Assembly (NCBI GenBank): GCA_017934955.1
Contig: JAGBIO010000024.1
Span: forward strand, 14,550 to 78,549
Source: Clostridia bacterium
GTDB lineage: Bacteria; Bacillota; Clostridia; TANB77; RGIG9151
Length of the DNA stretch: 64,000 nucleotides
Direction: 5' to 3'
Shown: one piece after another, positions 1 through 64,000 of the stretch
Position numbering within the stretch: position 1 is the first letter of the stretch
How the letters are laid out: each line of letters begins with the position of its first letter
Translations under genes and position numbers: made by a program
Notes under the pieces: model-generated
What the model saw: the letters and a program-made list of their open reading frames with translations, nothing else
The model's database searches: none
Told to the model about the DNA's origin: nothing

Positions 1-164
1 AAAATATGACCCCCGGCAAATAGCGTTTCAGTTCATGTTTCTCGTTTATTTCAGTCGTCTCGTCCGAATTTCTCGACCACACTTTCACCGCATGACCGTT
101 ATCAATTAAAAGTCCCGCCAAAGCAAGTCCCCAACTACCGGCACCAATTACTCCGATTTTCATA
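1..164 (-). CDS. gpsA: NAD(P)H-dependent glycerol-3-phosphate dehydrogenase, N-terminal part; the gene continues beyond the window
   Basis: The reverse complement of 1-164 translates to MKIGVIGAGSWGLALAGLLIDNGHAVKVWSRN..., the typical GpsA N-terminal Rossmann motif (GxGxxG). It sits immediately downstream of plsY, the conserved der-plsY-gpsA order. Confidence 0.75.
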
Positions 165-172
165 TGTACCTC

Positions 173-922
173 CTATTTTCCGATTTCCGCAATTCTCTTC
201 TCGTAATCTTCCTTCTTCTCGCCTAACTTTCTCTCAGTATTCTTCCAAAGACGAGCAATATTTCCGCGATGGCACCAAATCACCAAAACCGCCAAAATGC
301 CACCAAATACAAACCAGCCGTATCCGTTAATCGATTCAAAATAAGGACTGAGTCCCACCAATAAAAACGGAAAAGCAATCGCACAAAGAACCGAACCAAG
401 TGACACATATCTTGTCAATAATACCGTTACTACAAAAATAATCAAACAGCACAAACCAACTTGCCATTGCGTCATCATAATCACCGTAAAAGAAGTTAAC
501 ACACCTTTTCCGCCCTTAAACTGATAATATACCGGGAAAATATGACCCAAAACAACCGCAATTCCGGAAAGCTGAATCGCAAGCGTTGTAAGGATATCGG
601 TTACTTTTACCATTTCAAGAGTCGCTTCAAAATTCTGTGGCGTTCCCGCAATCAACTGTAACAGATACGGCGTCAAAAACTTCGCAATTAAAATGGCAAC
701 AACACCCTTTAAAATGTCGCCCAAAAGGACTAATCCTGCCGCATTCTTTCCCAACACACGAAGCGTATTCGTAAGTCCCGCATTTCCGCTTCCCTGTTCG
801 CGAATTTCAATGCCATGCAACCTTCCCACAATAATCGACGAATTAATACTTCCCAATAAATAAGCAATAACCGCTACAACACCAACCACCAAATAATTCA
901 ACAACGCCACTGCATTAACCAT
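173..922 (-). CDS. plsY: Glycerol-3-phosphate acyltransferase PlsY (acyl-phosphate:G3P acyltransferase), integral membrane
   Basis: 249-aa ORF with multiple transmembrane segments. It carries conserved PlsY motifs (GSGNAGLTN, FKGGKG-like region) and sits between der and gpsA. Confidence 0.85.
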   Translation of the reverse strand: MVNAVALLNYLVVGVVAVIAYLLGSINSSIIVGRLHGIEIREQGSGNAGLTNTLRVLGKNAAGLVLLGDILKGVVAILIAKFLTPYLLQLIAGTPQNFEATLEMVKVTDILTTLAIQLSGIAVVLGHIFPVYYQFKGGKGVLTSFTVIMMTQWQVGLCCLIIFVVTVLLTRYVSLGSVLCAIAFPFLLVGLSPYFESINGYGWFVFGGILAVLVIWCHRGNIARLWKNTERKLGEKKEDYEKRIAEIGK

Positions 923-944
923 TCCGACATCCTCCTCTTCTTTT

Positions 945-1080
945 GCCTATACGGACACAATAAATTGTGCCCCTGCGCCTGCTTTTACCTTAATCCTTCC
1001 GTACGGACACAATTTATTGTGTCCCTATATTGTTTGTGCCTCTATCCTTCTGTGCGGACAGCATTCATGCTGTCCTGCCT
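945..1080. repeat. Cluster of three REP-like GTAG-palindrome hairpins (stem families B and A)
   Basis: Two GGACACAAT-(AA/TT)-ATTGTG(T/C)CC palindromes and one GGACAGCAT-TC-ATGCTGTCC palindrome. Each is preceded by a (t)gt/atacg(g) leader. The spurious ORFs 965..1153 and 1017..1337 overlap them. Confidence 0.8.
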
Positions 1081-2400
1081 TTATTCTTCACCTTTCTCGC
1101 GCACCATCATCACAACCGGCGTTCCCTCTAAGCCGAAATTCTTCCGAATCTGATTCTCCAAATACCGCACATAAGAAAAATGCATCAATTTCTTACTATT
1201 TACAAACACCGCAAAGGTCGGCGGCTTCGTCGAAACCTGCGTCGCATAATACACTTTTAATCGTCTTCCCTTATCCGAAGGAGGTTGTACCATCGCAACC
1301 GCCTCATTTATCACATCATTCAATACGCCTGTCGTAATTCTCATCGCATTTTGATCCGCCACAAACGGAATCAATTCAAACAGCTTATCCACTCTTTGAC
1401 CGGTCAACGCCGAAATAAAAATTACCGGAGCGTAAGTCAAATATGCCAAATCTTGATAAACCTGCTCGCGATACTTCTCTAACGTCCCCGTCTCTTTTTC
1501 GTGAATGTCCCATTTGTTTACTACAATAATAATTCCTTTTCCGGCTTCATGAGCATATCCTGCCACCTTCGTGTCTTGTTCTGTCACACCTTCATTCGCA
1601 TCAACCAACAGCAGACAAACATCCGCTCTCTCAATCGCCGTAATTGTCCGCATCGCGCTATATTTTTCAATGCTCTCATCCACTTTATTCTTTTTCCGAA
1701 GTCCCGCCGTATCGATAAAGACAAATTTCTTGTCACCCTTCTCAAAGTACGTATCAATCGCATCTCTCGTCGTACCCGGCACATCGCTGACAATCACACG
1801 CTTTTCCCCTAAAATCTTATTCACCAAAGAGGATTTTCCCACATTCGGCTTCCCGATTAAAGCAACCTTAATAAAGGTATCGTCCTCCTCTTCCTCCGGA
1901 ATATCCTTAAACTTCTCATAAATCGCGTCCAACGCATCCCCGATTCCGAGCCCCTGCAAAGTAGAAATCGGGTAAGGATCTCCCATATCTAAATTATAAA
2001 ACTCATAAACTTCCGGCGGTGTATCCCCCACTTGATCAACTTTATTACAAATCAAAATCACCGGTTTATTGGTCTTTCGAAGCATCTTCGCCACTTCATA
2101 ATCCGACGCCGTCACGCCCTCTTTTCCATCCACCATAAACACAATCACATCCGCCGAATCCATCGCCAATTCCGCCTGATACTTCATCTGCTTCAAAATA
2201 TCATCATCCGCTTCCGGCTCAATTCCGCCGGTATCAATCATGGTAAACGTTCTTCCTCTCCAAGTCACGTCGGTATAAATCCGATCCCTCGTTACACCCG
2301 GAGTATCCTCCACGATCGCAATTCGCTTTCCCGAAATATAATTAAAAAACGATGATTTCCCCACATTCGGTCTCCCGATAACCGCCACAATTGGTTTCAT
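1081..2400 (-). CDS. der: Ribosome-associated GTPase Der/EngA (tandem GTPase domains plus KH-like C-terminal domain)
   Basis: 439 aa with two G-domains, each having a GxPNVGKSS P-loop and DTAG/DTGG motifs. The N-terminus is MKPIVAVIGRPNVGKSS. Confidence 0.9.
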   Translation of the reverse strand: MKPIVAVIGRPNVGKSSFFNYISGKRIAIVEDTPGVTRDRIYTDVTWRGRTFTMIDTGGIEPEADDDILKQMKYQAELAMDSADVIVFMVDGKEGVTASDYEVAKMLRKTNKPVILICNKVDQVGDTPPEVYEFYNLDMGDPYPISTLQGLGIGDALDAIYEKFKDIPEEEEDDTFIKVALIGKPNVGKSSLVNKILGEKRVIVSDVPGTTRDAIDTYFEKGDKKFVFIDTAGLRKKNKVDESIEKYSAMRTITAIERADVCLLLVDANEGVTEQDTKVAGYAHEAGKGIIIVVNKWDIHEKETGTLEKYREQVYQDLAYLTYAPVIFISALTGQRVDKLFELIPFVADQNAMRITTGVLNDVINEAVAMVQPPSDKGRRLKVYYATQVSTKPPTFAVFVNSKKLMHFSYVRYLENQIRKNFGLEGTPVVMMVREKGEE

Positions 2401-2429
2401 AAAAACAATCCTTTCTTCTCTTCATGGTT

Positions 2430-2630
2430 CGTGCCTGTTCCAAGGACAGCATTCATGCTGTCCATACATTGTCTGTGCCTTATTTTATGCTACTTCTGCA
2501 GAATTAGCTCTTTCCTTCTGTACGGACAGCATTCATGCTGTCCATATATTGTTCATGCCTTATTTTATGCTGCTCCTACGAGATTGGCTCTTTCCGTACG
2601 GACAGCTTTCATGCTGTCCTGCCTTTTCCC
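2430..2630. repeat. Cluster of three REP-like GGACAGCAT-TC-ATGCTGTCC hairpins
   Basis: Perfect 9-bp-stem palindromes at ~2441-2462, ~2527-2548 and ~2601-2622, each with a 5' (c)tgtacg(g)/aagg leader. They lie in the intergenic gap between der and glmU. Confidence 0.8.
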
Positions 2631-4003
2631 TACGGATTAACCTTCGTCTTGCCTTTTGCCCAGCCTTCTTTGATTTCCTGTCTGCATCTTCCGATGGCAA
2701 GTGCATTCTCCGGCACATCTTTTGTAATCGTCGTACCCGCCGCCGTATAAGCGCCCGTTCCTAATTTCACAGGTGCAATCAAATTCGTATTGCATCCGAT
2801 AAACGATTTATCTCCAATCGTTGTACGATTCTTATGAATTCCATCATAATTTACCGTCACCGTACCGCAACCAAAGTTCACTTCCGAACCCACGTCACTA
2901 TCTCCCACATAAGTAAGATGAGACACCTTCGTTTTATCTCCAATCGTTGAATTCTTCAATTCTACAAAATCTCCGATTCTTGCCTGCTTTCCGATATGCG
3001 TATTCGGACGAATATACGCAAACGGTCCGACATGTGTATAACTATCCACAGTCGAATCTGTCATCACAGAAGAAGTAATTTCCACATGGTCCGCCAAAGT
3101 GCTGTTCGTGATTCGATTATTTTGATTCAATACACACTCTTCCCCAATCACGGTAGTTCCCTCAAGAATATTGCCCGGATAAACAATCGAATCCCTTCCG
3201 ATGACAACATCTTCCTCAATATAAGTCGTCTCCGGGTCAATCAAAGTAACTCCGTTTCTCATATGCTTTTCATTGCATAATTTTCTAGCCATTTGATTTG
3301 CTTCCGCCAACTGAACTCGATCGTTGATTCCCATAATCTCATAATGATTTTTGAGCCGATACGTTCCGACAGAAAGCCCTGATTGAATCATAATCTCAAT
3401 CACGTCCGTTAAATAATATTCTCCCTGCACATTGTTATTAGTAATCTTTTTTAACGCATCACAAAGCGCCTTACTATCAAAACAATACATCGAAGAATTA
3501 ATTTCTTTAATCCTTCTTTGTTCCTCCGTCGCATCCTTATGTTCTACAATCCCGCAAACAGCTCCTTTTGCGTCTCTCACGATTCTTCCATATCCGTTAG
3601 GATCTTCAAACTCCGCCGTAAAAATAGTTGCATACTCTTGATTCCTTTCACACTGCAAAACGGCATTTTTAATCGTTTCTCCCGATATTAACGGTGCATC
3701 TCCCGACAAAATCACAACTCGCTTCGATTTTTCAATAAAATCCACTGCCTGCATCACCGCATGACCGGTCCCCAACTGTTCTTCCTGTACTGCATAAGAA
3801 ACCAAATCCTGCATTTCCTCTCTCACTTCATCCTGTCTGTGACCCACAACAATCACACATTCCTCTATTCCCGCCGCTTTTACCGCATTATATACTCGTC
3901 TGATAATTGATTTTCCCAAAACCTTATGTACTACCTTAGAATGTTCCGATTTCATTCTCTTCCCTTCACCGGCAGCTAATATAACAGCAATCGTATTCTC
4001 CAT
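2630..4003 (-). CDS. glmU: Bifunctional UDP-N-acetylglucosamine pyrophosphorylase / glucosamine-1-phosphate N-acetyltransferase GlmU
   Basis: The N-terminal nucleotidyltransferase motif (MENTIAVILAAGEGKRMKS) is followed by C-terminal left-handed beta-helix hexapeptide repeats. The start is placed at the second Met because a GAGGAGG RBS precedes it, so the ORF-track start at 4036 is probably too long. Confidence 0.9.
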   Translation of the reverse strand: MENTIAVILAAGEGKRMKSEHSKVVHKVLGKSIIRRVYNAVKAAGIEECVIVVGHRQDEVREEMQDLVSYAVQEEQLGTGHAVMQAVDFIEKSKRVVILSGDAPLISGETIKNAVLQCERNQEYATIFTAEFEDPNGYGRIVRDAKGAVCGIVEHKDATEEQRRIKEINSSMYCFDSKALCDALKKITNNNVQGEYYLTDVIEIMIQSGLSVGTYRLKNHYEIMGINDRVQLAEANQMARKLCNEKHMRNGVTLIDPETTYIEEDVVIGRDSIVYPGNILEGTTVIGEECVLNQNNRITNSTLADHVEITSSVMTDSTVDSYTHVGPFAYIRPNTHIGKQARIGDFVELKNSTIGDKTKVSHLTYVGDSDVGSEVNFGCGTVTVNYDGIHKNRTTIGDKSFIGCNTNLIAPVKLGTGAYTAAGTTITKDVPENALAIGRCRQEIKEGWAKGKTKVNP

Positions 4004-4127
4004 CTTAACTCCTCCTCTTGCTACAATATATTTCACAACATCACTATTTTAACACAAAACAAAAAAAATTACCACTTTCGCGGTAATTTTATTGCAATTC
4101 AGGTTCAACCCTATTTCTCAGTCTTTT

Positions 4128-4197
4128 GTAGGGACAGCATAAATGCTGTCCCTACAATCCATCTTCTGTACGGACAGCATTCATGCTGTCCTGCTTT
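4128..4197. repeat. REP-like doublet (family A)
   Basis: TGTAGGGACAGCATAAATGCTGTCCCTACA is fully symmetric, with GTAG on both sides. It is followed by cTGTACGGACAGCATTCATGCTGTCC. Confidence 0.8.
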
Positions 4198-4216
4198 CTG
4201 CCTATTTTCACTCCAC

Positions 4217-5617
4217 CTACAAAACATACTCTTCTCCCAAATCCTCTATCAAATAGCGCACCATATTATTCGTCATCGTCGCAATTTCTGCCTTCGTAAG
4301 CTGCTTCGTCGCCAAGGCATTGCCATACTCGTCTCCCTGCATCAACCCGATTTTATTCGCCATATACACATATTTCTCCGCCCACTTCGGAATAGACGCC
4401 GCATCATTAAACTGTAGTAACGGTAACGGCTCCGGCGCTTTATCTTCAAACCCTATCGCATTAATCATCATGGTAATCGCCTCAGCCCTGCTAATCACCG
4501 CATTCGGCTGAAATCTCGAATTTCCCGTTCCCGTCACAACGCCTTCCCGTGTCAAAGCCATAATATACTTATAATACGGATTTGTCTCCTGCACATCCTT
4601 ATAAACAATCGCTTCGCCTTCTGCTTTCTTCTCCAAATCCAGCTTCAACGCCAACGCCATAATCTTCGCAAACTCACCTCTGGTCACCGCTGTATTCGGC
4701 GTATCCGTAGCGTCCCATTCATCCATATACTCAAGTGCATATGCCTGCCGTAACGCCATTTCTCCCCAATGACCTTTGATTCCTTTTAGTAAATAATTAG
4801 GCAATCTTGTCCCTACCGGGAATGACTCAAATTTATAAGAACCCTCATCACTTACAATATAATCCAACACTTTTCCATTATACACTTCCGGCATCTCATA
4901 AGAATAACGCAAAGTAAACAAATTGCTTTCTGACAGCATATATCCGCCATCAAAACTAATCTCTGTCGGACGATTCGAAATATACGTCACCTTTTTCTGA
5001 TCCGTCTGTGAAGTAATCGTTTTATACTTTCCTGACCAAGCATAACCGGTATCAGGTTTGTTGGATAAAGTATACGTCATAGAAACCGTCTCATTCTTCG
5101 ACCACGCCGTATCGTATCCGTATATCGAACCGCTTCCCAATACCTTTACCGTCCCACCGTCATAAGAATACTGCTTCGAAAGATTAATATTTCCCGCAAA
5201 ATACCTTCCCACCGGTTTCACATCGTCCAATACGGTTTTAGAAAAATCATATTTCTCTAACGTATAGGTCTTGTCACCAATCACGACACTCTCACTAAAA
5301 TCCGTAAGCTCCCACACCTTCGAAACCTGCTTATTCGCCTTCTCATTTGCAGAAATTGAAAAGGTAAGATCCCTCGACACACTGTTTCCATTTTCATCCG
5401 ACAACTGATATTCATAGCTTTCCTTCGCCGTTTTTCCTTTTCCGGACTGTGAAATCGACAATGTTCCCGTTAAAGTAATCGGCTCTCCCGAAAGAAAAAT
5501 CGTTTCTTTGCAAGTCAAATCATCACTGTTATTTACCTTCTCATAAATCCCCGGCTCATATGCGTAAGCCGTTGAAAAAAGCAACCACACGCAAATCATC
5601 CCCATGAACTTCTTCAT
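4217..5617 (-). CDS. Secreted cell-envelope protein with C-terminal SLH (S-layer homology) domains
   Basis: Signal peptide MKKFMGMICVWLLFSTAYA. The C-terminal ~170 aa contain SLH-like modules (FKDV..ETNPYYKYIMALTREGVVTG..FQPNAVISRAEAITMMINAIG). It lies immediately downstream of a second SLH protein. Confidence 0.65.
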   Translation of the reverse strand: MKKFMGMICVWLLFSTAYAYEPGIYEKVNNSDDLTCKETIFLSGEPITLTGTLSISQSGKGKTAKESYEYQLSDENGNSVSRDLTFSISANEKANKQVSKVWELTDFSESVVIGDKTYTLEKYDFSKTVLDDVKPVGRYFAGNINLSKQYSYDGGTVKVLGSGSIYGYDTAWSKNETVSMTYTLSNKPDTGYAWSGKYKTITSQTDQKKVTYISNRPTEISFDGGYMLSESNLFTLRYSYEMPEVYNGKVLDYIVSDEGSYKFESFPVGTRLPNYLLKGIKGHWGEMALRQAYALEYMDEWDATDTPNTAVTRGEFAKIMALALKLDLEKKAEGEAIVYKDVQETNPYYKYIMALTREGVVTGTGNSRFQPNAVISRAEAITMMINAIGFEDKAPEPLPLLQFNDAASIPKWAEKYVYMANKIGLMQGDEYGNALATKQLTKAEIATMTNNMVRYLIEDLGEEYVL

Positions 5618-5634
5618 TCATCTTCATCCTTTCT

Positions 5635-8106
5635 TTAGTCGGTTAAAAGAATAATTGCCGCGTTAGACGTCTTATCCTTTTTCAATACCAACACTTCTTG
5701 TCCCTTTTCTATATCCTTCTGTCTTGCATATTCTCCATTCTTCACAACCACCGGAGATTCTCCTAACAACACCGTTGTCTTTCGAATTCCAAGCCAATCC
5801 TCTTCCTCAAAATCATAATACTCCGTTTCCGAAATCACAAACTCTGTCCCATTCACACTATTAATAACCCCTCGTAACAGATACGGCATTTCACCTGCAT
5901 CAATCGTAGAAAGTGTTACAATTTCATCTCCGACAGCCACAATAATTGCGTTACTGTCCTTGTAATTTGTCGCACCTTCATCCGTCAATTCCCGAATATT
6001 GATCGGACCGGATTCAGTAAAAATACGCGACGTTTTCGTCAATACGAAATTTGCCACTTTATTTCTCACGGAATACCACTCTTCTCCGTCAAACTTTCCA
6101 TTTAAACGAAGTGTTACTTCCTCCTCTTCCTCAATCGATTTAATCGTCCCGGAATACAACAACGGTTTCTCTTCTATCTTCTCTTCCTTTTTCGTTGCCA
6201 CAACCACTTTCGCTATATACTCTCCCTCTTCATAAACTGCCGTTACCGTCACTTCATCCCCGCCATCAAATTTCGGCAATTTAACAACTTTTCCGTCTAT
6301 GATAAATAAGGTATCCTCTGTCATACCATAACGTTCCGAGTCATTGTACAAACGAAGTTGTCCGGAAGAGGCAGAATAGCTTCTGTACTCACCCGAACGC
6401 GTTACTTCTTTCGAAAAACTACCAATTATCATTGATTTTACTTTCTCTAAAGTCTTCGTATCTTCTCTCGTCACAATATACGCATATTTCCCGACTTGTT
6501 TTTCACCAAGTTCCGCCATCGAAATTGCCTTACCGTCATAATGAATTTCCATCTCACTATCCAACGGAATCGAAATAAAACTTTCACTCAGCGACTTCCA
6601 CTTCGAATCTTCTAAACATGCCGTATCCCTTAAAATGATTCTCTCCTGTACTCTGTTTATATCGCTGATATAACCCTTATATATATGATATACCGTTCTG
6701 CTGTCCGGAACAATTTCGATTTTTATCAGCTCACTGGCGGATGAATAGATCTTTGCATACTCTCCCGTATGTACTTCACTTAATGCAATTTCTTCTCCGT
6801 TTTTGTAAATCGGCACCCGCGAAACAGAATACTTTTTGCTTTCGTATTGGTCGTTTTCTACTGTAATTACCCCACTTGTAAGATTGGTTATGGTGCCGTA
6901 AGTAATCACCGTATTGGTAACGCCACGAATCACAACCAAATCGCCTAACTCATCAAACTCCAAATAAACGGTATCTCCCTGTAAAATTTCCGAAGCCTTC
7001 GTCTCTTTTCCGTCTTTCCAAATACTCGTCCACTCACCATACGTATAACTTTCCGTCTCTCCCAATCGATTTTTCACGGAAATCTGATAAAAATACGGAC
7101 TGTTTCCTACCACAATTCCCTGCTTGGAAACCGTTTCAATTACACCGGAATCTCCCGTCTCGTCAATACCCTCATCAATCACTCGAATAAACAAAACGGA
7201 TTTATCTGTACCGATAAAATATTCGATTTCATCCGAAGCCCTTAAAGCCTCTTTTCCGCTAAGTTTCCCATTACGAAAAACCGGAATGTTCTTTCCCGCA
7301 AGATCAATTGCAATTTCATTTCCTTCATCATCTGTCATAGAAACAGAAGTATCGCTCACAGAATCAATAAAGCCCTGTTTTTTCACAAGTGACAAATCGT
7401 CTAACAATAGCGTTTCACAATTTTTAAAGATTTGCGCCAATTCCGCACGTTTTAATCCACTCTTCGGCTGAAACATCTTATCCTCTGTCCCAACCATAAT
7501 CTGATTGCTGGAAACCGCCTCTACGTAGTTTTTATATTTCTCATCAATCTGCGTTTTATCATAAAAATCAATTTTAGCCTCTTCCTTCGTATTCAAAGAA
7601 AAAGCACGACAGATTAATCCCGCCATCTCTTCTCTCGTAATCGGATAGTCTCGTATCAAAACGCCTTTCGCCTTCATCGCCTCTGCATTCCCCGAAATAT
7701 CCGACTTTTTCATGACAATTTTTTCAGTAATCAACCCCTGATTCATCGCATATTTAATATATTTATCCGACCAAGTATTCGCAATTCCCTTCATTTTTTG
7801 TACTTCATCGGCTTTTCCCAACGCATTTAACACAATTGTAATTGCCTGTTCATTCGTAACATAAGAATCCGGTGAAAAAACCGAAGAAGAAAATCCGTTC
7901 ATTACCGAAAGCGCCGTCATCTCATAAATCGCCGAAGCCGCCCAATAAGAACTTCCTTTCCCGCTCACATCTTGAAACTGAAGTGCATTTACTCTCGCAT
8001 CTCCCGCACTCATTCCGTAATAAGTAACATCCGCCGCAAAAGAAACCTGATTTAATAAAATTGTCATTCCTAACGCCACAAACAATTCTTTCCTCATTTT
8101 TTTCAC
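5635..8106 (-). CDS. Large secreted SLH-domain protein (N-terminal SLH triplet), probable S-layer-associated protein
   Basis: 823 aa with a signal peptide and N-terminal SLH modules (YWAASAIYEMTALSVMNGF...). The rest of the protein is beta-rich. Confidence 0.7.
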   Translation of the reverse strand: MKKMRKELFVALGMTILLNQVSFAADVTYYGMSAGDARVNALQFQDVSGKGSSYWAASAIYEMTALSVMNGFSSSVFSPDSYVTNEQAITIVLNALGKADEVQKMKGIANTWSDKYIKYAMNQGLITEKIVMKKSDISGNAEAMKAKGVLIRDYPITREEMAGLICRAFSLNTKEEAKIDFYDKTQIDEKYKNYVEAVSSNQIMVGTEDKMFQPKSGLKRAELAQIFKNCETLLLDDLSLVKKQGFIDSVSDTSVSMTDDEGNEIAIDLAGKNIPVFRNGKLSGKEALRASDEIEYFIGTDKSVLFIRVIDEGIDETGDSGVIETVSKQGIVVGNSPYFYQISVKNRLGETESYTYGEWTSIWKDGKETKASEILQGDTVYLEFDELGDLVVIRGVTNTVITYGTITNLTSGVITVENDQYESKKYSVSRVPIYKNGEEIALSEVHTGEYAKIYSSASELIKIEIVPDSRTVYHIYKGYISDINRVQERIILRDTACLEDSKWKSLSESFISIPLDSEMEIHYDGKAISMAELGEKQVGKYAYIVTREDTKTLEKVKSMIIGSFSKEVTRSGEYRSYSASSGQLRLYNDSERYGMTEDTLFIIDGKVVKLPKFDGGDEVTVTAVYEEGEYIAKVVVATKKEEKIEEKPLLYSGTIKSIEEEEEVTLRLNGKFDGEEWYSVRNKVANFVLTKTSRIFTESGPINIRELTDEGATNYKDSNAIIVAVGDEIVTLSTIDAGEMPYLLRGVINSVNGTEFVISETEYYDFEEEDWLGIRKTTVLLGESPVVVKNGEYARQKDIEKGQEVLVLKKDKTSNAAIILLTD

Positions 8107-8221
8107 CTACGTCCCTTTCTCACCCATTCTATCGTCAAAAAACATCATAGGATTAACAAAAATCCGCGTTATTTCTCCTATTTTTCAATATGTATATAGC
8201 GTAAATTTTTTCTATCATAAA

Positions 8222-8252
8222 CCATCGTAGGGGACGGCGTCCTCGACGTCCC
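8222..8252. repeat. REP-like hairpin, family C (GTAGGGGACGGCGTCCTCGACGTCCC)
   Basis: A GTAG leader plus a GC-rich palindrome (GGGACG...CGTCCC). It is followed by a T-run. Confidence 0.8.
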
Positions 8253-8295
8253 GTTTTCTCTATTTTGAATTATATCTTATTTATACTTTTGTTGT

Positions 8296-8450
8296 ATAGT
8301 TATTATTCAGACTATATCTCCTATAATACCGATACACCCATTGTAGGGACAGCATTCATGCTGTCCTGCTTTTTGCCTTTTCTGTGGACAGCATAAATGC
8401 TGTCCCTACACTATTTATGCTATTTCTATAAATTTAAGTCTGAATAGTAC
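8296..8450. mobile_element. MITE-like element: REPIN (inverted REP doublet) flanked by ~12-bp terminal inverted repeats TATTCAGACT...AGTCTGAATA
   Basis: Core TGTAGGGACAGCATTCATGCTGTCC...GGACAGCATAAATGCTGTCCCTACA with outer inverted repeats TATTCAGACTATA / TTAAGTCTGAATAGTA. The same architecture recurs at 12300-12460, 17330-17460, 17490-17630, 32935-33060 and 46130-46250. Confidence 0.7.
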
Positions 8451-8500
8451 CGTTATATAGGCAAAATCTTCAACTTTTCCTATATAAGAAAAAAAGGGCT

Positions 8501-8755
8501 TTAAGCCCTTTTTTCTTGTATTAGTTTTAACTTTTTCGCTAATTTCATATGTTTAATCGCATACTCCCGTTTCATTGCTTCTTCCTTCGTTGAAAATTCC
8601 TCAAAATAAAGCAACTTCACCGGGCCTCGTCCTTTTGTGTATTTCGCACCTTTTCCTTCATTATGAGCTTTTACCCGCGCTTCCACATCAGTAGTCCAAC
8701 CGGTATATAAACTCTTATCCTTACATTCTAAGATATACACAAAGTTTCCTTTCAT
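8501..8755 (-). CDS. GIY-YIG nuclease-domain protein (UPF0213/YazA-like, COG2827)
   Basis: 84 aa with YILECKDKSLYTGWTTDVEARVKAHNEGKGAKYTKGRGPVKLLYFEEF, the classic stand-alone GIY-YIG family signature. Confidence 0.8.
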   Translation of the reverse strand: MKGNFVYILECKDKSLYTGWTTDVEARVKAHNEGKGAKYTKGRGPVKLLYFEEFSTKEEAMKREYAIKHMKLAKKLKLIQEKRA

Positions 8756-9939
8756 ACTTTTAAACTCTCCGGCGAATACATCTCATCTACATCCTTACCG
8801 TAATCAATTCCGGCAATATCAAAACCGAATAACTTGTAAAATTCATGCCAATATCCGCTAATATCGGTATATTTTTCTAAATTATCATGCTCAAGTTCCT
8901 TCCAAATTCTTTCAATTTCCTGTTGAACATCTTCTCTCATCTCTAAATCATCGATTCGAATCCGATTTTCCGTATCTACCGGTACCGTTCCGTCCGCCCG
9001 ATACAATCTCTCTGCAAATAAACGCTGTATCTGCTCGATACATCCTTCATGAATCCCTTTTTCCTTCATTACTTTATATAAAATCGATATGTATAAAGGA
9101 ACAACCGGAATCGCCGCACTGGACTGTGTTACAAGTGCTTTGTTCACCGAAACGTATGCCTTTACATCAGAATACTTTTTATTTAATTCCTCTGCCGAAC
9201 GATACAAATCTGCCTTCGCACGACCAATGGTTCCATCAAAATAAACCGGATACGTCAACTTCGGTCCGATATAAGAATATGCAACCGTAACCGCATTTTC
9301 CTCCAAAACGTCAGCATCTTTTAAGGCTTTCATCCAATCTTTCCAATCTTCTCCGCCCATTACCTTTACCGTCGCTTCAATTTCCTCTTCATTTGCCGCT
9401 TCAATCGTAACTTCCGACAATTCCTTCGTTCTCAAATCAATCGTTTTATTGGTATAAGTATCCCCGGTTGTCTTTAATACGGAATTATATGTCGTTCCAT
9501 CCGCTGTCGTTCTTCTTGGAGAAGCCAAGCTGTAAACAACCAAATCAACCTTTCCCAAATCTTTTTTAATCAATTCTATCGTTTGATCTTTAATCTCTTT
9601 CGAAAAAGCATCTCCGTTAATCGTCTTTGCATAATATCCTTCTTTTTTCGCGAATTCTTCAAAAGCAGCAGTATTATACCAACCGGCAGTTGCCGTACGT
9701 TTTCCATCGGAAGGTTTATCAAAAATAACTCCGATTGTCGCCGCACCGGCACCAAAAGCCGCTGTTATTCGAGAAGCCAAGCCATATCCCATCGAAGCCC
9801 CGATTACCAATACTTTTTTTGCCCCATTTATTGTTCCTTTATTTTTTACATATTCAATTTGTTCTTTCACATATTCACGGCACCCTTCCGGATGTGCTGT
9901 CGTACAGATAAATCCTCTGATTTTGGGTTCTATTACCAT
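8752..9939 (-). CDS. fabV: Trans-2-enoyl-CoA/ACP reductase (NADH), FabV/TER family
   Basis: 395 aa, N-terminus MVIEPKIRGFICTTAHPEGC. It is collinear with Treponema TER/FabV, including the GASMGYGLASRI nucleotide motif and Y..K catalytic region. Confidence 0.9.
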   Translation of the reverse strand: MVIEPKIRGFICTTAHPEGCREYVKEQIEYVKNKGTINGAKKVLVIGASMGYGLASRITAAFGAGAATIGVIFDKPSDGKRTATAGWYNTAAFEEFAKKEGYYAKTINGDAFSKEIKDQTIELIKKDLGKVDLVVYSLASPRRTTADGTTYNSVLKTTGDTYTNKTIDLRTKELSEVTIEAANEEEIEATVKVMGGEDWKDWMKALKDADVLEENAVTVAYSYIGPKLTYPVYFDGTIGRAKADLYRSAEELNKKYSDVKAYVSVNKALVTQSSAAIPVVPLYISILYKVMKEKGIHEGCIEQIQRLFAERLYRADGTVPVDTENRIRIDDLEMREDVQQEIERIWKELEHDNLEKYTDISGYWHEFYKLFGFDIAGIDYGKDVDEMYSPESLKV

Positions 9940-9991
9940 ATTTCTTCCTCCTTATCTCTAAATAATCAATTCATTATAGCAGAAAAAAGCA

Positions 9992-10040
9992 CAAAAAAAA
10001 AGACAAAATTTGGATGTTCTTCTCCAACATTTTGTCTATC
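9992..10040 (-). terminator. Rho-independent terminator downstream of the 10045..10503 gene
   Basis: On the minus strand, hairpin AGACAAAATGTTGGAG...CTCCAAATTTTGTCT is followed by a T9 run. Confidence 0.5.
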
Positions 10041-10044
10041 TTTT

Positions 10045-10503
10045 TTAATTTGCATTCAATCTTACCTCATTATACGGCATTTTAAAGCTTATCAATCCGG
10101 TTGTATTATTCGTTAATATCATTCCCCAAGAAAGCCACTTAAAAGCATTCCCAAGCGTTGACCCGGCGCTTATCGTAACACTCGATTCTACCGGTTGATC
10201 ACTTTCGATAATAATATCATTCACGCTTGTGATGAGCGGATATTCCGTCGGAATAATCGCCTCTATAATCACATCTTCCGCCGGCATAATAAAACTATCT
10301 TCCGTAATTACAACATTTCCTTGATTTACTTTCCAACCAAGGCAATCGCTACGCAAAATATTTAACGTAACCGCTTCATTAGCATTTTTCTGAATGGTAA
10401 TGCTTTGCCCATCTACAATAACTTGAAGTGAATACGCATATCCTATATTAATTAAAAAAATAAAACTCATTAAAAAACAACTCATTAAAAATTTCCGAAT
10501 CAT
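10045..10503 (-). CDS. Small secreted protein of unknown function (signal peptide)
   Basis: ORF with an N-terminal hydrophobic signal MIRKFLMSCFLMSFIFLINIGYAYS. No recognisable domain. Confidence 0.5.
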   Translation of the reverse strand: MIRKFLMSCFLMSFIFLINIGYAYSLQVIVDGQSITIQKNANEAVTLNILRSDCLGWKVNQGNVVITEDSFIMPAEDVIIEAIIPTEYPLITSVNDIIIESDQPVESSVTISAGSTLGNAFKWLSWGMILTNNTTGLISFKMPYNEVRLNAN

Positions 10504-10697
10504 ATAAACCTCCTTGTTTACAGACATTCGATGATAAGACTCTTTAAATATATATCGGCTTATTTTTATTGAAAATAAAGGGGTATTTTTGTTCTTCTTA
10601 CTACTATTTTATCACATTACGTAAACTTTTGCAATTTTTCTTTTTTTTCGCATAAATTCATAAAAAACGAATAAACTACCTAAGAGGTGAAATATCA

Positions 10698-10901
10698 ATG
10701 GAAACAACTGTATTTAATGTCAATACTTTATCGGCCAATCAAGCATTAGAAGTAAAAAATTGGTTAACTTCCATGCCGGGAGTGGATGATGTCGCAGTCG
10801 ATGTCAGCGGAGCAACCATCACAATTGTATACGATCCCGCAACAACAGACAGAGGTTCTTTAAGAAGCTCCATGGCTGCAGTAGGCGTAAGATTAAACTA
10901 A
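10698..10901 (+). CDS. Small protein with a ferredoxin-like (HMA-like, Cys-less) fold, unknown function
   Basis: 67 aa with RBS AGAGGTG 7 nt upstream. The beta-alpha-beta-beta-alpha-beta pattern (V.V.GATITIVYD...) lacks the CxxC metal motif. Confidence 0.5.
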   Translation: METTVFNVNTLSANQALEVKNWLTSMPGVDDVAVDVSGATITIVYDPATTDRGSLRSSMAAVGVRLN

Positions 10902-10932
10902 TTTCACCCTATTATAATAAGGAGTGAAGAAT

Positions 10933-11082
10933 ATGGGAAAAAATAGAAATAGAGACTTTGATGCCGGTAAAACAACAAAAACAGGAGAGTTAATCCCTTC
11001 TATGTTTAACTGGACCGATCCGGATAAACAAAAGCAAATTACAGATAAATTAGCGAAAGTAACAGAAAAAAAATCTCATTAA
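10933..11082 (+). CDS. Small hypothetical protein (49 aa), Lys-rich
   Basis: ATG preceded by AAGGAGTG RBS, translating MGKNRNRDFDAGKTTKTGELIPSMFNWTDPDKQKQITDKLAKVTEKKSH. It is not in the ORF track because it is under 60 aa. Confidence 0.35.
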   Translation: MGKNRNRDFDAGKTTKTGELIPSMFNWTDPDKQKQITDKLAKVTEKKSH

Positions 11083-11117
11083 GAACAAAAGGGGTTGTAA
11101 AAAAAGTGTTCTGAAAA

Positions 11118-11150
11118 ATTGTAGGGGCGAGCATTGCTCGCCCGAATTTC
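11118..11150. repeat. REP-like hairpin, family D (TGTAGGGGCGAGCA-TT-GCTCGCCC)
   Basis: A GTAG leader plus a perfect 9-bp palindrome. A second copy lies at 40953-40985. Confidence 0.8.
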
Positions 11151-11168
11151 AAAACACCTTCCTACATA

Positions 11169-12104
11169 CTAAAACATTCTTCGTTTATACAAGAAGAAAA
11201 TCGGAACCACCGACACAACAAGCGCGATTCCCATAACAATATAAAACGCATAGGGATTATTTTGGAAAGGCAAATTGACATTCATACCGTAAATACTCGA
11301 AACCAACGTCGGAATCGTAATTAAAATCGTTACCGACGTTAAAAACTTCATAACGTTATTTACGTTATTCGAAATAATCGACGCAAAAGTATCCATCGTT
11401 CCGCTCAAAATACCGGTAAAAATATTCGTCATCTCAATTGCCTGCTTATTCTCGATGATCACATCTTCCAACAATTCCATATCATCCGGATACTGTTTTA
11501 AATATTCCAATTTCAGCATCTTCTCTAACACCAATTCATTTGACTTTAATGACGTTGAGAAATAAACCATACTTTTTTCCAACGCCAATAAATCCAACAG
11601 TTCATCATTTCCCATCGATTTATATAATTGTTTTTCCACACGCTCGGTAATTTTATCGATATGGCGCAAATATCTTACGAAAGTATAAGCCACCCGATAC
11701 AAAATCTGCAAAACAAAGCGATTTTTAAAATTCGTATAAAATCCTTTAATTCTTCCGCTTGAAAAATCATTAATAACCGAATTTTCTTCCGAACAAACTG
11801 TAATAATCGCATTCGGAAGCATAATAATACCAAGCGGAACTGTCGAATATACAATAACTTCCCCCTGCTTTTCAATCGAAGGAATATCAATCACAACCAA
11901 CGTCTGACCTTCATCGTTCACCTCAATTCGCGAGCGTTCCTCCTCATCGGTAACCGCCGTCAAATAGGTCGTTTCAATCTTAAATTTATCCTTTAATTGC
12001 TGGATTTCCTCTGTTGTCGGAGAAGTTACATTAATCCATGCACCATCTTCAAAATTTTCCAATTTTTTTACTTGATTATCTACTGTTTTATACATTTCTA
12101 CCAT
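11169..12104 (-). CDS. corA: Magnesium/cobalt transporter CorA
   Basis: 311 aa with a cytoplasmic N-domain and two C-terminal TM helices carrying the YGMNV (GMN) signature. Confidence 0.85.
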   Translation of the reverse strand: MVEMYKTVDNQVKKLENFEDGAWINVTSPTTEEIQQLKDKFKIETTYLTAVTDEEERSRIEVNDEGQTLVVIDIPSIEKQGEVIVYSTVPLGIIMLPNAIITVCSEENSVINDFSSGRIKGFYTNFKNRFVLQILYRVAYTFVRYLRHIDKITERVEKQLYKSMGNDELLDLLALEKSMVYFSTSLKSNELVLEKMLKLEYLKQYPDDMELLEDVIIENKQAIEMTNIFTGILSGTMDTFASIISNNVNNVMKFLTSVTILITIPTLVSSIYGMNVNLPFQNNPYAFYIVMGIALVVSVVPIFFLYKRRMF

Positions 12105-12299
12105 CTAAATCCGCCTCCATCCATTATTTTGCTGTATTGCGGAATCATAATTCCGCAACTAAGAGACGATGGGCAGAGGATCCTCATACTCTTCGCAAAT
12201 ACCCGTTATTAACAAAGCTATATTCATATCTCTCCCCCCTTTAGCCTATTCATTATACTATTAATATGTATTTTCTTCAAGCAATTGGTACAGATTTTA

Positions 12300-12460
12300 T
12301 AAAGAGATAGTTACTGATCAGACTTAACAACTTATTATTTTCGCTAAAGCCTTGTAGGGACAGCATTCATGCTGTCCTGCATTCCGCATTTTCTGTGGAC
12401 AGCATAAATGCTGTCCCTACACTATTTATGCTATTTCTATAAATTTAAGTCTGAATAGTA
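12300..12460. mobile_element. MITE-like REPIN element (family A) with AGTCTGA-type outer inverted repeats
   Basis: TGATCAGACTTAACAA...TTGTAGGGACAGCATTCATGCTGTCC...GGACAGCATAAATGCTGTCCCTACA...TTTAAGTCTGAATAGTA. Confidence 0.7.
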
Positions 12461-12469
12461 ACAAGAGAG

Positions 12470-12610
12470 AACAAAAGTGTTTTGCGCAGGCAAAACACCT
12501 GCGCCGAACGCGAGTTGCGTAGCAACATTCCTTTCGCGTGAGTGTGCTTCCCTGCGGAGCGTTTTTTGTTGTATAGGCAAAATCTTTGATTTTTCCTATA
12601 CAACAAAAAA
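12470..12610. repeat. ~140-bp composite structured repeat (family E), copy 1 of 3
   Basis: AAAAGTGTTTTGCGCAGGCAAAAC...GCGAGTTGCGTAGCAAC...TGTATAGGCAAAATCTTTGATTTTTCCTATACA with several internal hairpins. Near-identical copies lie at 40985-41125 (opposite orientation) and 46113-46128 plus 46255-46400. Confidence 0.75.
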
Positions 12611-12640
12611 ATCCTCCGGTATCTCTACCGAAGGATTTTG
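12604..12640 (-). terminator. Rho-independent terminator of the rpsF-ssb-rpsR operon
   Basis: On the minus strand, AAAATCCTTCGGTAGAGATACCGGAGGATTTTTTT is a hairpin plus T-run, immediately after the rpsR stop. Confidence 0.5.
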
Positions 12641-12645
12641 ATTTC

Positions 12646-12918
12646 TTATTCTAATGTATAAGGAAGTAACGCAATGTGTCTTGCTCTTTTAATAGCAATT
12701 GTCAATTCTCTTTGATGCTTTGCACACAATCCGGTTACTCTTCTTGGAAGAATCTTTCCTTTTTCAGAAACATATTTCTTGATTTTATCTACTTGCTTAA
12801 AATCAATTTCTAAGTTCTTGTCTGCACAGTAAGCACAAACTTTTCTCTTAGGCTTTCTGATTCTTACATTATCGTCATCATTGTTGTTTCTGTTATTCTT
12901 CTTGTAATTTCCAGCCAT
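12646..12918 (-). CDS. rpsR: 30S ribosomal protein S18
   Basis: Conserved S18 core ([62 protein letters not shown]). The start is placed at MAGNYKK. Confidence 0.9.
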
Positions 12919-12970
12919 TCTATTTCCCTCCCAACTAAAATTCATAGTGGTATGTCATTATTTCATACAC

Positions 12971-13411
12971 TTAAAACGGTAAATTGGAATCATCTTCGAT
13001 TGCCGTAAAACCGTCTGTTGAAGGAATATTGGATGCCTGCGTAGGTACATTAAATCCCGAATCAAAAGTATTTGCGCCGTCAGCCCTCTTACTGTCTGCG
13101 AAATGTGCCTCTTCCGCAATCACTTCCGTTACATATACTTTTTTACCATCTTTATCATCATAATTTCTGGTTTGTAATCTTCCGCAAATGGCTACTTGCT
13201 GACCTTTTACAAAGTACTTACTGCAAAATTCGCCTAATTTGCTCCATGCAACAACATTAATAAAATCAGCTTGTCTCTCTTCTCCGGCTCTAACTCTTCT
13301 GTCTACCGCCAAAGTAAAAGAACATACCAACGTATTATTCGTTGTCGTATATCTTACTTCAGGATCTCTTGTCAGTCTTCCCATTAACAATACCTTATTT
13401 AACATATCCAA
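12971..13411 (-). CDS. ssb: Single-stranded DNA-binding protein SSB
   Basis: OB-fold N-terminus (MLNKVLLMGRLTRDPEVRYT), an acidic tail ending DDSNLPF, and position between rpsF and rpsR. Confidence 0.9.
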   Translation of the reverse strand: MDMLNKVLLMGRLTRDPEVRYTTTNNTLVCSFTLAVDRRVRAGEERQADFINVVAWSKLGEFCSKYFVKGQQVAICGRLQTRNYDDKDGKKVYVTEVIAEEAHFADSKRADGANTFDSGFNVPTQASNIPSTDGFTAIEDDSNLPF

Positions 13412-13431
13412 TTCCTCCTAATATTTCATAA

Positions 13432-13722
13432 TTAGTCTTCTTTTTTAATTGTAATAAACTTCAATACGCTGTCTGTAATCTTGTAAACTCTTTCTAATTC
13501 GCTGATAAATTCAGGATTTGCTTCAAAGTTTACCAATACATAATAGCCTTGTTCAAACTTTTTAATCGGATAAGCAAGCTTTTTGAGGCCCCATTCTTGA
13601 GTCTCGGAAACCTTACCACCTTCCGTTTCAATCAAAGTATTGAATTTCTCAACGATTCCCTTCATTGCTTCTCCCTCTGTATTAGGATTTACAATGTAAA
13701 TTGATTCATATTTGTTGAGCAT
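13432..13722 (-). CDS. rpsF: 30S ribosomal protein S6
   Basis: 96 aa, MLNKYESIYIVNPN...EWGLKKLAYPI..., the classic S6. It is the first gene of the rpsF-ssb-rpsR operon. Confidence 0.9.
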   Translation of the reverse strand: MLNKYESIYIVNPNTEGEAMKGIVEKFNTLIETEGGKVSETQEWGLKKLAYPIKKFEQGYYVLVNFEANPEFISELERVYKITDSVLKFITIKKED

Positions 13723-13810
13723 TCATTTCACCTCCTTTTGGACTTCTTGACCCTGTCCTGCGACAGAGTAAGGAAAACTGCCTTATCATCATATCACAGG
13801 TTTACAAAAA
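13723..13810 (-). promoter_or_regulatory. rpsF promoter (TTGCAT-17-TATGAT) and a putative S6:S18-binding 5' leader
   Basis: On the minus strand, TTGCATtttttgtaaacctgtgaTATGAT is followed by a ~65-nt leader containing the CTGTC-GCAG-GACAG hairpin before the RBS GGAGGTG. S6:S18 autoregulatory leaders are known at this position. Confidence 0.4.
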
Positions 13811-13861
13811 ATGCAAGAACAAAACAAATTTTTTCTGTTTTCTCTTTCTGATTTCGCCCAA

Positions 13862-13893
13862 ACTGTAGGGGACGACGTCCTCGACGTCCCGCT
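13862..13893. repeat. REP-like hairpin, family C
   Basis: cTGTAGGGGACGACGTCCTCGACGTCCCGCTTT. Confidence 0.8.
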
Positions 13894-13971
13894 TTTTCTA
13901 CCGCCATTATATTCCATCTATTTCCAATTTTCAATCAAAATCATTCGACAAATTTCGCACATTGAAAAAGT

Positions 13972-14190
13972 AGCTGTAAAAAAACTGCCTCAGGAAAATA
14001 AAATTTTCAAAACAATGACGGAGAACCGGCAAGTACAAACGGATAAGGAATGGGTAAACTCAACACGAGGTTGAGTTTAGCTTACCCCTGCCATGGACGG
14101 CAGATGTAAGCGGCCCATTCCGTTTCATTTTGTACTCCGGTTTGTAGTCCCTGTTTTGAAAATTTTATTTTCCTGAGGCAGTTTTTTACA
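13972..14190. repeat. ~210-bp element bounded by 35-40-bp perfect terminal inverted repeats with a highly structured interior (candidate MITE or structured ncRNA)
   Basis: Left arm CTGTAAAAAAACTGCCTCAGGAAAATAAAATTTTCAAAACA (13972-14012) and right arm TGTTTTGAAAATTTTATTTTCCTGAGGCAGTTTTTTACA (14148-14190) are perfect reverse complements. The interior has nested helices CCGGCAAGTACAAA/TTTGTACTCCGG and AAGGAATGGG/CCCATTCC and hairpins GGTAAACTCAACACGAGGTTGAGTTTAGC and CTGCCATGGACGGCAG. Confidence 0.5.
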
Positions 14191-14200
14191 ACCACTTCTA

Positions 14201-14881
14201 TTAATTTAATCCTCTTACTCCGCTCACACCCGCAAACTGTGCCGTACTTAACACATACGCCTCCTTATGCGGTGCAAAATTGTGATAAACGGGATCGTTG
14301 GTAACGGTATTGCGGAATTGCTGTAAAAAATACTTATCCCCACGATTCACAAAAGTATGGGCAATCTCGTTAATATCGTTTCGATCCAAAATCGGCAAAT
14401 ACGTCGTCCGAAATTCATGTTGAATTCCGCTTTTCTTAATTACTTCAATGGATTTCTTCAAAACTTCCAAATCCACTTCTCTGCCAACCACTTTTCTATA
14501 CTTCTTCGGCGACGCCTTTATATCCATCGCAATATAATCAATCAATTTTTCCTGCAAAAGCTCCTCAATCACTTCCGGATGTGTCCCGTTGGTATCTAAC
14601 TTCACTTTGTACCCCAACGCCTTAATTTCCTTAATAAAATCCTTCAAATCAGGATTGCAAGTCGGTTCTCCACCGCTGATACAAACCGCATCCAACATAT
14701 CACGACGCAATTTCAAATATTCCATTACTTCCTTCTTTTCAATATAATTTCCATCGCCGGAAATCAGAGAAGGATTGTGACAATAACCACAATTAAAATT
14801 ACATCCCACCAAAAAAATCGAACAAGCCAATTCTCCCGGATAATCTACCGTCGAAAGTTTCTCATAACCGCCAATTCTCAT
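14201..14881 (-). CDS. nrdG: Anaerobic ribonucleoside-triphosphate reductase activating protein (radical SAM)
   Basis: 226 aa with a CNFNCGYC radical-SAM cluster motif near the N-terminus. It sits immediately downstream of nrdD. Confidence 0.85.
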   Translation of the reverse strand: MRIGGYEKLSTVDYPGELACSIFLVGCNFNCGYCHNPSLISGDGNYIEKKEVMEYLKLRRDMLDAVCISGGEPTCNPDLKDFIKEIKALGYKVKLDTNGTHPEVIEELLQEKLIDYIAMDIKASPKKYRKVVGREVDLEVLKKSIEVIKKSGIQHEFRTTYLPILDRNDINEIAHTFVNRGDKYFLQQFRNTVTNDPVYHNFAPHKEAYVLSTAQFAGVSGVRGLN

Positions 14882-14933
14882 TCGTACTCAGCCCCTTCAT
14901 CTGTTGCGGCTATTTTCCCAACCGAAAATGCCA

Positions 14934-17066
14934 TTAATTTAACGTCGTCTCACATTCACAATCCGTCAAATCTCCCAATTGCTCCTCACGAATCACATAC
15001 TTCTTGCGGTCGTTATATTCCTGTTTCTTTCCTAAATGGAAGTTTCCAACCGGACGAATAAAGCCAACCACTCTCGACCAAATCTCAGTATCGCCTCCGC
15101 AAGTCGGGCAACAGGATTGTTCACCCTTCAAATAACCATGCTCCGGACAAACACTAAACGTAGGAGTAATCGAGATATACGGTAATTTATGCGTTCCTAA
15201 CGCTTTTTGAATTAATTTCTTTGCTACCTTTGTATCTTCAATGCTTTCTCCTAAGTATAAATGCAATACTGTACCGCCGGTATATGTGCACTGTAAATCA
15301 TCTTGCAAATCCAACGTCTTAAAGATATCATCGGTAAACTTAACCGGAAGTTGTGTAGAATTCGTATAATAAGGAACTTCTCCACCTGCTGTAATAATAT
15401 CTTTTCCGTATTTCTCACGATCAATCTTCGCAAGTCTGTAAGAAACGCCTTCTGCCGGTGTCGCTTCCAAGTTGTAAACATGACCGGTTTCCTCTTGATA
15501 TCCGGTAATAATATCTCTTAAATAATTCATCACATCTAAAGCAATCTTTTGACCGTCTTCTGTCGTTAAATCCTTTCCGATTAAGTTCAAAAGTGCTTCA
15601 TTCATACCGATTACACCGATGGTGCTAAAATGATTGTGCCAGTAATCACCGAATCTCTCTTTCGCACCCTTTAAATATCTTGCACAATAAGGATATAGTC
15701 CCTTTTCTGTTTCCTCTTCAATCACTTTTCTCTTAATTTCCAAAGACTGTTTTGCCTTATCCGCAACATCCTTTATCATTGCCTTGAATTCCTCTACACT
15801 CTTTGCTTCAAAACCAAGACGAGGCAAGTTAATCGTTACAACACCAATGGAACCGGTAAGCGGGTTAGAGCCAAATAGTCCGCCGCCTCTTTTTCTAAGT
15901 TCCTTCAAATTCAATCTCAAACGACAACACATCGAAAGTGCATCATCCGGTGATAAGTCCGAATTAACATAGTTTGCAAAATACGGCGTTCCATACTTAC
16001 AAGTAATCTTCATATAATCTTCAATTACCTCAGAATCCCAATTCAAATCCTTCGTAATATTTAACGTCGGAATCGGGAAAGTAAAGGTTCTGCCATGCGC
16101 GTCTCCCTCATACATTACCTCGCAGAATGCCTTATTAATCATATCGCTTTCCTTTTGGAATTCGCCATAAGTTTTATCCATATATTGACCGCCGATAATC
16201 ACCGGTTCATTCTTTAAATTCTCCGGAATTGTCACATTCATCGTCAAATTAGAAAACGGACATTGGAATCCCACTCTTGTCGGCACATTCATATTAAAAA
16301 TAAACTCTTGAATCGCCTGCTTTACCTGAGGATAATCTAAATTATCGTAATATACAAACGGCGCGCAGAAAGTATCAAATCCAGACCAAGCCTGTGCTCC
16401 TGCTGTTTCCCCTTGTGTCGTAAATGTAGAATTTACAATTTGGCCTAAGAAGGATCTTAAATGTTTCGCCGGCTTACTATCCACTTTTCCCGGAACGCCG
16501 CCGAATCCTTCGGTAAGAAGCTGTCTTAAATCCCATCCGGTACAATATGCGCCGAAAAATCCCAAATCATGAAGATGCATTTCTCCCGATTCATGCGCTT
16601 TACGAATATTCTCCGGATAAACCTCATTTAACCAATACATTTTGGTAAATGCTTCTCTAACATAATTGTTTAAGCCGTTAATACTCTTTTGCATATTAGA
16701 GTTTTCCTTAATCAGCCAATCCTTATCCCCAAGATATTTCGAGAACATATCAATCGTACCGCCGATTAAAGCGTTCGTTTCTCTCGCACCCTTCCGCTTT
16801 TCTCTATATAAAATATAAGCCTTGGCTGTTTTGGCATGACCATTCTCAATCAAAACCTTTTCAACAATATCCTGCACATCCTCCACATTCGGAACTTTAT
16901 CCGCAAACTGCTTCTCGACAATCTTCATTACTTCATTCGACAAAGCCTCCGCCTTGCTGTAGTCCTCTCCACCACAAGCATGTGCCGCCTTAAAAATCGC
17001 CCTTGTGATTTTCTCCTGATGAAATTCCACAACTTCACCGTTTCTCTTACGAATTTTTGTGATCAT
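14934..17066 (-). CDS. nrdD: Anaerobic ribonucleoside-triphosphate reductase (class III RNR) NrdD
   Basis: 710 aa with an N-terminal ATP-cone (MITKIRKRNGEVVEF..). The C-terminal Zn-ribbon (CPEHGY..CCPTCGG) sits next to the glycyl-radical region (SRVVGFIRPV). Confidence 0.9.
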   Translation of the reverse strand: MITKIRKRNGEVVEFHQEKITRAIFKAAHACGGEDYSKAEALSNEVMKIVEKQFADKVPNVEDVQDIVEKVLIENGHAKTAKAYILYREKRKGARETNALIGGTIDMFSKYLGDKDWLIKENSNMQKSINGLNNYVREAFTKMYWLNEVYPENIRKAHESGEMHLHDLGFFGAYCTGWDLRQLLTEGFGGVPGKVDSKPAKHLRSFLGQIVNSTFTTQGETAGAQAWSGFDTFCAPFVYYDNLDYPQVKQAIQEFIFNMNVPTRVGFQCPFSNLTMNVTIPENLKNEPVIIGGQYMDKTYGEFQKESDMINKAFCEVMYEGDAHGRTFTFPIPTLNITKDLNWDSEVIEDYMKITCKYGTPYFANYVNSDLSPDDALSMCCRLRLNLKELRKRGGGLFGSNPLTGSIGVVTINLPRLGFEAKSVEEFKAMIKDVADKAKQSLEIKRKVIEEETEKGLYPYCARYLKGAKERFGDYWHNHFSTIGVIGMNEALLNLIGKDLTTEDGQKIALDVMNYLRDIITGYQEETGHVYNLEATPAEGVSYRLAKIDREKYGKDIITAGGEVPYYTNSTQLPVKFTDDIFKTLDLQDDLQCTYTGGTVLHLYLGESIEDTKVAKKLIQKALGTHKLPYISITPTFSVCPEHGYLKGEQSCCPTCGGDTEIWSRVVGFIRPVGNFHLGKKQEYNDRKKYVIREEQLGDLTDCECETTLN

Positions 17067-17122
17067 TCTGCTCTCCTCCTATGTTTCTTCATAATTTATC
17101 CAGAGACTATATCGTCATTCTG

Positions 17123-17170
17123 CACACAAGATTTAGTGGTTTTTTAAAAATATATAACAATATCTTGTGT
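17123..17170. promoter_or_regulatory. Putative tandem NrdR boxes upstream of nrdDG
   Basis: ACACAAGATTTAGTGG at 17123-17138, and AACAATATCTTGTGTT at 17156-17171 whose reverse complement is ACACAAGATATTGT. Both fit the NrdR box consensus acaCwAtATaTwGtgt, with centres ~32 bp apart (three helical turns), the typical NrdR arrangement. Confidence 0.45.
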
Positions 17171-17329
17171 TTTATTCTTCTTCCACTATATAGTTTAAAA
17201 ACAGAGAAAACAAGATTTAAATATCTTATTTTCTCTGTTTTTCTTCCATATTCTCGCTATTATAAAACTTAGGACTAAAGTACCGATTGTCAAGTTAACG
17301 AAAGAAGATTGTTTCTCACTCTGCTAAAC

Positions 17330-26323: not shown

Positions 26324-28330
26324 CTACTCTTCCTCCGCCGTCGTCTTATTCAACTCGATAAAGAACGTCGTACCCTTTCCATCCTCTGACTCAAATCGCA
26401 TATCCCCGTTAAACTTCCCTTTAATCGTAGAGTAGCACATATACAATCCCAAACCGGTTCCGTTCTTACCCTTCGACGTAACCATTTCCTTAAACAATTT
26501 ATCCTTCACATGCGGTGCAATTCCGCCGGCATAATCCTGTACTTCGATATACACTTTTTTCTCATCTTCCCGCACTCTCACATCAATATCTCCGCCTTCA
26601 TGATAAGCATCCATTGCATTAATAATCAAGTTATCCATTACCTGCACAATTGCGCTGATTTCACCCTTAATATAAGAATCCTTATTAATCTGCAAATCCA
26701 AATTCAAGTTACAATGGCGACGTTTTAACTCATTTTTCATCAAAATCTGTGTCCGAACAATCAACTCCTCCGCACTAAACTTTCCAACCGTCGAAGCATT
26801 CATCGAAACCGCTTGTCCTTTTACCGCATCAATTACCTCCGTCATATAGCTCAAGTACGGACGTATCTTCTCAATCCACTCCTTCATCTCCTGCGCAATT
26901 TGATGATGGTCTTCCTTCGTCACCTCGGAATCTTCAATCGACTCATCGTATTCCTTCACTAAATCCGTTACCCCCTCCAAAGCACCGGAAATCGACATAA
27001 TCGGAGTTTTTAAATTATGTGCAATTCCTCCGATTAATTGACCCAACGAAGACAAACGTTCCTGTTCCACCAAAATTTCCTGGTTTCGTTCTATTTTCTC
27101 TATATTATTCTTCTCCAAATCCAAAATCTTATTAAACGCCACAACCAACTCGCCGATTTCATCATTCGACGTCACAACTAACTTTTTATCGTAATCAATC
27201 GCTACTTGTTCCGAAATATTCGTCAATTTATCCGCAATCTCTGTAATATCCGAAGACATATCTTCCGCAAAGTAATACAAGATAAAAATCGCGATAGCAA
27301 ACATCAAGAAAATACTTCCAAAGAATAAGAAGACCATATTTTCCGAAGACAAATCATAACGTATTCCAATAATATACTCATCTTCCCCTAATTGAATATA
27401 CTCTGCCGTCGCCTGAATATCCGAAGCATAATAGTCATACAAATGCCCGCTATATCGTTCTCCCACCAAAAGAGCATATTTTAACAAAAACTCACTTAAA
27501 GGCTCGCCTTCGTTAAAAATCTCTTTTCCATTTTTAATCACGAAAGCAGTATCCTTCTCACTGATTTTATCAATCTTCCCAATTGCCGCAATAATGTCAC
27601 TTTCCGAATCAATCCCACTTGAAACCAGATTTGTTAAGCGAATATTATATTCATCAAATCGCATAACACCCTTTTCATGAACCAAACGCGCATACCCCAC
27701 TAACGCCAAAAACACCGAAGTTACCAAGAAAAGAGGCAAAATTTGCAGGAAAATTCTACTTTTCAAATTAAACTGCAAAAACCCTTTTTTAGCTTCCAAA
27801 TTGTTGGTTCGAATCAGTAATTTTTTCATCAATTTTTTAGTAAACACATAGGTAGTAACAGACAATAACGCCATAAAAACGAACGCCAATGCCGAAATTT
27901 TAATAATTAGGCTAAATTCCGTTTTTGTTATGTACAATACCAACGCGATAACCAACGGAACCACAAACAGCTGACAAAGATACAACACATAAGGAATCCG
28001 AAAACATCTGCCCTGCAACTGCTCAATCTCTTTCCGACTTTCCTCATCCTTCTTTTCCAATAGTCTTCCAATCTTATTAAAATCCTTTATTTGAAACCAC
28101 ACAAACAAATCCACCAGTGCCATAATTACAAGCACAATCGCAATATACTGCTTATAATAGGTCGCTCCCGCATCAATCTGTGTTTCAAAATAACTGTTAA
28201 TTACCTCCGGTCCGTAATTTAAAACGGCAGGAATTAAAAAGTAGAACCCGATTCCCAATAACAAAACAATAATGTTATAAACTTTAATCAAACCCAGTGC
28301 CTCTTTATTCTTTTTCCTCATTGGTATCAT
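26324..28330 (-). CDS. Sensor histidine kinase (multi-TM sensor, HAMP, HisKA, HATPase_c)
   Basis: 668 aa with an N-terminal multi-TM sensor region and a HAMP-like segment. H-box is LSSLGQLIGGIAHNLKTP, N/G boxes are NLIINAMDAY and GTGLGLYMCYS. Its start overlaps the NRPS stop by ~25 nt. Confidence 0.85.
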   Translation of the reverse strand: MIPMRKKNKEALGLIKVYNIIVLLLGIGFYFLIPAVLNYGPEVINSYFETQIDAGATYYKQYIAIVLVIMALVDLFVWFQIKDFNKIGRLLEKKDEESRKEIEQLQGRCFRIPYVLYLCQLFVVPLVIALVLYITKTEFSLIIKISALAFVFMALLSVTTYVFTKKLMKKLLIRTNNLEAKKGFLQFNLKSRIFLQILPLFLVTSVFLALVGYARLVHEKGVMRFDEYNIRLTNLVSSGIDSESDIIAAIGKIDKISEKDTAFVIKNGKEIFNEGEPLSEFLLKYALLVGERYSGHLYDYYASDIQATAEYIQLGEDEYIIGIRYDLSSENMVFLFFGSIFLMFAIAIFILYYFAEDMSSDITEIADKLTNISEQVAIDYDKKLVVTSNDEIGELVVAFNKILDLEKNNIEKIERNQEILVEQERLSSLGQLIGGIAHNLKTPIMSISGALEGVTDLVKEYDESIEDSEVTKEDHHQIAQEMKEWIEKIRPYLSYMTEVIDAVKGQAVSMNASTVGKFSAEELIVRTQILMKNELKRRHCNLNLDLQINKDSYIKGEISAIVQVMDNLIINAMDAYHEGGDIDVRVREDEKKVYIEVQDYAGGIAPHVKDKLFKEMVTSKGKNGTGLGLYMCYSTIKGKFNGDMRFESEDGKGTTFFIELNKTTAEEE

Positions 28331-31300
28331 CCCTTTTTACAATATAAATACTCTTTATCATATAGCAAATGATTTTCTGAATATACTCTTTATCCATCTT
28401 CGGCCATTCAAAACCGGCTAATTCCAAAAAGTGTTTCGTAATATCGCTTTCCACTAAAATATCACTGCTGTAATTAAGGTTTCCCTCTTCTCCAAGATAG
28501 ATTTGACCAACCAGCCGGTCCTTATTTCCAACATACCGAAAATCCAAATTTCCCGCTTTCACCAATTCCAAGAACCGTTTTACCGTAATCATATTGTGAT
28601 TGGTAATATGAAAAATCCTTCCCGTCGCTTCCGGAATATCAAAAGTCTTCACAATCGCTTCCGCTGACAAATCAATCGGAGAAAATTCAATCTCCTTCTC
28701 CAACAACTCATCCGAAACCTTGTTTCCTTCCAAAACCAACCGAATCGTCGCATAAAAAGCGTTTTCCTCAATATTTTTCTGGAAAACCCCATCGGAATAT
28801 CGTCCTGTCAGGTTCCCCATCCGATAAATCGTCGCCTTTAATCCCTTCTTCATTTCCGCCAAAATCAAATTCTCACTCTCAAACTTGCTTCGCACATAAA
28901 TATTATCTTGATAAGCCTGTCCGATATAAAGATCCTTCTCAGAAAAAGTTTCCTTGGTACAACGATTATCCACCAAATACTCCCCTACAACCGTAATGGT
29001 AGAAACATAATTCATCTTAATATGAAATTGCTTTGCAAATTCAACAATATTCTGTGTCCCAACCACATTTATATTTCGAATATCTTCATAATCACCGTAG
29101 TACTTCACAATCGCAGCTGAATGAATAATATTATCAATCTTTTTCCCCATTTCCTCATATAATTCATTCGAGAAACCAAGTTTTTCAAAAGAAATATTAC
29201 CATCCACCACAAAAATTCTTTTATCCAACAAATCCTTATATTTCCCATCGAAATAGAAATCCAACGTATCTTCCAAACGATGTCTCGCCTTCTGCGCCTT
29301 ATTACTCCGAACCAAACAATAAATCTTACTATCCGAATTTCTCTCTATCAGAGCCTGTAAAATATGACTTCCCAAAAATCCGGTAGAACCGGTCAATAAA
29401 ACATTTTCCGACTTTTCACGCTTTCCGGAAAGCACTTTACACTCTTCAAATTCCGGAACTTCCTGTATCTCAACTTCATCCTTTTCTTTATTCGCAAGAT
29501 TTCCCGTTATCTTATCACTTAATTCTTGAATGGTAGGATACTGATAAAAATCCTGCACTCCAATATTCCATTGATACTTCAACAAACTCGTCAGCGCCCC
29601 GATAACCTTCAATGAATCTGCACCAAGTTCAAAAATATTCTGATTAATTCCGATTTCCTTTAAATTCAATACTTTTCGGAATGTCTCTGCCAATATTTTT
29701 TGCTCCTGCGTTTGCGGTAAAATGAGTTCAACCTCCTCATCTTCCTGCACAATCTCCGGCAACTGCTTCCGATCTAACTTTCCATTCGCCGAAAGTGGCA
29801 TAGCCGGAAGCTGCATATAATAACTCGGCACCATATATTCCGGCATTTTAAGCATCAAAGACTTCTTCAATTCCTTCACATCAATCGACTTCTTCGCCAC
29901 AAAATAAGCGCACAAATTCTTAATACCGGTATTTTTATCTTCCCGTACAATAACAACCGCTTCATTAATTCCGTTAAAATCCTTAATCCGCGTCTCAATT
30001 TCCCCAATTTCAATTCGGAATCCCCGAATTTTAATTTGAAAATCAATACGTCCCATGTACTCAATATCGCCTTTCGGCATATAACGCGCCAAATCTCCCG
30101 TTTTGTACATCTTTGTTCCCGGTACAAACGGATTATCTACAAACTTCTCATCCGTCAAAGTTGGATTATTCACATAGCCTCTTGCCAAACCGTCGCCCGC
30201 AATATACAACTCTCCGATAATTCCAACCGGAAGAAGATTTTTATTACGATCCAGCACATATAACTGAATATTATCAATCGGCTTTCCAATCGGAATAATC
30301 CCGTTTGCCGGCGTCGGAGAACAATTAAAATAGGAAACATCCACCGTCGCCTCTGTCGGACCGTACAAATTCACTAGCTGCGCACCCGATTTGGTATAAA
30401 TCAAATTATTAAACTTTTTCACCTGATCCAATGTTAAAGCTTCGCCACTTGCAAACACCCATCGTAACGACGTTAGAGACTGAATATCTTTCGAAACATC
30501 CACATACTCTAAAAAAGCATTTAGCATGGAAGGCACAAAATGCATCACTGTCACATGATGTTCCTTCACCGCAGAAATAATTTTATCCGGATACTTCTGC
30601 GCCCCCGGCTCCAACATACACACTTTCGCCCCGACAAAATACCACCAAACAAGCTCCCATACCGAAACATCAAAGGTATAAGGCGTCTTCTGCAAAATAA
30701 CATCCTTCTCCGTGAGCGGATAACTTTTTTGCATCCAATGAATTCGATTAACCGCAGAATAATGCTCAATCATTGCACCCTTCGGCTTTCCGGTAGAACC
30801 CGATGTATAAATTACGTACGCCAAATTTCTTGAATGGTGCAATTTTTCTGCCTTTCGATAAGGCTCCTCTTTCAAAGCATCATTATTTACCTCAACTCTT
30901 TGAACCCCTTCTACCGTCGTTTTCACCGGTTCATGCGATAAAAAGAGCTTTGCACCGCTGTTTTCCAACATATAATTCACACGATCCATCGGGTAATCCG
31001 GATCCATCGGCATATACGCCGCACCCGCCTTATGAATCGCCAAAATTCCGATAATCATCTCTACCGAACGATACATTAACACACCAATAATATCATCCGG
31101 CTTTACTCCCAAATCTCTTAATCTCGCCGCTAATTTATCTGCCCTGTCATTTAACTCCTCATAAGTAAGCGATTTTCCCTCTGCCATCACTGCAACATTC
31201 TTCGGCGTTTTCCTCACCTGTTGCTCGAAAATCCGATCCAAAGTCATCTCCTTCGGGTACTCACAAGCCGTATCGTTAAACCCTAAAAGAATTCGATCCT

Positions 31301-32606
31301 TTTCCTTCTGCGAAACCATCTCCAAACTGCACAATTTCTTTTCGGGATTATCCAACGCATGCCACAGAAGTCGAATAATATGATCATGCAAAAACTCAAT
31401 TTCCTTCGCATAAAACATATCCTCCAAATAATCGTAGCTAACAATTAACGTTCCCTCGTTATCCCTATCATTCAAATCAATCGTCAAACTATGCGTCTGA
31501 TGTCCGTTAAAATGCCATCTCGTTGTATAAGGAACTTCCTCATCACTCGCAAACTTAGAATTTTGATACGACAAAATAATATCAAACAAAGCATCCTCCG
31601 TATCAAATTTTTCACGCAATTCTTTCTTCAAAACGTCATATGGATACTTTTGATTCCGCAAAATTCCCATCAATTCCGCTGAGAATTTTTTTGAAAAAGA
31701 TACCAGATTATCCTCCGGCTTAATTTCTGCCTTTATCGTAACGGTATTCGCAAACATCCCAATCATTTTCTTCTCACTCTGATTTCCACGATTCAAAATC
31801 AAAGTACCGAAATTAAAGCTTTCCTTCCCAATTGCACGATAAATATACATTGAAATCGCCGTCGAAAAAATAGAAAACACCGAAATATTGGTTTCTTCCG
31901 AATACTCTTTTAACTTCTTACATAATTTTTCCGGCAGAACATAGCTTTTTCGCTTCGCCGCCGTAGAAATCGTATTCGTCTTTCTCAATTTTAATTTCGC
32001 CGCCTCAAAGCCCTCCGAAAACTTATCCAACCAGTATTTTTGCGAACGCTCGTACTTTTTCGAATGATTATACTCCTCTTCCGTCTGAATATACTCCAAA
32101 TAGGACGGCGTCTCTAAATGAATCTCCTTTCCATGCAACATCGCTTTATAGCAATCAATAATCTCATTCACTGCCGTCACCATCGTCCAACCATCCGAAA
32201 TCAAATGATGCATTTTGATATAAAAAGAAATTTTTTCCTCTCTCTTCATAATCGCAAAATAAAAAAGATTATTTTCATAGATGTCAAAAGGAACCCTCGC
32301 TTGGGTTTCTTCCCATGAAAAATAATCTTCCTGTGTCTTTCCGGAAAAATCAATTACCTCGATGTCATAGTATTGATACGGCACCACAAACTGCATGGTC
32401 TCCCCATCTGCTTCCTTAAAATGAAGTCGAAAACCATCGTTTAACTCAATCACTTTATTAATTGCTTTTTTTAAAATTTCTATATCAATATCCTTCTCCA
32501 CAAAATTTACACTTCCGGCAATTACGCCCAAACTTGTTCCCGGATTAAATTTCTCCATAAAAAGCAAATTTCTCTGCGGATGCGTTAAAGAATACAATTT
32601 TTCCAT
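28305..32606 (-). CDS. Single-module nonribosomal peptide synthetase with C-A-T-R architecture (condensation, adenylation, thiolation, terminal NAD(P)H thioester reductase)
   Basis: 1433 aa. The C domain has HHLISDGWT, the A domain has YTSGSTGKPKG and YKTGDLARY plus GRIDFQIKIRGFRIEIGEIE, the PCP has FELGADSLK, and the R domain has LLTGSTGFLGSHIL (Rossmann) plus a YxxxK region. Confidence 0.9.
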   Translation of the reverse strand: MEKLYSLTHPQRNLLFMEKFNPGTSLGVIAGSVNFVEKDIDIEILKKAINKVIELNDGFRLHFKEADGETMQFVVPYQYYDIEVIDFSGKTQEDYFSWEETQARVPFDIYENNLFYFAIMKREEKISFYIKMHHLISDGWTMVTAVNEIIDCYKAMLHGKEIHLETPSYLEYIQTEEEYNHSKKYERSQKYWLDKFSEGFEAAKLKLRKTNTISTAAKRKSYVLPEKLCKKLKEYSEETNISVFSIFSTAISMYIYRAIGKESFNFGTLILNRGNQSEKKMIGMFANTVTIKAEIKPEDNLVSFSKKFSAELMGILRNQKYPYDVLKKELREKFDTEDALFDIILSYQNSKFASDEEVPYTTRWHFNGHQTHSLTIDLNDRDNEGTLIVSYDYLEDMFYAKEIEFLHDHIIRLLWHALDNPEKKLCSLEMVSQKEKDRILLGFNDTACEYPKEMTLDRIFEQQVRKTPKNVAVMAEGKSLTYEELNDRADKLAARLRDLGVKPDDIIGVLMYRSVEMIIGILAIHKAGAAYMPMDPDYPMDRVNYMLENSGAKLFLSHEPVKTTVEGVQRVEVNNDALKEEPYRKAEKLHHSRNLAYVIYTSGSTGKPKGAMIEHYSAVNRIHWMQKSYPLTEKDVILQKTPYTFDVSVWELVWWYFVGAKVCMLEPGAQKYPDKIISAVKEHHVTVMHFVPSMLNAFLEYVDVSKDIQSLTSLRWVFASGEALTLDQVKKFNNLIYTKSGAQLVNLYGPTEATVDVSYFNCSPTPANGIIPIGKPIDNIQLYVLDRNKNLLPVGIIGELYIAGDGLARGYVNNPTLTDEKFVDNPFVPGTKMYKTGDLARYMPKGDIEYMGRIDFQIKIRGFRIEIGEIETRIKDFNGINEAVVIVREDKNTGIKNLCAYFVAKKSIDVKELKKSLMLKMPEYMVPSYYMQLPAMPLSANGKLDRKQLPEIVQEDEEVELILPQTQEQKILAETFRKVLNLKEIGINQNIFELGADSLKVIGALTSLLKYQWNIGVQDFYQYPTIQELSDKITGNLANKEKDEVEIQEVPEFEECKVLSGKREKSENVLLTGSTGFLGSHILQALIERNSDSKIYCLVRSNKAQKARHRLEDTLDFYFDGKYKDLLDKRIFVVDGNISFEKLGFSNELYEEMGKKIDNIIHSAAIVKYYGDYEDIRNINVVGTQNIVEFAKQFHIKMNYVSTITVVGEYLVDNRCTKETFSEKDLYIGQAYQDNIYVRSKFESENLILAEMKKGLKATIYRMGNLTGRYSDGVFQKNIEENAFYATIRLVLEGNKVSDELLEKEIEFSPIDLSAEAIVKTFDIPEATGRIFHITNHNMITVKRFLELVKAGNLDFRYVGNKDRLVGQIYLGEEGNLNYSSDILVESDITKHFLELAGFEWPKMDKEYIQKIICYMIKSIYIVKRDDTNEEKE

Positions 32607-32742
32607 ATCTTACTACCTCCATTATGCCATCGTCCAACCAATTTCTAATTTCCTCTACATTTTATCATACTACTCCCTAAAAATCAAAAGAATATTACAT
32701 AAAAAACAGGACAAACTAAAAAAGAAAGAGAGGGGATTTAAA

Positions 32743-32904
32743 ATGGCAACTCCGAATAAATTAACCGTACACTGTTCGGTAGACACATGCGGATACTGGA
32801 ACAATCACTTCTGTTCCGCAAAAGAATTATTAGTGAACAACATGACAGGAAAAGCAAAAACATCCGACGGAACTTGTTGCGAAACATTTATTCCAAAGGA
32901 CTAA
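32743..32904 (+). CDS. DUF1540-family small Cys-rich protein (53 aa)
   Basis: MATPNKLTVHCSVDTCGYWNNHFCSAKELLVNNMTGKAKTSDGTCCETFIPKD has the C..C.Y......C......V.......T..C.TF pattern of Firmicute DUF1540 proteins. An RBS AGAGAGGGG lies upstream. Confidence 0.55.
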   Translation: MATPNKLTVHCSVDTCGYWNNHFCSAKELLVNNMTGKAKTSDGTCCETFIPKD

Positions 32905-32934
32905 AAGAAACGTTACTGTTCAAACTTAAAATTA

Positions 32935-33060
32935 TAAAAATGGCACAAACACTGTAGGGACAGCATTCATGCTGTCCTGCATTCCGCATTTTCTGCGGAC
33001 AGCATGAATGCTGTCCCTACAAGGCTTTAGTGCAAATAATAAGTTGTTAAGTCTAACCAG
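32935..33060. mobile_element. MITE-like REPIN element (family A)
   Basis: CTGTAGGGACAGCATTCATGCTGTCC...GCGGACAGCATGAATGCTGTCCCTACAAGG...TTAAGTCTAACCAGTAAC. Confidence 0.7.
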
Positions 33061-33065
33061 TAACA

Positions 33066-33130
33066 AAGGGGCTGTAAAAAACACCTCGGGAAAATAAAAT
33101 TTTTCCGAGGTGTTTTTTACAGCCCCTTTC
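33066..33130. terminator. Bidirectional rho-independent terminator between convergent genes
   Basis: Perfect 24-bp stem AAAGGGGCTGTAAAAAACACCTCGG / CCGAGGTGTTTTTTACAGCCCCTT around an A/T loop, with T-runs on both strands. Confidence 0.6.
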
Positions 33131-33140
33131 TTTTTACTCT

Positions 33141-34247
33141 CTAAGCACCTTTTACGACAATCGTATAATCCCCCTCTGTTACCAACGTCTCATCACTCTC
33201 GTTAATCACAAAAGTATTCATATCTCCGTCACTCACATAACGCTCTTCCGGATGTTCCTCAAAATATTTCACCCAATACTCAAAATCCTTATCTAACTTC
33301 GACTTACCGGCAACCCGTATTCTCGGAATTCTCTTCAAATTCAATTCCTTATCAATAGGAGATCGCGCCGGCGACGAACCAAACAACAAAACAACACCTT
33401 TATTCTCATAATGGTAGCCTTCATAAGTTCCCTCATAAACATAATTTGCAAAATTCTTTGTCATGCTTCCTCCCGGAATCGAAAAAGAAGTAATTTTATA
33501 GCCCGGTAAATAACTGTCAATCAGCTTCGCCAAACCACCAACTTCTTCCATTACCTTATCTGCTGACTCCACATTTTGAAGCGGCATATGATTCATTGTC
33601 TGATTTCCGATTTCAAAACCAAGTGACACCAAATACTCTAATCGTTCCCCCATCTTACCGGTAGATCCGAAAAAGCTCGTTCCTGTCAAATAAAAAGTTC
33701 CCTTCATCGGAAAATCCGGATGTTCCTCATGAAATTTTTGATAAATCGCAACCGCCGTCTTCTCCTTCGGCACTAACACTCCATCCACTCTCTCAAAGCT
33801 AAGCTGTCCTGCTGTACCATCATCAAACGTCAACACAACCGGGGTCTTACCGTAGGGAACGTCCATTTTTCCCTCTATATACTCACTCATATTCACCGGA
33901 TAATAATTCTTCTCATACAGCAATTCCAAATCCTTTCGGAAATTCGAAAAAGACCTTGTCCAATCGTCCGTCTGAGAATCTGCGAACTTATGATAAAGTA
34001 AAACCATAATTCTGCCGTTTTCATTACAAATACTCACATCTTGAGACAGCTTTACCGGTACCTCCGGTATTTCTTCCGCCGGCTCATTTTTCACAACATC
34101 CGGTTCGCTCTTCGGCTCATTCTTCACCAACGTTTTCTCCTCCGAAAATTCTCCCACAGGAACATGGCTGTAATAAAACTTTACAGACACAGCAATAATC
34201 ACAACAAAAATAATTCCTATCACTACATTCTTCTTCAATCTTTTCAC
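33141..34247 (-). CDS. Polysaccharide deacetylase family protein (NodB homology domain), membrane-anchored
   Basis: 368 aa with an N-terminal TM helix, then a NodB-type TFDDG motif (VVLTFDDGTAGQ) and His-containing motifs. Confidence 0.75.
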   Translation of the reverse strand: MKRLKKNVVIGIIFVVIIAVSVKFYYSHVPVGEFSEEKTLVKNEPKSEPDVVKNEPAEEIPEVPVKLSQDVSICNENGRIMVLLYHKFADSQTDDWTRSFSNFRKDLELLYEKNYYPVNMSEYIEGKMDVPYGKTPVVLTFDDGTAGQLSFERVDGVLVPKEKTAVAIYQKFHEEHPDFPMKGTFYLTGTSFFGSTGKMGERLEYLVSLGFEIGNQTMNHMPLQNVESADKVMEEVGGLAKLIDSYLPGYKITSFSIPGGSMTKNFANYVYEGTYEGYHYENKGVVLLFGSSPARSPIDKELNLKRIPRIRVAGKSKLDKDFEYWVKYFEEHPEERYVSDGDMNTFVINESDETLVTEGDYTIVVKGA

Positions 34248-34252
34248 CTCTA

Positions 34253-34981
34253 TTAAACAAACAGTTCCTGAAATTCCTCGCTCTTAAACACATCAAGCGG
34301 TTTTCCCACGCATTTAATTGTCTTATCCAGTAAAACAACTTTATCCGCATACTTCTTCACAAACTCAAAATCATGCGAAATAACGATAATCGTTAAATCG
34401 TACTTCTTCCTCATTCCTGAAACAATATCATAAAAGATTTTCAAGCCCCGATGATCCACTCCCGACACCGGTTCGTCCAACAATAAAATATCCGGCATCG
34501 GCGTAATTGCCAAAGCAAGCATCACTCGTTGTAATTCTCCGCCGGACAACAAACCAAGCTTTTTATCCAGTAACGAACTCGCCTCAACCTTCTCTAACGC
34601 CTCTTTCGCAATTTCCTCCGAAGAACGACTTCTTTTCAACCACAACGGAACATTCGAATACGTGACATTAAACAAATCCCGCACCGTCACAGGCGAAGTT
34701 TTATCAAAATCCAGCATTTGGGGAACATAACCGATATTCGGTTTTCTTGTAAGACGATCCTTCTCATCGGTAAAAGATAAACTCCCCTCGTGGTGTATTT
34801 CCCCTAAAATTGCTTTTAGTAAAGTACTCTTCCCCGCACCGTTCGGACCAATAACCGCCGTTAAATCGCCGCAATGCAAATGCAGATTAATATTCTCTAA
34901 AATAACTTGATTTCCCCTTTTCACTGAAAAATTCTTAATTTCCGTGCAACAAAGTTTGCACTTTTTAAGCGTCAACTTCAT
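34253..34981 (-). CDS. Metal (Zn/Mn-type) ABC transporter ATP-binding protein, ZnuC-like
   Basis: Walker A GPNGAGKST, signature LSGGELQRV and Walker B LLLDEP, typical of the ZnuC/MntB subfamily. The gene overlaps the upstream substrate-binding-protein gene. Confidence 0.75.
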   Translation of the reverse strand: MKLTLKKCKLCCTEIKNFSVKRGNQVILENINLHLHCGDLTAVIGPNGAGKSTLLKAILGEIHHEGSLSFTDEKDRLTRKPNIGYVPQMLDFDKTSPVTVRDLFNVTYSNVPLWLKRSRSSEEIAKEALEKVEASSLLDKKLGLLSGGELQRVMLALAITPMPDILLLDEPVSGVDHRGLKIFYDIVSGMRKKYDLTIIVISHDFEFVKKYADKVVLLDKTIKCVGKPLDVFKSEEFQELFV

Positions 34982-35861
34982 AATAAGATTTCACGCTCTC
35001 CTTTATCCTCTTAATATTTTCCTGCATTTTCTTCTCATAACTCTCCAAATCCGCCTCTCCCGAAGTAATAGAATCTAAAGTATATACTTTAATTCCCGTT
35101 TCATCCGAAACCATTTTGGAGAGTTTGTCTGATGCATCTTGCTCCGCAAAAATACCCACTACCGAGCTCTCCTTTAATCCCGCAATCAATTCACTCATTT
35201 CCTTTGGTGTCGGAGAAACATCTTCTCCACGTTCAATCACATCAAAAATCTCAATTCCGAAATCCTTTGCAAAGTAAGAAAAAGCGTCATGTGACGTCAC
35301 AATCTCAATATTCTCATACCCATACAACTCTTGCCGCAAATCATTGCGTAACGCCTTCAATTTATCGATATACGCTTGCATATTCTCCCGGTACTGCTGT
35401 TCATGCGCGGGATCTCGAGCAATTAAACCATTTCCGATTGCCTCAACCTGCAAGATTGCATTACTGATACTAAGCCAAATATGCTCATTATATCCGTCAT
35501 AAAATCGATTTTCAAGCAACTCTATATGTTCGCCGGAATCCAAAACATCAATTTCTTCCTTCTCAAGGATTTTATCCATAAACCCCTCTAAACCGGCACC
35601 GTTAATAATAAATACGTCCGAATTCTCAATTTGTTTCATATTCGCCGTAGAAAGTTGATAATCATGAATACAACCGGCTTGATTCTCTGTAATATTATAA
35701 ACATTCACATCCGGAATCCCCTCGGTAATATTTCGCGTAAAAATATAAACCGGATAAAAAGACGTCACAATGTCAAACGACGCTTCCTCCGATACCGAAG
35801 TATTCCCGCGACAGCCTGTACACAAAAGCACAAAAAGTAATACGATATATCTCCACTTCAT
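34965..35861 (-). CDS. Metal ABC transporter substrate-binding lipoprotein, ZnuA/TroA-like
   Basis: Lipoprotein signal MKWRYIVLLFVLLCTGC, plus TroA-fold motifs (VVTSFYPVY..., HDYQLS, HIWLS, VTSHDAFSYFAKDFGIEI). The start is placed after the REP-overlapping N-terminal extension of the ORF-track call. Confidence 0.75.
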   Translation of the reverse strand: MKWRYIVLLFVLLCTGCRGNTSVSEEASFDIVTSFYPVYIFTRNITEGIPDVNVYNITENQAGCIHDYQLSTANMKQIENSDVFIINGAGLEGFMDKILEKEEIDVLDSGEHIELLENRFYDGYNEHIWLSISNAILQVEAIGNGLIARDPAHEQQYRENMQAYIDKLKALRNDLRQELYGYENIEIVTSHDAFSYFAKDFGIEIFDVIERGEDVSPTPKEMSELIAGLKESSVVGIFAEQDASDKLSKMVSDETGIKVYTLDSITSGEADLESYEKKMQENIKRIKESVKSYYEVDA

Positions 35862-35929
35862 AATCTCATCTCCCTCCTTGTTACAATTTAGATTATAAAT
35901 TATAAAAATGGCACAATCTCTGTACGGAC

Positions 35930-36100
35930 ACAATTCATTGTGTCCTAATTCTAATGTCTACCTATTTTCCGGCCATAAAAATGGCACAAACACTGTAGGG
36001 ACACAATTCATTGTGTCCTAATTCTAATGCCTACCTATTTGGGCATAATAATGACACAATCATTGTAGGGACAGCATTTATGCTGTCCTTTCTATCTATT
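35930..36100. repeat. Three tandem REP-like hairpins (two family B, one family A) in direct orientation
   Basis: CTGTACGGACACAATTCATTGTGTCC, CTGTAGGGACACAATTCATTGTGTCC and ATTGTAGGGACAGCATTTATGCTGTCC, each followed by a similar ~35-bp tail (TAATTCTAATG.CTACCTATTT..GGCCATAA). Confidence 0.8.
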
Positions 36101-36107
36101 TTTCCCA

Positions 36108-36836
36108 TTATAATCTCGTTACAAAAATTCCCGCCAAAAAGCCAACCATATAACACATCACCGGCATTCTTCCTCTATAAAGCCGATTCGACTCCGGCAG
36201 TAATTCGCCACTCACCACATACATCATTGCACCTCCCGCAAAACCAAGAGAAAGCGCAATCATTTCTGCTGAAATATTGCCCAACACACTCCCCATCACA
36301 GCACCTATACCGGTCGGCAATCCCGACAAAAACGCCAATGCAACAGCCTTTCCGAAACCCATTCCCGACTTTCGCAAAGGAAGTGTAATCGCAATTCCCT
36401 CCGGTACATCATGTAGGGCAATCACTAATGCCAAGGTCAACCCCAATTTCACCGAACTTCCAAATCCCGCTCCAATGGCAAGCCCTTCCGGCAAATTGTG
36501 TAGCATAATCCCAATAAAAACAAGGAACCCTGTCTTCGCTAACCTTGACTCCGCAAACCTTCTTGAAAAACACTTCATCACTGTTTCCGTCACACATAAT
36601 AACACCACACCAAGCATAAAGCCCGCAAGCGTCATCTGAATTCCCGAAAGAAAAAAGCCCTCCGGTAACAAATCAAAACACACCACAGCCGTCATAATTC
36701 CGGCAGCCAACTCCAAGAATATACTCGAAAGTTTATTGGAAGATTCCTTCATAAAACACCCCAATAAACCTCCCAATGTAGTTCCAAAAACACCTGTCAA
36801 AGTTCCAAAAACAGCAATAAACGTAAAATTCTCCAT
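36108..36836 (-). CDS. ZIP-family (ZupT-like) divalent metal/zinc permease
   Basis: Multi-TM protein with ZIP signature motifs HNLPEGLAIGAGF and HDVPEGIAI. The start is placed at MENFTF, downstream of a REP hairpin. Confidence 0.75.
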   Translation of the reverse strand: MENFTFIAVFGTLTGVFGTTLGGLLGCFMKESSNKLSSIFLELAAGIMTAVVCFDLLPEGFFLSGIQMTLAGFMLGVVLLCVTETVMKCFSRRFAESRLAKTGFLVFIGIMLHNLPEGLAIGAGFGSSVKLGLTLALVIALHDVPEGIAITLPLRKSGMGFGKAVALAFLSGLPTGIGAVMGSVLGNISAEMIALSLGFAGGAMMYVVSGELLPESNRLYRGRMPVMCYMVGFLAGIFVTRL

Positions 36837-36867
36837 TCGCAACTCTTTTCTCGAAATTGCTATCCAA

Positions 36868-36900
36868 AACATCCGTACGGACACAATTTATTGTGTCCTG
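36868..36900. repeat. REP-like hairpin, family B
   Basis: CCGTACGGACACAATTTATTGTGTCC. Confidence 0.8.
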
Positions 36901-36978
36901 TCTTTCTATCACGCTTTCCGTATTCCGCAATTTCATTAAATTCTCATCATTATACCTATGAGAATTTAATAAAAATTA

Positions 36979-38043
36979 TTACGAATTACTGCTATTCGAC
37001 AATTTAATCGCTCTATCCGCCGTAATCAAAGCATCAATCATCTCGTCCAAATCACCATCGGTAAAATTCTCCAACTGATAAATACTGTAATTAATTCTAT
37101 GATCCGTAATTCTTCCCTGCGGATAATTGTAGGTACGAATTTTCTCACTTCTGTCTCCCGTTCCCACCTGCATCTTTCTGTCATTTGCCATCTTCCGCAT
37201 ACGCTCTTCTTCCTGTTGTTCAAATAACTTCGCACGAAGCATCGTCATCGCACGCTCTCTGTTTTGAATCTGAGAACGCTCTTCCTGACAAGCCACCACA
37301 ATTCCCGTCGGAATATGCGTAATACGAATTGCCGACTCCGTCTTGTTAACATGCTGTCCACCCGCACCACTCGAACGATACGTATCCACCTTCAAATCTG
37401 CCGGATTAATCTGAATATCCACATCCTCCAACTCCGGTAAAACTGCAACCGTAACGGTAGAAGTATGAATTCTTCCGTTTGTCTCCGTCTCCGGCACACG
37501 CTGTACTCTATGTACACCGCTTTCAAACTTCAAACGGCTGTACGCACCCTTTCCGGTAATCATAAAGCTAACTTCTTTATATCCTCCAAGACCGGTCGGA
37601 TTCTCATTCAAGATTTCAACCTTCCATCTCTTTCGTTCTGCATATCTTGAAAACATACGGAATAAAGTACCCGCAAATAAAGCCGCCTCTTCTCCGCCGG
37701 CACCCCCTCTGATTTCTACGATAATGTTCTTATCATCGTTCGGATCCTTCGGAAGAAGTAAAATCTTCAAATCCTCCTCAATTGCCAAAAGTTTCTCTTC
37801 TCCCGTCACAATCTCCATCTGTGCAAGTTCATGCAATTCCTTATCATTTAGCATTTCCTTTGCACTTTCAATATCCGCGCTCACTTTCTTAAACTCTCTG
37901 TATTTATTCACAACATCCTCAATATCCGCTCTTTCCTTCATCAGCTTCTGCCAAACCTCTTGATTTGCAATCACTTCCGGCTTGCTGATTTCCTCCGTAA
38001 GCTCATTAAAACGATCCTCCACCGCTTTCAATTTACTAAACAT
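36979..38043 (-). CDS. prfA: Peptide chain release factor 1
   Basis: GGQ motif ([16 protein letters not shown]). The PET tripeptide ([14 protein letters not shown]) is RF1-type PxT rather than RF2 SPF, and the N-terminus is [15 protein letters not shown]. Confidence 0.85.
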
Positions 38044-38164
38044 TCTATCCATCCTTTCCAATCATATTCCAATACATTATTTTATCACAAAAGCCAACAC
38101 ATTTCCACACTTCTACATAAAATTTTAACAATAAGTGTTACAGGTCAAAATTAAAATCGCCACA

Positions 38165-38402
38165 AATATATTGTAGGGTCACAATTCATGCTATCCTGCC
38201 TTTCTGTCTTTTCTGTGGACAGCATAAATGCTGTCCCTACACCATTTGTGCCATTTTCTACATTTGAAAAATACAGGCGTACGGACAGCATTCATGCTGT
38301 CCTATTTTCCAACATTCGCTCATTTCCCGGACACAATGAATTGTGTCCCTACGGCGATTGTGCCATTATTGTAGGGGACGGCGTCCTCGACGTCCCGATA
38401 TA
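38165..38402. repeat. Cluster of five REP-like hairpins mixing stem families A, B, C and a hybrid
   Basis: ATTGTAGGGTCACAATTCATGCTATCC (a decayed A/B hybrid), GGACAGCATAAATGCTGTCCCTACA, CGTACGGACAGCATTCATGCTGTCC, CGGACACAATGAATTGTGTCCCTACGG and TTGTAGGGGACGGCGTCCTCGACGTCCCG. Confidence 0.8.
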
Positions 38403-38433
38403 TTTGCACCAATTTAAATTGAATATACATCCC

Positions 38434-40254
38434 TTACTCAATCCACATTTTATGCGCCTTCCGAATCTCTAATCCCCGCATCTGTAAAAATTCCTGTATC
38501 TTCTTCTCCTCTAACGCCCGCTTCACCTTCAGCGTCGTCGTCTTTATCAATTCATTTTTACTAAATAACACATACCGTATAATCTTGTACTTCGGAATCG
38601 TCTCGTTCATATGCCGAATCGCCTCTTCCACAGCCTCTGCTTTCGAAGCCTCCTCTAAAACAAGCTCTGCACAAATCTGCACATCATTATCCTTCGTCTT
38701 ATACCCCCAAACAAACGACTCCTTCACCCCCGGAATCGCATTAATCAACTCCTCGTACTCCTCCGGAAACGCCTTTTTCCCGTTATATAACACAATCATC
38801 GACTTCTCACGACCGGTAATTTTCAAATTTCCGGTTTCATCAATCACACCCAAATCTCCCGTCTTAAACCAACCATCCTCGGTAAACGCTTCCTTTGTCT
38901 CCTCCGGCGAATCAAAATATCCCTTTGTCACGTTTTTTCCCTTCACATAAATCTCACCGATACCCTCTTGATCCGGTGAATCAATCGTAATCTCTACATC
39001 CTTCACAGGACAGCCAACCGTCCCCGCCGGATTCTTTCCCGGGACTGTCGCACAAATCAACGGAGAAGTTTCTGTCAAACCATACCCCTGCAAAAACAAG
39101 ATTCCCAAACTCTCAAAATACTCAATAATCTCCTTCCGTATCGGTGCCGCACCGCTCGCCATCAACCGCAACTTCGGAGAAATTTTCTTACGCACCGGCG
39201 CCATAATCCACCTTCTCAAATCCAAATGCAACCTCAAGAAAAACGATGACAATGCCATCAACCGATTCACACTGTTCTCTTTTCCAGACTTCTTAATCTC
39301 CGTCCGAATTCGATTATATAACGTCTCAAAAATCGCCGGTACCGCCACCAATACACTCACTTGGAACTCTTTCATGTTATCCGAAATATGTTTAATTCCC
39401 TCACAATAAGAAATACACACGCCGGAATAAAACATAAATAAAAATCCTAACGTATTCTCAAACGTATGATGAAGCGGTAACAAAGACAAATGAACATCCT
39501 TTTCCTTCGCACGAATCAAAGCAGAACACGAAAACAAATTCGACAAAATATTTCTTTGCGAAAGCAAAACTCCCTTTGAACGTTTCGTCGTACCCGAAGT
39601 AAACAGCAAAACACTCGTCTCCTCCGGATTTACCTCCGCTTTAAGAAACGTTTTATGCCCTGCCTCCAAGCGAGCCTTCCCCTTCTCCATATACTCTTTT
39701 AACACCTTAATCTTAGAATTTTTCTCTGTCTCAATCTCATCAAAACAAATATATTGTTTTAACTTCGTATTTGTTCCCGCCATTTTCTCCATAATCTCTT
39801 TATAATTCTTACTAAAGAAAATCGCCTCACAACCGCTTCTCTCAATTAAATTGGTAATCTCCCCCTCCGGAAGATGCTTATCCAAAGGAACCACAACCCC
39901 CGTTCCGGCAGTTACCGCCATATAAGCCAAACTCCACTCGTAACGATTTTCACTGATAATCGCTATTTTTTTATTTTTTAAATCATTCGCACAAAGTTCC
40001 GTCCCCAAACAATCCACATCTTCCGCAAAATCCGAATAACTCTTTCGAATTGTTTTTCGATTTCGTTTATACAAAAACGCCGTCTTTTCTTGATACTTAT
40101 TTTGGGCATAACGAATTAGGGATTTAAAATCCTTAATTTTCTCCGGAATCTTTACTTCAAGATCTCCCAAACCTCTAATAATCTTTCTTCCGTTCTCCTG
40201 ATAAATTTCTGCATTTTTTCTCATAACGAACCTCCGTTCAATATTCTCTGCCAA
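38434..40254 (-). CDS. Long-chain fatty-acid--CoA ligase (AMP-dependent synthetase/ligase, FadD/LcfA-like)
   Basis: 606 aa with AMP-binding motifs LLFTSGTTKRSKGVLLS, GYGLTETS and WFKTGDLGVIDETGNLKITGREKS. Confidence 0.8.
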   Translation of the reverse strand: MAENIERRFVMRKNAEIYQENGRKIIRGLGDLEVKIPEKIKDFKSLIRYAQNKYQEKTAFLYKRNRKTIRKSYSDFAEDVDCLGTELCANDLKNKKIAIISENRYEWSLAYMAVTAGTGVVVPLDKHLPEGEITNLIERSGCEAIFFSKNYKEIMEKMAGTNTKLKQYICFDEIETEKNSKIKVLKEYMEKGKARLEAGHKTFLKAEVNPEETSVLLFTSGTTKRSKGVLLSQRNILSNLFSCSALIRAKEKDVHLSLLPLHHTFENTLGFLFMFYSGVCISYCEGIKHISDNMKEFQVSVLVAVPAIFETLYNRIRTEIKKSGKENSVNRLMALSSFFLRLHLDLRRWIMAPVRKKISPKLRLMASGAAPIRKEIIEYFESLGILFLQGYGLTETSPLICATVPGKNPAGTVGCPVKDVEITIDSPDQEGIGEIYVKGKNVTKGYFDSPEETKEAFTEDGWFKTGDLGVIDETGNLKITGREKSMIVLYNGKKAFPEEYEELINAIPGVKESFVWGYKTKDNDVQICAELVLEEASKAEAVEEAIRHMNETIPKYKIIRYVLFSKNELIKTTTLKVKRALEEKKIQEFLQMRGLEIRKAHKMWIE

Positions 40255-40320
40255 TATTCAAAATTAATGTATTTTTTATAAAAACTTGGCAATAATCAAA
40301 ATTAAAGGAGAGTTTTACAA

Positions 40321-40926
40321 ATGTTAAAAAAATATATCGTGATTCCCATCCTCTGTATTGCCATCCTCGCAATCTATTTAATCAACGGAATCTTCCTACA
40401 AAAATCCATTGCCAAAAAAGTCGTCAGACTTCATATTATCGCTAACAGTAATTCAGCTTTTGACCAAAACTTAAAGCTGCAGGTACGCGATAAAATCGTC
40501 GAATACCTTGCCCCGAAATTAATCAACAGTAATTCCATCGAAGAATCTAAAATCATTATAGCAGATAATACAGAAAATATAAAACAAATTACAAAAGAAA
40601 TTACTTCCCAGTATTCCGACTATGAAATCAACGTTTCTTTAGGAAGTTCAAAATTTCCAACGAAAAGCTATGAAAATTACTCCTTTCCCGCAGGTACCTA
40701 CGACGCCTTAAAGATTACCATCGGAGAAGGTGCAGGAAACAACTGGTGGTGCGTCATGTTTCCGCCACTCTGTTTTACAAATTCTTCGATAGGTGCCTTT
40801 TCTAAAGAATCCGAAGAACTATTGGAAAGTTCCCTTTCAAAAGAAGAGTTAAATACGATAAAACATTCCGAAAAACCGGAAGTCCAAATCAAGTTTAAAT
40901 TCTTAGAATGGTGGAATTCTAAATAA
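40321..40926 (+). CDS. spoIIR: Stage II sporulation protein R (forespore signal for pro-sigma-E processing)
   Basis: 201 aa with an N-terminal signal/TM, VRLHIIANSNSAFDQNLKLQVRDKIVEYL and GAGNNWWCVMFPPLCF, both hallmarks of SpoIIR. Confidence 0.8.
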   Translation: MLKKYIVIPILCIAILAIYLINGIFLQKSIAKKVVRLHIIANSNSAFDQNLKLQVRDKIVEYLAPKLINSNSIEESKIIIADNTENIKQITKEITSQYSDYEINVSLGSSKFPTKSYENYSFPAGTYDALKITIGEGAGNNWWCVMFPPLCFTNSSIGAFSKESEELLESSLSKEELNTIKHSEKPEVQIKFKFLEWWNSK

Positions 40927-40952
40927 ATCTGTGTTACAATATGACTATCTTA

Positions 40953-41125
40953 ATGTAGGGGCGAGCACTGCTCGCCCGTTTTTCGGTGTATAGGCAAAAT
41001 CTTTGATTTTGCCTATACACCGAAAAACGCTCCGCGAGGATGCACACTCGTGCGCAAGGAAAGTTGCTACGCAACTCGCACTCGGCGCAGGTGCTTTGCC
41101 TACGCAAAGCACTTTTGTTCCACAA
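40953..41125. repeat. Family-D REP hairpin fused to copy 2 of the ~140-bp composite repeat (family E, inverted relative to copy 1)
   Basis: ATGTAGGGGCGAGCACTGCTCGCCC is followed by TTTTTCGGTGTATAGGCAAAATCTTTGATTTTGCCTATACACCGAAAAA...GTTGCTACGCAACTCGC...GCCTACGCAAAGCACTTTTGTTCC, the reverse complement of the 12470-12610 element at ~85-90% identity. Confidence 0.75.
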
Positions 41126-41149
41126 ATTTCATTGTAAAGGAGAATTTTC

Positions 41150-42814
41150 ATGCCATACGACGGACTTGTCACAAGAAAAATCAAAGAAGAATTAGAAGAA
41201 AAATTAATATACGCAAAAGTAGATAAAATCATACAACCCACAAAAGACGAACTGATTCTCTCTTTTCGCGCACAAAAAGAAACCTTACGACTTCTTTTGT
41301 CCGCGAATGCTGAAACTGCCAGAACGCATTTAACAAAATATTCTTTATATAAAAATCCGGCAAAACCATTTAACTTCTGCATGATTCTACGCAAATACCT
41401 CTCCGGAGCAAAACTCTTACATATTTCTCAACCGAATAACGACAGAATCTTAGCCTTCTCTTTCGAAAACAGCAACGAATTGGGAGACAAAGAAAATCGA
41501 ACGCTTCTCATCGAAATGATGGGGAAATACAGTAACATTATTCTACTAAACGCCTCCGATACCATCATCGACTCCTTAAAACACGTTGACTTCGAAATCA
41601 GTCGCGTTCGCGAAGTCATGCCGGGAAGAAAATACACTCTCCCGCTAAACGCAGAAAAGAAAGACCCTTTTGCCGTTACGAATCAAGAATATACTTCTCT
41701 CTTGGCAAAACACCAAGAAAACTTTTTAGCAACCGCATTTATCGGAATTTGTACTCCTGCCGCGAAATACTTTACCGAAAGCACCGATTCCTCTTATTCC
41801 GCTTTTTCTCAATTTATTCATCAAAAAACACAAGCCATGGTATTCACCAAAAACGGACAACCGCATGACTTTTATTTTTGTGCTTGCCCTGTTTTAGGGA
41901 TTTCTGCTCAACCGACGACTACCCTATCGGAAGCCATCGATGAAGTGTATCGTCACAAGATTACGCAAAAACAATTGCTTTCTGCGAAAAACAGCCTCTC
42001 AGAAAATGTTTCACACTTGATTGCCAAGACAAAAAAGAAATTAGATATTATTGATTCTAAGTTAGAAACAACAAAAGACATGGAAGAGTTAAAAATAAAA
42101 GGCGAATTGCTCTCCGCCAATCTATATCAAATTAAACCTTATACTGCGGAAGTAAAAGTATGCGATTACTATCATGCAAACTCCGAATTAAATATTGCCT
42201 TAGACCCCAATTTATCGCCTTCCCAAAATGTTCAAAAAATATTTAAAAAGTACAACAAATTAAAAAATACCGTTACCGCTTGTTCGGCGCAAAAAGAAGA
42301 GTTAACCTCCGATCTTGCTTATTACGAATCCTTACTTTTTGAAATACAAAATCAAGAGTATATAGAAGACTTAGAGGAAATCAAAGAGGAATTATTAGCA
42401 CAAAAATTAATTCACTCTCAAAAAACCGAAAAGAAAACCACACAAAAAAACTACCTCACCTACACCTACGAAAATTTCGAAATTCTTGTCGGTAAAAATA
42501 ACCTGCAAAATGACCAATTAACCTTTAAAATTGCGCACAAAAACGACCTCTGGTTCCACGTCAAAAACGCCCCCGGATCCCACACCATACTACGTACAAA
42601 CGCTCAAGATGTTTCACGTGAAACGTTAGAATTCGCAGCCTCTCTCGCAGCCTCTCACTCCAAATTAAAAAACTCACCGAAAGTAGAAGTAGACTATACT
42701 GAAATAAAAAACGTCAAAAAAATTCCGGGTGCAAAACCCGGAATGGTAATATATGTAAATTATAAAACGATTTATATTGCACCTAATGACCACTCATCTT
42801 CTTTCCAAGGATAA
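41150..42814 (+). CDS. rqcH: RqcH (NFACT family; formerly fibronectin-binding protein A-like), ribosome-associated quality control
   Basis: 554 aa with an NFACT-N domain (MPYDGLVTRKIKEEL...KIIQPTKDELILSFR), a central coiled coil, and a C-terminal NFACT-R/DUF814 domain (DLWFHVKNAPGSHTILR). Confidence 0.8.
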   Translation: MPYDGLVTRKIKEELEEKLIYAKVDKIIQPTKDELILSFRAQKETLRLLLSANAETARTHLTKYSLYKNPAKPFNFCMILRKYLSGAKLLHISQPNNDRILAFSFENSNELGDKENRTLLIEMMGKYSNIILLNASDTIIDSLKHVDFEISRVREVMPGRKYTLPLNAEKKDPFAVTNQEYTSLLAKHQENFLATAFIGICTPAAKYFTESTDSSYSAFSQFIHQKTQAMVFTKNGQPHDFYFCACPVLGISAQPTTTLSEAIDEVYRHKITQKQLLSAKNSLSENVSHLIAKTKKKLDIIDSKLETTKDMEELKIKGELLSANLYQIKPYTAEVKVCDYYHANSELNIALDPNLSPSQNVQKIFKKYNKLKNTVTACSAQKEELTSDLAYYESLLFEIQNQEYIEDLEEIKEELLAQKLIHSQKTEKKTTQKNYLTYTYENFEILVGKNNLQNDQLTFKIAHKNDLWFHVKNAPGSHTILRTNAQDVSRETLEFAASLAASHSKLKNSPKVEVDYTEIKNVKKIPGAKPGMVIYVNYKTIYIAPNDHSSSFQG

Positions 42815-45800
42815 ACAAAGCTAATAATCCAAGTGCTCCGACACCTGCAATGGTACCTCCCACTACGCCGCCTGAATGACTTCCGCCACCGGAATTGCCG
42901 GAACCGCCGGAGCTGCCTCCACTCGAGCCACCGGAACCACCTCCGCTCGAACCGCCGCCATTCACCGGCGTATAGGTAATCTTGTTAAATACACTCATGT
43001 GCGCATCTACATGTCTGGTCTGCACAAAATCTTCAACCTCTTCTCCGTTACTATCAATATAACGACCTTTCAGAGTTGCAACAACAATTGCCGAACCCGG
43101 TTGGTTTGCAGTCGCCTTGACCTTTATATCATAATAAATAAACCCTTCTTCATCTGTCTTCTCTTGAAGCCCTACCACTTCTGCAGAAGAAATCGCATTA
43201 ACGATATTTCCTGCCTCATCCTTTGAAGTATCGTTAATTGCTATATTGATATCTTCTTTTTTCACAGTAAATTTTCCTAATTTAGCTTGGTCCAAATTTT
43301 TAAAATCTAAAATCTCCTCCTCGGAAGAATTTCCATACAGATAACTTGTTCTTGCACGTATGGTATATTCTTTCGTCTCTCCGGGATTAAATCCAAAATC
43401 TGTCGGATATAAAATATTCACTTGGAATCTTGCCCGTTCATCTCCGCCTTTTATAATTCGAATTTTAGCATAATCGATTTGCCCGTTTATATTTTCAACT
43501 TTAATAGTAACATCATCTGAAAAATACTTTGACGATTTCTTTCCACTCTCTGTCAAACCGATTTCTAATTTCTCGTTTTCTAAATTCTTAAGATAAAAGA
43601 AATGACTGCTATCTCCGGAGCCGCTGTTATTGGAAAAATAGTCATAATTTGGATATAAAGACTGACTGGTTGCTGTAATCTTTTTAATCTCACTGTTACA
43701 AATAATATCCATCTCCGTCTCAATCGGGCGATATTCGTAATATTGGCTTCCTTCCGGACCAACAAGTACTTTATCGATATAAAACTCAGTTTGATAAACA
43801 TTTATCCGAAGTTCATAATCCAAATTTAAATTTCCGGTCTTTCGATTATAATGACAAATTGAACAAACATCATTTACAAAAGTATGCGGCTTTTCACCAT
43901 ACTTATCACCACATACCGGACACTCATACCAGTGCGTATCCGGTCCGCTTACTAAATTCTGCATCCGACCCGGATGTTGGCACCCTTCCGGTTGAGTAAC
44001 ATCACATCCTGCAAGCGAACACTTTCCATTTACAAAAGTATGACTTTCCAAAATACTTTGACCGCAAAGATCACAAGTTTTTCTGTGTTGTGTAAGTGTA
44101 CTCATTACTTTGCGCCACACATGACTACACGTTCCATCTTGTGTGTATCCGCAAACCAAACATTTGCTTCTCGTAGAATCAAAGCTATGATTTGCTCGAT
44201 CTACCTCTCCGCAAACGGAGCATTCCCGATAATGCTGCGTTGAGCCCCATTTCCAAGGACCTACACTGTGATTTTGGTAAACCGTACCGCAAACAGTACA
44301 CTTTCCTCCGTTTTGATGTGTGCCTCCGGTATGATTCTTACACACAAATTGATGACCACATTTGTCGCATTTATCATCTTTATCTTTATCCTCATGGTTT
44401 TCCGTATATGTCTTTGAACAACCGGAAGCAATACAATTAGCAGAGTGCGTCGAATCATCTACTTTTGTCCAATTATTCGCCGGACCATGTTCTTCATAGG
44501 CATACTTACATTTTGTACATATTCCTCCGTTACTATGCGTCGCACCGGTATGGGAACCTTCGTTAAAATGTAAATCACAACCGGAACAGGTTTGCCAATG
44601 CTTTGTATCATCCCAGTCCCACTCAGAAGAAGCCGTATGATCTTGGTATTGCTCGCCGCAAAGTGTACAAGTTCCTTTGTTTTCATGCGTTCCGCCACTG
44701 TGTTCACCTTCTCTGCAATTTACTTTTACATAAATTGTCTTTGAACCTTTCCCCTGTAAAGTAACGATAATTTTTGCTTTCTCTAAAGAAGGCATTAAAC
44801 CGGTAATAAAACCATCCACCACCTTTAACGAGGTGCCTTCTGCCGTCCAACTCAGTACACTGTAATCCATTTTATAATCACTTGCATTAATCGCTATACC
44901 GCCATTTCGAAAAGTAGGCGTTAACGCAACACTTTCTCCCACTCGAATCGTTTCTGGTCCGATTAATCCGCTTAAAGTAATATCTTCTCCTACATAAACC
45001 GCACATTCCGCTTTTACTCCGTTAATTGCCGTCGCGGTAATAATCGTTGTTCCTAACGTTTCAAGAACCGTAACATTCCCGTTTTCATCCACCGTTGCAA
45101 CAGAAGGATTGCTCGAAGTCCATGTAAAAGTTTGTGTAACCGTATCCTGCGGTTTCTTATTCTTTATTGTTAAAGTAAATGATTTATTAAAATCGGAAGT
45201 CGTATAGGTAGACTGACTTAATTCAAAGGATTTTACCTGCTTATCGTCATACGGCACTCCTTCTGTTCGACAAATCTCACAGGTATTCCCCTGATCCGGT
45301 GTATGCGCTGTTTTTCCTAACGGATACATACAAGTCGTACAATATTGCCAGTGATACGAATTATCCGATTTAAAATCCGTACTTGATTCATGTAGCGCTC
45401 CTCCAAATTCCATTTGACATACGACACATTTATACCAGTGACGATAATCATTCACCTGAATCGCACCTTTTACGTGCTCTTGATAAGATTTATAGGTACA
45501 TCCTGCAAAACTGCAATTGCTCCAATGATATTCTTCATTATACCCTTGTTCCGTTGTACTATTCTCATGTGTCTGATAGTTTGCCTGACACACCTCACAA
45601 GTACCTTTGTTTTCATGCGTTCCACCGGTATGATACGCCGATTTTATCGCAAAACAATTCGGATCGGAACAATACTGCCAATGCTTTCCCTTCAACTCCG
45701 GTTGATTCTTAAAAAATTTTTCACACTTTTCACAACTGCACCCGAATTTATGATACGGTTGATTGGTAAAATAGTGCCTCGTACGAAAAACCTTCGCACA

Positions 45801-45986
45801 AACTATGTTTGTTGTATTATACTTATTACATTTATAGTAATGATAATTTTCGTCACTGCCCGCAAAAACATTTGATGTTATATGTCCTTCATTCAACTCT
45901 GCAGTAGTATGTAAAGTAAAATCCGCTGCATTTGAAAAATGAATTAAAAAACAGAACGAAATAAGTAACAACCAAAATTTCTTCAT
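42783..45986 (-). CDS. Large cell-surface protein with two blocks of tandem Cys/His-rich (HWxxCxxC...H / HTGGTHxNGGxCTxC) repeats, a Big_2 Ig-like domain, a Gly/Ser linker and a C-terminal TM anchor
   Basis: 1067 aa with a signal peptide. It has at least 15 repeats of the type [HY]W..C..C-x(8-14)-H(T/S/E) plus four near-identical H(T/S)GGTHxN(K/G)G(T/K/I)C(T/E)(V/L)C units. There is a Big_2-like segment (TWTSSNPSVATVDENGNVTVLETLGTTIITATA), a GGGSSGGGSGGSSGGSSGGSGNSGGGS linker and a terminal hydrophobic helix ending in KKMSGH. Confidence 0.6.
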   Translation of the reverse strand: MKKFWLLLISFCFLIHFSNAADFTLHTTAELNEGHITSNVFAGSDENYHYYKCNKYNTTNIVCAKVFRTRHYFTNQPYHKFGCSCEKCEKFFKNQPELKGKHWQYCSDPNCFAIKSAYHTGGTHENKGTCEVCQANYQTHENSTTEQGYNEEYHWSNCSFAGCTYKSYQEHVKGAIQVNDYRHWYKCVVCQMEFGGALHESSTDFKSDNSYHWQYCTTCMYPLGKTAHTPDQGNTCEICRTEGVPYDDKQVKSFELSQSTYTTSDFNKSFTLTIKNKKPQDTVTQTFTWTSSNPSVATVDENGNVTVLETLGTTIITATAINGVKAECAVYVGEDITLSGLIGPETIRVGESVALTPTFRNGGIAINASDYKMDYSVLSWTAEGTSLKVVDGFITGLMPSLEKAKIIVTLQGKGSKTIYVKVNCREGEHSGGTHENKGTCTLCGEQYQDHTASSEWDWDDTKHWQTCSGCDLHFNEGSHTGATHSNGGICTKCKYAYEEHGPANNWTKVDDSTHSANCIASGCSKTYTENHEDKDKDDKCDKCGHQFVCKNHTGGTHQNGGKCTVCGTVYQNHSVGPWKWGSTQHYRECSVCGEVDRANHSFDSTRSKCLVCGYTQDGTCSHVWRKVMSTLTQHRKTCDLCGQSILESHTFVNGKCSLAGCDVTQPEGCQHPGRMQNLVSGPDTHWYECPVCGDKYGEKPHTFVNDVCSICHYNRKTGNLNLDYELRINVYQTEFYIDKVLVGPEGSQYYEYRPIETEMDIICNSEIKKITATSQSLYPNYDYFSNNSGSGDSSHFFYLKNLENEKLEIGLTESGKKSSKYFSDDVTIKVENINGQIDYAKIRIIKGGDERARFQVNILYPTDFGFNPGETKEYTIRARTSYLYGNSSEEEILDFKNLDQAKLGKFTVKKEDINIAINDTSKDEAGNIVNAISSAEVVGLQEKTDEEGFIYYDIKVKATANQPGSAIVVATLKGRYIDSNGEEVEDFVQTRHVDAHMSVFNKITYTPVNGGGSSGGGSGGSSGGSSGGSGNSGGGSHSGGVVGGTIAGVGALGLLALFILGKKMSGH

Positions 45987-46112
45987 CTAACCACCTCATC
46001 TTTTATGTTATCGGCAAAAAATATTTCAAAATAATAGCTTTTTCTTCTTGCGACTCAATCGTATACAGATATAATTATTTTACCACTTTTTTATGTAAAT
46101 TTAAATACATTT

Positions 46113-46400
46113 TAAAGAAAAGTGTTTTGCGTAGGTTACAGGTCAGACTCAACCTTTATATGTACCTTAAATGTTTCTCAATCTATTGTAGGGACAGCAT
46201 TTATGCTGTCCTGCTTTTCCGCCTTTTCTGCGGACAGCATGGCACTCAAAGCTTCCCAAGAACGTAGTGATTGGCTGGTTTCGACTGCGCCGCGAGTTGC
46301 GTAGCAACATTCCTTTCGCGTGAGTGTGCTTCCCCGCAGAGCGTTTTTAGTTGTATAGGAAAATCAAAGATTTTGCCTATATAACTAAAAACACTGTCAA
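46113..46400. repeat. Copy 3 of the ~140-bp composite repeat (family E), interrupted by a degenerate MITE-like family-A REPIN
   Basis: AAAAGTGTTTTGCG at 46113-46126 and TGCGCCGCGAGTTGCGTAGCAACATTCC...TGTATAGGAAAATCAAAGATTTTGCCTATATAAC at 46290-46400 match the ends of copy 1. Between them lies TAGGTTACAGGTCAGACTCAACC...ATTGTAGGGACAGCATTTATGCTGTCC...GCGGACAGCATG|GCACTC, a MITE left end plus a truncated second hairpin. Confidence 0.7.
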
Positions 46401-46428
46401 AACTTTTGTTCCAACAGTGTTCTTCCTC

Positions 46429-47796
46429 TTACTTCCTCGAAAAGAAAAATCCACGTTTCTTCGGCTTCTCTTCCTGTCCTCGTGTCGTCACCATATCCGC
46501 AAAAGAAACCAGCGTCAAATCCTCTCTCTCTAAAGCAATTCTCTTCAATTCCTCCGTAAAACCGGTTCGGGAAAATAAATAATAATATCGATCAATCAAA
46601 TCCACATGTTCTGCTTTTTTCACCAACTTTTCAAACTCTTCTCTTCCCACCGGTTCATTTTTCCAGAAGCAATCGCCGACAATTGCTTCCAAACCGTTTC
46701 CTGCTACGATATCAATCAGATAATCTTTATCCCACCAAACATTGTTTTCCTTGATTTCCGTCTTTATTGTTCCCTCTTCCTTTTGCTTTTGAATATACTC
46801 ACGACAAAAACCGGGAAATTTTAATTGTAAATAACGATACAACTCACCGTATACCTTTGTATCATATACCCATTCCCCTTTATCCAAAACAATTTCCGTC
46901 ATATTCTCCGGCACAAAACAATACCAAAAATCTATTACCGGATTGGTAATCGCATACCGACTTTTTCTCGTATCCTTCCCAAACGTCGGTTTTATTTTTC
47001 TTAAAATATTTAATGATAATAACACTGTAGTATATTTATTACAAACGCCCGTAGGCAAAGCAACCTTCTCTGCAATCTCGTTTAATGTTGTATATCCCTT
47101 TGCAATCGCCTCTAAAATCAAATTATATACTTGTACTTCTCTAAGCTCATTTTTCAGAATTCTCTTCGGTTCCTCTAACAACTTTCCTTCCGCCGAGAAA
47201 AAATTTTCAATTAAATTTTGCTTCAAATCCTTTGAAAAATCCAGTCCGTCAATATACTTATCTCGCGTACCGAAAATCGCATAATACTTAAATTTATCTT
47301 CCGAAGGTAATGTTTTTTCATTCCATATAGAATAAAATCCAACAGATTTCGAAGAATGCCAAATATACTTTTCCAACTTACTTTCCGCTATTTTGCTTTC
47401 ATAAGAAGCACTCGAAGAAATACAAATCATAAGATTATTCGTATTCTTCAAGGCTTTTATAAGCTTCTCCAACTCTGTAAAATCATCCGCCTCAAATAAA
47501 AACTCGGAATGATAAAAAATCCAAACAATCTTTTCTGAAACCGCCTGTTTTTCTATATATTCTAAAACCGTCTCGATGGTAACTTCCTGCACATCCTCTT
47601 TCTTATTTTCAAAAAACAGCACTAATTCCTTATACAATCTTATCCAATTATTCTTTTTTCCAAACTCTGTCGCCGAAAAGAAAAAAGCTCTTTTATTCGC
47701 AATAAAAGTTTTCACTTTAGCAATTAAATTTTCCCCTGCCTCTTCCTTACAAAAAAGAAAAGAAAAAGCATCTGCATCATACTCTTTCTGAAACAT
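46429..47796 (-). CDS. DUF234-type (archaeal-ATPase-like) protein with a degenerate or absent Walker A
   Basis: 455 aa. The C-terminal region (NEIAEKVALPTGVCNKYTTVLLSLNILRKIKPTFGKDTRKSRYAITNPVIDFWYCFV) matches the DUF234 wHTH and FW motif. The N-terminal half is the right size for the AAA domain but lacks the GxxxxGKT P-loop. Confidence 0.5.
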   Translation of the reverse strand: MFQKEYDADAFSFLFCKEEAGENLIAKVKTFIANKRAFFFSATEFGKKNNWIRLYKELVLFFENKKEDVQEVTIETVLEYIEKQAVSEKIVWIFYHSEFLFEADDFTELEKLIKALKNTNNLMICISSSASYESKIAESKLEKYIWHSSKSVGFYSIWNEKTLPSEDKFKYYAIFGTRDKYIDGLDFSKDLKQNLIENFFSAEGKLLEEPKRILKNELREVQVYNLILEAIAKGYTTLNEIAEKVALPTGVCNKYTTVLLSLNILRKIKPTFGKDTRKSRYAITNPVIDFWYCFVPENMTEIVLDKGEWVYDTKVYGELYRYLQLKFPGFCREYIQKQKEEGTIKTEIKENNVWWDKDYLIDIVAGNGLEAIVGDCFWKNEPVGREEFEKLVKKAEHVDLIDRYYYLFSRTGFTEELKRIALEREDLTLVSFADMVTTRGQEEKPKKRGFFFSRK

Positions 47797-47927
47797 ATTT
47801 TTCTCCTCCGTTTAATAAACTTTCAAGTATATTCTATTAAATTATTCTGATATTGTCAATCTTGCCATTTATTCTATACTATGTTAAGATTTCATTAACG
47901 ATTTATCATTAATAGGAGGTAATTAAT

Positions 47928-49064
47928 ATGCCATTCAATACTAAAAGCGAAATACCAAAAAAATTTTTTCAACAAATATTACTACTCATCACCTTCACTG
48001 CCATACTTGTATTCGCACTTTTTCACCTCGCCCCGATTTTCTCCGCCATTACAGCATTTTTTCAATTAATCAGTCCCGTTTTAATTGGCTTTGCCATTGC
48101 TTTTGTACTCAATTTGTTAGTAAAATTTTTTGAAAATAAAGTATTTGTTTCAAAGAAAACAAAAAAGACCTTTATCAAACGCCCGCTTTCTATCTTACTG
48201 GCGATTATGGTAATCTTAGTAATTATTACGATTTTAGTCTTTCTCCTCTACCCGCAAATTAAAAGTTCCGTACTTCTCTTCACAACAAATGCACCAAATT
48301 ACATTAATACCTTGTATAGTAAAATAAACGGATTTTTAGAAGGTTTTCCTACCGCTAAAACCATTTTCTCCGAAAATTGGGATAAATTCTTACTAAACTC
48401 TGCCACATTTTTAACAAACTTGATTTCCTCCTTATTCACCATGACCATCCATCTTACTTCCGGCATTATCACGGTCTTTATCAGTATCATTTTTTCTATT
48501 TATCTTTTAGCCGGAAAAGAAAAACTGATCGTGTCCTTAAAAAAATGTTTATTTGCATTCCTCTCTGAAGAAAAAGCAGAGAAGATAATTTATGTAGGGT
48601 CTCTAATCAACGATACCTTCTCAAAATTTGTATCGGGACAAATCATAGAAGCGGTTATTCTCGGATCGCTTTGTTTCATCGGAATGTTACTATTCCGCTT
48701 TGACTATGCAATATTAATCAGTACCATCATCGGATTAACAGCCTTAATTCCGATTTTCGGAGCTTTTATCGGTGCCGGAATCGGTGCCTTTATCCTGCTT
48801 CTGATCTCACCGTTATCCAGTCTCTGCTTTTTAATCTTCATCATCGTCCTGCAGCAAATTGAAGGAAATGTCATTTATCCGAAAGTAGTCGGAACCTCTA
48901 TCGGTCTATCCGGCTTCTGGGTACTGATTGCCATCACCGTTTTTGGTGGCTTGTACGGCATCCCCGGTATCCTACTTGGCATTCCGCTGTTTTCTGTTTT
49001 TTCCACATTATTCACAAGAGCTGTGGATAAAAAAATCCAATCAAAGAATATAAATATCCACTAA
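47928..49064 (+). CDS. AI-2E family transporter (UPF0118 / PerM-YtvI-like permease)
   Basis: 378 aa with 8 predicted TM helices and the conserved IEGNVIYPKVVG loop motif. Confidence 0.7.
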   Translation: MPFNTKSEIPKKFFQQILLLITFTAILVFALFHLAPIFSAITAFFQLISPVLIGFAIAFVLNLLVKFFENKVFVSKKTKKTFIKRPLSILLAIMVILVIITILVFLLYPQIKSSVLLFTTNAPNYINTLYSKINGFLEGFPTAKTIFSENWDKFLLNSATFLTNLISSLFTMTIHLTSGIITVFISIIFSIYLLAGKEKLIVSLKKCLFAFLSEEKAEKIIYVGSLINDTFSKFVSGQIIEAVILGSLCFIGMLLFRFDYAILISTIIGLTALIPIFGAFIGAGIGAFILLLISPLSSLCFLIFIIVLQQIEGNVIYPKVVGTSIGLSGFWVLIAITVFGGLYGIPGILLGIPLFSVFSTLFTRAVDKKIQSKNINIH

Positions 49065-49158
49065 CTATCAACATCTTAACAACATTTTATCCACAGTTTT
49101 TGTGTATAACTCACAAAAAACTGTGGATAACTTTAGTTTTACCCTAAATTTATCCACA
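49022..49158. promoter_or_regulatory. DnaA-box cluster with four perfect TTATCCACA 9-mers, ~10 kb from dnaA
   Basis: TGTGGATAA at 49022-49030 (inside the 3' end of the transporter gene), TTATCCACA at 49087-49095, TGTGGATAA at 49122-49130 and TTATCCACA at 49150-49158, plus ATATCCACT at 49053-49061. It lies between the convergent 3' ends of two genes. Confidence 0.75.
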
Positions 49159-49230
49159 AGCGATTTTCCCCAATATTCAAACTCCAAGGAAATTTCCACA
49201 GTTCGAAAATCCGTTCTGTTGCAACAATAT

Positions 49231-50316
49231 TCACACTTTTTCACTTAACAAAACCTTTACTTCCATCAATTCTTCTCCACGCTTTACTTGAAACGTTACA
49301 ATCTCTCCGATTTCTCTTGCAAACAGAAGTTCTCTTAATTTGCACAATGTATTAATTTCTTGCTCATTCATTGTCAATAAAATATCCCCGCTTTTTATGC
49401 CGCTTTTTTCCGCAGGACTGTTTTTATCCACAGAGTCCACATAAATTCCCTTAGCAACATAAATCTCCGACGCCATATTCGCCGTCATCTCTCTATCATA
49501 TCCTGCAATTCCGAAATAAGGTTCTTTAAAGCTTCCGTTTTCTATAATCTTCGCAATAATCGGTTTAATCTGATTGATTGGAATCGCAAATCCCATTCCC
49601 TCCGCCGATTCTACCTTAATTGTATTAATCCCTATCAATTCACCCTTTCCGTTAAATAACGGTCCTCCGCTATTTCCGGTATTAATACTCGCATCTGTTT
49701 GAATCAAATCCTCCATAAAGATACCATTCGAGGAAACGGTACGATTCAAACCACTAATCACACCGGCTGTCACCGTTCGCTGAAACTCAAAACCCAACGG
49801 ATTTCCAACTGCAATTGCCCGTTCTCCGACACGAACTGCGTCCGAATCCCCAAGCGTCATACTCGGAAGTCCCGCCACAGGAATTTTAATCACAGCCAAA
49901 TCCAACTCAGGACTTTCCCAAATCATTTTTCCGGTTACTACATCTCCGCCATACAGCGTCACATAAATCTCATCCGTCTCTCTTCCGATTACGTGATAAT
50001 TTGTCACAATGTATCCTCTCGAATTCAGGATACATCCGCTTCCTACGCTCCAAATATTATCCAAAACCGCCGCTAATTTACTCCCCGAATTTTGTTTCAC
50101 CGCAATCCCGACAACAGAAGCAGTAGAAATAACCGTATTTCCAGGATTCTCTCCTTCAACTTCAATCTGCGAAAGTTGCTTCGTCTCCCCCGACAACTGT
50201 GTCAAATCCGAATCCACCTTTGGCTGCACCGGTTTAATCCAACTATCCACACCAACCAAAATCAAAAACATCATAACAACCGTCGTAATTGCTGAAATCA
50301 AAACATTTTTCCCCAT
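49231..50316 (-). CDS. htrA: HtrA/DegP-family serine protease with a C-terminal PDZ domain, membrane-anchored
   Basis: N-terminal TM helix and catalytic triad motifs (TNYHVIG, DLAVIKI, GNSGGPLFN), with a PDZ-like C-terminus. The start is placed at the Met with the AAGGATGG RBS, because the longer ORF-track call runs into REP hairpins. Confidence 0.85.
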   Translation of the reverse strand: MGKNVLISAITTVVMMFLILVGVDSWIKPVQPKVDSDLTQLSGETKQLSQIEVEGENPGNTVISTASVVGIAVKQNSGSKLAAVLDNIWSVGSGCILNSRGYIVTNYHVIGRETDEIYVTLYGGDVVTGKMIWESPELDLAVIKIPVAGLPSMTLGDSDAVRVGERAIAVGNPLGFEFQRTVTAGVISGLNRTVSSNGIFMEDLIQTDASINTGNSGGPLFNGKGELIGINTIKVESAEGMGFAIPINQIKPIIAKIIENGSFKEPYFGIAGYDREMTANMASEIYVAKGIYVDSVDKNSPAEKSGIKSGDILLTMNEQEINTLCKLRELLFAREIGEIVTFQVKRGEELMEVKVLLSEKV

Positions 50317-50339
50317 ACGCACCATCCTTATTAAATTCG

Positions 50340-50476
50340 CAGAATGTGGTTTGTAGGGACACAATTTATTGTGTCCTAATTCTAAGCATCTGCCTATTTC
50401 CGGACACAATAAATTGTGTCCCTACAGTGTTTGTGCCGTCATTGTAGGGGACGGTGTCCTCGACGTCCCGATATAT
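50340..50476. repeat. Family-B REPIN (inverted doublet) plus a family-C REP hairpin
   Basis: TTGTAGGGACACAATTTATTGTGTCC (50351-50376) and CGGACACAATAAATTGTGTCCCTACAG (50401-50427) are in inverted orientation, followed by ATTGTAGGGGACGGTGTCCTCGACGTCCCG (50441-50470). Confidence 0.8.
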
Positions 50477-50597
50477 TTGCAACAATTTTAGACTGCCTAA
50501 TATCACTTATTCCACGAAATCACAAATTAGTATGGCTTTTTTTCAAAAAATAATGTATACTATAGATATCTATATTGTGAAAGGGCGTTGATAAAAA

Positions 50598-50693
50598 ATG
50601 AACACAGCCTTAATCAAAAAAATTCTGATGTACCTTGCCTACTTTGCTTTACTCTATTTTCCGATTAAGATATTTATCTCTTTATTTGTATAA
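50598..50693 (+). CDS. Candidate small hydrophobic peptide (31 aa)
   Basis: ATG then MNTALIKKILMYLAYFALLYFPIKIFISLFV, a single predicted TM helix with a Lys-rich N-terminus. A strong terminator follows 13 nt downstream. It is not in the ORF track because it is under 60 aa. Confidence 0.3.
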   Translation: MNTALIKKILMYLAYFALLYFPIKIFISLFV

Positions 50694-50705
50694 TTTATTT
50701 GAAAA

Positions 50706-50748
50706 CAAAATGAAACGCAGATGTATCCTGCGTTTCATTTTTTATCTT
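50706..50748. terminator. Rho-independent terminator (bidirectional: A-run / hairpin / T-run)
   Basis: AAAATGAAACGCAGgatgtatcCTGCGTTTCATTTTTT, an 11-bp perfect stem. Confidence 0.55.
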
Positions 50749-50758
50749 TTTCTTTACA

Positions 50759-50965
50759 TTAACACCGAAAACGTTCATATCGATTCACACAAGAGCAACA
50801 ACGACAACACCTCGTCATATCCCGCAACAACCAAAACAATAACGGAGTCACCATATCACAACAATCATTTCCGCAACAACAGGAATTACAACACCTGTTA
50901 CAACCGCGACAACAACAATTTCCGCATCCTCTGCAACAACAAGAATTCCAACAACGATTCCACAT
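50759..50965 (-). CDS. Candidate Cys-rich small ORF (68 aa, 23 Cys) within a CAA/AAC low-complexity region; possibly not a real gene
   Basis: Minus-strand translation is MWNRCWNSCCCRGCGNCCCRGCNRCCNSCCCGNDCCDMVTPLLFWLLRDMTRCCRCCSCVNRYERFRC. Frames on both strands are open because of the (CAACAA)n-like composition, so the coding call is weak. Confidence 0.2.
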   Translation of the reverse strand: MWNRCWNSCCCRGCGNCCCRGCNRCCNSCCCGNDCCDMVTPLLFWLLRDMTRCCRCCSCVNRYERFRC

Positions 50966-50993
50966 AAACTCGCCCCTACACCATAATATGTAA

Positions 50994-51128
50994 AAAGGTC
51001 ATAAAAGGTTCTAACTATCAGGCCATAAAAGGTTCTAACTATCAGGCCATAAAAGGTTCTAACTATCAGGCCATAAAAGGTTCTAACTATCAGGCCATAA
51101 AAGGTTCTAACTATCAGGCCATAAAAGT
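50994..51128. repeat. Perfect 24-bp tandem repeat, 5 full copies plus partial units (unit CCATAAAAGGTTCTAACTATCAGG)
   Basis: Five identical 24-mers start at 51006, 51030, 51054, 51078 and 51102, with partial units at both ends. The array is immediately followed by the hydrogenase operon terminator hairpin. Confidence 0.9.
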
Positions 51129-51153
51129 GCGGACCTTTTTCAAGGTCCGCACT
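51119..51153 (-). terminator. Rho-independent terminator of the hydCBA operon
   Basis: On the minus strand, AGTGCGGACCTTGAAAAAGGTCCGCACT is followed by TTTTAT, 8 nt after the hydA stop. Confidence 0.55.
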
Positions 51154-51160
51154 CCAAACT

Positions 51161-52888
51161 CTATCGTTCCGTATAATGCGTATGCAACAAATGATGTGCC
51201 TTCTCACTACCCGGCTTTTCCAAATATTCTTCATAAACCTGTTTCACGTAAGGATTTTGATGCGATTTACGATGAGGAAGTCTCTTATCCTCATTATAAA
51301 GAGCCTTTCTTCTCTCTCCCCTAACATCAATTCCCGCTTTCTCTTTTACAATCTTTCTCGGCTGACCGCCACCCATAATACAACCACCCGGGCAAGCCAT
51401 CACCTCAATAAATTGATAATCAACCTTTCCGTCTCTCACAAGTTCCATCAACTTTCTCGCATTTCCGAGACCGCTTACAACCGCAATCTTCACTTTCTGT
51501 CCGGCAATGGAAAGTTCCGCCTCTTTAATCGTCTCATTTCCTCTAACTTCTTCATACTCAATCTTATCAATTGACTTATTCTCTAAAACTTCTGTAACGG
51601 TACGAATTGCCGCTTCCATAACACCTCCGGAAGTACCGAAAATCGTCGCCGCACCACTTGCTTCTCCAAAAGGTTCATCAAACATTTCGTCTTCCAAATT
51701 CTCAAACATGATACCCGACTGCTTAATCATCTTCGCAAGCTCAACCGTCGTAATAACCGCGTCTATATCCGGATACCCTGTTGCACTTAACTCCGGACGC
51801 TCGCACTCAAACTTCTTCGCCGTACAAGGCATCACTGCCACAACAAAAATCTTAGAAGGATCGATATTATTCTTCTTTGCGTAGTAGCTCTTAAGCAAAG
51901 CCCCATACATCGACATCGGAGATTTCGCCGAAGACAAATTCGGAATCAATTCCGGGAAATTATGCTCGGCAAACTTTACCCATCCCGGACTGCAAGAAGT
52001 AATCAAAGGTAAATTTTTACCGGATTTTAATCTCTCGATAAACTCCGTACCTTCCTCCATAATAGTAAAATCAGCCCCGGTATTCGTATCAAACACTTTA
52101 TCAAAGCCCATTCTTCTTAATGCTGCCACCATCTTTCCGGTAACTGCTTCTCCCATCGGTAATCCAAACTCTTCTCCCAAAGCCGCTCTTACGGCAGGAG
52201 CCGTCTGCACAACAACGTGCATTTCCTCGTTATTAATCGCATCCCAAACACGATCAATATTATACTTAATGGTAAGTGCTCCAACCGGACAAACCGCAAC
52301 ACACTGACCACAATTAATACAATTACTTTCTCCAAGCGATTTATTAAACGCCGGCGTAATCTTAGAATTCATTCCGCGATAAGCCACATCAATCGCACCA
52401 ACCGTCTGTACATTCTTACAAACCGCAACACATCTTCTGCAAAGAACACATTTTGAATTATCTCTTACAATCGAAGTAGACAAATCATCAATTTCATCCT
52501 CCGCCGTTCCTTCATATACCACATCGCCGACACCCATACGATCCGCCAAAGCTTGTAACTCACAATCGGTATTTCTCGAACAACTCAAACAATTCTTCTT
52601 ATGATTCGATAAAATCAACTCTAATGTCGAACGCCTTGCATCCATAATCTCCTTGGTATTGGTTCTTACCACAAGACCTTCCGAAACAGGATAAGAACAA
52701 GCCGCCTGAAGTCCACGCGCCCCTTTCACTTCAACCAAACAAATACGGCAAGCGCCAATCTTATTAATCTTCTTCAAATAACACAAAGTCGGTATATCAA
52801 TATTCGCTTGTTTCGCAGCTTCCAACACCGTTAAATTATCTTCCGCTTCTATATTTACACCATCAATCGTAATATTCACTTTTCCCAT
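51161..52888 (-). CDS. hydA: [FeFe]-hydrogenase catalytic subunit HydA (bifurcating type, with N-terminal 2Fe-2S and 4Fe-4S accessory clusters)
   Basis: 575 aa with H-cluster motifs L1 TSCSPGW, L2 MPCTAKKFE and L3 EVMACPGGCIMGGGQP. The N-terminus has a plant-type ferredoxin fold plus two 4Fe-4S CxxCxxCxxxCP motifs. Confidence 0.9.
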   Translation of the reverse strand: MGKVNITIDGVNIEAEDNLTVLEAAKQANIDIPTLCYLKKINKIGACRICLVEVKGARGLQAACSYPVSEGLVVRTNTKEIMDARRSTLELILSNHKKNCLSCSRNTDCELQALADRMGVGDVVYEGTAEDEIDDLSTSIVRDNSKCVLCRRCVAVCKNVQTVGAIDVAYRGMNSKITPAFNKSLGESNCINCGQCVAVCPVGALTIKYNIDRVWDAINNEEMHVVVQTAPAVRAALGEEFGLPMGEAVTGKMVAALRRMGFDKVFDTNTGADFTIMEEGTEFIERLKSGKNLPLITSCSPGWVKFAEHNFPELIPNLSSAKSPMSMYGALLKSYYAKKNNIDPSKIFVVAVMPCTAKKFECERPELSATGYPDIDAVITTVELAKMIKQSGIMFENLEDEMFDEPFGEASGAATIFGTSGGVMEAAIRTVTEVLENKSIDKIEYEEVRGNETIKEAELSIAGQKVKIAVVSGLGNARKLMELVRDGKVDYQFIEVMACPGGCIMGGGQPRKIVKEKAGIDVRGERRKALYNEDKRLPHRKSHQNPYVKQVYEEYLEKPGSEKAHHLLHTHYTER

Positions 52889-52902
52889 TCTTTTTCCCCC
52901 CT

Positions 52903-54780
52903 TTATTTCTTTTCTATCGCTTTAAACGGACACTTCTGCATACACAATCCGCACTTAATACACTTCTGAGGATCAATCTTAAACGGTGATTTTACTTCAC
53001 CCGAAATAGCAGAAACCGGACAATTTCTTGCACACATACTGCAACCCTTACATTTTTCTTCGTTAATTTTATACTGTACGAGATTCTTACAAGCACCGGC
53101 AGGACATCTCTTCTCCTTAATATGTGCCTCATATTCCTCTCTAAAGTACTTAATAGTGCTCAACACCGGATTTGGAGCAGTTTGACCCAATCCGCATAAC
53201 GCTGATTTCTTAATATTTTGCGCTAATTCCTCTAATTTTTCAATATCCCCTTCTTCACCCAATCCTTTTGTAATGCGATCTAAGATATCATACATCTTCT
53301 TCGTTCCGATTCGGCAAGGAGGGCATTTTCCGCAAGACTCACTAATGGTAAACTCCAGGAAGAATTTTGCGATATCAACCATACAGTTATCTTCATCCAT
53401 AACAATTAGTCCACCGGACCCCATCATAGAGCCGATTTGCATCAAAGAATCATAATCAATCGGCGTATCCAAGTGACTCGCCGGAATACATCCGCCGGAA
53501 GGTCCGCCTGTCTGAGCCGCCTTAAACGCTTTCCCGTTCGGAATTCCGCCACCGATGTCATATACGATTTCTCTTAACGTAATTCCCATCGGAACTTCCA
53601 CTAAACCGGTATTATTGATTTTTCCGCCAACCGCAAACACCTTTGTACCGGTACTCTTCTCCGTACCAATGGAAGAAAACCACTCTGCACCCTTCAAAAT
53701 AATTTCCGGAATATTTGCTAACGTTTCTACGTTATTCAAAATTGTCGGTTTTCCAAAAAGTCCCTTCACCGCAGGGAACGGCGGTCTTGTACGAGGTTCT
53801 CCTCTTTTTCCTTCAATCGAAGTCATTAAAGCGGTTTCCTCTCCACAAACAAACGCTCCCGCCCCTAAACGAATATCAATATTAAACTCAAAATCCGTAC
53901 CGAAAATATTACTTCCCAACACACCATATTCTTTTGCCTGTGCAATCGCAATTTTTAAACGGTTTACAGCAATCGGATATTCTGCTCTAACATAGATGTA
54001 TCCTTGATTTGAGCCAATCGCATATCCCGCAATTGCCATCGCTTCCAATACCGAATGCGGATCTCCTTCCAAGACACTACGATCCATAAACGCTCCCGGA
54101 TCGCCTTCGTCTGCATTACAGCAAACATATTTTTGATCCGCTTCCACATTTGCCGCAAAAGCCCACTTTCTTCCCGTCGGGAATCCGGCGCCTCCTCTTC
54201 CTCTAATACCGGACTTCAAAACGGTATCAATAACCTCACTTGGTGTCATCTCTAACAAAACTTTCTCTAAAGCTTTATAACCGTCAAACGCCAAATATTC
54301 ATCAATATTCTCCGGATTAATTCTTCCGCAATTGCGAAGTGCCAAACGATGTTGTTTCTTATAAAATCCAAGTTCATGTAACGTATGTGCCAAAGTTTCC
54401 GTCTCGATATCCTTCGCCAATAAACGTTCTACCACATTTCCCTTTTCAATATCCTCCGTTAAGATTTCCTCTACATCCTCCGGTTTCACCATTGTATAAA
54501 AGGTTTCTCTCGGATAAATAATCATAATCGGACCCTTCGCACAAAGACCGAAACAACCGGTTTTGATAACTTCCGCTTTATCCTCTAAATGTCTTTCACG
54601 AATTCCTTTTTCCAATTCTTCTACAATTTTCGGAGATTTCGAAGAAGTACATCCCGTACCGCCACAAACCAAAATACTCTTTTTCTCTGTTTTTGATTCC
54701 ACTCCCACACGCGTTTTTACTTTCTCATATACGCTTTTTCGAATTTCATCCAATTCTTTTATCGTTTTCAAATCTCTCAA
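52903..54780 (-). CDS. hydB: Hydrogenase NAD(P)H/FMN-binding subunit HydB (NuoF-like 51 kDa, with N-terminal thioredoxin-like 2Fe-2S and C-terminal 2x[4Fe-4S])
   Basis: 625 aa with a NuoF FMN/NADH core (GAGAFVCGEETAL, SCGKCPPCR) and C-terminal ferredoxin motifs (CKGCSMCARNCP, CIKCGLCMQKCP). Confidence 0.85.
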   Translation of the reverse strand: MRDLKTIKELDEIRKSVYEKVKTRVGVESKTEKKSILVCGGTGCTSSKSPKIVEELEKGIRERHLEDKAEVIKTGCFGLCAKGPIMIIYPRETFYTMVKPEDVEEILTEDIEKGNVVERLLAKDIETETLAHTLHELGFYKKQHRLALRNCGRINPENIDEYLAFDGYKALEKVLLEMTPSEVIDTVLKSGIRGRGGAGFPTGRKWAFAANVEADQKYVCCNADEGDPGAFMDRSVLEGDPHSVLEAMAIAGYAIGSNQGYIYVRAEYPIAVNRLKIAIAQAKEYGVLGSNIFGTDFEFNIDIRLGAGAFVCGEETALMTSIEGKRGEPRTRPPFPAVKGLFGKPTILNNVETLANIPEIILKGAEWFSSIGTEKSTGTKVFAVGGKINNTGLVEVPMGITLREIVYDIGGGIPNGKAFKAAQTGGPSGGCIPASHLDTPIDYDSLMQIGSMMGSGGLIVMDEDNCMVDIAKFFLEFTISESCGKCPPCRIGTKKMYDILDRITKGLGEEGDIEKLEELAQNIKKSALCGLGQTAPNPVLSTIKYFREEYEAHIKEKRCPAGACKNLVQYKINEEKCKGCSMCARNCPVSAISGEVKSPFKIDPQKCIKCGLCMQKCPFKAIEKK

Positions 54781-54796
54781 CTCCTTCTTTTCTCGA

Positions 54797-55288
54797 TTAA
54801 TTGTATTTCGCCAAAATGCCTTCTACCATATCCGGCGTCATCTTTCCGTAAACTTCATCATTAATCACCATAACCGGTGCAAGTCCGCAAGCACCGACAC
54901 ATCTGGTATCCTGAATGGAAAACTTACCATCCTCCGTCGTTTGTCCTGCTTTAATGCCAAGCAACTGTTCCAATTTTTCCAAAACCTTATCTGCCCCTTT
55001 TACATAGCAAGCGGTACCTAAACAAACCTGAATATTGTACTTTCCCTTCGGTTCCAATGTAAATCTTGAATAAAATGTCGCAACCCCAAAAACTTCCGCT
55101 AAGCTGCAACCAAGACCTGTTGCAATTTTCTGCTGAACTTGTTCCGGCAAATACCCGAATAGCTCTTGTGCTTCATGAAGAACCGGAATCAAAGCACCTT
55201 CCATCGTTTTGTGTTCTTCGATAATCTGATCCAATCTTTTCAACTTTTCCGAGTTTAACTCACAACAACAACACTTTTTCTCTGCCAT
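54797..55288 (-). CDS. hydC: Hydrogenase [2Fe-2S] subunit HydC (NuoE-like 24 kDa)
   Basis: 163 aa with the thioredoxin-like 2Fe-2S motifs CLGTACYVKGADKV and CVGACGLAPVMVIN. It is the first gene of the hydCBA operon. Confidence 0.85.
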   Translation of the reverse strand: MAEKKCCCCELNSEKLKRLDQIIEEHKTMEGALIPVLHEAQELFGYLPEQVQQKIATGLGCSLAEVFGVATFYSRFTLEPKGKYNIQVCLGTACYVKGADKVLEKLEQLLGIKAGQTTEDGKFSIQDTRCVGACGLAPVMVINDEVYGKMTPDMVEGILAKYN

Positions 55289-55500
55289 TTTTACGCCTCC
55301 TAATTCCCTAAAATCAAACCATTTCCATTATAACAAAGGGAAAAGCAATATTCAACAAAAAATATATAATTCTAACATTTTCCCCATATAGAAAAAATAT
55401 GTCTGAACGGTACCTGCAAATTCTCAAAATTCGGAAACAATTTTCTTCCCTTTGCATACTATGGTTTATGTATCATAACTATTAACCGGGAGGAATCTCT

Positions 55501-55773
55501 ATGACTGACAAAATGATAAAAAATCTATCGGCAATGCTTTCTAAAATGCCAAAAAAAGAATTAAACGAAAATCTTGAAAAAGCAAAGGAAATCTTAAAAA
55601 CAAAGGATAAAGACGCTCTCAAAAAAATGCTTGATAACGAAAAAGTAGCCAAACTGGTAGGGCAGGATACCGCAAAAATCAAAAGCGCCATCGATAAATT
55701 AAATCTCGACAAAATAAATACCCAAGAAATCGATAAACAAATTTCAAATTTTGAAAAAAATAACAGGCGGTGA
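55501..55773 (+). CDS. Hypothetical Lys/Glu-rich small protein (90 aa)
   Basis: RBS GGGAGGAA. The ORF is MTDKMIKNLSAMLSKMPKKELNENLEKAKEILKTKDKDALKKMLDNEKVAKLVGQDTAKIK..., predicted all-helical. Confidence 0.45.
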   Translation: MTDKMIKNLSAMLSKMPKKELNENLEKAKEILKTKDKDALKKMLDNEKVAKLVGQDTAKIKSAIDKLNLDKINTQEIDKQISNFEKNNRR

Positions 55774-56021
55774 GAAAAGTGGATGAACCGGAACAAGAAA
55801 ATAATTCGCAAGAAAATGATTTTTCCGAAATTTTTTCTCTCTTTTCCGATATCACAAATTCCTCAGAAGACTCCAAAGATACCTCATTACTCAATTCGTT
55901 AAAACCTTACCTTAACGAAAAACGACAGAAAAAAATCGATCAATGTGAAAAAATCATGATGATGATTAATGCATTTAAACTATTTAATGCACTAAACGAA
56001 ACGGAAGACAATGAAAGTTAG
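55770..56021 (+). CDS. Hypothetical acidic small protein (~83 aa)
   Basis: GTG start overlapping the previous stop. The ORF is ..DEPEQENNSQENDFSEIFSLFSDITNSSEDSKDTSLLNSLKPYLNEKRQKKIDQCEKIMMMINAFKLF. Confidence 0.4.
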   Translation: MRKVDEPEQENNSQENDFSEIFSLFSDITNSSEDSKDTSLLNSLKPYLNEKRQKKIDQCEKIMMMINAFKLFNALNETEDNES

Positions 56022-56032
56022 GAGGTCTCGTA

Positions 56033-56383
56033 ATGAATTACTACTCGCACTATCAATCCAACCCGATTTTTCCCTATAAAAAAACACTACATAGACCAAA
56101 CTCTGCTTCATCTGCGCCTTCTAAAGAGATAACACCTCAGGTAGCGACACCTCCTCCGCATCATTCACAAGAAAAAAACAATAGACAGGACAAGAAAAAT
56201 GCTTTTTTTGACAAAACACTTCGTTCCCTATCTACTGTATTGGAACCGATTGAAAAAATCTTAGGCAGAAAGATTGAATTTGACGACATTCTTCTCGTCG
56301 TTCTAATTTACATTATTTTTACCGAAAAAGAAGGAGAAAATAATACGTTACTTTGCTGCCTAATCTTCGTATTACTCGGCTGA
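56033..56383 (+). CDS. Hypothetical protein (116 aa) with a C-terminal hydrophobic segment
   Basis: RBS AGGAGGTCTCGTA then ATG. It has an N-terminal Pro/Ser-rich region and a C-terminal LLVVLIYIIFTEKEGENNTLLCCLIFVLLG. Confidence 0.45.
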   Translation: MNYYSHYQSNPIFPYKKTLHRPNSASSAPSKEITPQVATPPPHHSQEKNNRQDKKNAFFDKTLRSLSTVLEPIEKILGRKIEFDDILLVVLIYIIFTEKEGENNTLLCCLIFVLLG

Positions 56384-56402
56384 AATATTGATGTATCCTG
56401 CC

Positions 56403-57461
56403 TTACACTTCCTTCTCTATATAGAAACTTTTTACCTCTTTCCCGATCAATTCATCCGTACAGGTAATCAACACCTGACAGTTTTTTAGCTTTTCATATA
56501 AAAATTCTCTTCTTTCTCGATCTAACTCTGACATGACATCATCCAATAATAAAACCGGCATTTCTCCCTTTTCTTGAAAAACCAAATCTTTTTCTGCCAA
56601 TTTTAATGCCAACACAGCCGTCCGAATCTGCCCCTGCGAACCAAAGTTTCCTAACGGCATCTCATTAATGCTCATCAAATAGTCATCCCGATGAATCCCC
56701 ACCGATGTAAAACCACGAAAAATATCCTTTTCCCTTTTCGATTTTATTAACGCCAAACATTCCTCTTCGCGATCCGGAATCTGCGTCTTATAGACAAGCT
56801 GTACATCCTCTTTCTTTTCCGACATTTGTAAATGATAATCTTGAAACAGCGGAGAAATTTTTTGAATATTCTCCTCACGAATTTTTTTAATTCTTATATT
56901 CGCCATCGCCAACTTCTCATCCCAAATATCCGCTTCTAAAGACGGAAGGTGTTCCCTTTTTGTTTTTAATAAATTATTTTTCTGTTCCAAAATTTTATAA
57001 TATTCCTGTAAAACGTAGATGTATCCCGGGTTTAACTGACTAATTAAAAGATCAAAATTCTTTCTTCTCTCCCCCGGATCCCCTTTCACAAAATTCAAAG
57101 TTTCCGGAGAAAACAAAACAATCAATATATTTCCAAACAAAGCACTTAGCTTCTGTTGCTTAATATCGTTAATTTTTACTTGTTTCTTTCCATTCTCGGA
57201 AAGAACGATATTCACTCGTTTTTTGCGATCTTTCAGCGAAGCTTCTACCGTAACCGAAGCAAACTCCTGCCCCTTTTTTACTAATTCCGAGTCTTTTCTG
57301 GTACGAAAAGAACGGCCTATTGCAGATAAATAGACCGCTTCTAATATATTTGTCTTTCCTTGTGCATTATTTCCCCAGAAAACATTCGTTTTAGGAGACA
57401 ATTCCATTCTTTTTTCCGAATAACTTCTGTAATTTTTTAATTCAATTGTATCAATAATCAC
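56403..57461 (-). CDS. recF: DNA replication and repair protein RecF
   Basis: 352 aa with Walker A GNNAQGKTN (MIIDTIELKNYRSY...) and a C-terminal ABC-type signature/Walker B region. It is positioned after dnaN. Confidence 0.9.
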   Translation of the reverse strand: MIIDTIELKNYRSYSEKRMELSPKTNVFWGNNAQGKTNILEAVYLSAIGRSFRTRKDSELVKKGQEFASVTVEASLKDRKKRVNIVLSENGKKQVKINDIKQQKLSALFGNILIVLFSPETLNFVKGDPGERRKNFDLLISQLNPGYIYVLQEYYKILEQKNNLLKTKREHLPSLEADIWDEKLAMANIRIKKIREENIQKISPLFQDYHLQMSEKKEDVQLVYKTQIPDREEECLALIKSKREKDIFRGFTSVGIHRDDYLMSINEMPLGNFGSQGQIRTAVLALKLAEKDLVFQEKGEMPVLLLDDVMSELDRERREFLYEKLKNCQVLITCTDELIGKEVKSFYIEKEV

Positions 57462-57514
57462 AAAAAGATACCTCCATCAAATTCGCGATACATCAACGTT
57501 TGCAGTAAAAGGTA

Positions 57515-58615
57515 CTAAATTCTTACCGGCAAAATCATATAAGTATATTCTTCCCCTTCCAACGGACGCATAATACAAGGAGAAATGGAAGAACCGAAAT
57601 CCAAGCTAATCGTTTTATCATCAATTGCCTTTACCGCTTCAATTAAATACTTCGGATTAAAGCCGATTTCCAAATTCTTTCCGATGCTTTCTACTACAAC
57701 TTCCTCTCGAACATCTCCTGATTGAACCGCACATTGAATTACCATTAAAGAATCCGCAATGGTAATTTTAATCGGGAATTGCTTATCATCTCGTGACATA
57801 ACAGCCGCTCTTTCCAAAGAACTTAACAATACATTACGATCTACCGTTACACGTAATTCCTTCTCCTTCGGAATCGCTTGTCTGTAATCCAAAAATTCAC
57901 CTTCCAAGACACGTGTTACTGCCTTACAATTTGACATTTCAAACAAACCTTGATTCTTTTCCACACCGATCGTAATAGGCTCATCCGAATCTTGTAGAAT
58001 CTTGGAAATCTCCGTTAAGGTTCTTCCCGGAATAATTGCCTTAAAATCAGCTGTACTTTCTTCTTCCAAGTGTTTGGTTTGTAATGCAAGACGAAATCCG
58101 TCCAACGCAACCATATTTAAAACATTTCCGTTTTTCTCAATTAAACACCCAGTAAAAACCGGTCTGGTTTCATCAATTCCAACCGCAAAAATCGTTTTAC
58201 GAATCATATCTTTTAAAATATTTTGACTGATTTTTAACGATTGTTCCGCATTAATTTCCGGTAAAACAGGAAAATCTCCGCTATCTACCGTAACCACCTT
58301 AAATAATGAACCTTCACACTCTATAATCAGTAAATTTTGCTCATTCGTTGAAATCTCAATACTGCTATCCGGCAATTTTCGAATAATCTCAGAAAACATC
58401 TTGGCATCCACTGTAGCTTCTCCTACTTCACTGATTTCCGCATCTAAATAATACTCAATTCCCAAATCCAAATCCGTTGCGGTTATAATCACCATACTTT
58501 CTTTTGCTTCTAAATGAAAGCACTCCAACATCGGCATAGTAGTTTTTCCTGCTACTGCCTTTTGTGCTGCATTAATACCAACCAATAGTTTCTCTTTTTC
58601 CACTGAAAACTTCAT
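57515..58615 (-). CDS. dnaN: DNA polymerase III beta sliding clamp
   Basis: 366 aa with the three-domain clamp fold (MKFSVEKEKLLVGINAAQKAV...). It lies immediately downstream of dnaA. Confidence 0.9.
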   Translation of the reverse strand: MKFSVEKEKLLVGINAAQKAVAGKTTMPMLECFHLEAKESMVIITATDLDLGIEYYLDAEISEVGEATVDAKMFSEIIRKLPDSSIEISTNEQNLLIIECEGSLFKVVTVDSGDFPVLPEINAEQSLKISQNILKDMIRKTIFAVGIDETRPVFTGCLIEKNGNVLNMVALDGFRLALQTKHLEEESTADFKAIIPGRTLTEISKILQDSDEPITIGVEKNQGLFEMSNCKAVTRVLEGEFLDYRQAIPKEKELRVTVDRNVLLSSLERAAVMSRDDKQFPIKITIADSLMVIQCAVQSGDVREEVVVESIGKNLEIGFNPKYLIEAVKAIDDKTISLDFGSSISPCIMRPLEGEEYTYMILPVRI

Positions 58616-58682
58616 AATATACCTCCTGTTTTATATAAATTCTTTTATTAGAACTATTATTGATAGGCTGCATTAAATATTT

Positions 58683-58752
58683 TTGTAGGGTCAGCATTCA
58701 TGCTGTCCTGCTTTCTGCCTATTCTGTGGACAGCATAAATGCTGTCCCTACA
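58683..58752. repeat. Family-A REPIN inside the dnaA-dnaN intergenic (oriC) region
   Basis: TTGTAGGGTCAGCATTCATGCTGTCC...TGTGGACAGCATAAATGCTGTCCCTACACC. Confidence 0.8.
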
Positions 58753-58789
58753 CCAATATTTGATTTTTAGGTTTACTCTTTTGTTCTAA

Positions 58790-59100
58790 ATTGAAAAAAT
58801 CTTCTTTTTTTATTTTAAATAAATATTATTAAGTATTAATAGTATTAGTAATGTGAATTATGTGGATAACTGCAATTTTCCAACCTATCAGCAAAATTTG
58901 AACGTGGAAAAAATGAGAATAACTTTTCAAAATTTATCCACAAAGAATTTTAACATTGTGAAAAACTTTTTATTAACAAGTTTTCAACTCCCCATTCACA
59001 CCCAAATGTGGATAACCTGAAAATCAAATTATTCGCAGTTTACAGATTGCAGGAACCGCATAAAATCACGTTTTTTGCTATTGTGGAAACTGTGGATAAA
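58790..59100. other. oriC (dnaA-dnaN intergenic part): AT-rich DNA-unwinding element plus at least 4 DnaA boxes
   Basis: An AT-rich ~60-bp tract at 58795-58855 (TTTTTTTATTTTAAATAAATATTATTAAGTATTAATAGTATTAGTAATG). DnaA boxes TGTGGATAA at 58862, TTATCCACA at 58935, TGTGGATAA at 59007, TGTGGAAAC and TGTGGATAA at 59082-59099. Confidence 0.8.
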
Positions 59101-59107
59101 AATCCTC

Positions 59108-60442
59108 TTAATACAATAAGTTCTTTTTTATTTCATCAATGGTATTTTTTAATTCTTTTTTCTCGTTAATATCCTTTGAAATCTTATTGCAAGCGTGGAT
59201 TACCGTTGTATGATCTCTTTTGCCGAATTCAAATCCGATTTTCGGTAAAGATAAGTTTGCCACTTCTCGGCAAAGATACATGGCAATTTGTCTTGGATAG
59301 GCAATATCCGCGTTTCTCTTTACTCCTTTTAAATCTTCCACTTTGATATTAAAGTATTTTGCAACGACATCTTGAATCAAATCAATCGTAATGTTCTTAG
59401 TTTTTATATTTGTAATATCTTTTAATGCTTGCATCGCAATCTCTAACGTAACCGGTTCATTATTTAAATGTGCCAACGCTAAAATTTTATTTAACGCACC
59501 TTCCAATTCACGAATATTGGTATCGATTCTCTCTGCGATAAATGCGTTAATTTCATCCGGCACTTCAATACGATCCAACTGTGCTTTCTTTCTTAAAATT
59601 GCAATTCGAGTTTCGTAATCCGGCGTTTGAACGTCAGCTGTTAAGCCCCATTCAAAACGAGAACGTAAACGATCTTCCAACGGTTCAATATCCTTTGGCG
59701 GACGATCGCTGGAGATAATAATCTGTTTATTGGCTTCATAAAGAGCATTAAAGGTGTGGAAAAATTCTTCCTGTGTTCCCTCTTTTCCTGCAATAAATTG
59801 AATATCATCCACCAATAGTACATCTACATTACGATACCGATTTCGAAACGCGTTATTTCCTTCCGTCGCTTGTTCCTTAATGGCGTTGATAAAATCATTC
59901 GTAAATTTTTCAGATGTGATATAAAGAATCTTTTGACTTGGGTTTTGTTGTAAAATGTAGTGTCCGATTGCGTGCATCAAATGGGTTTTGCCAAGTCCCA
60001 CACCGCCATATAAGAACAGCGGGTTGTACGCTTTTGCAGGTGCTTCCGCTACCGCTAAAGAAGCTGCATGTGCAAAGCGGTTGTTATTACCTACCACAAA
60101 ATTTTCAAATATGTAACGCGGGTTTAATCCGGTAGAACTTTGGTCGGCCGGTTTCACACCCGGCATTTTTGTTTCAACTTCTTTTTTTGCTTCATCCGGA
60201 ATGAGATATTTTATTTCATAATCCTGATTGGTAACAAATTTAACGGTATTTTTCAATAAGTCATGAAATCTTGACTGAATGTTTGTCCTATGAAAATCAG
60301 ACGGAACTTGAATAAAAAATGAATTATTTTCCACATAAAGCGGTTTCAAATCCGCAATCCAAGTATTAAAGCTGATTGCCGTTACTTCTCCTTTTAAACA
60401 GTCTAATATTTTTTCCCAATCGGATTGTAAAATTTGTGACAT
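59108..60442 (-). CDS. dnaA: Chromosomal replication initiator protein DnaA
   Basis: 444 aa with AAA+ Walker A GGVGLGKTHL and a C-terminal DnaA-box-binding HTH. It is flanked by DnaA-box clusters. Confidence 0.95.
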   Translation of the reverse strand: MSQILQSDWEKILDCLKGEVTAISFNTWIADLKPLYVENNSFFIQVPSDFHRTNIQSRFHDLLKNTVKFVTNQDYEIKYLIPDEAKKEVETKMPGVKPADQSSTGLNPRYIFENFVVGNNNRFAHAASLAVAEAPAKAYNPLFLYGGVGLGKTHLMHAIGHYILQQNPSQKILYITSEKFTNDFINAIKEQATEGNNAFRNRYRNVDVLLVDDIQFIAGKEGTQEEFFHTFNALYEANKQIIISSDRPPKDIEPLEDRLRSRFEWGLTADVQTPDYETRIAILRKKAQLDRIEVPDEINAFIAERIDTNIRELEGALNKILALAHLNNEPVTLEIAMQALKDITNIKTKNITIDLIQDVVAKYFNIKVEDLKGVKRNADIAYPRQIAMYLCREVANLSLPKIGFEFGKRDHTTVIHACNKISKDINEKKELKNTIDEIKKNLLY

Positions 60443-60544
60443 TTTAATCCCCTTCCAAAAAAAAGTTTAAATATTAAAAATTTTTACAATAAAAAAACTT
60501 CAAAGCCTTATTATGAATAAATTGCATCGATATTGGAAAAACTA

Positions 60545-60750
60545 TTAAGTTATCCACAATTTTATCCACAAGTGTTGATAACGCATAAACAAAAGCTTTG
60601 AAATTTTATCTTTCGTGAAATATAGTATTAGACGTTGTTAATTAAATGTTGATAAAATCAATTAAATACTAAGCAAATACAATATATCAGAAAATTTACG
60701 GGTTTTCAATATAAATGTGGATAAAAATTTAAATATCCACAGAACTTTTG
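60545..60750. promoter_or_regulatory. oriC / dnaA promoter region: upstream DnaA-box cluster
   Basis: TTATCCACA at 60553 and 60566, TGTTGATAA at 60579, TGTGGATAA at 60716 and ATATCCACA at 60737. Confidence 0.8.
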
Positions 60751-60892
60751 TTCGAACACTATTGACGACTAAACAATTATGATATAAAATCCGATATAGC
60801 GGAAGCCGAATAATATTTGAATAATAATTATGATGTAAAAAATTATGTTATATAAGATTATTATTACTATTTTGGACTTTGTCGAAGGTTAA

Positions 60893-60922
60893 TTGTAGGG
60901 GGCGGCGTCCTCGACGCCCCGA
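60893..60922. repeat. REP-like hairpin, family C variant (GTAGGGGGCGGCGTCCTCGACGCCCC)
   Basis: Compared with GGGACG...CGTCCC elsewhere, the outer stem carries compensatory changes (GGGGCG...CGCCCC). Confidence 0.8.
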
Positions 60923-60979
60923 AATTGAGCCATAATCTAATTCGTAAATAAATACAAATACAGAAAGGAAACAAAGAAG

Positions 60980-63235
60980 ATGATTGATTTTGAGAATTTA
61001 AACGCACCACAAAAGGAAGCAGTACAAACAACAGAAGGTCCTCTTCTTGTAATTGCCGGAGCAGGTTCCGGAAAAACAAGAGTTCTTACCTATCGAATTG
61101 CTTATTTGATTTCGGAAAAGCAAGTAAAGCCTTATAACATTTTAGCGATTACCTTTACCAATAAAGCAGCAAAAGAAATGAAAGAACGTGTTACTTCCCT
61201 ACTTGGAAAAACGGCGGAAGAAACATGGATCAGCACCTTCCACTCTTTGTGTGTAAAAATTCTACGCTATGATATCGATAAAATTCAATATGACAAGAAT
61301 TTTGTCATTTTAGATGCCGCTGACCAAAAAACATTGATAAAAGAATGTCAAAAAGAATTAAACATTGATGATAAAAATTATCCGCAAGGATATTTGTTAA
61401 GCGAAATCAGTCGTGCCAAAAACAATTTGTTATCGCCGGAGGAATACACAAAACGTTATCAGGCCGATTTTCGTCTCTCTAAGGTAGCATTAGTATATGA
61501 GTTATATCAAAAGAAGCTAAAAAACGAAAATGCGCTTGATTTTGATGATTTAATTATGCAAACGATTCGCCTGTTTATGGAAAACCCTGAGGTACTTTCT
61601 TTTTATCAGAATAAATTTCGGTATATTTTAATTGATGAGTATCAGGATACCAATCCGGCACAGTTTACTTTAGTAAGTATGTTAGCGGCCGGTTTCGGCA
61701 ATATTTGTGCGGTTGGTGATGATGACCAGAGTATTTATGCGTTCCGCGGTGCGGATATGAGAAATATTTTGGAATTCGAACAAACCTTTCCGGGAGCCAA
61801 AGTCATTAAACTAGAGCAAAATTACCGTTCTACGGCAAATATTTTAAATGCTGCGAACGAGGTAATTAAGAATAATGTCGGAAGAAAATCCAAAAAGTTG
61901 TGGACAGAAAACGGTTCCGGATCGAAAATTCAGTTTAATCGTGCGGAAAACGAAAGAGAAGAAGCAAGATATATTATCGATCAGATTAAATATTTGCATG
62001 AAAAAGAACAGCGTGATTATCGCTCGTTTGGTGTACTTTATCGAATTAATGCGCAATCTCGAATCATTGAAGATTATTTAATGAGTGAAGCACTACCGTA
62101 CAAAGTAGTCGGCGGAATGAAATTCTATGATAGAAAGGAAATTAAAGATATTATCGCTTATTTGCGTTTTATTTATAATCCTGCTGATTTTGTCAGCTTA
62201 AAACGTATTATCAATGAGCCAAAAAGAGGAATCGGAAAGACGTCGATGGACAATATTCAGAAATATATGAATCAAAATGAGGTAAACTGTTGGTATGTGT
62301 TAGATCATATTCAGGATATCCCTGACATTTCCCGTTCGGTGGCAGCCATTCGAGAATTTACGGAATCGATAAAAGAGTTTTCGTTACTGGCAAACGACGG
62401 AGAACATTTGGTATCGGAACTAATCAAAACAATCCTCGAAAAGACAGGATACATCAATGTTCTAAGGAATGAAGAGTCGATAGAGAATCAGACAAGAATT
62501 GAAAATATCATGGAATTTATTGCGGTAGCGGAAGAATATGAAAGAGAAGCGGAAACACCAAACTTATCGGATTTCTTAGAGAATATTGCCTTGGTAACCG
62601 ATATGGATGAAAACAGCGAAGATAGTGATTATATCACGCTTATGACTATTCATAGTGCAAAAGGTTTAGAGTTTCCGGTTGTCTTTATTCCCGGAATGGA
62701 AGAGGGGGTTTTCCCGGGATATCGTTCTATCGGAAGTGATGAGGATATTGAAGAAGAACGACGTCTTTGTTATGTGGGAATCACAAGAGCACGAGAGAAG
62801 CTGTACATCAGCTGTTCGCGAATGAGAACGTTATTTGGAAACACCTCTTGCAATGCACCTTCTCGATTTATTGAAGAAATACCGGAAGAGTTAATGGAAG
62901 GGTATCAAAAGTATGAGAAATTAAGTTCGGACTTTGAAGAAGCAAACCATTATGCGTTAAATCATATTGGATATATGCCGCAAAAGTCGCAAGTGACTCG
63001 TCCTGTTGCTGCGTCAAATTATTTAGATCGTATCGGAGGACATAAAATTTCTGCAACGCAGGTAAATAACGATTTATCGGTATTTGAGAAAGGAAAATTT
63101 GTTATGCATAAACGTTTCGGAGCGGGTGTTATTACGAATATTACGCCGGAAAACGATGACCTAATGTTGGAAATTATGTTTGAAAATGCCGGAATGAAAC
63201 GCTTAATGGCGAAATACGCCCAATTGGAAGTGTAG
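60980..63235 (+). CDS. pcrA: ATP-dependent DNA helicase PcrA (UvrD/Rep superfamily 1)
   Basis: 751 aa with Walker A AGAGSGKTRVLT and helicase motifs through to the C-terminal Tudor-like tail. The N-terminus is MIDFENLNAPQKEAV. Confidence 0.9.
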   Translation: MIDFENLNAPQKEAVQTTEGPLLVIAGAGSGKTRVLTYRIAYLISEKQVKPYNILAITFTNKAAKEMKERVTSLLGKTAEETWISTFHSLCVKILRYDIDKIQYDKNFVILDAADQKTLIKECQKELNIDDKNYPQGYLLSEISRAKNNLLSPEEYTKRYQADFRLSKVALVYELYQKKLKNENALDFDDLIMQTIRLFMENPEVLSFYQNKFRYILIDEYQDTNPAQFTLVSMLAAGFGNICAVGDDDQSIYAFRGADMRNILEFEQTFPGAKVIKLEQNYRSTANILNAANEVIKNNVGRKSKKLWTENGSGSKIQFNRAENEREEARYIIDQIKYLHEKEQRDYRSFGVLYRINAQSRIIEDYLMSEALPYKVVGGMKFYDRKEIKDIIAYLRFIYNPADFVSLKRIINEPKRGIGKTSMDNIQKYMNQNEVNCWYVLDHIQDIPDISRSVAAIREFTESIKEFSLLANDGEHLVSELIKTILEKTGYINVLRNEESIENQTRIENIMEFIAVAEEYEREAETPNLSDFLENIALVTDMDENSEDSDYITLMTIHSAKGLEFPVVFIPGMEEGVFPGYRSIGSDEDIEEERRLCYVGITRAREKLYISCSRMRTLFGNTSCNAPSRFIEEIPEELMEGYQKYEKLSSDFEEANHYALNHIGYMPQKSQVTRPVAASNYLDRIGGHKISATQVNNDLSVFEKGKFVMHKRFGAGVITNITPENDDLMLEIMFENAGMKRLMAKYAQLEV

Positions 63236-63251
63236 AAAAGGGGGTTTTCCT

Positions 63252-63839
63252 ATTATTACAATAAAAAAAGAAGGAAAAGCGGAGGTTGTAGAGAAGAAAT
63301 CTCGCTTTATTGCGAGCGTATTTCCGGTACATTCCAAAGAAGAAGCGGAAGAAATATTAAATAAAGTACGAAAAGAGTTCTGGGATGCAACGCATAATGT
63401 ATATGCGTATCGCATCAACGGTAATTTCAACAAGTTTAGTGATGACGGTGAACCGCAGGGTACATCAGGATTTCCCGTTTTTAACGTCTTGGAAAGGAAG
63501 AAGTTAATTGATGTGCTGATTGTTGTAACACGTTATTTTGGAGGGATTCTTTTAGGAAAAGGCGGGCTGGTACGTGCTTATACCAAAGCAGCACTTGCCG
63601 GATTGGAAGAAGCGGAAATTATCGAAATAAAGGAAACAATGAAATTTGAAATTTGTTGCGATTATGCACAAAAAGATAAACTTCTTCATTTTTTAGAAAA
63701 AAATGAAAGAAAAACAGAGATTGTGTTTTCCGATAGGGTAAAAGTGGTTGTGGAAATCCCTGTGGAAGAAAAAGAAAAATTTGAAGAAGATATGGATAAA
63801 TTATCAAACGGACAACTTATTATGAATATTTTGTCGTAA
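63252..63839 (+). CDS. yigZ: IMPACT/YigZ-family protein (UPF0029)
   Basis: The frame reads ..IKKEGKAEVVEKKSRFIASVFPVHSKEEAEEILNKVRKEFWDATHNVYAYRI...GEPQGTSGFPVFNVL...YFGGILLGKGGLVRAY, matching YigZ throughout. No in-frame ATG/GTG/TTG lies near the expected start, and an AAAGGGGG RBS precedes an ATT codon at 63252. The ORF-track call (63489..) covers only the C-terminal half. Confidence 0.65.
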   Translation: MITIKKEGKAEVVEKKSRFIASVFPVHSKEEAEEILNKVRKEFWDATHNVYAYRINGNFNKFSDDGEPQGTSGFPVFNVLERKKLIDVLIVVTRYFGGILLGKGGLVRAYTKAALAGLEEAEIIEIKETMKFEICCDYAQKDKLLHFLEKNERKTEIVFSDRVKVVVEIPVEEKEKFEEDMDKLSNGQLIMNILS

Positions 63840-63949
63840 AAAAGCGACGAAAAGATTGTTATTGTGCTATTTTCACTATTGATTTTATCTATTTCCCTTT
63901 TATATAATAGAAACGTGTTTTGGCGAAAAAAAATGAGGGGGAATTTGTT

Positions 63950-64000: not shown

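Follow-up and report, generated by a model that had tools for sequence, protein, structure and literature searches.

A dense population of REP hairpins, REPINs and BIME-like clusters in a Clostridia genome, probably served by a RAYT transposase encoded elsewhere

Described systems of GTAG-tagged hairpins

Systems that combine REP or REPIN elements with a RAYT transposase have been studied almost only in Proteobacteria, and it has been argued that they persist over long periods as "residents" of the chromosome and are passed on vertically. The REP/RAYT papers within reach of our literature search describe no REP/REPIN population from a Firmicute, and the Clostridia RAYT genes in Bertels 2017 belong to group 1 only. 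Here we describe the short hairpins that lie in the gene-free gaps of a stretch of Clostridia DNA of 64,000 nucleotides, the whole of which we call the window. We consider it probable that these units are REPs of the GTAG superfamily, present as REPINs and BIME-like clusters, that they are served by a RAYT encoded elsewhere in the genome, and that they expanded recently in this lineage. In other words, the class of REP and the enzyme family are known; what is unusual is a Firmicute host and a recent, lineage-specific burst of copies.

Among described systems, RAYT subclass 2.4, which corresponds to group 4 of Bertels, provides the most detailed comparison. RAYTs of this subclass carry NH[IFV]H, WQ and YIxNNP motifs and have REPs inserted in frame within the gene, and their REPs have a GT[AG]G foot, a G-C-rich stem base and units with a foot on both sides (PMC6006769). 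The units of the window share with those of the subclass (Quentin et al. 2018, PMC6006769) the GT[AG]G foot at the base of the hairpin, the 'long' perfect palindromes and the G-C-rich stem base, which reads GGG/CCC when the G of the tag pairs; one copy is double-footed, with a tag at either end (4128-4155). Their GGAC..., GGGC... and GGGAC... stems match the G/A-G-A/G-C consensus of stems from loci of the RAYT family discussed below. The RAYT family that we find beside an identical unit in other genomes likewise has NH[IFV]H, WQ and YIxNN motifs and in-frame REP insertions. There are differences as well: the Y motif of that RAYT family is YIxNNV, not YIxNNP, and nine units of the window carry GTAC, a foot on which, to our knowledge, no RAYT has been tested. 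The RAYT family fits subclass 2.4/group 4.

In their arrangement, the elements resemble the REPINs of Pseudomonas fluorescens SBW25, which belong to a group 3 RAYT (Bertels & Rainey 2011, PMC3116915). Both consist of inverted pairs with a short spacer that form a hairpin of ~100-150 nt, both have the doublet as the replicating unit and singles that look like decayed doublets, and both lie outside genes and are lineage-specific; they differ in RAYT group, stem sequences and phylum, and the density here is high (0.6 units per kb in the window). The REP/BIME elements of E. coli, whose TnpAREP (group 2/subclass 2.2) is represented by structure 4ER8, also share the GTAG foot, the alternating clusters and positions within operons. 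E. coli REPs need a bulge, and one of the four stem types here, type D, has a comparable irregularity in its conserved mismatch, whereas types A to C are short perfect palindromes without a bulge, and the enzyme family is distant (E = 1.3e-7). The main text of Di Nocera et al. 2013 (PMC3733652) describes GTAG families 1-24 with the same terminal GTAG, stems of 6-13 bp and loops of 2-3 nt, and with the same common TY loops, dimers with tags outside or inside, and clusters; neither Firmicutes nor Clostridia are named in that main text. Finally, the ends of IS200/IS605 elements have the same sub-terminal hairpin, 5' guide tetranucleotide and single-stranded DNA handled by an HUH/Y1 enzyme, but the hairpins here enclose neither tnpA nor tnpB, and the conserved GTAG and the RAYT-type family mark these elements as REPs.

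Hairpin units and their arrangement

The DNA comes from a ruminant-gut metagenome. The window was extended by 9 kb, to 73 kb, with the overlapping ENA scaffold (ERZ28655052 scaffold_409, BioSample SAMN15830104), corrected for a 72-bp tandem-repeat difference between the assemblies; contigs of the same sample were taken from the Logan assembly of SRR12529200. A tolerant scan, for GTA[GC] with a stem of at least 7 bp and at most one mismatch, finds 39 tagged hairpin units in the window (0.61 per kb) and 42 in the 73 kb; 20 dinucleotide-preserving shuffles average 2.75. The heptamer TGTAGGG is present at 30 sites in the window where 3.8 are expected, and none of 100 shuffles has more than 9. A hairpin follows TGTAGG at 24 of 37 sites, compared with 2 of 169 sites of eight control hexamers, and tagged units make up 29 of the window's 34 GC-rich perfect hairpins; tag and hairpin are coupled in both directions.

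Four stem families account for the 42 units: type A (GGACAGCAT-nn-ATGCTGTCC, 24 units), type B (GGACACAAT-nn-ATTGTGTCC, eight units), type C (GGGCGAGCA-n-TGCTCGCCC, two units) and type D (GGGACGGCG-TCCT-CGACGTCCC, eight units). Stems are of 9 bp and loops of 1-4 nt, in keeping with the 20-40-nt palindromic stem-loop of a REP, and the common design is GTAG followed by G-G-(A/G)-C, five variable paired bases and the loop. Perfect agreement with the consensus of the unit's own family is seen in 33 of 42 cases. The tag is GTAG, the foot typical of REPs, in 30 units and GTAC in nine, and it has decayed in three, to ATAC, GTGC and CCAA. Type D retains a mismatch at stem position 7 in all eight of its units, and three type D units differ by exactly complementary double changes (GGTACG/CGTACC, GGGTCG/CGACCC and GGGGCG/CGCCCC). 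Taken together, the four stem families and the complementary double changes indicate that it is the hairpin that is conserved, not one particular sequence.

How are these units combined? Eight inverted doublets of type A have their tags outside and share a spacer of 19-20 nt. Their features are those of REPINs: two REPs in opposite orientation around a short spacer fold together into a single long hairpin, conservation extends over the whole pair (67-109 nt), and decayed partners of single units are visible, at 38173 and ~46231. The REPIN at 8296-8450, for example, reads TGTAGGGACAGCATTCATGCTGTCC, a 19-nt T-rich spacer and the inverted copy GGACAGCATAAATGCTGTCCCTACA. Four of the doublets are the cores of ~150-nt elements with imperfect inverted outer arms of ~65 nt (GTTACnnTTCAGACTTAA ... 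~25 nt ... TGTAG); the outer motif was located only about five times, and singles, types C and D and the tandem arrays are mostly without arms. Identity between separate copies is high, at 96% over 109 nt for 8341-8449 and 12352-12460 and at 90% over 92 nt for the B(-)/D(+) pairs at 38324-38415 and 50397-50488. The REPINs at 12310-12465 and 32915-33065 have the same outer arms in swapped orientation, the orientation of the spacer being unchanged, and no convincing target-site duplications were found around the long elements. Other units alternate in orientation as in BIMEs (+ - + - + at 38169-38396 and + - + at 50353-50469) or form tandem arrays in one orientation (953-1075, 2444-2619 and 35922-36088). 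Table 1 lists all of these features.

Table 1. Hairpin units and composite elements of the window, with their positions, strand and particulars.
Feature	Position	Strand	Particulars
Three tandem units, der-plsY gap	949..1075	+	Units B', B and A, given in the next three rows
Type B', der-plsY gap	953-972	+	Tag decayed to ATAC, one stem mismatch
Type B, der-plsY gap	1001-1024	+	GTAC tag; Logan contigs L001 and L174 end/start inside
Type A, der-plsY gap	1052-1075	+	Tag GTGC
Three type A units in an 80-bp local tandem duplication	2440..2619	+	2444-2463 untagged; 2520-2543 GTAC; 2596-2619 GTAC, one mismatch; Logan contig L174 stops at 2537, inside a unit
Double-foot type A	4128-4155 (element 4128..4191)	.	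GTAGGGACAGCATAAATGCTGTCCCTAC, tags on both sides
Type A after the double-foot unit	4168-4191	+	GTAC
Single type D	8227..8252	+	GTAGGGGACGGCGTCCTCGACGTCCC
Long REPIN	8296..8456	.	A 8343-8366 (+), 19-nt T-rich spacer, A 8386-8409 (-); outer arms ATTCAGACT.../...TTAAGTCTGAAT; ssDNA fold -30.5 kcal/mol, z = -8.45
Single type C	11121..11143	+	GTAGGGGCGAGCATTGCTCGCCC
Long REPIN	12310..12465	.	A 12354-12377 (+), A 12397-12420 (-); outer inverted arms GTTACTGATCAGACTTAA / TTAAGTCTGAATAGTAAC; ssDNA fold -37.2 kcal/mol, z = -10.2
Single type D	13865..13890	+	The conserved mismatch is A·A
Two REPINs in a 157-bp tandem duplication	17337..17630	.	17368-17391 (+, GTAC)/17412-17435 (-); 17525-17548 (+, GTAC)/17569-17592 (-); 94-96% identity
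Type D inverted doublet	22885..22970	.	22885-22910 (+), 22945-22970 (-); units differ in a compensatory double stem change, GGTACG...CGTACC and GGGTCG...CGACCC
Long REPIN	32915..33065	.	A 32954-32977 (+), A 32997-33020 (-)
Three tandem units, znuA-zupT gap	35922..36088	+	B 35922-35945 (GTAC), B 35995-36018, A 36065-36088; each after ATAAAAATGGCACAAnCAnT
Single type B, zupT-prfA gap	36875..36898	+	GTAC
BIME-like cluster of five units, alternating orientation	38169..38396	.	Decayed A 38173-38196 (+), A 38217-38240 (-), A 38279-38302 (+, GTAC), B 38329-38352 (-), D 38371-38396 (+)
Single type C	40955..40977	+	Abuts a copy of a second repeat family
Type A with decayed inverted partner	46188..46250	.	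A 46188-46211 (+), partner ~46231-46250
Cluster	50353..50469	.	B 50353-50376 (+), B 50402-50425 (-), D 50444-50469 (+)
Type A doublet	58685..58751	.	58685-58708 (+, one mismatch)/58728-58751 (-); Logan contig L093 begins at 58724
Type D variant, dnaA-pcrA gap	60895..60920	+	GGGGCG...CGCCCC compensatory change

All units lie outside genes, as is typical of REPs; in the few cases where a unit seems to overlap a gene, the ORF is short and spurious or its start codon has been placed too far upstream. Several of the occupied gaps are likely to be inside operons, for example der-plsY and znuA-zupT-prfA. The initial annotation of this DNA had counted about 40 hairpin elements, listed 18 clusters of them and read the whole as REP/BIME/REPIN architecture with inverted doublets that fold into long hairpins. 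Much of this stands: the count agrees with our 39 and is far above that of the shuffles, the scan recovered all 18 clusters, the eight type A doublets include folds with z = -8.5 and -10.2, and the GTAG foot, short hairpin, inverted doublets and non-genic position are those of the architecture named. Two of its generalizations must be narrowed, in that "every unit" carries GTAG only if the nine GTAC and three decayed tags are set aside (it is true of 30 of 42), and that the palindrome is perfect in types A to C but not in type D, with its conserved mismatch. A third, that the elements occupy nearly every intergenic gap, was too generous, as they are found in 17 of the 33 gaps of at least 60 bp.

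Relatives, copy number and RAYT genes

Matching regions of relatives were retrieved with PrfA as the anchor, and they differ in copy number. Relatives L175-L177, with a PrfA 90% identical to that of the window, have no true units in 21 kb; L180 (94%) has two in ~21 kb, and L178 (86%) has three or four with other stems. The five-unit block of ~300 bp sits exactly between the AMP-ligase stop codon and the conserved prfA promoter, and in the alignment it is missing from L180, L181, L175 and L176, where the same gap measures ~90 bp. Likewise, the znuA-zupT gap is 21 bp long in L175-L177 compared with 174 bp with units in the window, and the zupT-prfA gap 14 bp compared with 94 bp with its unit. 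One site, 46188, is common to L180, which has a related unit there (GGTCATCAT/GGTCAGCAT) with the compensatory change GGTC...GACC; the family therefore predates the split and later expanded in the lineage of the window.

REPs are characteristically numerous, at about 100 or more copies per genome, and additional evidence on copy number comes from the assemblies themselves. De Bruijn assemblies typically break at high-copy repeats, and three Logan contigs from the same sample break in units (one at 1023, one at 996 and 2537, and one at 58724 and 67477), which implies that many copies exist genome-wide. Confinement of the elements to the window, which the initial annotation had named as fatal to its reading, is thus not what is observed: contigs of the same sample break in them, and relatives carry related units. 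The 96%-identical distant copies and a density above that of relatives point to recent amplification, not to long decay. The evidence for mobility is in all cases comparison across genomes; no transposition event was observed directly.

What enzyme would move such elements? No transposase, of the RAYT type or any other, is encoded in the window. A profile HMM of 120 RAYT homologues found no RAYT/Y1 transposase in its six-frame translation, and a search of the window for an HUH...Y motif gave no match. The initial annotation had also seen no RAYT in the 64 kb, and had taken this to suggest a distant or absent mobilising enzyme, or else convergent evolution. The observation was correct and the suggestion does not follow, because RAYT genes typically occur once per genome (PMC8266576) and the 64 kb make up only a few percent of this one, so that the absence is uninformative. 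REPs of the GTAG superfamily characteristically share their genome with a cognate RAYT gene that has these REPs on either side (a REPtron), and here other genomes are more instructive. The identical 24-nt type A unit, GTAGGGACAGCATnnATGCTGTCC, was found, counting one genome per species, in at least 90 stretches, with Chloroflexota, Bacteroidota and Clostridia bins among the matches listed. Two metagenome bins carry it beside a RAYT gene: in L071 (Muribaculum), a complete 172-aa HUH/Y1 RAYT gene has GTAGGGACAGCATnnATGCTGTCC on both sides, along with arrays of a second unit, and in L074 (labelled Clostridia) a truncated RAYT homologue lies 170 bp from GTAGGGACAGCATnnATGCTGTCC.

The RAYT family to which these two genes belong comprises 283 homologues, some of them named RayT by JGI, and its only hit, REP_Tyr_transpos of NCBIfam, is below cut-off. 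Its alignment displays the motifs PNHFH, WQxRYHDHxIR and YIxNN, as well as in-frame REP insertions. Of the solved structures, E. coli TnpAREP 4ER8 is the best match to the family profile (E = 1.3e-7, with IS200-type enzymes at >0.3), and an AlphaFold model (pLDDT 83) matches only HUH/Y1 transposases, again with 4ER8 as the best (TM 0.59, rmsd 3.4 Å). In 65 of 80 metagenomic loci of the family, strict units, i.e. GTAG and a perfect hairpin, lie beside or inside the gene, and the 51 distinct stems from the 80 loci read G/A-G-A/G-C and then variable bases, mostly over 9 bp. Types A to C follow exactly this stem design. The units of the window accordingly belong to a REP class that has already been described and whose enzyme family is known, which makes convergence unnecessary.

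Searches for further counterparts covered several sources. The L074 RAYT fragment retrieved 13 proteins, all truncated; the two whose contigs were inspected (P0121 and P0124) are on low-GC contigs that carry other REP types. Among ~180 loci from other genomes, type C and D units, the outer arms and the spacer have no match, and type B has only two matches, each with two mismatches (L030 and L042). No Rfam family matches the REPs or the REPIN at gathering thresholds, and at E <= 1 the region 12300-12680, with the REPIN at 12358, gives nothing above the gathering score. The exact unit sequence returned unrelated primer matches only from the literature. Phages do not carry the element, as 2.9 million viral contigs contain only 2 exact matches to the unit.

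These observations suggest a scheme in which the elements would be non-autonomous mobile DNA, a REPIN consisting of two inverted REPs, a 19-nt spacer and ~45-nt outer arms, ~150 nt altogether. As single-stranded DNA, each unit would form a 9-bp hairpin with a GTAG foot, and hairpin and foot would be the substrate that a RAYT (TnpAREP, HUH/Y1) recognises, cuts and rejoins; by analogy with described enzymes (PMC8266576, PMC6006769), cutting would proceed via a 5'-phosphotyrosine intermediate, after which the strand would be rejoined. One subclass 2.4 RAYT elsewhere in the genome would have spread the elements through gene-free gaps in a recent expansion. We infer the presence of this RAYT in the host genome, and its presumed single-strand cut-and-paste chemistry is modelled on the E. 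coli, Stenotrophomonas and Marinomonas enzymes. A secondary role for the host, e.g. stabilisation of mRNA 3' ends or blocking of antisense transcripts, is possible.

Alternative readings, significance and host

Might the population instead be a relic? The elements could be genuine REPs and REPINs in a lineage that has lost its RAYT, decaying and still present because they are useful to the host or because too little time has passed. The 73 kb examined contain no RAYT, some units have decayed tags (ATAC, GTGC, CCAA), nine have GTAC, partners at 38173 and 46231 have decayed, and loss of a RAYT with persisting REPINs is on record, as in some E. coli strains (bioRxiv 10.1101/2021.07.10.451892). 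However, 33 of 42 units match their consensus perfectly, copies at least 4 kb apart are 90-96% identical over 92-109 nt with spacer and flanks included, the population is far denser than in relatives, and 73 kb is too short to argue that a gene is absent. We therefore regard this reading as improbable.

A classical transposase could also be imagined, that of a DDE-type IS which moves the ~150-nt elements as MITEs, with the GTAG hairpins incidental, and the ~65-nt imperfect inverted arms of the four long copies do reach well past the REP; but long flanking inverted arms are normal for REPINs, the window contains neither a transposase nor an IS, target-site duplications are not convincing, most units (singles, types C and D, tandem arrays) lack the arms, whose motif is present only ~5 times, and across genomes and phyla it is the GTAG hairpin that is conserved, the arms and spacer being unmatched in 180 other loci, all of which makes this reading very unlikely. 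That the units are ordinary host hairpins, immobile terminators or operators that came to look like REPs by convergence, we find hardly credible: the + units do score as terminator-like (a hairpin and then a T-rich tail) in a consensus scan and lie at gene ends, but the T-rich tail is on the + strand only, antisense to the neighbouring genes and so not that of an intrinsic terminator, those genes are served by separate classical terminators, the GTAG foot has no role in termination, four stem sequences with compensatory changes contradict a double-stranded operator, entire blocks are inserted relative to close relatives, and other genomes have RAYT genes next to the identical unit.

If the units are REPs moved by a RAYT, as we favor, the distribution of the type A unit raises a question of its own; how did the same 24 nt come to be in such different hosts? 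Among the matches listed, assemblies of Chloroflexota, Bacteroidota and Clostridia contain several copies of GTAGGGACAGCATnnATGCTGTCC, and in four lineages, whose labels place them in three phyla, a common partner unit, GGACGCCAT or GGACGCGAT, accompanies it. We raise, tentatively and as the doubtful side of the question, the possibility that a group-4 RAYT and its REPs crossed from phylum to phylum within the anaerobic communities of guts and digesters before a recent burst in this one Firmicute lineage. The identity of the unit across phyla could also be by chance, only five stem positions being freely variable. Cross-phylum transfer, if true, would be contrary to the vertical-only, essentially Gram-negative view of REPIN-RAYT systems.

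No new mechanism is revealed by this locus. Its interest is in the host range of active REPIN populations, which it would extend to a spore-forming Firmicute, where the elements are dense while close relatives have few or none, and in a natural contrast for studies of how such populations start and grow, with sister lineages at 0, ~0.1 and 0.6 units per kb. There are practical aspects too: the repeats break short-read assemblies of gut Clostridia, and the ~300-bp blocks added between genes of one operon may alter expression.

The assignment of the host to a spore-forming Firmicute, made already in the initial annotation, is supported by SpoIIR, encoded in the window with a score above the curated cut-off, by Spo0A just beyond its right side, and by the nearest named PrfA relatives, which are "Clostridia bacterium" and "Clostridiales bacterium" bins. 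The window also includes the replication origin: dnaA-dnaN-recF run leftward from ~60.4 kb, the GC skew switches sign there, and to the right the genes pcrA ... rpmH-rnpA-yidC-jag-mnmE-mnmG run rightward; the dnaA-pcrA gap, which holds a type D variant, is likely the origin region. Left of the origin, at 12 independent loci, the GTAG of every unpaired unit is on the + strand. The T-rich spacer is on the + strand in all eight doublets left of the origin and is inverted in the single doublet to the right. This orientation bias could come from host selection instead of the transposition mechanism; since transcription and replication proceed in the same direction on either side of the origin, replication-linked insertion and transcription-linked selection are inseparable in the window.

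Three smaller points concern the remainder of the sequence. A 1433-aa ORF was considered as PolC and rejected, its counterpart in relatives being an NRPS-like protein. The five GC-rich perfect hairpins, of the 34, that are not tagged units resemble ordinary terminators. A second repeat family, of ~140 nt, is also present, and one of its copies directly abuts the type C unit at 40955..40977.

Orientation of REP units about a likely replication origin

The orientation bias of the REP units is strong. To the left of the likely origin (window 1-60500), every unpaired unit reads GTAG on the + strand (12 independent loci), and the REPINs, i.e. inverted doublets of units, carry their T-rich spacer on the + strand in eight of eight cases; the sole doublet to the right, at 67541-67591 in the rightward extension taken from the overlapping ENA scaffold, is inverted. 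The chromosomal replication origin is likely to lie within the window at 59108-63235, where dnaA and pcrA are found, and the GC skew switches sign at ~60-62 kb (see the table for the genes and motifs of this region).

Features of the window and its rightward extension
Feature	Position	Strand	Remark
Logan contig breakpoints	996, 1023, 2537, 58724; extension 67477		
~140-nt repeat, partial	8444-8494		
~140-nt repeat	12475-12610	+	
TwoAYGGAY RNA motif (Rfam)	14016-14150	+	50.6 bits vs gathering score 43
1433-aa ORF	28305-32606	-	adjoins 668-aa histidine-kinase-like protein
~140-nt repeat	40977-41114	-	
~140-nt repeat	46291-46391	+	
24-nt tandem repeat AGGCCATAAAAGGTTCTAACTATC	50972-51151		~6 copies; downstream of [FeFe]-hydrogenase-like gene
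dnaA	59108-60442	-	
dnaN, recF		-	alongside dnaA
TTATCCACA box	60562		origin region
Type D REP	60895-60920		inside dnaA-pcrA gap
pcrA	60980-63235	+	
spo0A, rpmH-rnpA-yidD-yidC-jag-mnmE-mnmG		+	region read on L092 to ~73 kb

Possibly rearranged, paired and gene-borne units

Two long REPINs, at 12310-12465 and 32915-33065, have their outer arms in common, in opposite orientation, and the orientation of the 19-nt spacer is unchanged between them. This arrangement seems to reflect either a flip of the inner part between inverted REP arms or two-way insertion into a repeated target.

In other genomes, a GGACAGCAT unit regularly has a GGACGCCAT or GGACGCGAT unit as its partner, the two being separated by 40-50 bp and their tags facing inward (loci L004, L006, L018, L020, L024-L026, L046, L071 and L075). 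The hosts are Chloroflexota, Muribaculum, a Bacteroidetes bin and RUG311; the same combination of unlike units turns up repeatedly, in four lineages that bear the labels of three phyla. REPs are also found inside genes for RAYTs, the REP-associated HUH/Y1 transposases: an alignment of 120 proteins of the family associated with these units (A2, P0001-P0120) and 80 metagenomic loci encoding this family (L094-L173) reveal that its RAYT genes carry their own REPs, which are inserted in frame in the stretch separating the HUH motif from the Tyr motif and are read as peptides such as VGTRHGVS or DAxRRVPT. Several RAYT homologues (L183-L186) end exactly at such an in-frame insertion.

Assembly breaks, other repeats and base composition

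Three Logan contigs from the same sample as the window (SRR12529200; L001, L093 and L174) end or start inside REP units; these short-read contigs break within the units, and REPs therefore fragment assemblies of the window organism. A second repeat family of ~140 nt is unrelated to REPs, bears a terminal hairpin, GTATAGGCAAAATCTTTGATTTTGCCTATAC, between T/A runs, and had no match among Rfam families; every copy lies within ~150 bp of a REP. The AGGCCATAAAAGGTTCTAACTATC array is 72 bp (three units) longer in the window than in the organism's ENA scaffold and is thus polymorphic in copy number.

Relatives whose PrfA is 86-94% identical have a G+C content of 31-33% in the matching regions (L175-L182), as opposed to 38% in the window; there are not enough repeats to account for this difference. 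Judged by its counterpart in the relatives, which has condensation, AMP-binding, PP-binding and reductase domains, the 1433-aa ORF is predicted to be NRPS-like.

Follow-up and report, generated by a model that had tools for sequence, protein, structure and literature searches.

A repeat of about 140 bp that occurs three times within one stretch of a Clostridia chromosome, each time in a gap between genes, raises the question of whether it is a small structured RNA, as had been proposed from the letters alone, or a different kind of element. The stretch analyzed here in full (the window, 64 kb) comes from an uncultured Clostridia MAG and is an ordinary chromosomal region by the replication origin, with dnaA, dnaN, recF, ribosomal protein genes, spoIIR and rqcH. 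No transposase, recombinase, RAYT, TnpA, TnpB, IscB, reverse transcriptase or cas gene was found within its 64 kb, and no RAYT in the 10 kb beyond the window ends. The repeat, termed element E below, is a local branch of a large family of units that lie directly after terminators, a scope much wider than the sequence-only reading had given it.

Copies of element E in the window

Element E is a multi-hairpin sequence of about 145 nt, present in the window as one intact copy on each strand and a third copy split by a REP element. Copy 1 (12466-12612) is assigned here to the minus strand, the earlier orientation having been plus. It is composed of a palindrome (hairpin C), a linker, hairpin B, a terminal hairpin A and a T-tract, and two other assemblies of this organism contain it unchanged. 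Its hairpin C (12562-12610) has a stem of 23 bp, interrupted by a single C.T mismatch and closed by a 3-nt tip; it is built on the core TATAGGCAAAATC-TTT-GATTTTTCCTATA, which is common to at least 118 loci outside the window. Hairpin B (12508-12539) has an outer stem ACGCGA/TCGCGT around GTTGC-GTA-GCAAC, with a 7-nt bulge. Hairpin A (12469-12500, minus strand), GTGTTTTGC-CTGC-GCAAAACAC and then TTTTGTTC, contains one compensatory pair and is terminator-like in the terminator scan. The rpsR terminator hairpin (12608-12639, minus strand; 14-pair stem, tail TTTGTTGTAT) leads with its T-run directly into hairpin C, and copy 1 also adjoins a REPIN-like REP doublet (12312-12464) with ends TACTGATCAGACTTAA / TTAAGTCTGAATAGTA, a separate repeat family from E.

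Copy 2 (40977-41124, plus strand) is intact and inverted with respect to copy 1, to which it is 86% complementary over 142 nt. Its hairpin C (40979-41027) is perfect and is followed by hairpin B (41050-41081), hairpin A (41091-41112) and a T-tract (41113-41121); before it stands a GTAG-tagged REP hairpin (40955-40977, plus strand; GGGCGAGCACTGCTCGCCC plus GTTTTT), which forms a terminator-like end of spoIIR. The main part of copy 3 (46285-46391, minus strand) retains hairpin C (46344-46391), the linker and hairpin B, with 95% identity to copy 1 over 73 nt and 90% over 102 nt, and its terminal hairpin A is destroyed. A REP-containing insertion of 149 bp (46136-46284) has cut off the first 18 nt, found at 46118-46135 as AAAAGTGTTTTGCGTAGG on the plus strand; this detached piece of the minus-strand copy is the left arm and loop of hairpin A, with the T-tract next to it being native according to relatives, and 8 nt of this first hairpin are missing. 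A fourth site, overlooked in the sequence-only reading, is a degenerate solo hairpin C with no body (8452-8495, minus strand; 32.8 bits with the type I covariance model described below). It lies directly after the terminator of a GIY-YIG gene (8501-8755) and adjoins a REP doublet. A walk past the window through its end genes gave no further E copy in about 10 kb (2.3 kb on one side).

The repeat first described, with three copies of about 85-90% identity and two of them inverted, is thus real (86% and 90-95%), save that its third copy is incomplete and split. The hairpins named for it (GTTTTGC-GCAG-GCAAAAC, GTTGC-GTA-GCAAC and a terminal stem) are all present in the copies; the terminal stem of more than 20 bp, taken to be perfect throughout, is so in copy 2 only, since copy 1 carries its C.T mismatch and copy 3 a 1-nt bulge and a G.T pair. 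Gaps between convergent or tandem genes had been named as its location, and all three prove to be tandem and none convergent. A 16-mer of the terminal stem has 7 matches in the window at up to 2 mismatches, against 0.21 expected. The 3-nt stem tip is flipped among the copies relative to the rest of the element, being TTT in copy 1 and AAA in copies 2 and 3. In the hairpin that precedes copy 3 (46392-46428), the loop is an inverted, slightly deleted copy of the end of E (GGAACAAAAGTTTTG compared with GGAACAAAAGTGYTTTG) and may be the remnant of another unit.

As had been reported, a REP adjoins the repeat at every site, including the fourth; yet REP hairpins occur at more than 25 places in the window. 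GTAG-tagged REP hairpins are very dense across 1004-58791 (for example at 4114-4206, 8339-8449, 12350-12460, 17337-17617, 32926-33064, 38159-38406 and 50356-50479) and fall into at least three sequence families, GGACAGCAT..ATGCTGTCC, GGACACAAT..ATTGTGTCC and GGGGACGGCGTCCTCGACGTCCCC. Many form doublets of about 150 bp with the same inverted ends as the doublet beside copy 1, and one such doublet sits in copy 3 directly after GCGTAGG. Because a REP has inserted into E at copy 3, the E and REP families are independent and the REPs moved later; their association looks like two repeat families in one niche, with no functional pairing.

Fold, strand and coding capacity

On both strands E folds much better than its shuffles (-57.1 kcal/mol, z -7.2, and -55.0 kcal/mol, z -6.6). 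The 43 proposed pairs are paired in 98.3% of cells among the three copies, and five of them differ in both partners, against 0 in slid controls. Hairpin A has one of these five, the outer stem of hairpin B two (in copy 2) and the palindrome two. By our own count on the alignment, copies 1 and 2 show 20 differences, 10 of which make up these five compensatory pairs. Two-sided changes among only three copies, with none in the slid controls, argue that the stems are maintained rather than accidental, which agrees with the earlier view that their preservation is not random.

Read on the strand opposite to the one first proposed, E runs from a T-run through the 23-bp palindrome, about 22 unpaired nt, hairpin B and hairpin A to TTTTGTTC. 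The terminator scan on the minus strand lists hairpin A of copy 1 with this tail as terminator-like; the end of copy 2, read from the sequence and not listed by the scan, is the same hairpin plus TTTTGTTCC, and copy 3 has lost its terminator hairpin through the REP insertion. The argument that E is no terminator because a U-run precedes the stem is correct for the terminal palindrome, but it overlooks the first hairpin, which on the other strand is followed by the tail just described. A scan of the copies for sigma-70-type promoters found none within or before any of them. A free-standing small RNA on the strand first proposed is therefore not borne out, since the terminator-like end and the position after terminators both belong to the opposite strand and such a promoter is lacking. 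The sole wobble pair of E (G.U, in copy 3) favors the strand opposite to the terminator strand.

A coding function was considered and rejected: two open frames cross E, but about a quarter of the residues differ between copies 1 and 2, and neither a start codon nor an RBS is present. The frames remain open because of the palindromic make-up of the element, and the protein is not conserved. Hairpin B contains GCGTAGC in all three copies (12514-12526, 41063-41075 and 46296-46308), on the strand opposite to the terminator strand. It fits GCGNAGC, a "mini-hairpin DNA" motif described as extraordinarily stable (PMC13037366).

A widespread palindrome with different bodies

The body of E appears to be local. 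An exact scan for its core (GAGTTGCGTAGCAAC..GAGTGTGC; hairpin B plus GAGTGTGC) gave 0 matches in 185,579 species genomes, a metagenome collection and IMG/VR, and beyond the window the body was found only in assemblies of the same organism. The palindrome, in contrast, is widespread. Its core is 25-29 bp long, TATAGGnAAAATC-nnn-GATTTTnCCTATA, and a slightly shorter core was used for the genome scan. The sequence TATAGGnAAAATCnnnGATTTTnCCTATA occurs in 22 metagenome contigs and one viral contig, and the shorter core at no fewer than 95 loci, with about 50 species-representative genomes among the matches listed. Almost all carriers, Clostridium sp. CAG:508 among them, belong to the uncultured gut Clostridia and come from samples of humans, rabbits and goats; among the matches listed, 14 palindrome loci lie in a single MAG.

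Bodies were typed by clustering the sequence beside the palindrome at the 118 or more loci, and the palindrome heads at least four unrelated bodies, that of E and at least three others, each closing with a terminator-like hairpin. The type I body (57 flanks) consists of a conserved linker, a 10-12-bp hairpin and GTGGC-GAA-GCCAC plus TTTTCTTAT, a terminator according to the scan. Type II (29 flanks) closes in a long hairpin clamped by GAACAA..TTGTTC. Of the type III flanks (6, with 3 more in reverse register), 5 of the 6 show a perfect extended -10 box, TGCTATAAT, right behind the palindrome, and the body ends in a bidirectional terminator. The E body is that of the window only. In the type III units L051, L068, L071, L098 and L123 the -10 box lies 14 nt past the palindrome and the bidirectional terminator about 85 nt further; type III is thus a candidate expressed small RNA whose putative promoter is overlapped by the palindrome. 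In the terminal module of type II (L043, L058, L070 and L107) the loop of the last hairpin contains a conserved CTAAAAGGTCATAAAATTTTAATCATGCC, and the opposite strand has a 5-codon ORF, ATGATTAAAATTTTATGA.

Palindromes also occur solo or truncated, and units form tandem arrays, some of mixed type (L036, L047, L077, L086 and L118). The viral contig IMGVR_UViG_3300006143_000066 (L034, 1050-1250) has a terminator, then a 50-nt palindrome and a body resembling type II, with the gene of an XRE-like regulator directly downstream; by our own count 47 of the 50 palindrome positions are identical to copy 1. At one locus sampled in different metagenomes, strains whose flanks are identical carry the palindrome center in opposite orientations, TTC against GAA (L017 11684-11712 and L020 6501-6529). 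Judged from these sequences, the hairpin tip is a flip-flop polymorphism between strains, and likewise between the E copies of the window.

Neither blastn nor nhmmer detected homology of the E body to types I-III (E>=0.4), and the type I covariance model scored E at 46.5 bits on the minus strand and 43.2 bits on the plus strand by the palindrome signal only; E therefore has the head and architecture of the family but not the body. Defined by the core TAGGnAAAATC-nnn-GATTTTnCCTA upstream, right after a hairpin and T-run, and by a terminator-like far end, the hairpin-C family includes copies 1 and 2 in every feature, and copy 3 with a 1-nt deletion and its far end lost.

The type I units are numerous enough for covariation to be scored. 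The covariance model recovered 46 full-length units, 41 of them distinct, and in their alignment 94.1% of cells are paired, compared with 81.2% in shuffles. Of 31 pairs, 15 are changed on both sides, with 9 of 11 pairs covarying in the hairpin between linker and terminator (hairpin B) and 4 of 5 in the terminator stem. The covariation score of 0.275 exceeds that of shuffles (0.085; 0 of 500 as high) and of slid partners (at most 0.051). The alignment leans towards structure because it was fitted to the model, and the same swaps are visible in the raw sequences. Pairs of G.U type outnumber those of A.C type by 26 to 16, or by 25 to 6 when the terminal pair of the terminator is left out, an excess that fits folding of the U-tract strand. 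The linker is nearly invariant, and no promoter was found in type I units. Their three hairpins have loops C(GAA)G or C(AAA)G, and many stems hold GCGAAGC, which also fits GCGNAGC.

Position of the units behind terminators

All four hairpin-C copies in the window start directly after a hairpin and T-run that close an upstream gene. Copy 1 follows the rpsR terminator, copy 2 the REP plus GTTTTT that closes spoIIR, copy 3 a hairpin after the DUF234 ATPase gene, and the solo palindrome the terminator of the GIY-YIG gene. In the 98 typed units, a locus-specific GC hairpin and T-run nearly always fills the 55 nt before the palindrome; it belongs to the upstream gene or to the preceding unit. A strict detector, which accepts perfect stems with loops of up to 12 nt and whose misses are by eye mostly imperfect terminators, found a hairpin and T-run in 47 of 83 distinct contexts, compared with 36 of 3000 random positions of the same loci.

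The same gaps in related genomes

Relatives were identified through the RqcH, CorA and DUF234 proteins. At 73-94% protein identity, E is absent from all three sites, and about 50 kb of these relatives' contigs, searched with the covariance model, gave no hairpin C. The gaps are also longer in the window: 541 bp between rpsR and corA, against 231-250 bp in relatives at 92-94% identity; 223 bp between spoIIR and rqcH, against 68-208 bp (filled by a plain terminator or by another, 64-bp tandem repeat); and 442 bp at the DUF234 gene, against 182 bp in a relative. At the copy 3 site the relative has a terminator stem and then TTTTTCTGTTTAAAAT..TTTAAATTTACAT, whereas in the window the last hairpin of E is followed by TTTTCTTTAAAATGTATTTAAATTTACAT. 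Since the relative has that T-tract after its own stem, the T-tract behind E is native, with E placed between it and a terminator-type stem.

In relatives at 92-94% identity (L130 1101-1350 and L132 520-750), a single REP plus TTTTT is the only terminator-like signal behind rpsR, and the window hairpin at that place differs; terminators in this lineage seem to be quickly replaced by repeats. In L003 (6790-6930) and in L004 the spoIIR-rqcH gap, which has E in the window, is taken up by an unrelated 64-bp repeat (CAACAACAAGGTTCCCGGGACCCAACGACGAGCTTGCTCGTTTATGTTGGGTGGGGTTCTTATT) in two tandem copies. A 97%-identical relative (L002, 1-60) has a palindrome but no body in front of rqcH, only 30 nt separating the palindrome from the ribosome-binding site of that gene (CCTATACAAGAACAAATTTCATTG), so that the arrangement of this gap varies even among very close relatives. 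Contigs of close relatives break within the palindrome, that of L002 beginning inside it. No pair of filled and empty sites with near-identical flanks was found, and because the hairpins before the three window copies differ from the relatives' terminators, turnover of the whole gap is an alternative to clean insertion.

Comparison with known families

A search of the whole window against Rfam 15 at the gathering threshold returned TwoAYGGAY only, away from E. At E<=10 the E region gave only weak hairpin noise far below thresholds, and 17 family loci returned tmRNA and tRNA only. No known RNA family thus matched E in this Rfam/Infernal check. Diagnostic sequence strings of the family were absent from the literature in a full-text search. 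E and the type I units had no blastn match in the phage and plasmid collections. The hairpin-C family is large and, being absent from Rfam 15, the literature searched and these collections, apparently undescribed.

The closest descriptive class is that of small structured interspersed repeats: REP/BIME, BOX and related sequences (PMC3733652, PMC3049150, PMC3184786, PMC2229807). A REP is a GC-rich palindrome of 20-40 bp that carries a GTAG or CGTC tag (PMC3733652). Like REPs, BIMEs and REPINs, E is short, multicopy, intergenic and hairpin-forming, lies at gene 3' ends, shows paired changes in its stems and can act as a terminator-like end. It differs from them in its 145 nt, AT-rich head, multiple hairpins and lack of a tag, and in having a head common to many species but a body that is not; hairpin C itself is AT-rich, 46-49 bp long and untagged, and the true REPs of the window are distinct sequences. 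With BOX, RUP, SPRITE and other stem-loop repeats (PMC3049150, PMC2267715, PMC3184786) it shares a modular, small, interspersed and non-coding nature, stable predicted folds and, for many of them, co-transcription with neighbors. The sequence comparison with these repeats was made through the Rfam and BLAST collections only. We know of none reported with a strict position after a T-run, a conserved head with interchangeable bodies or a terminal terminator of its own.

Group IIC introns are found in one orientation just downstream of terminator motifs, that is, an inverted repeat and T's (PMC1702495), and E likewise lies in one orientation directly after a terminator motif. By this analogy they would be the closest functional counterpart of E, which fails to resemble them in every structural respect: it is 145 nt long, has no ORF and gave no Intron_gpII or other group II match at E<=10. 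Group IIC introns are larger ribozymes, usually with a reverse-transcriptase ORF.

Palindrome-associated elements and guide RNAs derived from IS200/IS605 lack terminal inverted repeats, of which E shows no convincing pair, and resemble E in their hairpin ends, in likely single-strand recognition and in having small non-autonomous derivatives. They differ in that the ends of E-family units carry unrelated hairpins, no TnpA, TnpB or IscB is nearby, and no target tetranucleotide is kept beyond the T-run. Integron attC arrays are likewise arrays of heterogeneous short units, and the conserved imperfect palindrome between their units probably works as a folded single strand of DNA, but most hairpin-C units are solitary behind housekeeping genes, their cargo is non-coding, and no integrase and no match to the R/L box pattern was found. 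As to MITE features, E has no convincing terminal inverted repeats; type I has an imperfect match of 9/11, by eye, between ATAGGAAAAAT and the reverse complement of its 3' end, ATAAGAAAAGT. As to target-site duplications, T-runs lie on both sides of the units and are indistinguishable from the target's own T-tract. A likeness of type I to a Cas9 sgRNA (stem, "nexus", hairpins, terminator) was considered and set aside, as there is no cas gene, array or guide position. Retrons, integron attC sites, dif/Xer, protelomerase and invertase sites were ruled out on geometry (11-3-11, free center, no partner gene).

In 830 kb of family loci we found no parent IS with matching ends and no lone half-palindromes bracketing an ORF, which would have been a sign of an autonomous element. 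Within 2.5 kb of the 118 loci, the neighboring proteins were enriched only for orthologous housekeeping clusters, with no recurrent transposase, recombinase, reverse transcriptase or Cas protein.

Origin and function of the hairpin-C units

The best-supported reading, to which we give about even odds, makes E the subfamily of one lineage within a broader family of miniature, non-autonomous, terminator-targeting mobile DNA elements in gut Clostridia, which possibly carry an RNA cargo. We infer mobility from the lack of E in the relatives' shorter gaps, the junction at copy 3, the position rule, the head shared by at least four bodies in about 50 species genomes and a viral contig, the solo copies and the mixed arrays, together with the lack of a promoter in E, the decay of copy 3 and the breaking of relatives' contigs inside the palindrome. 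A body found nowhere else, joined to a widespread palindrome, fits the spread of a head with changing cargo. Counted against mobility is that the loci searched contain no transposase, autonomous element, clear target-site duplication or terminal inverted repeat. The fallback offered in the sequence-only reading, a mobile-element-derived RNA of another kind, is closer to these data.

A unit consists of the conserved AT-rich palindrome, a variable structured body and a GC hairpin, and lies in one orientation directly behind the stem and T-run of an intrinsic terminator. Its T-rich first arm keeps a T-tract behind the upstream stem, and a T-tract also follows its own last hairpin. The far end thus resembles a new terminator and may offer a new target, which would explain the tandem arrays. 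The palindrome may be the end that an enzyme from elsewhere in the genome or beyond it recognizes in trans, probably in folded, single-stranded form, and the inner hairpins may be kept because the unit is transcribed by read-through or, in some types, as cargo RNA. The terminators at the unit ends, the G.U excess of type I and the extended -10 box of type III argue for an RNA-level function of at least some units, and some bodies at least, those of type III, look like expressed RNA cargo. We offer more tentatively, and with some doubt, the bolder proposal that hairpin-C units are a new type of miniature transposon that homes to terminator T-tracts, remakes the terminator at its far end and shuttles structured RNA genes among gut Clostridia and their phages, driven by an enzyme that would read the palindrome as a folded single strand.

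The main rival reading, which we regard as rather doubtful, is that the units are first of all a multicopy small-RNA gene family, transcribed from the palindrome to the unit's own terminator, with hairpin C as a 5' protective or processing structure such as an RNase III site on read-through transcripts. The terminator-like 3' ends of all types, the strong covariation of type I and the five compensatory pairs of E agree with such a family, as do the bias for G.U over A.C pairs on the terminator strand, the nearly invariant type I linker and the -10 box right after the type III palindrome. However, neither E nor type I has a promoter; that of type III lies downstream of hairpin C, which would leave the palindrome outside the RNA; the palindrome tip is flipped from copy to copy and, at one locus, from strain to strain; relatives have no E at the corresponding sites; one copy of E is disrupted; and its only wobble pair favors the other strand. 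The missing promoter, the disrupted copy, the flipping tip and a body confined to a single species make an independently selected sRNA gene unlikely for E in this genome. The small-RNA and mobile-element readings overlap, and are compatible if the RNA is cargo.

Less probable, and in our judgment unlikely, is that the units are host-beneficial cis elements of 3' ends, similar to REP/BIME, which would strengthen termination, insulate the following gene or shield the 3' end of the upstream mRNA, and which would have spread by recombination rather than transposition. Their fixed position and orientation behind upstream genes suit this role, each unit gives the upstream stem a T-tract plus a second terminator, and REPs act as terminator-like ends in the window and in relatives. 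Termination, however, needs no very long, sequence-conserved palindrome and gains nothing from several tandem units, the bodies are wholly different between types, and close relatives manage without the element. It is more improbable still that hairpin C is a duplex-DNA operator, an 11-3-11 palindrome bound by a dimeric regulator of the downstream unit. The half-sites are conserved around a free 3-bp center, the type III palindrome overlaps the -35 position of a good promoter, and the viral copy precedes an XRE-like gene; but the 5-10 bp outside the core change and yet stay complementary (TTGTA/TACAA, TTGAA/TTCAA, TAATA/TATTA), which is not required of an operator, one internal position is usually mismatched on one arm only, and E and type I have no promoter after the palindrome. 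The small RNA first proposed, running from the GTTTTGC hairpin to the terminal palindrome, is most improbable: that strand folds well and carries the G.U pair of copy 3 and the GCGTAGC mini-hairpin motif (PMC13037366), but it has no promoter, no terminator and an A-run after the palindrome, and the whole family is oriented oppositely relative to the upstream terminators.

If the mobile-element reading is correct, the units would be without precedent known to us among small DNA repeats, group IIC introns excepted, in their precise targeting of terminators in one orientation. Their heads, conserved in about 50 species, and differing bodies would then form a natural system that moves small RNA modules around genomes. 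Should the units instead be genes for RNAs, the 41 or more distinct type I sequences would by themselves form a well-supported new class of structured RNA. In practice, the units break metagenome assemblies, in which contigs end within the palindrome, and their added terminator-like signals confuse the prediction of operons and sRNAs in uncultured gut Clostridia.

Other repeats and RNAs of the window

The TwoAYGGAY RNA (RF01731) at 14016-14150 on the plus strand scored 50.6 bits against a gathering score of 43, and is bracketed by a 51-nt inverted repeat (13979-14029 and 14137-14187). At 50972-51151, just downstream of a [FeFe]-hydrogenase gene (51161-52888), lie six head-to-tail units of 24 bp (AGGCCATAAAAGGTTCTAACTATC).

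Follow-up and report, generated by a model that had tools for sequence, protein, structure and literature searches.

The stretch between nrdG and rpsF in the 64-kb segment of a Clostridia contig that was analysed here (hereafter the window) forms one long hairpin (13968-14197, 230 bases), which is very probably a divergent copy of the TwoAYGGAY motif (Rfam RF01731), with the P1 closing stem of that motif accounting for what the sequence-only reading had described as terminal inverted repeats. The element is a variant of a known orphan family; its P1 is selected to stay paired and the element has long been resident. It is well supported that the family is a self-folding hairpin of ~230 nt, in which a very long P1 closes off a conserved internal loop and a pair of small apical hairpins. 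This orphan motif is common in Clostridia of the human gut and occurs in some Gammaproteobacteria, a tested function for it was not found in the literature, and it was still called "relatively unexplored" in 2025 literature. The copy described here belongs to a subfamily with a single AYGGAY loop, which bears on the published two-site CsrA hypothesis and on the question of RNA versus DNA.

Identity and fold of the element

On the + strand, cmscan aligned the interior of the element (14016-14150) to the whole RF01731 model at 50.6 bits, above the gathering threshold of 43. E was 5.4e-07 when the search was local and 2.6e-05 when it covered the full window, and no other Rfam family reached threshold in the 64 kb. 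The cloverleaf-like interior, for which an Infernal/Rfam search had been suggested, is thus placed above the gathering threshold of TwoAYGGAY, and no tRNA was found. The loop of the second apical hairpin reads AYGGAY, as the family requires (ATGGAC, closed by a C-G pair), and the internal loop TGACGGAG / GTAGTCC aligns with the two termini of the Rfam model, which are conserved and unpaired (UauggaA ... GuAguuu), with GGA at 14020-14022 (within ACGGAG) unpaired in the predicted fold. The host, a Clostridia bacterium, lies inside the taxonomic range of the motif (Clostridia, Gammaproteobacteria, human gut). A large closing P1 stem is likewise present, with ~44 bp of it extending beyond the Rfam model, in addition to P2-P4; P1 was noted to be 'often very large' by those who described the family (Weinberg et al. 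2010, PMC2864571). The first hairpin loop fails the AYGGAY that gives the family its name, being a 5-nt ACGAG here and ACGAT in a related species, and the element is therefore filed as a variant subfamily and not as a textbook TwoAYGGAY member. The parts of the element and its surroundings are collected in Table 1.

Table 1. Parts of the element, flanking genes and short repeats, in window positions.
Feature	Position	Strand	Details
5' base of closing stem: imperfect outer extension and A7 run	13968..13984	+	inverted repeat; pairs with 14182-14197
Outermost helix	13968-13971 / 14194-14197		predicted fold
P1 5' arm, perfect 30-bp helix opening with G+C-rich clamp CTGCCTCAGG	13985..14014	+	outside Rfam model
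RF01731 TwoAYGGAY match, full model (1-168)	14016..14150	+	50.6 bits
Internal loop, 5' side ATGACGGA	14015..14022	+	faces GTAGTCCC at 14144-14151; cmscan alignment and fold
5' strands of inner helices: P2 14023-14029, P3 14032-14039, P4 14047-14055	14023..14055	+	partners at 14113-14143
P2, AACCGG/CCGGTT	14023-14029 / 14137-14143		fold
P3, AGTACAAA/TTTGTACT	14032-14039 / 14129-14136		fold
P4, GGAATGGG/CCCATTCC	14047-14055 / 14113-14121		fold
Apical hairpin 1: 9-bp stem, 5-nt loop ACGAG (14065-14069), not AYGGAY	14056..14078	+	cmscan and fold
Apical hairpin 2: stems GCTTAC/GTAAGC and CTGCC/GGCAG, loop ATGGAC (14093-14098)	14080..14111	+	cmscan and fold
3' strands of P4, P3 and P2, and internal loop 3' side with GTAGT	14113..14151	+	cmscan and fold
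P1 3' arm (14152-14181), T6 run (14182-14187), imperfect outer extension	14152..14197	+	ends 4 nt from nrdG stop codon
nrdG, anaerobic ribonucleotide reductase activase	14201..14881	-	element 4 nt beyond stop codon
nrdD-nrdG	17066-14201	-	context
rpsF, first gene of rpsF-ssb-rpsR operon	13432..13722	-	element ~250 nt upstream, motif strand antisense
GTAG-headed short palindromic repeat, then TTTTT	13865..13890	+	context, outside the element; 7 copies in window
GTAGGGACAGCAT-NN-ATGCTGTCC repeat, example sites	1052-1079, 2440-2619, 4128-4191, 8343-8409, 12354-12420, 17368-17592, 32954-33020, 38213-38302, 58685-58751		

The inverted-repeat search returned arms of 51 nt (13979-14029 / 14137-14187) with 88% complementarity, together with an outer extension at 13968-13983 / 14182-14197. 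The gapless perfect stem measures 36 bp (13979-14014 / 14152-14187), and the MFE fold contains a 30-bp helix (13985-14014 / 14152-14181) and a 9-bp A/T helix (13975-13983 / 14182-14190), which are separated by a single bulged A because the A-run has seven bases and the T-run six. The arms quoted in the earlier description (41 and 39 nt) are thus perfect except for this single bulge. The predicted fold has 93 base pairs, only two of them G-U, and folding energies (in kcal/mol) of -123.4 and -129.1 for the + and - strands, respectively, compared to about -52 for shuffled sequences (z = -16.9 and -16.7; 0/200 shuffles folded as well). Every one of the interior helices quoted earlier, at least four, was recovered in both the sequence and the predicted fold, and the overlapping 87-aa ORF has no Pfam match on record. 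The 30-nt arm matched at the two arm positions only in the 64-kb window, with a chance expectation of 0. For annotation, the gain is that the 87-aa gene call can be struck as spurious and the MITE lead as false.

Relatives of the locus and the closing stem across the family

In the related Clostridia species L278/L279 (RpsF 79% identical), rpsF likewise has a TwoAYGGAY element (73.6 bits) upstream, in antisense orientation. The 75-nt arms of that element are 97% complementary and form an uninterrupted 68-bp stem (z = -21), and their sequence is unrelated to that of the arms here. Hairpin 1 reads AAAAACAAC-ACGAT-GTTGTTTTT in L278 and AAACTCAAC-ACGAG-GTTGAGTTT in the window, while hairpin 2 reads GCTTTT..GCGAC-AGGAC-GTCGC..AAAAGC and GCTTAC..CTGCC-ATGGAC-GGCAG..GTAAGC, respectively, with the changes compensated in the hairpin 1 stem and in both hairpin 2 stems. 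The base of the stem has the same A-run, clamp and T-run layout in both elements, which in the window reads A7 - CTGCCTCAGG ... CCTGAGGCAG - T6/T7 (T6 on the + strand, T7 on the - strand). That at least two Clostridia species have retained the element upstream of rpsF, with its arm sequences wholly replaced, is well supported. An element in the same place with compensatory changes is therefore old and under structural selection, and since the L278 arms are perfect yet unrelated, perfect arms are not a sign of recent origin. This element and that of L278 show that covariation is strongest in the closing stem, most of which the Rfam model leaves out, and that the stem can change its entire sequence and still be perfect. 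The impression of a selected fold in the sequence-only reading is borne out by the Rfam threshold being passed and by strong covariation of the whole stem in the family, including the part beyond the model. L280/L281, which share the PTAC-rpsF synteny of L278, have 183 nt between the two genes and no element, and gain or loss therefore happens.

On the other side of the hairpin, no separate terminator was found between it and the nrdG stop codon. Retention of the element downstream of nrdG was ruled out by five relatives (NrdG 70-90% identical) in which nrdG is followed by an ordinary terminator, at the position taken here by the hairpin base, and by other downstream genes. The element is thus tied to rpsF and not to nrdG.

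The 5' leader of rpsF (...GGCAGTTTTCCTTACTC ... GGGTC.AAAAGTCCAA.AGGAGGTG) is strongly conserved in all relatives, as seen at 13723-13830 of the window, at 2870-3000 of L278, and in L280, L283, L286 and L276; an Rfam search with E values up to 10 returned nothing for it, and it might be an autoregulatory leader. In the closest relative (RpsF 93% identical), three independent assemblies (L273, L274, L275) break 27-51 nt upstream of rpsF, and the Logan contig of the source strain (L002) ends within the arm of the element; the contig ends near the element and rpsF look like assembly breaks at repeats or hairpins. The closest relative also has a c-di-GMP-I riboswitch (68.6 bits; L273 2821-2930) upstream of a large Flg_new/Gly_rich protein gene, and no riboswitch was found at Rfam threshold in the 64-kb window.

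Two other families of short repeats were observed in the window. The dispersed palindromic repeat GTAGGGACAGCAT-NN-ATGCTGTCC gave 34 strand matches compared to 0 expected, at about 20 sites, with copies often arranged as inverted pairs ~40 nt apart, and its GTAG head and paired layout resemble REP/REPIN elements. A direct repeat (8341-8495 / 12352-12611; 109 nt at 96% and 44 nt at 86% identity) is built from this type, with one copy downstream of rpsR and the other ~4 kb off. The second GTAG-headed palindromic repeat, GTAGGGGACGNCGTCCTCGACGTCCC, has seven copies (8227, 13865, 22885, 22945 on the - strand, 38371, 50444 and 60895), and the copy closest to the element lies between it and the rpsF promoter region. 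No Y1/RAYT-type transposase was found among the 10 window ORFs scanned.

A metagenome scan for the two classic loops returned 120 loci, nearly all of which were true TwoAYGGAY members. Two groups can be told apart among them, one from the human gut (40-55% G+C) and the other of Pseudomonas/soil type. The gut members are hairpins of ~270-320 nt, with the apex enclosed by a median of 73 pairs and with perfect Watson-Crick runs of up to 47 bp. In the family alignment, the core is strongly conserved, and the outer stem is barely conserved in sequence yet complementary. Across 22 sequences, pairing cells amounted to 93.6%, compared to 77.4% in shuffles and at most 46% with partners slid, and changes on both sides were seen in 52/75 pairs, including 35/35 pairs of the two outer helices. 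Agathobacter rectalis has four full copies in 246 kb of a record labelled a plasmid that carries ribosomal protein operons, with near-identical cores and four different outer stems, each of them almost perfectly self-complementary, and Psychromonas ingrahamii has at least five copies. Since copies in one genome have different, self-complementary outer stems, the arms are copy-specific, and they are therefore unlike terminal repeats recognised by a transposase. In copies from close relatives, single-arm changes (79 sites) far outnumbered double changes (9 sites), which rules out arms changing in concert by gene conversion; the arm changes look like ordinary compensatory evolution.

The gut copies sit in many unrelated intergenic contexts beside ordinary chromosomal genes, and no conserved neighbouring gene was found, with 27-30 flank groups among 53 copies and no shared function. 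Gene 3' ends are favoured (11 convergent, 10 and 7 co-directional and 3 divergent among 43 context clusters), copies are often located at most 35 nt from a stop codon, and both orientations relative to the flanking genes were seen. A fixed orientation to replication or genes was considered and rejected, with no significant bias relative to the majority gene direction (19 vs 9 clusters, the window copy being in the minority). In the flank, a T located 6 nt before the conserved CACAG is nearly invariant (20/21 contexts), and classic copies have no T-run after the stem, the 12 nt that follow containing 2.3 T on average. The gut consensus has recurring TAGCG(A/T) boxes, which resemble the ssoA CS-6 box; a role as a rolling-circle single-strand origin was dropped, as no rolling-circle plasmid or phage carries the element. 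The idea of variable stems serving as phage or plasmid guides was also discarded: this element and one classic gut copy match no phage record, and the one 'plasmid' match of the classic copy is really chromosomal DNA, with none for this element.

Further observations were made on individual contigs. NZ_CP143948.1 (L290-L295), an Agathobacter rectalis 'plasmid' record, holds rpoB/C, tuf, fusA and the main ribosomal protein operons and looks like chromosomal DNA. Some contigs have a pair of TwoAYGGAY elements at a distance of ~400-450 nt, with the two arranged in tandem on L155 but facing opposite ways on L159 and L202. Partial extra copies of the outer-arm sequence, or 'solo arms' (ACGTAAGCACCGG...GCGCACACG), were found 30-70 nt upstream of complete gut elements in L208, L182, L159 (- strand) and L265, which hint at past rearrangement or tandem insertion. 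On Pseudomonas-like contigs (L023, L028, L038, L124, L128, L132-L134, L136, L137, L139 and L141; e.g. L137 2790-2990, - strand), mutS follows closely downstream of TwoAYGGAY in the same orientation, and the motif is at the edge of viral regions called by IMG/VR. A module 3' of the Pseudomonas-like motif (GCTTACTTTT...AAAAGTGAGCCGCCGTCAGGGCGGAA) recurs after the Psychromonas copies, so that in Gammaproteobacteria the conserved unit extends beyond what the Rfam model covers.

How the hairpin might act

The reading that I prefer combines TwoAYGGAY identity with action as a transcribed RNA, and as a combination it falls slightly short of an even chance; action as RNA rather than DNA, taken by itself, is evenly balanced. 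In this model, the + strand would fold as a single strand and be the acting form, and the element would most likely be transcribed, in the direction leading away from rpsF, into a rod-shaped RNA of ~215 nt and great stability. GGA loops would be shown at the apex of this RNA, namely ATGGAC of hairpin 2 and the unpaired ACGGAG, on which a dimeric GGA-binding protein of the CsrA type could dock, and the RNA would owe its stability and its defined ends to the long perfect duplex. In its sequence, the stem base has the form of a bidirectional intrinsic terminator, and it would probably end the nrdDG transcript too. I infer all three activities, transcription, protein binding and transcription termination, from sequence and predicted fold. 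A convincing consensus promoter was not found on the + strand directly upstream of the element, and among 48 gut copies promoters were no more frequent on the motif side (4) than on the opposite one (5). As to termination, the clamp CTGCCTCAGG/CCTGAGGCAG and the T-runs are present, the 'loop' consists of ~137 folded nt, which is atypical for an intrinsic terminator, and the terminator scan made no call.

A CsrA-binding small RNA was proposed for TwoAYGGAY by Gardner and Eldai (2015), with tandem G-A stem motifs cited too (PMC4333381). No report of CsrA binding to the motif was found in the literature that was read, and csrA was found neither in the 64-kb window nor at any locus with a true element. 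In the predicted fold, one GGA is exposed in a loop (14095) and one in the internal loop (14020), and two more are partly or fully paired. Clostridia and Gammaproteobacteria, the range of TwoAYGGAY, both include organisms encoding CsrA, and C-AYGGAY-G resembles the RsmE/CsrA hairpin consensus, A/UCANGGANGU/A. The two-site CsrA model fits the rpsF-linked subfamily poorly because hairpin 1 has no GGA either here (ACGAG) or in the relative (ACGAT), and it is a better fit to the classic family. CsrA as the partner of the element is doubtful.

Alternatively, TwoAYGGAY may be a DNA hairpin, either folded ssDNA or an extruded cruciform, with its loops read by a DNA-binding or DNA-processing protein and the label 'RNA' a misnomer, which I consider possible, if on the unlikely side. 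The pairs are nearly all Watson-Crick, G-U making up 2 of 93 bp here, and wobble is rare family-wide (G-U 82 vs A-C 58 in 2,298 cells); so few G-U pairs are unusual for RNA and fit a constraint at the DNA level. A promoter or terminator at a fixed position is lacking, and both orientations to the flanking genes occur. A preprint of 24 September 2026 (10.64898/2026.09.22.753630) contains, by term counts, TwoAYGGAY 52 times and ssDNA 5 times, and its abstract pairs 'TwoAYGGAY' with 'hairpin' and 'DNA hairpin', although these terms are perhaps unconnected; CsrA, Hfq, RNase III, dsRNA, conjugation, integrase and anti-phage are not mentioned in it. Against DNA, the paired sites that vary among close copies show G-U 36 vs A-C 16 on the Rfam strand. 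This excess favours a folded form specific to that strand and, with the published tandem G-A motifs (PMC4333381), fits RNA at least equally. A DNA hairpin on the lagging-strand template is at odds with the inconsistent orientation of the copies noted above, and no conserved neighbouring protein gene was found.

A further idea, which seems quite unlikely, is that TwoAYGGAY elements are not conventional sRNAs but strand-specific chromosomal hairpins, in which a perfect duplex of 40-70 bp, particular to each copy, lies under a conserved protein-docking apex. This could be a DNA hairpin recognised by a dedicated protein, or an RNA whose copy-specific duplex is cut (e.g. by RNase III) into copy-specific small RNAs. 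If true, the rpsF-linked subfamily, which has lost one AYGGAY loop and kept a 36-68-bp perfect stem, would be a natural variant with which to dissect the needed parts.

It is improbable that the element is a REP/BIME-like selfish extragenic palindrome, spread in trans by an enzyme recognising the apex and tolerated 3' of genes, where any influence on termination or on the stability of mRNA would be incidental at most. Such an origin would suit the multicopy state in Agathobacter rectalis and Psychromonas ingrahamii, the syntenic presence and absence in L278 and L280/L281, the preference for gene 3' ends (11 convergent vs 3 divergent contexts) and the 'solo arm' remnants upstream of some copies. 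However, the copies of one genome are old, with individually distinct outer stems, and orthologous between strains, and all outer-stem pairs covary, pointing to selection on each copy and not to recent bursts; moreover, the window holds one copy compared to ~27 genuine short GTAG-headed repeats, and no associated transposase was found.

A still weaker case can be made for an interior that has no specific function, so that nrdG and the rpsF operon would be separated by no more than a bidirectional terminator of unusual size or a palindromic spacer that has degenerated. The presence of an A-run, a G+C clamp and a T-run on either strand at the stem base, their shared layout in the L278 element and the lack of another terminator after nrdG all suit this reading, but the interior passes a curated covariance model, it shows compensatory changes relative to the L278 element, and classic members have no T-run after the stem, making this reading very improbable.

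Finally, a MITE, derived from an IS by recent internal deletion and bearing 36-40-bp arms that a transposase would recognise as terminal repeats, would explain the long perfect inverted repeats and the lack of coding capacity, but its probability is negligible: the arm is unique in the 64-kb window, a 21-nt arm probe against 185,579 species-representative genomes (the source MAG not among them) gave one chance match, in a coding region, blastn gave no match to the arm in phage or plasmid collections, a direct-repeat search of 13700-14500 found no flanking direct repeat, the L278 element at the same position has unrelated arms, and the arms differ between family copies of one genome. The very recent MITE origin that had been read from the perfect arms is not supported, as neither a second copy, a matching IS nor a flanking repeat was found and the arms of the relative are equally perfect and different; the proposed blastn comparison of the arms for more copies or a parent IS gave nothing in the window, phages or plasmids, and only the chance match in the representative genomes. 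With regard to a target-site duplication, no direct-repeat family was found in 13700-14500, and the L280 empty site is too diverged from L278 to define one.

Comparison with known systems

Like MITEs, the element is short and non-coding and has long inverted repeats at both ends; unlike MITEs, it has arms that are not conserved between copies, and no parent IS, target-site duplication or repeated terminal repeats were found for it. With REP/BIME, ERIC and Correia-type palindromes, it shares an extragenic location, a preference for gene 3' ends, a varying copy number and a stable hairpin able to end or stabilise transcripts. It differs from them in being much larger, with a complex conserved apex and copy-specific covarying arms, and in having no GTAG-headed short unit, the GTAG repeats of the window being a separate family.

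As in the small RNAs that sequester CsrA/RsmA (CsrB, RsmY/Z), a loop GGA is closed by C-G, here as C-AUGGAC-G in hairpin 2, and more A(C/A)GGA motifs are present (14020, 14041, 14047). In contrast to these sponges, there is one canonical loop site here, with no promoter found and no csrA in the window, and the known sponges do not have a 40-70-bp perfect closing duplex.

The element departs from classic TwoAYGGAY by having no ACAG and CGUCA boxes and by its hairpin 1 loop (ACGAG, the loops of the related species being ACGAT and AGGAC), and P1 reaches 36-68 bp further than the Rfam model in this element and that of the related species, being bordered by A-runs and T-runs in this A+T-rich lineage. 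With TwoAYGGAY as described (Weinberg et al. 2010, PMC2864571), it shares two adjacent apical hairpins followed by CGG and flanks that are conserved and unpaired (UGACGGAG ... GUAGU); its P1 is very large as well, and its host likewise belongs to the Clostridia.

Follow-up and report, generated by a model that had tools for sequence, protein, structure and literature searches.

An NRPS that diversifies together with its adjoining sensor kinase suggests a widespread signal-and-receptor cassette in anaerobic Clostridia

The stretch of DNA studied here (the window, 64 kb from the genome assembly of a Clostridia bacterium) carries on its minus strand a single-module non-ribosomal peptide synthetase (NRPS) followed by a membrane-bound sensor histidine kinase (Table 1). 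Both open reading frames (ORFs) are intact and lie where the first-pass annotation had placed them, and both proteins are under purifying selection, with dN/dS of about 0.05-0.07 relative to the orthologues at the related locus L001 (about 0.05 for the NRPS).

Table 1. Features of the NRPS-kinase region; positions are those of the window
Feature	Position	Strand	Remarks
Sensor histidine kinase, 665 aa from ATG 28321	26324..28321	-	Including stop codon
DHp and CA ATPase domain, constant kinase part	26327..27091	-	Phospho-acceptor His435 in GGIAHNLKTP
HAMP linker, aa about 359-410, final variable segment	27092..27247	-	Pfam below cut-off; helical in model
Membrane sensor module, aa 1-357 (TM1-5, extracytoplasmic domain, TM6)	27251..28321	-	AlphaFold model
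sCache/PDC-like alpha/beta extracytoplasmic domain between TM5 and TM6, aa about 215-330	27332..27679	-	
Single-module NRPS, C-A(Ser)-T-R, 1433 aa	28305..32606	-	Including stop codon; Pfam and NCBIfam domains
Thioester reductase (R) domain, aa 1068-1355	28542..29405	-	NAD_binding_4 1071-1318 (2e-48); TIGR01746
Thiolation (T, PCP) domain, aa 972-1031	29514..29693	-	Pfam PP-binding; LGADSL, phosphopantetheine-attachment serine
Adenylation (A) domain, aa 460-943, code DVWHFSLVDK	29778..31229	-	Pfam AMP-binding 460-811 (4e-90) and AMP-binding_C
Condensation (C) domain, aa 2-439, motif HHLISDG, putative initiating (starter) position	31290..32603	-	Pfam E 7e-77
Promoter-like site TTGATT-17-TAAAAT, TG extension	32659..32687	-	About 50 nt upstream of NRPS start
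Two long hairpins, 32943-33029 and 33058-33138	32943..33138		End the polysaccharide-deacetylase and divergent DUF1540-like genes
ACSL-type fatty-acyl-CoA ligase	38434..40254	-	Pfam AMP-binding and AMP-binding_C_3

That the first gene encodes a minimal C-A-T-R NRPS, as had been proposed, is confirmed by its Pfam and NCBIfam domains, among them a match to TIGR01746, and by catalytic motifs that are intact throughout (HHLISDG, SGSTGKPKG, A10 NGKLDR, LGADSL, TGSTGFLG, VST and YVRSK). Asp235 and Lys517 of the A domain and the catalytic Tyr and Lys of the R domain, whose loss the first-pass annotation had named as a sign of inactivity, are all present; in the R domain the NAD(P)H motif TGSTGFLG and the catalytic Thr and YxxxK residues are in place. 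The A-domain code, reportedly assigned to Ser (EntF) in Stachelhaus 1999, predicts L-serine, and residues 36-1002 align to EntF in NCBIfam. Scored against six two-module relatives, the C domain reaches 231-333 bits with their N-terminal C domains and 62-112 bits with the internal ones, and by this sequence measure it groups with initiating C domains; with solved C domains as reference, the starter and LCL types were not separated for it.

From this domain content we infer that the product would be a small serine-derived N-acyl aldehyde or alcohol. The N-acylation is suggested by the grouping of the C domain and by locus L090, in which genes for a FAAL-type ligase, an acyl carrier protein (ACP) and a PPTase lie directly upstream of the NRPS. 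The NRPS-kinase operon of the window itself contains no gene for an acyl carrier, a PPTase or an exporter. An ACSL-type ligase adjoins in 25 of 80 genome loci. The ligase in the window lies 5.8 kb from the operon, behind five unrelated genes (a PCRF/RF-1 release factor, a ZIP transporter, ZnuA, an ABC ATPase and a deacetylase) and two terminators; it is 76% identical to the syntenic gene of L001, and 37-42% identical to the ligases that divergently adjoin the NRPS in 25 of the gut loci. For this unlinked gene, the earlier proposed role as supplier of the acyl donor is possible, and we hold it with low confidence.

The longest ORF for the kinase is 26324-28330 (668 aa). Pfam recovers HATPase_c (3e-20), with HisKA and HAMP slightly under the cut-offs, and an AlphaFold model (pLDDT 78) contains five transmembrane (TM) helices, an alpha/beta extracytoplasmic domain, a sixth TM helix, HAMP, DHp and CA, in agreement with the multi-TM HAMP kinase first described. 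The Cache/PDC fold of the modelled extracytoplasmic domain marks the protein as a probable ligand-type sensor. Its H-box, GGIAHNLKTP, is invariant among orthologues.

At the junction of the two genes, the NRPS stop codon TAA occupies 28305-28307 and the kinase has three candidate starts: ATG 28330, ATG 28321 with an SD-like AAAGGGA, and TTG 28291 with the SD AAGAGG, 13 nt past the NRPS stop. The basic N-terminus MRKKNK encoded from ATG 28321 is conserved in kinase orthologues. The pair had been called translationally fused, which holds in so far as stop and start overlap or abut, but the overlap itself, although likely from the sequence, hinges on the start codon used. With an overlap of 17-26 nt or, at the other extreme, a gap no longer than 13 nt, co-transcription is hardly avoidable, and no room is left between the genes for an independent kinase promoter. 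Upstream the operon is bordered by a divergent 53-aa DUF1540-like ORF and a pair of long terminator hairpins, together with a promoter-like site and a Shine-Dalgarno sequence (GGAGG, 9 nt ahead of NRPS ATG 32606). The promoter-like site is a consensus match only, of a kind whose total in the region equals chance expectation, and its position is suggestive. The hairpins, for which Rfam returned nothing beyond trivial miRNA-precursor-like matches, would insulate the operon from upstream transcription. 

Comparison across about 90 related loci finds the NRPS-kinase pair kept in more than 80, in different species. In each of the ten NRPS relatives looked up, which span 31-83% identity and differing genomic contexts and come among others from Dehalobacter and from a MAG that was deposited as deltaproteobacterial, the next gene downstream codes for a membrane protein; Pfam confirms nine of these as histidine kinases, and the remaining one, in L089, is a 7-TM protein truncated where the contig ends. 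Conversely, a C-A-T-R NRPS ends at the kinase start in 70 of 72 kinase orthologues from different species, with a median gap of 14 nt, and full-length kinase orthologues are present in 78 of 80 genome loci. The kinase sensor was found in just 225 clusters at 50% identity by an exhaustive phmmer search of 1.84 billion representatives. Taken by itself, the window, with an otherwise housekeeping neighbourhood and no regulator detected, would fit an orphan kinase that happens by chance to adjoin an unrelated secondary-metabolite NRPS of the ordinary kind; against ten relatives out of ten and 70 orthologues out of 72, across species and contexts and at gaps of a few nt, such a coincidence is exceedingly improbable and is effectively refuted.

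The kinase had also been described as an orphan. No response regulator was detected in the 64 kb window, either by Pfam scan of its large ORFs (31 scanned) or by tblastn with three REC-HD-GYP regulators, and no linked regulator was found in the nearest relatives, L001-L003 and L008-L011. The term does not fit most relatives, however: a REC-HD-GYP response regulator lies downstream in 53 of the 66 loci with enough downstream DNA (within 500 nt in 49), and in 11 of the 66 there is no regulator within 10 kb. The HD..GK and HHE..DG.GYP motifs are present in all 57 full-length regulators. As this regulator is without a DNA-binding domain, the two-component system does not belong to the usual kind that controls its cluster through transcription.

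Homologous NRPSs are paired with more than one sensor architecture, namely 6TM-Cache and HisKA_7TM, with or without PAS. The unrelated HisKA_7TM sensor occurs in cassette relatives L005, L006, L088, L090 and L091, and the last three, from metagenome and MAG assemblies, combine a C-A-T-C-A-T-R NRPS with a kinase partner and an HD-GYP regulator in the locus. Three two-module relatives carry an N-terminal NRPS extension which, compared in Pfam with the c-di-GMP-binding domain PilZ, scores above cut-off in L025 (34.9 bits), marginally below it in L016 (22.2 versus 22.5) and gives no match in L021.

A-domain codes differ across the loci (Thr in 12, Ser in 10, Gly-like in about 14, Asn in 7, and several unknown codes), and clustering the loci on sensor sequence groups them by A-domain code. 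The whole NRPS and the kinase sensor, as far as the HAMP/DHp junction, diverge jointly to about 30-40% identity, while the kinase core, the regulator and flanking housekeeping genes remain 75-95% identical. Among pairs of loci with a kinase-core identity of 0.7-0.8, those sharing a code have identities of 0.59 in the sensor, 0.57 in C, 0.68 in A and 0.62 in R, as against 0.29, 0.36, 0.39 and 0.38 in pairs with different codes; the regulator (0.78/0.78), Tex (0.83/0.84) and ABC-F (0.88/0.89) undergo no such shift. The observed sensor effect was reached in none of 5000 permutations. The boundary between variable and constant parts coincides with the HAMP/DHp junction, the sensor module plus HAMP being the portion of the kinase that co-varies with the NRPS, and DHp and CA retain identities of 0.81 and 0.73 between cassettes of different code. 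In one example, L049 and L078 are 95% identical in Tex, 90% in the regulator and 86% in the kinase core, but 26% in the sensor and 33% in the A domain; likewise the window and the Thr-code loci L008 and L010 are 85% identical in the kinase core, 47% in the sensor and 41-44% in the NRPS. Every NRPS domain, not the A domain alone, co-varies with the sensor. One and the same code occurs with several sensor clusters (Thr with four, Ser with two), so that the sensor type is not fixed by the amino acid on its own.

These patterns bear on two further explanations. In a classical cluster-situated arrangement the kinase would read an external nutrient, host or envelope cue and NRPS expression or activity would follow, as would suit co-transcription of the two genes, the nutrient binding common among Cache-type domains and the possibility that c-di-GMP gates those NRPSs with a PilZ-matching extension (above cut-off only in L025). 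We regard it as improbable: the regulator that accompanies the kinase lacks a DNA-binding output, a search for riboswitches upstream of the NRPS in the window and throughout the loci of seven relatives came back empty, and an external cue would not explain why the entire sensor changes along with NRPS specificity between flanks that are 90-95% identical. Alternatively, the multi-TM part of the kinase could anchor the NRPS at the membrane or aid product export, with kinase activity reporting NRPS occupancy; contact of the sensor with the NRPS protein instead of its product would also yield co-diversification. Co-variation of all NRPS domains, the 1:1 assembly favoured by translational coupling and the want of a dedicated conserved exporter speak for such a partnership, to which we nonetheless give little credence, as no docking domain is evident and ligand recognition accounts more readily than a conserved docking surface for the pairing of unrelated sensor architectures with homologous NRPSs.

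The interpretation that we favour, with a probability of roughly 55%, is that the NRPS product is sensed by the co-transcribed kinase, the two genes forming a signal-synthase and receptor operon. The persistence of the pair and the co-diversification of NRPS and sensor strongly support the earlier suggestion of a kinase that senses the NRPS product, or of a synthesis coupled to a signalling input. In this scheme, the NRPS would load L-serine onto its carrier domain, the starter-position C domain would acylate the serine amine, the donor probably being a fatty acyl-CoA or acyl-ACP, and the terminal reductase would release N-acyl-serinal or, following a second reduction, N-acyl-serinol. Once exported, this self-made and probably amphiphilic molecule would be recognized by the kinase at or in the membrane, altering autophosphorylation. 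In most relatives the phosphoryl group would pass to the REC-HD-GYP regulator encoded directly downstream and, with such an acceptor, the usual output would be c-di-GMP hydrolysis, not transcription; in the present genome the partner regulator would have to be encoded elsewhere. Against a kinase core, regulator and chromosomal background that stay conserved, NRPS and sensor part would be swapped or would diverge as a single unit, giving rise to species-specific, pherotype-like signal-receptor pairs. If true, synthetase and sensor diversify together in the manner of bacterial pheromone dialects.

Linkage and co-diversification, however, only require that the sensor recognize the product, and the circuit might serve feedback or self-protection and not cell-to-cell communication: the product (a protease-inhibiting aldehyde or an antimicrobial) would target others, while the kinase monitors the cell's own output or damage and c-di-GMP adjusts physiology. 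R-terminated NRPSs of gut Clostridia reportedly make protease-inhibiting peptide aldehydes (Guo et al. 2017; Schneider and Balskus 2018, cited in PMC12327764). We consider the feedback or self-protection reading rather unlikely. Genes for resistance, export or immunity are not among the conserved members of the cassette, communication systems are known for this pattern of pherotype-like diversification around a transduction core that stays constant, and the PilZ match on some NRPSs, which exceeds the cut-off in L025 alone, suggests that regulation forms a closed loop and not that the product is a weapon.

A signal-and-receptor cassette of this kind is apparently undescribed so far, no paper on the NRPS-kinase pair having been found in the literature. 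The best NCBIfam alignments of the NRPS are to MxcG (C-A-T-R, myxochelin), EntF (serine code) and AusA (terminal reductase), all far under the equivalog cut-offs (564/2300, 516/2400 and 758/2500, respectively); genes for DHB or an aryl carrier are absent, and a coupled kinase occurs in none of the three systems. The gut Clostridia NRPSs that yield (N-acyl) dipeptide aldehydes and pyrazinones share the terminal reductase and an origin in anaerobic gut Firmicutes, but their published role, including that of ruminopeptin, is said to be host protease inhibition, not signalling. Without sequence relationship to the cassette, agr of staphylococci (AgrB/D-AgrC-AgrA) and comQXPA of Bacillus subtilis display an established pherotype mosaic, in which the signal genes and membrane kinase sensor are hypervariable and the cytoplasmic kinase domains, response regulator and flanks conserved, as they are here with the HAMP/DHp junction as breakpoint. 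In those systems AgrB or ComQ processes a ribosomal peptide into the signal and the regulator is a transcription factor that binds DNA, whereas the cassette has an R-terminated NRPS as producer and, usually, an HD-GYP phosphodiesterase as regulator. The Rpf/DSF system of Xanthomonas resembles the cassette in clustering the synthase of a small lipid-like signal (RpfF) with a multi-TM kinase (RpfC) and a REC-HD-GYP regulator (RpfG), and in leading from signal perception to c-di-GMP degradation; 57 cassette relatives proved to have this REC-HD-GYP architecture with its motifs. Rpf/DSF differs in being proteobacterial and in having a crotonase-family enzyme (RpfF) as synthase and a hybrid kinase (RpfC) as sensor, and in the window the HD-GYP regulator is not linked; we know of no pherotype mosaic in Rpf/DSF. 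PvfC of Pseudomonas is an A-T-R enzyme, reductase-terminated like the cassette NRPS, and has no adjoining kinase. This NRPS makes small autoinducing molecules (PMC10194917), but it is without a C domain and depends on the N-oxygenase PvfB, and the receptor of the system has yet to be found (PMC10194917). As far as the account in PMC9306890 goes, the Vfm system of Dickeya differs in its 26-gene cluster, in a linked polymorphism that resides in the ABC permease VfmG and not in a kinase sensor, in a transcription factor (VfmH) as regulator and in its proteobacterial host. What that account describes in common with the cassette is a signal made by NRPS-type adenylation enzymes and perceived by a two-component system, with A-domain code polymorphism in VfmO/P defining strain-specific signal groups (PMC9306890).

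The NRPS and the sensor histidine kinase encoded behind it are adjacent and co-transcribed, the arrangement by which a synthase and its receptor may be recognized. Both minus-strand ORFs were found at the coordinates proposed in the first-pass annotation. That annotation had also described the NRPS stop as overlapping the kinase start; the adjacency holds, and the overlap itself hinges on the start codon, since the three candidates yield either an overlap of 17-26 nt or a gap of 13 nt. An overlapping start is, from the sequence, the likeliest reading of the junction. At no candidate start is there space for a terminator or promoter, which rules out the independent kinase promoter that had been named as a threat to coupling.

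Upstream, the operon is insulated by two hairpins, a divergent ORF and a promoter-like site of its own. The hairpins, which are probably bidirectional terminators, stand back to back, are unusually long and near-perfect, and appear in Rfam as look-alikes of miRNA precursors. An ORF annotated DUF1540 occupies the position of the divergent ORF in L001, a syntenic locus from a close relative; conservation of this ORF does not extend to other cassettes. No riboswitch, for c-di-GMP or any other ligand, was found 5' of the NRPS in the window or in seven relatives, the only matches being terminator hairpins resembling miRNA precursors. Downstream, no obvious terminator separates the kinase from an AlbA_2/Fic-like gene. 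This gene was rejected as a part of the system, being missing from L001 and from all other cassettes; its absence from the otherwise syntenic L001 marks it as an insertion.

Features of the NRPS-kinase locus and its surroundings (window coordinates, or NRPS residues where aa is given)
Feature	Position	Strand	Remarks
NRPS	28305-32606	-	1433 aa
Kinase	26324-28330	-	668 aa as listed
NRPS stop TAA	28305-28307	-	
Kinase start candidate ATG	28330	-	in kinase frame
Kinase start candidate ATG	28321	-	AAAGGGA before; basic N-terminus MRKKNK aligns with orthologue N-termini
Kinase start candidate TTG	28291	-	AAGAGG before
Promoter-like TTGATT-17-TAAAAT with TG extension	32687-32659	-	with GGAGG SD; precedes NRPS ATG 32606
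Cysteine-rich DUF1540-like ORF	32743-32904	+	53 aa; divergent from NRPS
Long hairpin	32943-33029		after DUF1540-like ORF
Long hairpin	33058-33138		ends polysaccharide-deacetylase gene
AlbA_2 (Schlafen-like)/HATPase_c_4/Fic-like_C gene	24788-26212	-	directly 3' of kinase
Condensation (PF00668)	aa 2-439		E 7e-77; HHLISDG at aa 133 (HHxxxDG active site)
AMP-binding; AMP-binding_C (Pfam)	aa 460-811; aa 869-943		
PP-binding (PF00550)	aa 972-1031		LGADSL, phosphopantetheine-attachment serine
NAD_binding_4 (PF07993)	aa 1071-1318		E 2e-48; TGSTGFLG, VST, YVRSK (GxxGxxG and Thr/Tyr/Lys triad)
ACSL-type fatty-acyl-CoA ligase	38434-40254	-	
dnaA	59108-60442	-	
TwoAYGGAY RNA motif (RF01731)	14016-14150	+	50.6 bits, gathering score 43 (Rfam)

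The NRPS is a complete single module with a terminal reductase. Its reading as C-A-T-R was upheld, all four domains being matched in Pfam with their catalytic motifs kept. The NCBIfam model for amino-acid adenylation (TIGR01733) scores 454.6 bits against a cut-off of 317, that for the thioester-reductase domain (TIGR01746) 189.7 bits, slightly under its cut-off of 213, and the A domain contains the A3 motif SGSTGKPKG. None of the residue losses that were to have marked the enzyme as inactive was seen: the A-domain Asp and Lys (the ends of the specificity code, equivalent to Asp235 and Lys517) and the Tyr and Lys of the R-domain YVRSK motif are intact. The catalytic motifs of every domain are kept across the family, and the window genes compared with those of L001 give a dN/dS of about 0.05-0.07, with dS saturated.

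The ten Stachelhaus positions, taken from an alignment of 78 family A domains, read DVWHFSLVDK in the window enzyme, with D at the start and K at the end; this we take to be the EntF serine code of Stachelhaus et al. 1999. The NCBIfam EntF model aligns to NRPS residues 36-1002 with a score of 516 bits, the equivalog cut-off being 2400, and the MxcG and AusA models reach 564 of 2300 and 758 of 2500. With scores so far below the cut-offs, the NRPS is not an orthologue of entF, mxcG or ausA. A siderophore reading along EntF/MxcG lines was rejected on the same scores and because genes for DHB, an aryl carrier or a TE are missing from the window. The enzyme itself belongs to the R-terminated NRPS class.

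Its partner is a HisKA-type transmembrane sensor histidine kinase, with a DHp domain that carries the phospho-acceptor His and a CA domain with N and G boxes. The original call of a multi-TM HAMP histidine kinase stands. HATPase_c matches with E 3e-20, and HisKA scores 24.7 bits, just under the Pfam cut-off of 26.9; in the orthologues, the motifs GGIAHNLKTP, DNLIINAMDAY and GTGLGLY vary little or not at all. An exhaustive phmmer search of 1.84 billion representatives returned only 225 clusters (50% identity) that match the sensor region, which therefore defines a discrete, specialized family; its members bear merely generic database names, such as 'HAMP domain-containing histidine kinase'. As the kinase core would dominate fold matches of the full protein, the structure of the sensor fragment was predicted apart from it, and the extracytoplasmic domain is predicted to adopt a ligand-type Cache fold.

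We compared the genomic context of ten NRPS relatives, ranging in identity from 83% down to ~31% and including two-module and TE-terminated variants. In all ten, a multi-TM protein starts at the NRPS stop or no more than a few nucleotides from it; this protein is a Pfam-confirmed histidine kinase in nine and, in the tenth (L089), a 7-TM protein truncated where the contig ends. The surrounding genes differ among these relatives, which include Dehalobacter and a MAG deposited as deltaproteobacterial. Directly after the kinase, six of the ten encode a regulator composed of REC and HD-GYP, with or without DUF3369 between them, and in a seventh, L091, an inserted mobile element intervenes and the regulator is encoded ~4 kb beyond. 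This insertion (L091:16332-20300) is mobile DNA interrupting the cassette: a TraG/T4SS-coupling-protein gene and small ORFs separate the kinase from a REC / HD_5 regulator, which is called as two genes.

A wider scan, in which an alignment of five kinase orthologues was run against one genome per species (GTDB), gave at least 460 relatives, the best 80 of which were analysed. These 80 come mostly from uncultured Clostridia of human, rabbit, chicken, goat and sheep gut, together with Clostridium sp. CAG:508 and Dehalobacter, and 78 of them have the window's sensor type. Among the 72 of these best 80 whose upstream DNA extends to 4.5 kb or more, a C-A-T-R NRPS ends at the kinase start in 70 and lies elsewhere in the locus in the remaining two. 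The median gap between the two genes is 14 nt, with extremes of -32 and +220 nt; the genes overlap in 16 of 67 pairs. Chance adjacency of NRPS and kinase is effectively excluded.

Several individual loci extend this picture. The L089 NRPS (4898-9807) is C-A-T with a thioesterase-like domain at its C-terminus, and its A domain is 65% identical to that of the window; no Pfam TE match is on record for the thioesterase-like domain, PF00975 being found in close relatives, and the start of the truncated 7-TM protein overlaps the NRPS stop. From this locus, the kinase pairing may reach beyond reductase-terminated NRPSs. Loci L025 and L072 each hold two copies of the family kinase, and in L025 a second C-A-T-R NRPS follows the regulator; some genomes therefore carry tandem cassettes. 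L045 (OZ007016.1) is a closed Clostridia MAG chromosome of 1.57 Mb with NRPS, kinase and regulator, so that the cassette is retained even in a strongly reduced genome.

The kinase had been described as an orphan. Within the 64 kb window this stands, as neither Pfam on 31 large ORFs nor tblastn with three REC-HD-GYP proteins found a response regulator; for the family it does not, since a REC-HD-GYP gene lies downstream on the same strand in 53 of the 66 loci with enough downstream DNA (49 of them within 500 nt; best 80 of at least 460 relatives). Eleven of these 66 have none within 10 kb, and the regulator-less minority includes the window and its closest relatives, L001-L003 and L008-L011. The window carries a cassette of the serine type to which the regulator is no longer linked. 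All 57 full-length regulators of the relatives show the HD..GK and HHE..DG.GYP signatures, and their REC domains share the family signature LLLTGHKDLAPP...IQGYCEK. HD-GYP chemistry is the hydrolysis of c-di-GMP, and by analogy with that family this would be the output of the relatives' two-component system. Because the associated regulator has no DNA-binding domain, the two-component system is not an ordinary transcriptional regulator of the cluster.

Three two-module relatives share a homologous in-frame N-terminal NRPS extension of ~550 aa (L016:717-2360, L021:869-2530 and L025:663-2366). Against a Pfam cut-off of 22.5 bits, PilZ scores 34.9 bits in the L025 extension and 22.2 bits in that of L016; the L021 extension has no Pfam match, nor have the other ~330 aa of the extension. 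The PilZ match suggests direct c-di-GMP control of an NRPS, and such extensions may provide c-di-GMP feedback on the synthetase in some lineages.

Covariation was measured as pairwise identities in MAFFT alignments of ORFs called in this analysis. The A-domain codes of the family are strikingly varied and include DFWNIGMVHK (12 loci), DVWHFSLVDK (10 loci), DILQMGMVWK-like (about 14 loci) and DLTKIGEVGK (7 loci), which we take to specify Thr, Ser, Gly and Asn, respectively; DIFLIGLVYK, DSELTAEVCK, DIFQMAGIFK, DVYYGGMVGK and DVAYLGGICK were recorded without an amino-acid assignment. Loci L008, L033 and L023 represent the Thr, Asn and Gly types. When the loci are clustered by average linkage on the kinase sensor (aa 1-405), they group almost perfectly by code. 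Pairs of loci with a kinase-core identity of 0.7-0.8 were then divided into those of the same and those of different code.

Pairwise identity at matched kinase-core identity (0.7-0.8), by agreement of A-domain code
Region	Same code	Different code
Kinase sensor	0.59	0.29
C domain	0.57	0.36
A domain	0.68	0.39
R domain	0.62	0.38
Response regulator	0.78	0.78
Tex (flanking gene)	0.83	0.84
ABC-F (flanking gene)	0.88	0.89
HtrA-like (flanking gene)	0.67	0.64

One pair of loci, L049 and L078, makes the pattern plain: Tex and ABC-F (95% each), regulator (90%) and kinase core (86%) are conserved, whereas the sensor (26%) and the C, A and R domains (29%, 33% and 34%) have diverged. All kinase sub-regions up to and including HAMP vary between different codes (identity 0.21-0.42), and DHp (0.81) and CA (0.73) are equal whether the codes match or not, which places the boundary at the HAMP/DHp junction. 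When code labels were shuffled within a 37-species clade, none of 5000 permutations reached the observed sensor difference of 0.327 (permutation maximum 0.12); the kinase-core effect in the same test was just 0.026. The window itself, compared with the Thr-code loci L008 and L010, is 85% identical in kinase core, 47% in sensor and 41-44% in NRPS. By these pairwise identities, synthase and sensor co-diversify against a background of kinase core, regulator and flanks that is conserved, in the manner of pherotypes.

These results bear on what the kinase senses. An external cue that controls the NRPS through the kinase is improbable, for the sensor depends on the type of NRPS. A physical partnership between NRPS and sensor is given an equally small chance, as unrelated sensors, 6TM-Cache and HisKA_7TM, pair with homologous NRPSs. 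The suggestion of the first-pass annotation that the kinase senses the product is favoured by the conserved pairing, the predicted Cache fold and the co-diversification. In this model, the NRPS would make a small amphiphilic molecule, the co-translated kinase would recognize it, and the signal would be turned into a change of second-messenger level. The ligand-type fold, the co-diversification and the HD-GYP output make product sensing the best supported model, to which we assign a probability of roughly three in four; it is built on domain content, gene order and sequence covariation, and all beyond these we infer. That the sensed product serves communication between cells has odds slightly better than even. 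An unlikely variant is that the NRPS makes an outward-directed effector and the kinase monitors the cell's own output as feedback.

As to the product to be sensed, the NRPS begins with its C domain and has no module upstream. Against solved structures, this domain gives similar, overlapping scores with elongation-type C domains (presumably those of TycC, BacC and LgrA) and starter C domains (presumably 7c1h, 8f7h and 4jn3). Against six two-module relatives, it scores 231-333 bits with their N-terminal C domains and 62-112 bits with their internal ones. A homologous ACSL-type ligase divergently adjoins the NRPS in 25 of 80 loci (the best 80 of at least 460 relatives), and in Dehalobacter a PPTase gene lies directly 5' of the NRPS. 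The operon of the window holds no acyl-activating gene. The initiating-type grouping of the C domain, together with the ligase, carrier and PPTase genes of relatives, makes N-acylation followed by reductive release the most economical prediction, the window product then being N-acyl-serinal or, after a second reduction, N-acyl-serinol. The most complete version of the cassette was seen in L090. Here the genes for an ACSL/FAAL-type ligase, a carrier protein of 74 aa and a PPTase (4349-6894) lie directly 5' of the gene for a C-A-T-C-A-T-R NRPS, behind which a HisKA_7TM kinase and then a REC-DUF3369-HD-GYP regulator are encoded.

A fatty-acyl-CoA ligase of the window, 5.8 kb from the operon, had been put forward as the acyl supplier. 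As a member of the operon it was rejected, with five unrelated genes, a divergent gene and two terminators in between; it is of the same ACSL type as the cassette-adjacent ligases, to which it is 37-42% identical, and might possibly supply the acyl donor in trans.

Among known signalling systems, agr and comQXP pherotypes combine a variable unit of synthase and sensor with a kinase core, a regulator and a chromosomal setting that stay constant, and the cassette shows the same mosaic diversification. With Rpf/DSF it shares a lipid-like signal (predicted), a multi-TM kinase and, in relatives though not within the window, a linked REC-HD-GYP regulator. With Vfm and Pvf it shares an NRPS-made autoinducer (again predicted). 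The cassette belongs to none of these systems by sequence or architecture. Experiments on Vfm of Dickeya, whose signal is of NRPS type, showed that polymorphism of the A domain defines specificity groups (PMC9306890). The Clostridia NRPS family for fatty-acid amides (ebf/ecf) was rejected as a match, its C, T and A proteins being stand-alone and its architecture thus different. The window NRPS may be related to NRPSs of gut Clostridia that reportedly make peptide aldehydes. No description of an NRPS-kinase-HD-GYP cassette, or of its co-diversification, was found by full-text searches of open-access literature.

Our most far-reaching proposal, a tentative one with chances somewhat below even, is that the window holds the serine-type allele of an undescribed, widespread chemical communication system of anaerobic Firmicutes, carried especially by uncultured gut and rumen Clostridia and by Dehalobacter. 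R-terminated NRPSs would make N-acyl amino aldehyde or alcohol autoinducers, multi-TM kinases would read them and REC-HD-GYP regulators would hydrolyse c-di-GMP, with closely related species acquiring private dialects by swapping or diversifying synthase and sensor. Small reductase-terminated NRPS clusters are among the commonest biosynthetic loci in gut Clostridia, and their native role is unclear. Partnership with a kinase and a c-di-GMP phosphodiesterase, and joint diversification, suggest the hypothesis that their products are self-recognized signals in species-specific dialects. If this is true, the peptide-aldehyde clusters of the gut would be bacterial signalling loci and not primarily host-directed protease inhibitors, Gram-positive anaerobes would gain a form of quorum sensing that is non-ribosomal and independent of peptide pheromones, and the signal would be tied to motility, adhesion, biofilm formation and other behaviours under c-di-GMP control. 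Pairs of ligand and matching receptor (Ser, Thr, Gly, Asn and further types) would be available for the study of receptor specificity and as orthogonal signalling parts. For the window, the proposal predicts serine as a building block of the product and the kind of unlinked regulator to be expected.

The remainder of the window is housekeeping in character (PCRF/RF-1 release factor, zinc transport, PGM, SLH proteins, NrdD, [FeFe]-hydrogenase, spoIIR and dnaA), a gene content that points to an anaerobic spore former within the Clostridia. The position of dnaA and a change of sign in GC skew at ~60-62 kb show that the window adjoins the chromosomal replication origin. A fragment with 100% identity (P0007) occurs on an ENA contig of 20.9 kb. 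The TwoAYGGAY RNA motif is intergenic and adjoins the genes for anaerobic ribonucleotide reductase activase and NrdD, which lie on the opposite strand.

Follow-up and report, generated by a model that had tools for sequence, protein, structure and literature searches.

The window, as we call the whole 64-kb stretch of DNA analysed here, is a chromosome segment of about 38% GC with a strongly negative GC skew and with genes mostly on the minus strand. It encodes SpoIIR, RF-1, DnaA, DnaN and RecF, which identifies the source as a spore-forming member of the Clostridia and indicates that the segment spans the replication origin; the putative oriC lies at about 60.5 kb, in the dnaA-pcrA spacer. 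A metagenome scaffold (ENA ERZ28655052) shows 100% identity to the window over 14 kb. The scaffolds L091 and L103 belong to the same strain, only L103 extending past the right end of the window (by about 9-10 kb), and the DNA of this strain covered in all amounts to roughly 75 kb, a small part of a genome.

The cluster at 38165-38402 sits between the stop codon of a CoA-ligase gene and prfA, and it is composed of short, GC-rich hairpin units that are paired head to head or stand alone (Table 1). Using the family letters defined below, the unit at 38173-38196 is an A/B chimera with a B-like left arm and an A-like right arm, and the second dimer (38279-38352) is an A/B heterodimer whose members are 26 nt apart. 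Folded as single-stranded DNA, the cluster gave a z-score of -7.6. The hairpins that a preliminary description of this DNA had placed in the cluster and in the rest of the window are present at those positions.

Approximate matching to four consensus sequences identified 40 such hairpins in the window, spread over 20 spacers at a density of about one copy per 1.6 kb. All 40 are intergenic, none lying within a long ORF. The unit plan is a 5' GTA(G/C) tag, an 8-9-bp GC-rich stem and a loop of 2-4 nt, and the copies fall into four families (about 21 A, 9 B, 8 C and 2 D) with the stems GGACAGCAT (A), GGACACAAT (B), GGGACGGCG-TCCT-CGACGTCCC (C) and GGGCGAGC (D). The window contains 37 instances of GTA[G/C] leading into an 8-bp hairpin; across 200 surrogates the average was 1.5 and no surrogate exceeded 6. 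The count for TGTAGG is likewise 37, where shuffles give 15.2 +/- 3.9. The 4-mer seen most often before GC-rich hairpins is GTAG, both in the window (18 of 56; GTAC 8) and at the 90 or more loci of other genomes described below, where it is directly adjacent in 276 of 1756 cases and displaced by one base in a further 243. Among the 40 copies the leader is GTAG in 28, GTAC in 9 (22%) and another sequence in 3 (953, 1056, 2444), and the base 5' of the leader is T, C or G; the TGTAG(G) that had been described as invariant is therefore conserved, though with exceptions. An unpaired 5' tag, a foldable palindrome of 20-40 nt, many copies, an extragenic location and compensatory stem variation, the features by which REPs are recognized, are all found in the window.

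Table 1 Genes, REP units and REP-containing elements in the window (head-to-head dimers are given as one span or as their two members).
Feature	Position	Strand	Details
B REP	953-972	-	leader GCAG, G.T wobble
B REP	1001-1024	+	GTAC
A REP	1052-1075	+	GTGC
A REP	2444-2463	+	leader lost
A REP	2520-2543	+	GTAC
A REP	2596-2619	+	GTAC, 1 stem mismatch
'Double-foot' A REP	4127-4156		TTGTAG-GGACAGCAT-AA-ATGCTGTCC-CTACAA
A REP	4168-4191		GTAC
C REP	8227-8252	+	
A head-to-head dimer	8343-8366, 8386-8409	+, -	
D REP	11121-11143	+	GTAG-GGGCGAGC-ATT-GCTCGCCC
Composite element, ~150 nt	12310-12462	+	18-nt outer inverted repeats 12310-12327, 12445-12462
A head-to-head dimer	12354-12377, 12397-12420	+, -	inside composite 12310-12462
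C REP	13865-13890	+	GGGACGACG variant
2 A head-to-head dimers	17368-17435, 17525-17592		tandem duplication; GTAC on left members
C head-to-head dimer	22885-22970		compensated changes in both members: GGTACG/CGTACC, GGGTCG/CGACCC
A head-to-head dimer	32954-33020		
Three same-orientation REPs	35922-35945, 35995-36018, 36065-36088	+	B (GTAC), B, A
B REP	36875-36898	+	GTAC; between prfA and ZIP transporter gene
prfA (RF-1)	36979-38061	-	
Inserted block	38133-38432		CoA-ligase stop to prfA promoter; 2 head-to-head REP dimers and 1 C-type REP
Dimer 1, left	38173-38196	+	GTAG + GGTCACAAT-TC-ATGCTATCC, decayed, 5/9 pairs
Dimer 1, right (A REP)	38217-38240	-	GTAG-GGACAGCAT-TT-ATGCTGTCC
Dimer 2, left (A REP)	38279-38302	+	GTAC leader
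Dimer 2, right (B REP)	38329-38352	-	GTAG-GGACACAAT-TC-ATTGTGTCC
Single C REP	38371-38396	+	GTAG-GGGACGGCG-TCCT-CGACGTCCC; conserved G.A mismatch at stem pair 7
AMP-binding CoA-ligase gene	38434-40254	-	
D REP	40955-40977	+	GTAG-GGGCGAGC-ACT-GCTCGCCC, then GTTTTT; terminator-like, just downstream of spoIIR
A REP with truncated partner	46188-46240	+	A REP 46188-46211; partner GGACAGCATGG...
B head-to-head dimer	50353-50376, 50402-50425	+, -	
C REP	50444-50469		T.G wobble; beside B dimer 50353-50425
A head-to-head dimer	58685-58751		dnaA-dnaN spacer; left arm with one uncompensated change (GGTCAGCAT)
C REP	60895-60920	+	compensated GGGGCG/CGCCCC; dnaA-pcrA spacer, putative oriC

The four families are related, contrary to the earlier view of them as unrelated stem classes. 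A and B differ at only two of nine stem pairs, both compensated, and share the four fixed foot pairs GGAC/GTCC, and a GG(A/G)C foot is common to all four families. A possible reading of C is G + GGAC..GTCC + C, that is, G-GGAC-GGCG/CGAC-GTCC-C with a 4-nt loop and 8 of 9 pairs formed. D, which had been counted as a class within the cluster with a 9/9 stem, occurs only at 11125 and 40959 and has an 8-bp stem with a 3-nt loop (AYT). A perfect 9-bp stem with a 2-nt loop is found in 27 copies. Once oriented, the A and B loops are TY (TC or TT), the AA and GA loops reported before being TT and TC loops read from opposite-strand copies.

The statement that variant copies change both arms together applies to family C and to the comparison across genomes, but not within A and B, whose variants are single-sided (2600, 58689, 953). 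The C variants that had been quoted exist, as GGTACGGCG..CGACGTACC at 22889, GGGTCGGCG..CGACGACCC at 22945 (minus strand) and GGGGCGGCG..CGACGCCCC at 60899. In family C, the copies of which were collected by sequence similarity and not by pairing, three double-sided changes were counted compared with 0.4 in shuffles, a number matched by 1 of 500, and a slid structure gave none; a mismatch at pair 7 is kept in six of seven family C sequences.

For the comparison across genomes, one genome per species was scanned for GTAGGGACAGCAT-NN-ATGCTGTCC, which returned at least 90 loci with the core in Chloroflexota/Anaerolineae, rumen and gut Clostridia and Bacteroidota MAGs, the taxon labels of these other genomes being those of the MAGs. 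The GTAG-GGAC core is present in 21 genomes from three phyla among the matches listed. Covariation was then evaluated in the listed loci and the window with an anchor on GTAS-GGAC-N12-GTCC only, the inner 5+5 positions being free. Among the loci listed and the window, 254 anchored matches were obtained, with all five inner pairs formed in 190 and four in 45, and at least 15 different inner stems. In the 75 distinct sequences of the listed loci and the window, 94.1% of the cells are paired compared with 76.9% in shuffles, double-sided changes number 118 compared with 40 (0 of 500 shuffles), and the covariation score is 0.447 compared with 0.147 when shuffled and at most 0.138 for slid structures. 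The stem covariation that had been anticipated is thus borne out, both in family C and in this larger set. Across genomes neither the tag nor the four foot pairs change, compensatory substitutions accumulate in the distal stem, and the loops vary by genome. We consider it possible, though doubtful, that GTAG-GGAC-N3-AT... represents a cross-phylum super-family, with a commonest stem identical in Chloroflexota, Bacteroidota and Bacillota and with a recent burst and a reversed strand bias in Clostridia.

At least nine head-to-head dimers are present in the window; they have spacers of 19-26 nt, can be aligned with one another and display the organization of BIMEs and REPINs. Nine A or B dimers of the left replichore align over their spacer (TGCTTTTCTGCCTTTTCTGT), which is strand-asymmetric, and over some 40 nt of flanks, and several dimers are bounded by 18-nt outer inverted repeats, forming a composite of about 150 nt. 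All nine of these left-replichore dimers share one orientation, while the single dimer to the right of oriC is inverted; the orientation of the C single copy is not flipped across oriC. Of the unpaired copies in the window, 11 of 12 carry the GTAG strand on the C-rich (+) strand, which is lagging-strand sequence. In the listed loci of other genomes the GTAG strand is on the locally C-rich strand 41 times and on the other 17 times, and no orientation bias towards flanking genes is seen (9 opposite, 12 same). These observations suggest a replication-linked orientation bias of the REPs. The strand bias of IS200/IS608 is the opposite of that of the unpaired window copies (PMC3971601). If true, the reversed bias would point to another source of single-stranded DNA, or to a selective loss of copies exposed on the lagging template.

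Comparison with sister species and strains showed that the population is young. The spacer between the CoA-ligase gene and prfA measures 372 nt in the window and 87-95 nt in the sister loci L093, L094 and L096, and the alignment reveals a single clean insertion of about 300 nt (38133-38432) relative to the sisters, with the prfA promoter (TGTGATAAAAT) retained. The RF-1 proteins of the sister species are 94% and 90% identical to that of the window. In the syntenic ~20 kb the window has 13 REPs, the decayed copy at 38177 among them, whereas five sister loci have none and one has two, both of the latter with the compensated variant stem GGTCAGCAT/ATGCTGACC. These data indicate that the burst took place after this lineage had parted from the sister species with RF-1 identities of 90-94%. 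Recent copying is also indicated by the 27 of 30 A and B copies that have perfect stems of identical sequence. In a strain with 97.5% identity, the ortholog of the C copy at 13865-13890 differs at 6 of 26 nt.

RAYT genes were sought with phmmer, using an E. coli YafM sequence and the RAYT of locus L070 as queries, and with an HMM built from 74 homologs; the targets were the ORFs in all six frames of the window and of all loci, and only L070 and L073 matched. No RAYT gene turned up in the window, in the same-strain scaffolds L091 and L103, in the roughly 10 kb past the window's right end or in the sister loci. In L070 (a Muribaculum MAG) a 173-aa RAYT ORF (2081-2599) has GTAGGGACAGCAT REPs on both sides and is preceded by an array of GGACGCCAT REPs, and in L073 (a Clostridia MAG) a RAYT homolog lies beside three stems (GGGCGGCAT, GGACAGCAT and GGGACGCAT). 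The core GTAG-GGACAGCAT-NN-ATGCTGTCC thus directly adjoins RAYT/TnpA-REP genes in both loci, the proteins of which are 32% identical over 88 residues and are both flanked by the identical A core. In L100/L101 a REP with a related stem, GTAG-GGACGAGGC (GTAG-GGAC), is located 45 nt upstream of a RAYT gene with a second REP inside the gene, and a REP insertion within the RAYT gene is seen in L100 and L073.

These RAYT proteins align with E. coli TnpA-REP (PDB 4ER8) over the HUH and Tyr blocks, and a PDB search with a profile of the homologs returned 4ER8 as its sole match (E-value 1.6e-8; single sequence 0.0076). The NCBIfam model REP_Tyr_transpos was matched by 32 of 32 sampled homologs (best E-value 3.5e-20), below the model cut-off, and several homologs are named RayT by JGI. 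H75, H77, W135 and Y156 are invariant, and the consensus blocks read MPNHFHAI, WQSRY and YIxNNV, with V in place of the P in the YIxNNP motif of subclass 2.4 enzymes, which measure about 190 aa. Based on the NHFH/WQ/YIxNN motifs, on REPs with a GGG-foot and a double-foot form, and on REPs inside the gene (PMC6006769), the RAYTs beside the same core elsewhere are assigned, as judged from their sequences, to subclass 2.4 (Bertels group 4). We infer that a RAYT encoded elsewhere in this genome acts on the window copies.

Taken as a whole, the cluster is in all likelihood a block of GTAG-tagged REPs, most of them in REPIN/BIME-like head-to-head dimers, from a large population that has recently expanded in this Clostridia chromosome, and we put at roughly 80% the probability that this population was spread by a RAYT/TnpA-REP enzyme. 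In the mechanism that we propose, a unit would fold into a hairpin on single-stranded DNA, and a RAYT/TnpA-REP enzyme of the HUH/Y1 type, most likely of subclass 2.4, would bind the tag, the stem foot and the hairpin shape. Cutting and rejoining beside the hairpin would copy units and dimers into intergenic DNA. Since the distal stem would count for less than shape and foot, its pairs would drift by compensation into the sub-families A-D. Features counting against the RAYT explanation are the lack of a RAYT gene in the ~75 kb, the GTAC leader of 9 of the 40 copies, the strand bias opposite to that of IS200/IS608, RAYT matches below the cut-offs of curated models and taxon labels derived from MAGs.

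The preliminary description had proposed that the tag and the secondary structure are read rather than the stem sequence. Such a principle, with covarying stems, is already established biology, and as applied here it is largely right in kind. TnpA-REP reads GTAG and hairpin shape, with complement-swapped stems being functional and mismatches harmful (Corneloup et al. 2021, PMC8266576), and the REP hallmarks, the covariation and the RAYT adjacency elsewhere agree with this. The sequence of the stem nevertheless has some relevance, its four foot pairs GGAC/GTCC being fixed in A and B. In the tested systems GTAC abolishes or retargets cleavage (PMC8266576), so the 9 of 40 copies with GTAC would there be inactive or retargeted.

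Within this framework, each stem family could have its own dedicated RAYT (several REPtrons) instead of one relaxed enzyme serving all of them, an arrangement that we regard as a real possibility but not the favoured one. In Pseudomonas, each REP family as a rule has a single RAYT (PMC3116915, PMC2817692), and families C and D are set apart from A and B by their loop length, their foot and a conserved mismatch. However, single RAYT genes are flanked by two stem types in L070 and by three in L073, only two pairs separate A from B, the cluster itself contains an A/B heterodimer at 38279-38352 as well as the A/B chimera at 38177, and two REPIN families have been suggested before to use one RAYT in common (bioRxiv 10.1101/2021.07.10.451892). 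We lean towards relaxed stem specificity of the RAYT, as favoured by the stems flanking the genes in L070 and L073 and by the heterodimer.

Alternatively, the hairpins might be kept mainly for a host function, as terminators, as protection of mRNA 3' ends or as protein sites, with the covariation arising from selection on RNA or DNA structure and not from enzyme recognition. The copies, all of them intergenic, lie for the most part downstream of genes, the stems accommodate G.T wobbles (953, 50448, and GTGAT/ATCGC in seven copies of another genome), and a few plus-strand copies are terminator-like, in particular the D copy at 40959 after spoIIR. Nevertheless, beside the dominant minus-strand genes the hairpins precede CTACA or A-rich sequence and not a U-run, sister species lack the hairpins at the same spacers, and neither the conserved unpaired GTAG tag nor the RAYT link would be explained, making a primary host function unlikely; as a secondary role it is compatible with the RAYT explanation.

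It is less probable still that the copies are orphan, decaying REPs that persist passively after loss of the spreading RAYT from the lineage. Such a state would accord with the lack of a RAYT in roughly 75 kb of this strain, with the 12 of 40 leaders other than GTAG, with the decayed or chimeric copies at 38177, 2600, 58689 and 46231, and with the 6 of 26 nt by which the orthologous C copies of 97.5%-identical strains differ. It is at odds with the recent copying seen in the 27 of 30 perfect, identical A/B stems and with a burst that postdates the split from the sisters with 90-94% RF-1 identity, and the 75 kb are a small fraction of the genome.

Comparably improbable is a MITE of about 150 nt, moved by a conventional transposase, in which the REP hairpins would be cargo or the preferred target. 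Several A dimers are indeed enclosed by the outer inverted repeats GTTACTGATCAGACTTAA / TTAAGTCTGAATAGTAAC (18 nt) and conserved arms, the common orientation of the nine left-replichore dimers and the flipped right one would fit, and REP dimers occur within longer palindromes in Anabaena (PMC3733652). The arms are, however, absent from the majority of copies (the singles and the families B, C and D), other phyla carry the same REP core without arms, and no transposase is associated with the element.

Three further candidates were rejected: a CRISPR array, given units in both orientations, irregular spacing, 20 dispersed spacers and 'spacers' that are themselves repeated; plain intrinsic terminators, as the hairpins by minus-strand genes precede CTACA or A-rich sequence, with few matches on the plus strand; and a phage-borne REP, with two matches in 2.9 million viral contigs. 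Rfam contained no family for the REPs or the cluster, giving only far-sub-threshold matches to miRNA precursors that are typical of any hairpin. A literature search for the stem sequence returned only primers, and a JGI metagenome scan for the lineage-specific A/B pattern returned one unrelated contig of 28% GC.

Among known systems, the REPs of subclass 2.4, which are characterized by a GT[AG]G tag, a GGG-foot, a double-foot form and REPs inside the tnpA gene (Quentin et al. 2018, PMC6006769), share with the elements described here the GT[AG]G tag, long perfect stems and a G-C rich foot (GGG...CCC in C and D). Further similarities are the double-foot GTAG...CTAC (window 4127-4156), REPs inside the tnpA-REP gene (L100, L073), the motifs NH[IFV]H, WQ and YIxNN in the RAYTs of other genomes and the scattering over several phyla. 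Subclass 2.4 is described as plentiful among Cyanobacteria and Bacteroidetes, whereas here the host is a low-GC member of the Clostridia with one copy per ~1.6 kb; other differences are GTAC in 22% of the window copies and an enzyme not found in ~75 kb of the strain.

The E. coli REP/BIME system (group 2, PDB 4ER8) has in common with the window a 5' GTAG, a hairpin on single-stranded DNA, inverted dimers with a short linker and an extragenic, multicopy nature. The conserved mismatch of family C is reminiscent of the bulge that is essential in E. coli REPs, but the A, B and D stems of the window are perfect and shorter, with loops of 2-4 nt, and the RAYT clade found elsewhere has no blocks beyond HUH, WQ and Y in common with E. 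coli TnpA-REP (4ER8). As in the Pseudomonas REPIN-RAYT system (Bertels and Rainey 2011), two inverted REPs and their spacer appear to be the replicating unit, and there are several families per genome, extragenic locations and near-identical copies suggestive of a master sequence. In contrast to Pseudomonas REPINs, the window spacer is strand-asymmetric (T/C-rich on one strand) and gives the dimer a polarity, several dimers lie inside a palindromic element of ~150 nt, and the population is missing from close sisters, while Pseudomonas REPINs are conserved over the long term.

The GTAG super-family (Di Nocera et al. 2013, PMC3733652) is similar in its tag, stems of 6-13 bp, TY loops, sub-families defined by complementary stem substitutions, several families per genome, dominance of head-to-head dimers and dimers in palindromes (Anabaena GTAG-15). 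In that survey the repeats were confined to Proteobacteria, Cyanobacteria, Chloroflexi and the PVC group and were not found in Firmicutes or Bacteroidetes (PMC3733652); the window and the present loci extend the list by Clostridia and Bacteroidota. Finally, the subterminal hairpins of IS200/IS605 likewise combine a hairpin with a 5' guide tetranucleotide, a Y1 HUH enzyme, single-stranded DNA and a replication-linked bias; they differ from the window, where no transposase lies between the hairpins, the units are 24-26 nt long and the orientation bias is apparently opposite.

The kind of element is therefore well known, and what is less familiar is its host, its density, the recency of the burst and the identity of the core across phyla. 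To our knowledge, work on REP/RAYT systems has dealt almost exclusively with Proteobacteria, and we know of no subclass 2.4 RAYT that has been studied biochemically; the cross-phylum GTAG-GGAC core offers a concrete substrate for tests of subclass 2.4 RAYT specificity. In this organism, metagenome scaffolds break off at clusters of REPs, which serves as a practical warning. Moreover, a young and dense REP population beside REP-poor sisters constitutes a natural before/after comparison for genome invasion, covering both the effects of REPs on intergenic regions, including the replication origin, and the rise of stem sub-families.

Among the unpaired REPs of the window, the GTAG strand corresponded to the lagging-strand sequence in 11 of 12 cases, a strong bias. 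The dimers, in which two REPs face each other head to head, showed an identical polarity in all nine cases on the left replichore, whereas the single dimer located to the right of oriC (16473-16640 of the same-strain scaffold L103) was flipped relative to them. For REPs from 20 further genomes, GTAG lay on the locally C-rich strand 41 versus 17 times. The strand bias of the REPs appears to run in the opposite direction to the IS200/IS608 rule.

Upstream of the RAYT gene of a Muribaculum genome (L070, 1700-2080), tandem units of ~60 nt were observed in about seven copies, each holding one REP of the form GGACGCCAT-NN-ATGGCGTCC-CTAC. These units constitute a BIME-like array adjoining the enzyme gene.

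Besides the REPs, a second repeat family with a unit of ~140 nt is present in the window in three copies, one of them partial, and corresponds to no family in Rfam. The unit carries a near-perfect terminal hairpin of 23-25 bp (TGTATAGGCAAAATC-ttt-GATTTTGCCTATACA) and a smaller hairpin, GTGYTTTGC-N4-GCAAARCAC. A REP adjoins every copy: a D unit at 40959 and A dimers at 12354 and 46188. The sole Rfam match in the window reaching the gathering score was a TwoAYGGAY RNA (50.6 bits), enclosed in a ~215-nt block with inverted ends. A strain of 97.5% identity (L092) lacks this block and carries a terminator-like hairpin in its place; a MITE-like mobile element may be the carrier of the TwoAYGGAY RNA motif.

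Features of the window outside the REP family
Feature	Position	Strand	Remarks
~140-nt repeat copy	12475-12610	+	
~140-nt repeat copy	40977-41115	-	
~140-nt repeat copy, partial	46280-46395	+	
TwoAYGGAY RNA	14016-14150	+	Rfam RF01731
~215-nt block around TwoAYGGAY RNA	13976-14192		inverted ends ~35 bp, GTTGTAAAAAACTGCCTCAGGAAAATAAAATTTTC...
Hairpin, 31-bp stem	33065-33129		arms GCTGTAAAAAACACCTCGGGAAAAT, resembling ends of TwoAYGGAY block
ORF, 1433 aa	28305-32606	-	
ZIP zinc-transporter gene	36108-36884	-	between prfA and znuA
Replication origin region	56403-63235		recF, dnaN, dnaA on -; pcrA on +
DnaA box	near 60570		TTATCCACA

Two genes of the window are each shared with only one of the two sister species. 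The 1433-aa ORF is kept in the 94% sister and not in the loci of the 90% sister; the annotation of its sister-species ortholog lists four domains (Condensation, AMP-binding, PP-binding, NAD-binding), which points to a single-module NRPS-like reductase. The ZIP gene is present in the 90% sister loci (L096-98), absent from the 94% sister (L093-95), and bracketed in the window by REPs of types B and A (35922-36088 and 36875-36898).

The same-strain metagenome scaffold L091 stops at window position 17413, within duplicated REP dimers (duplication 17368-17592); assemblies of this organism are fragmented by REP repeats.

In the replication origin region, the GC skew switches sign at about 60.5 kb. 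Origin elements usually sit in the dnaA-dnaN spacer and in the spacer upstream of dnaA. The former holds a REP A dimer (58685-58751) and the latter a REP C unit (60895-60920), and both usual locations have been invaded by REPs.
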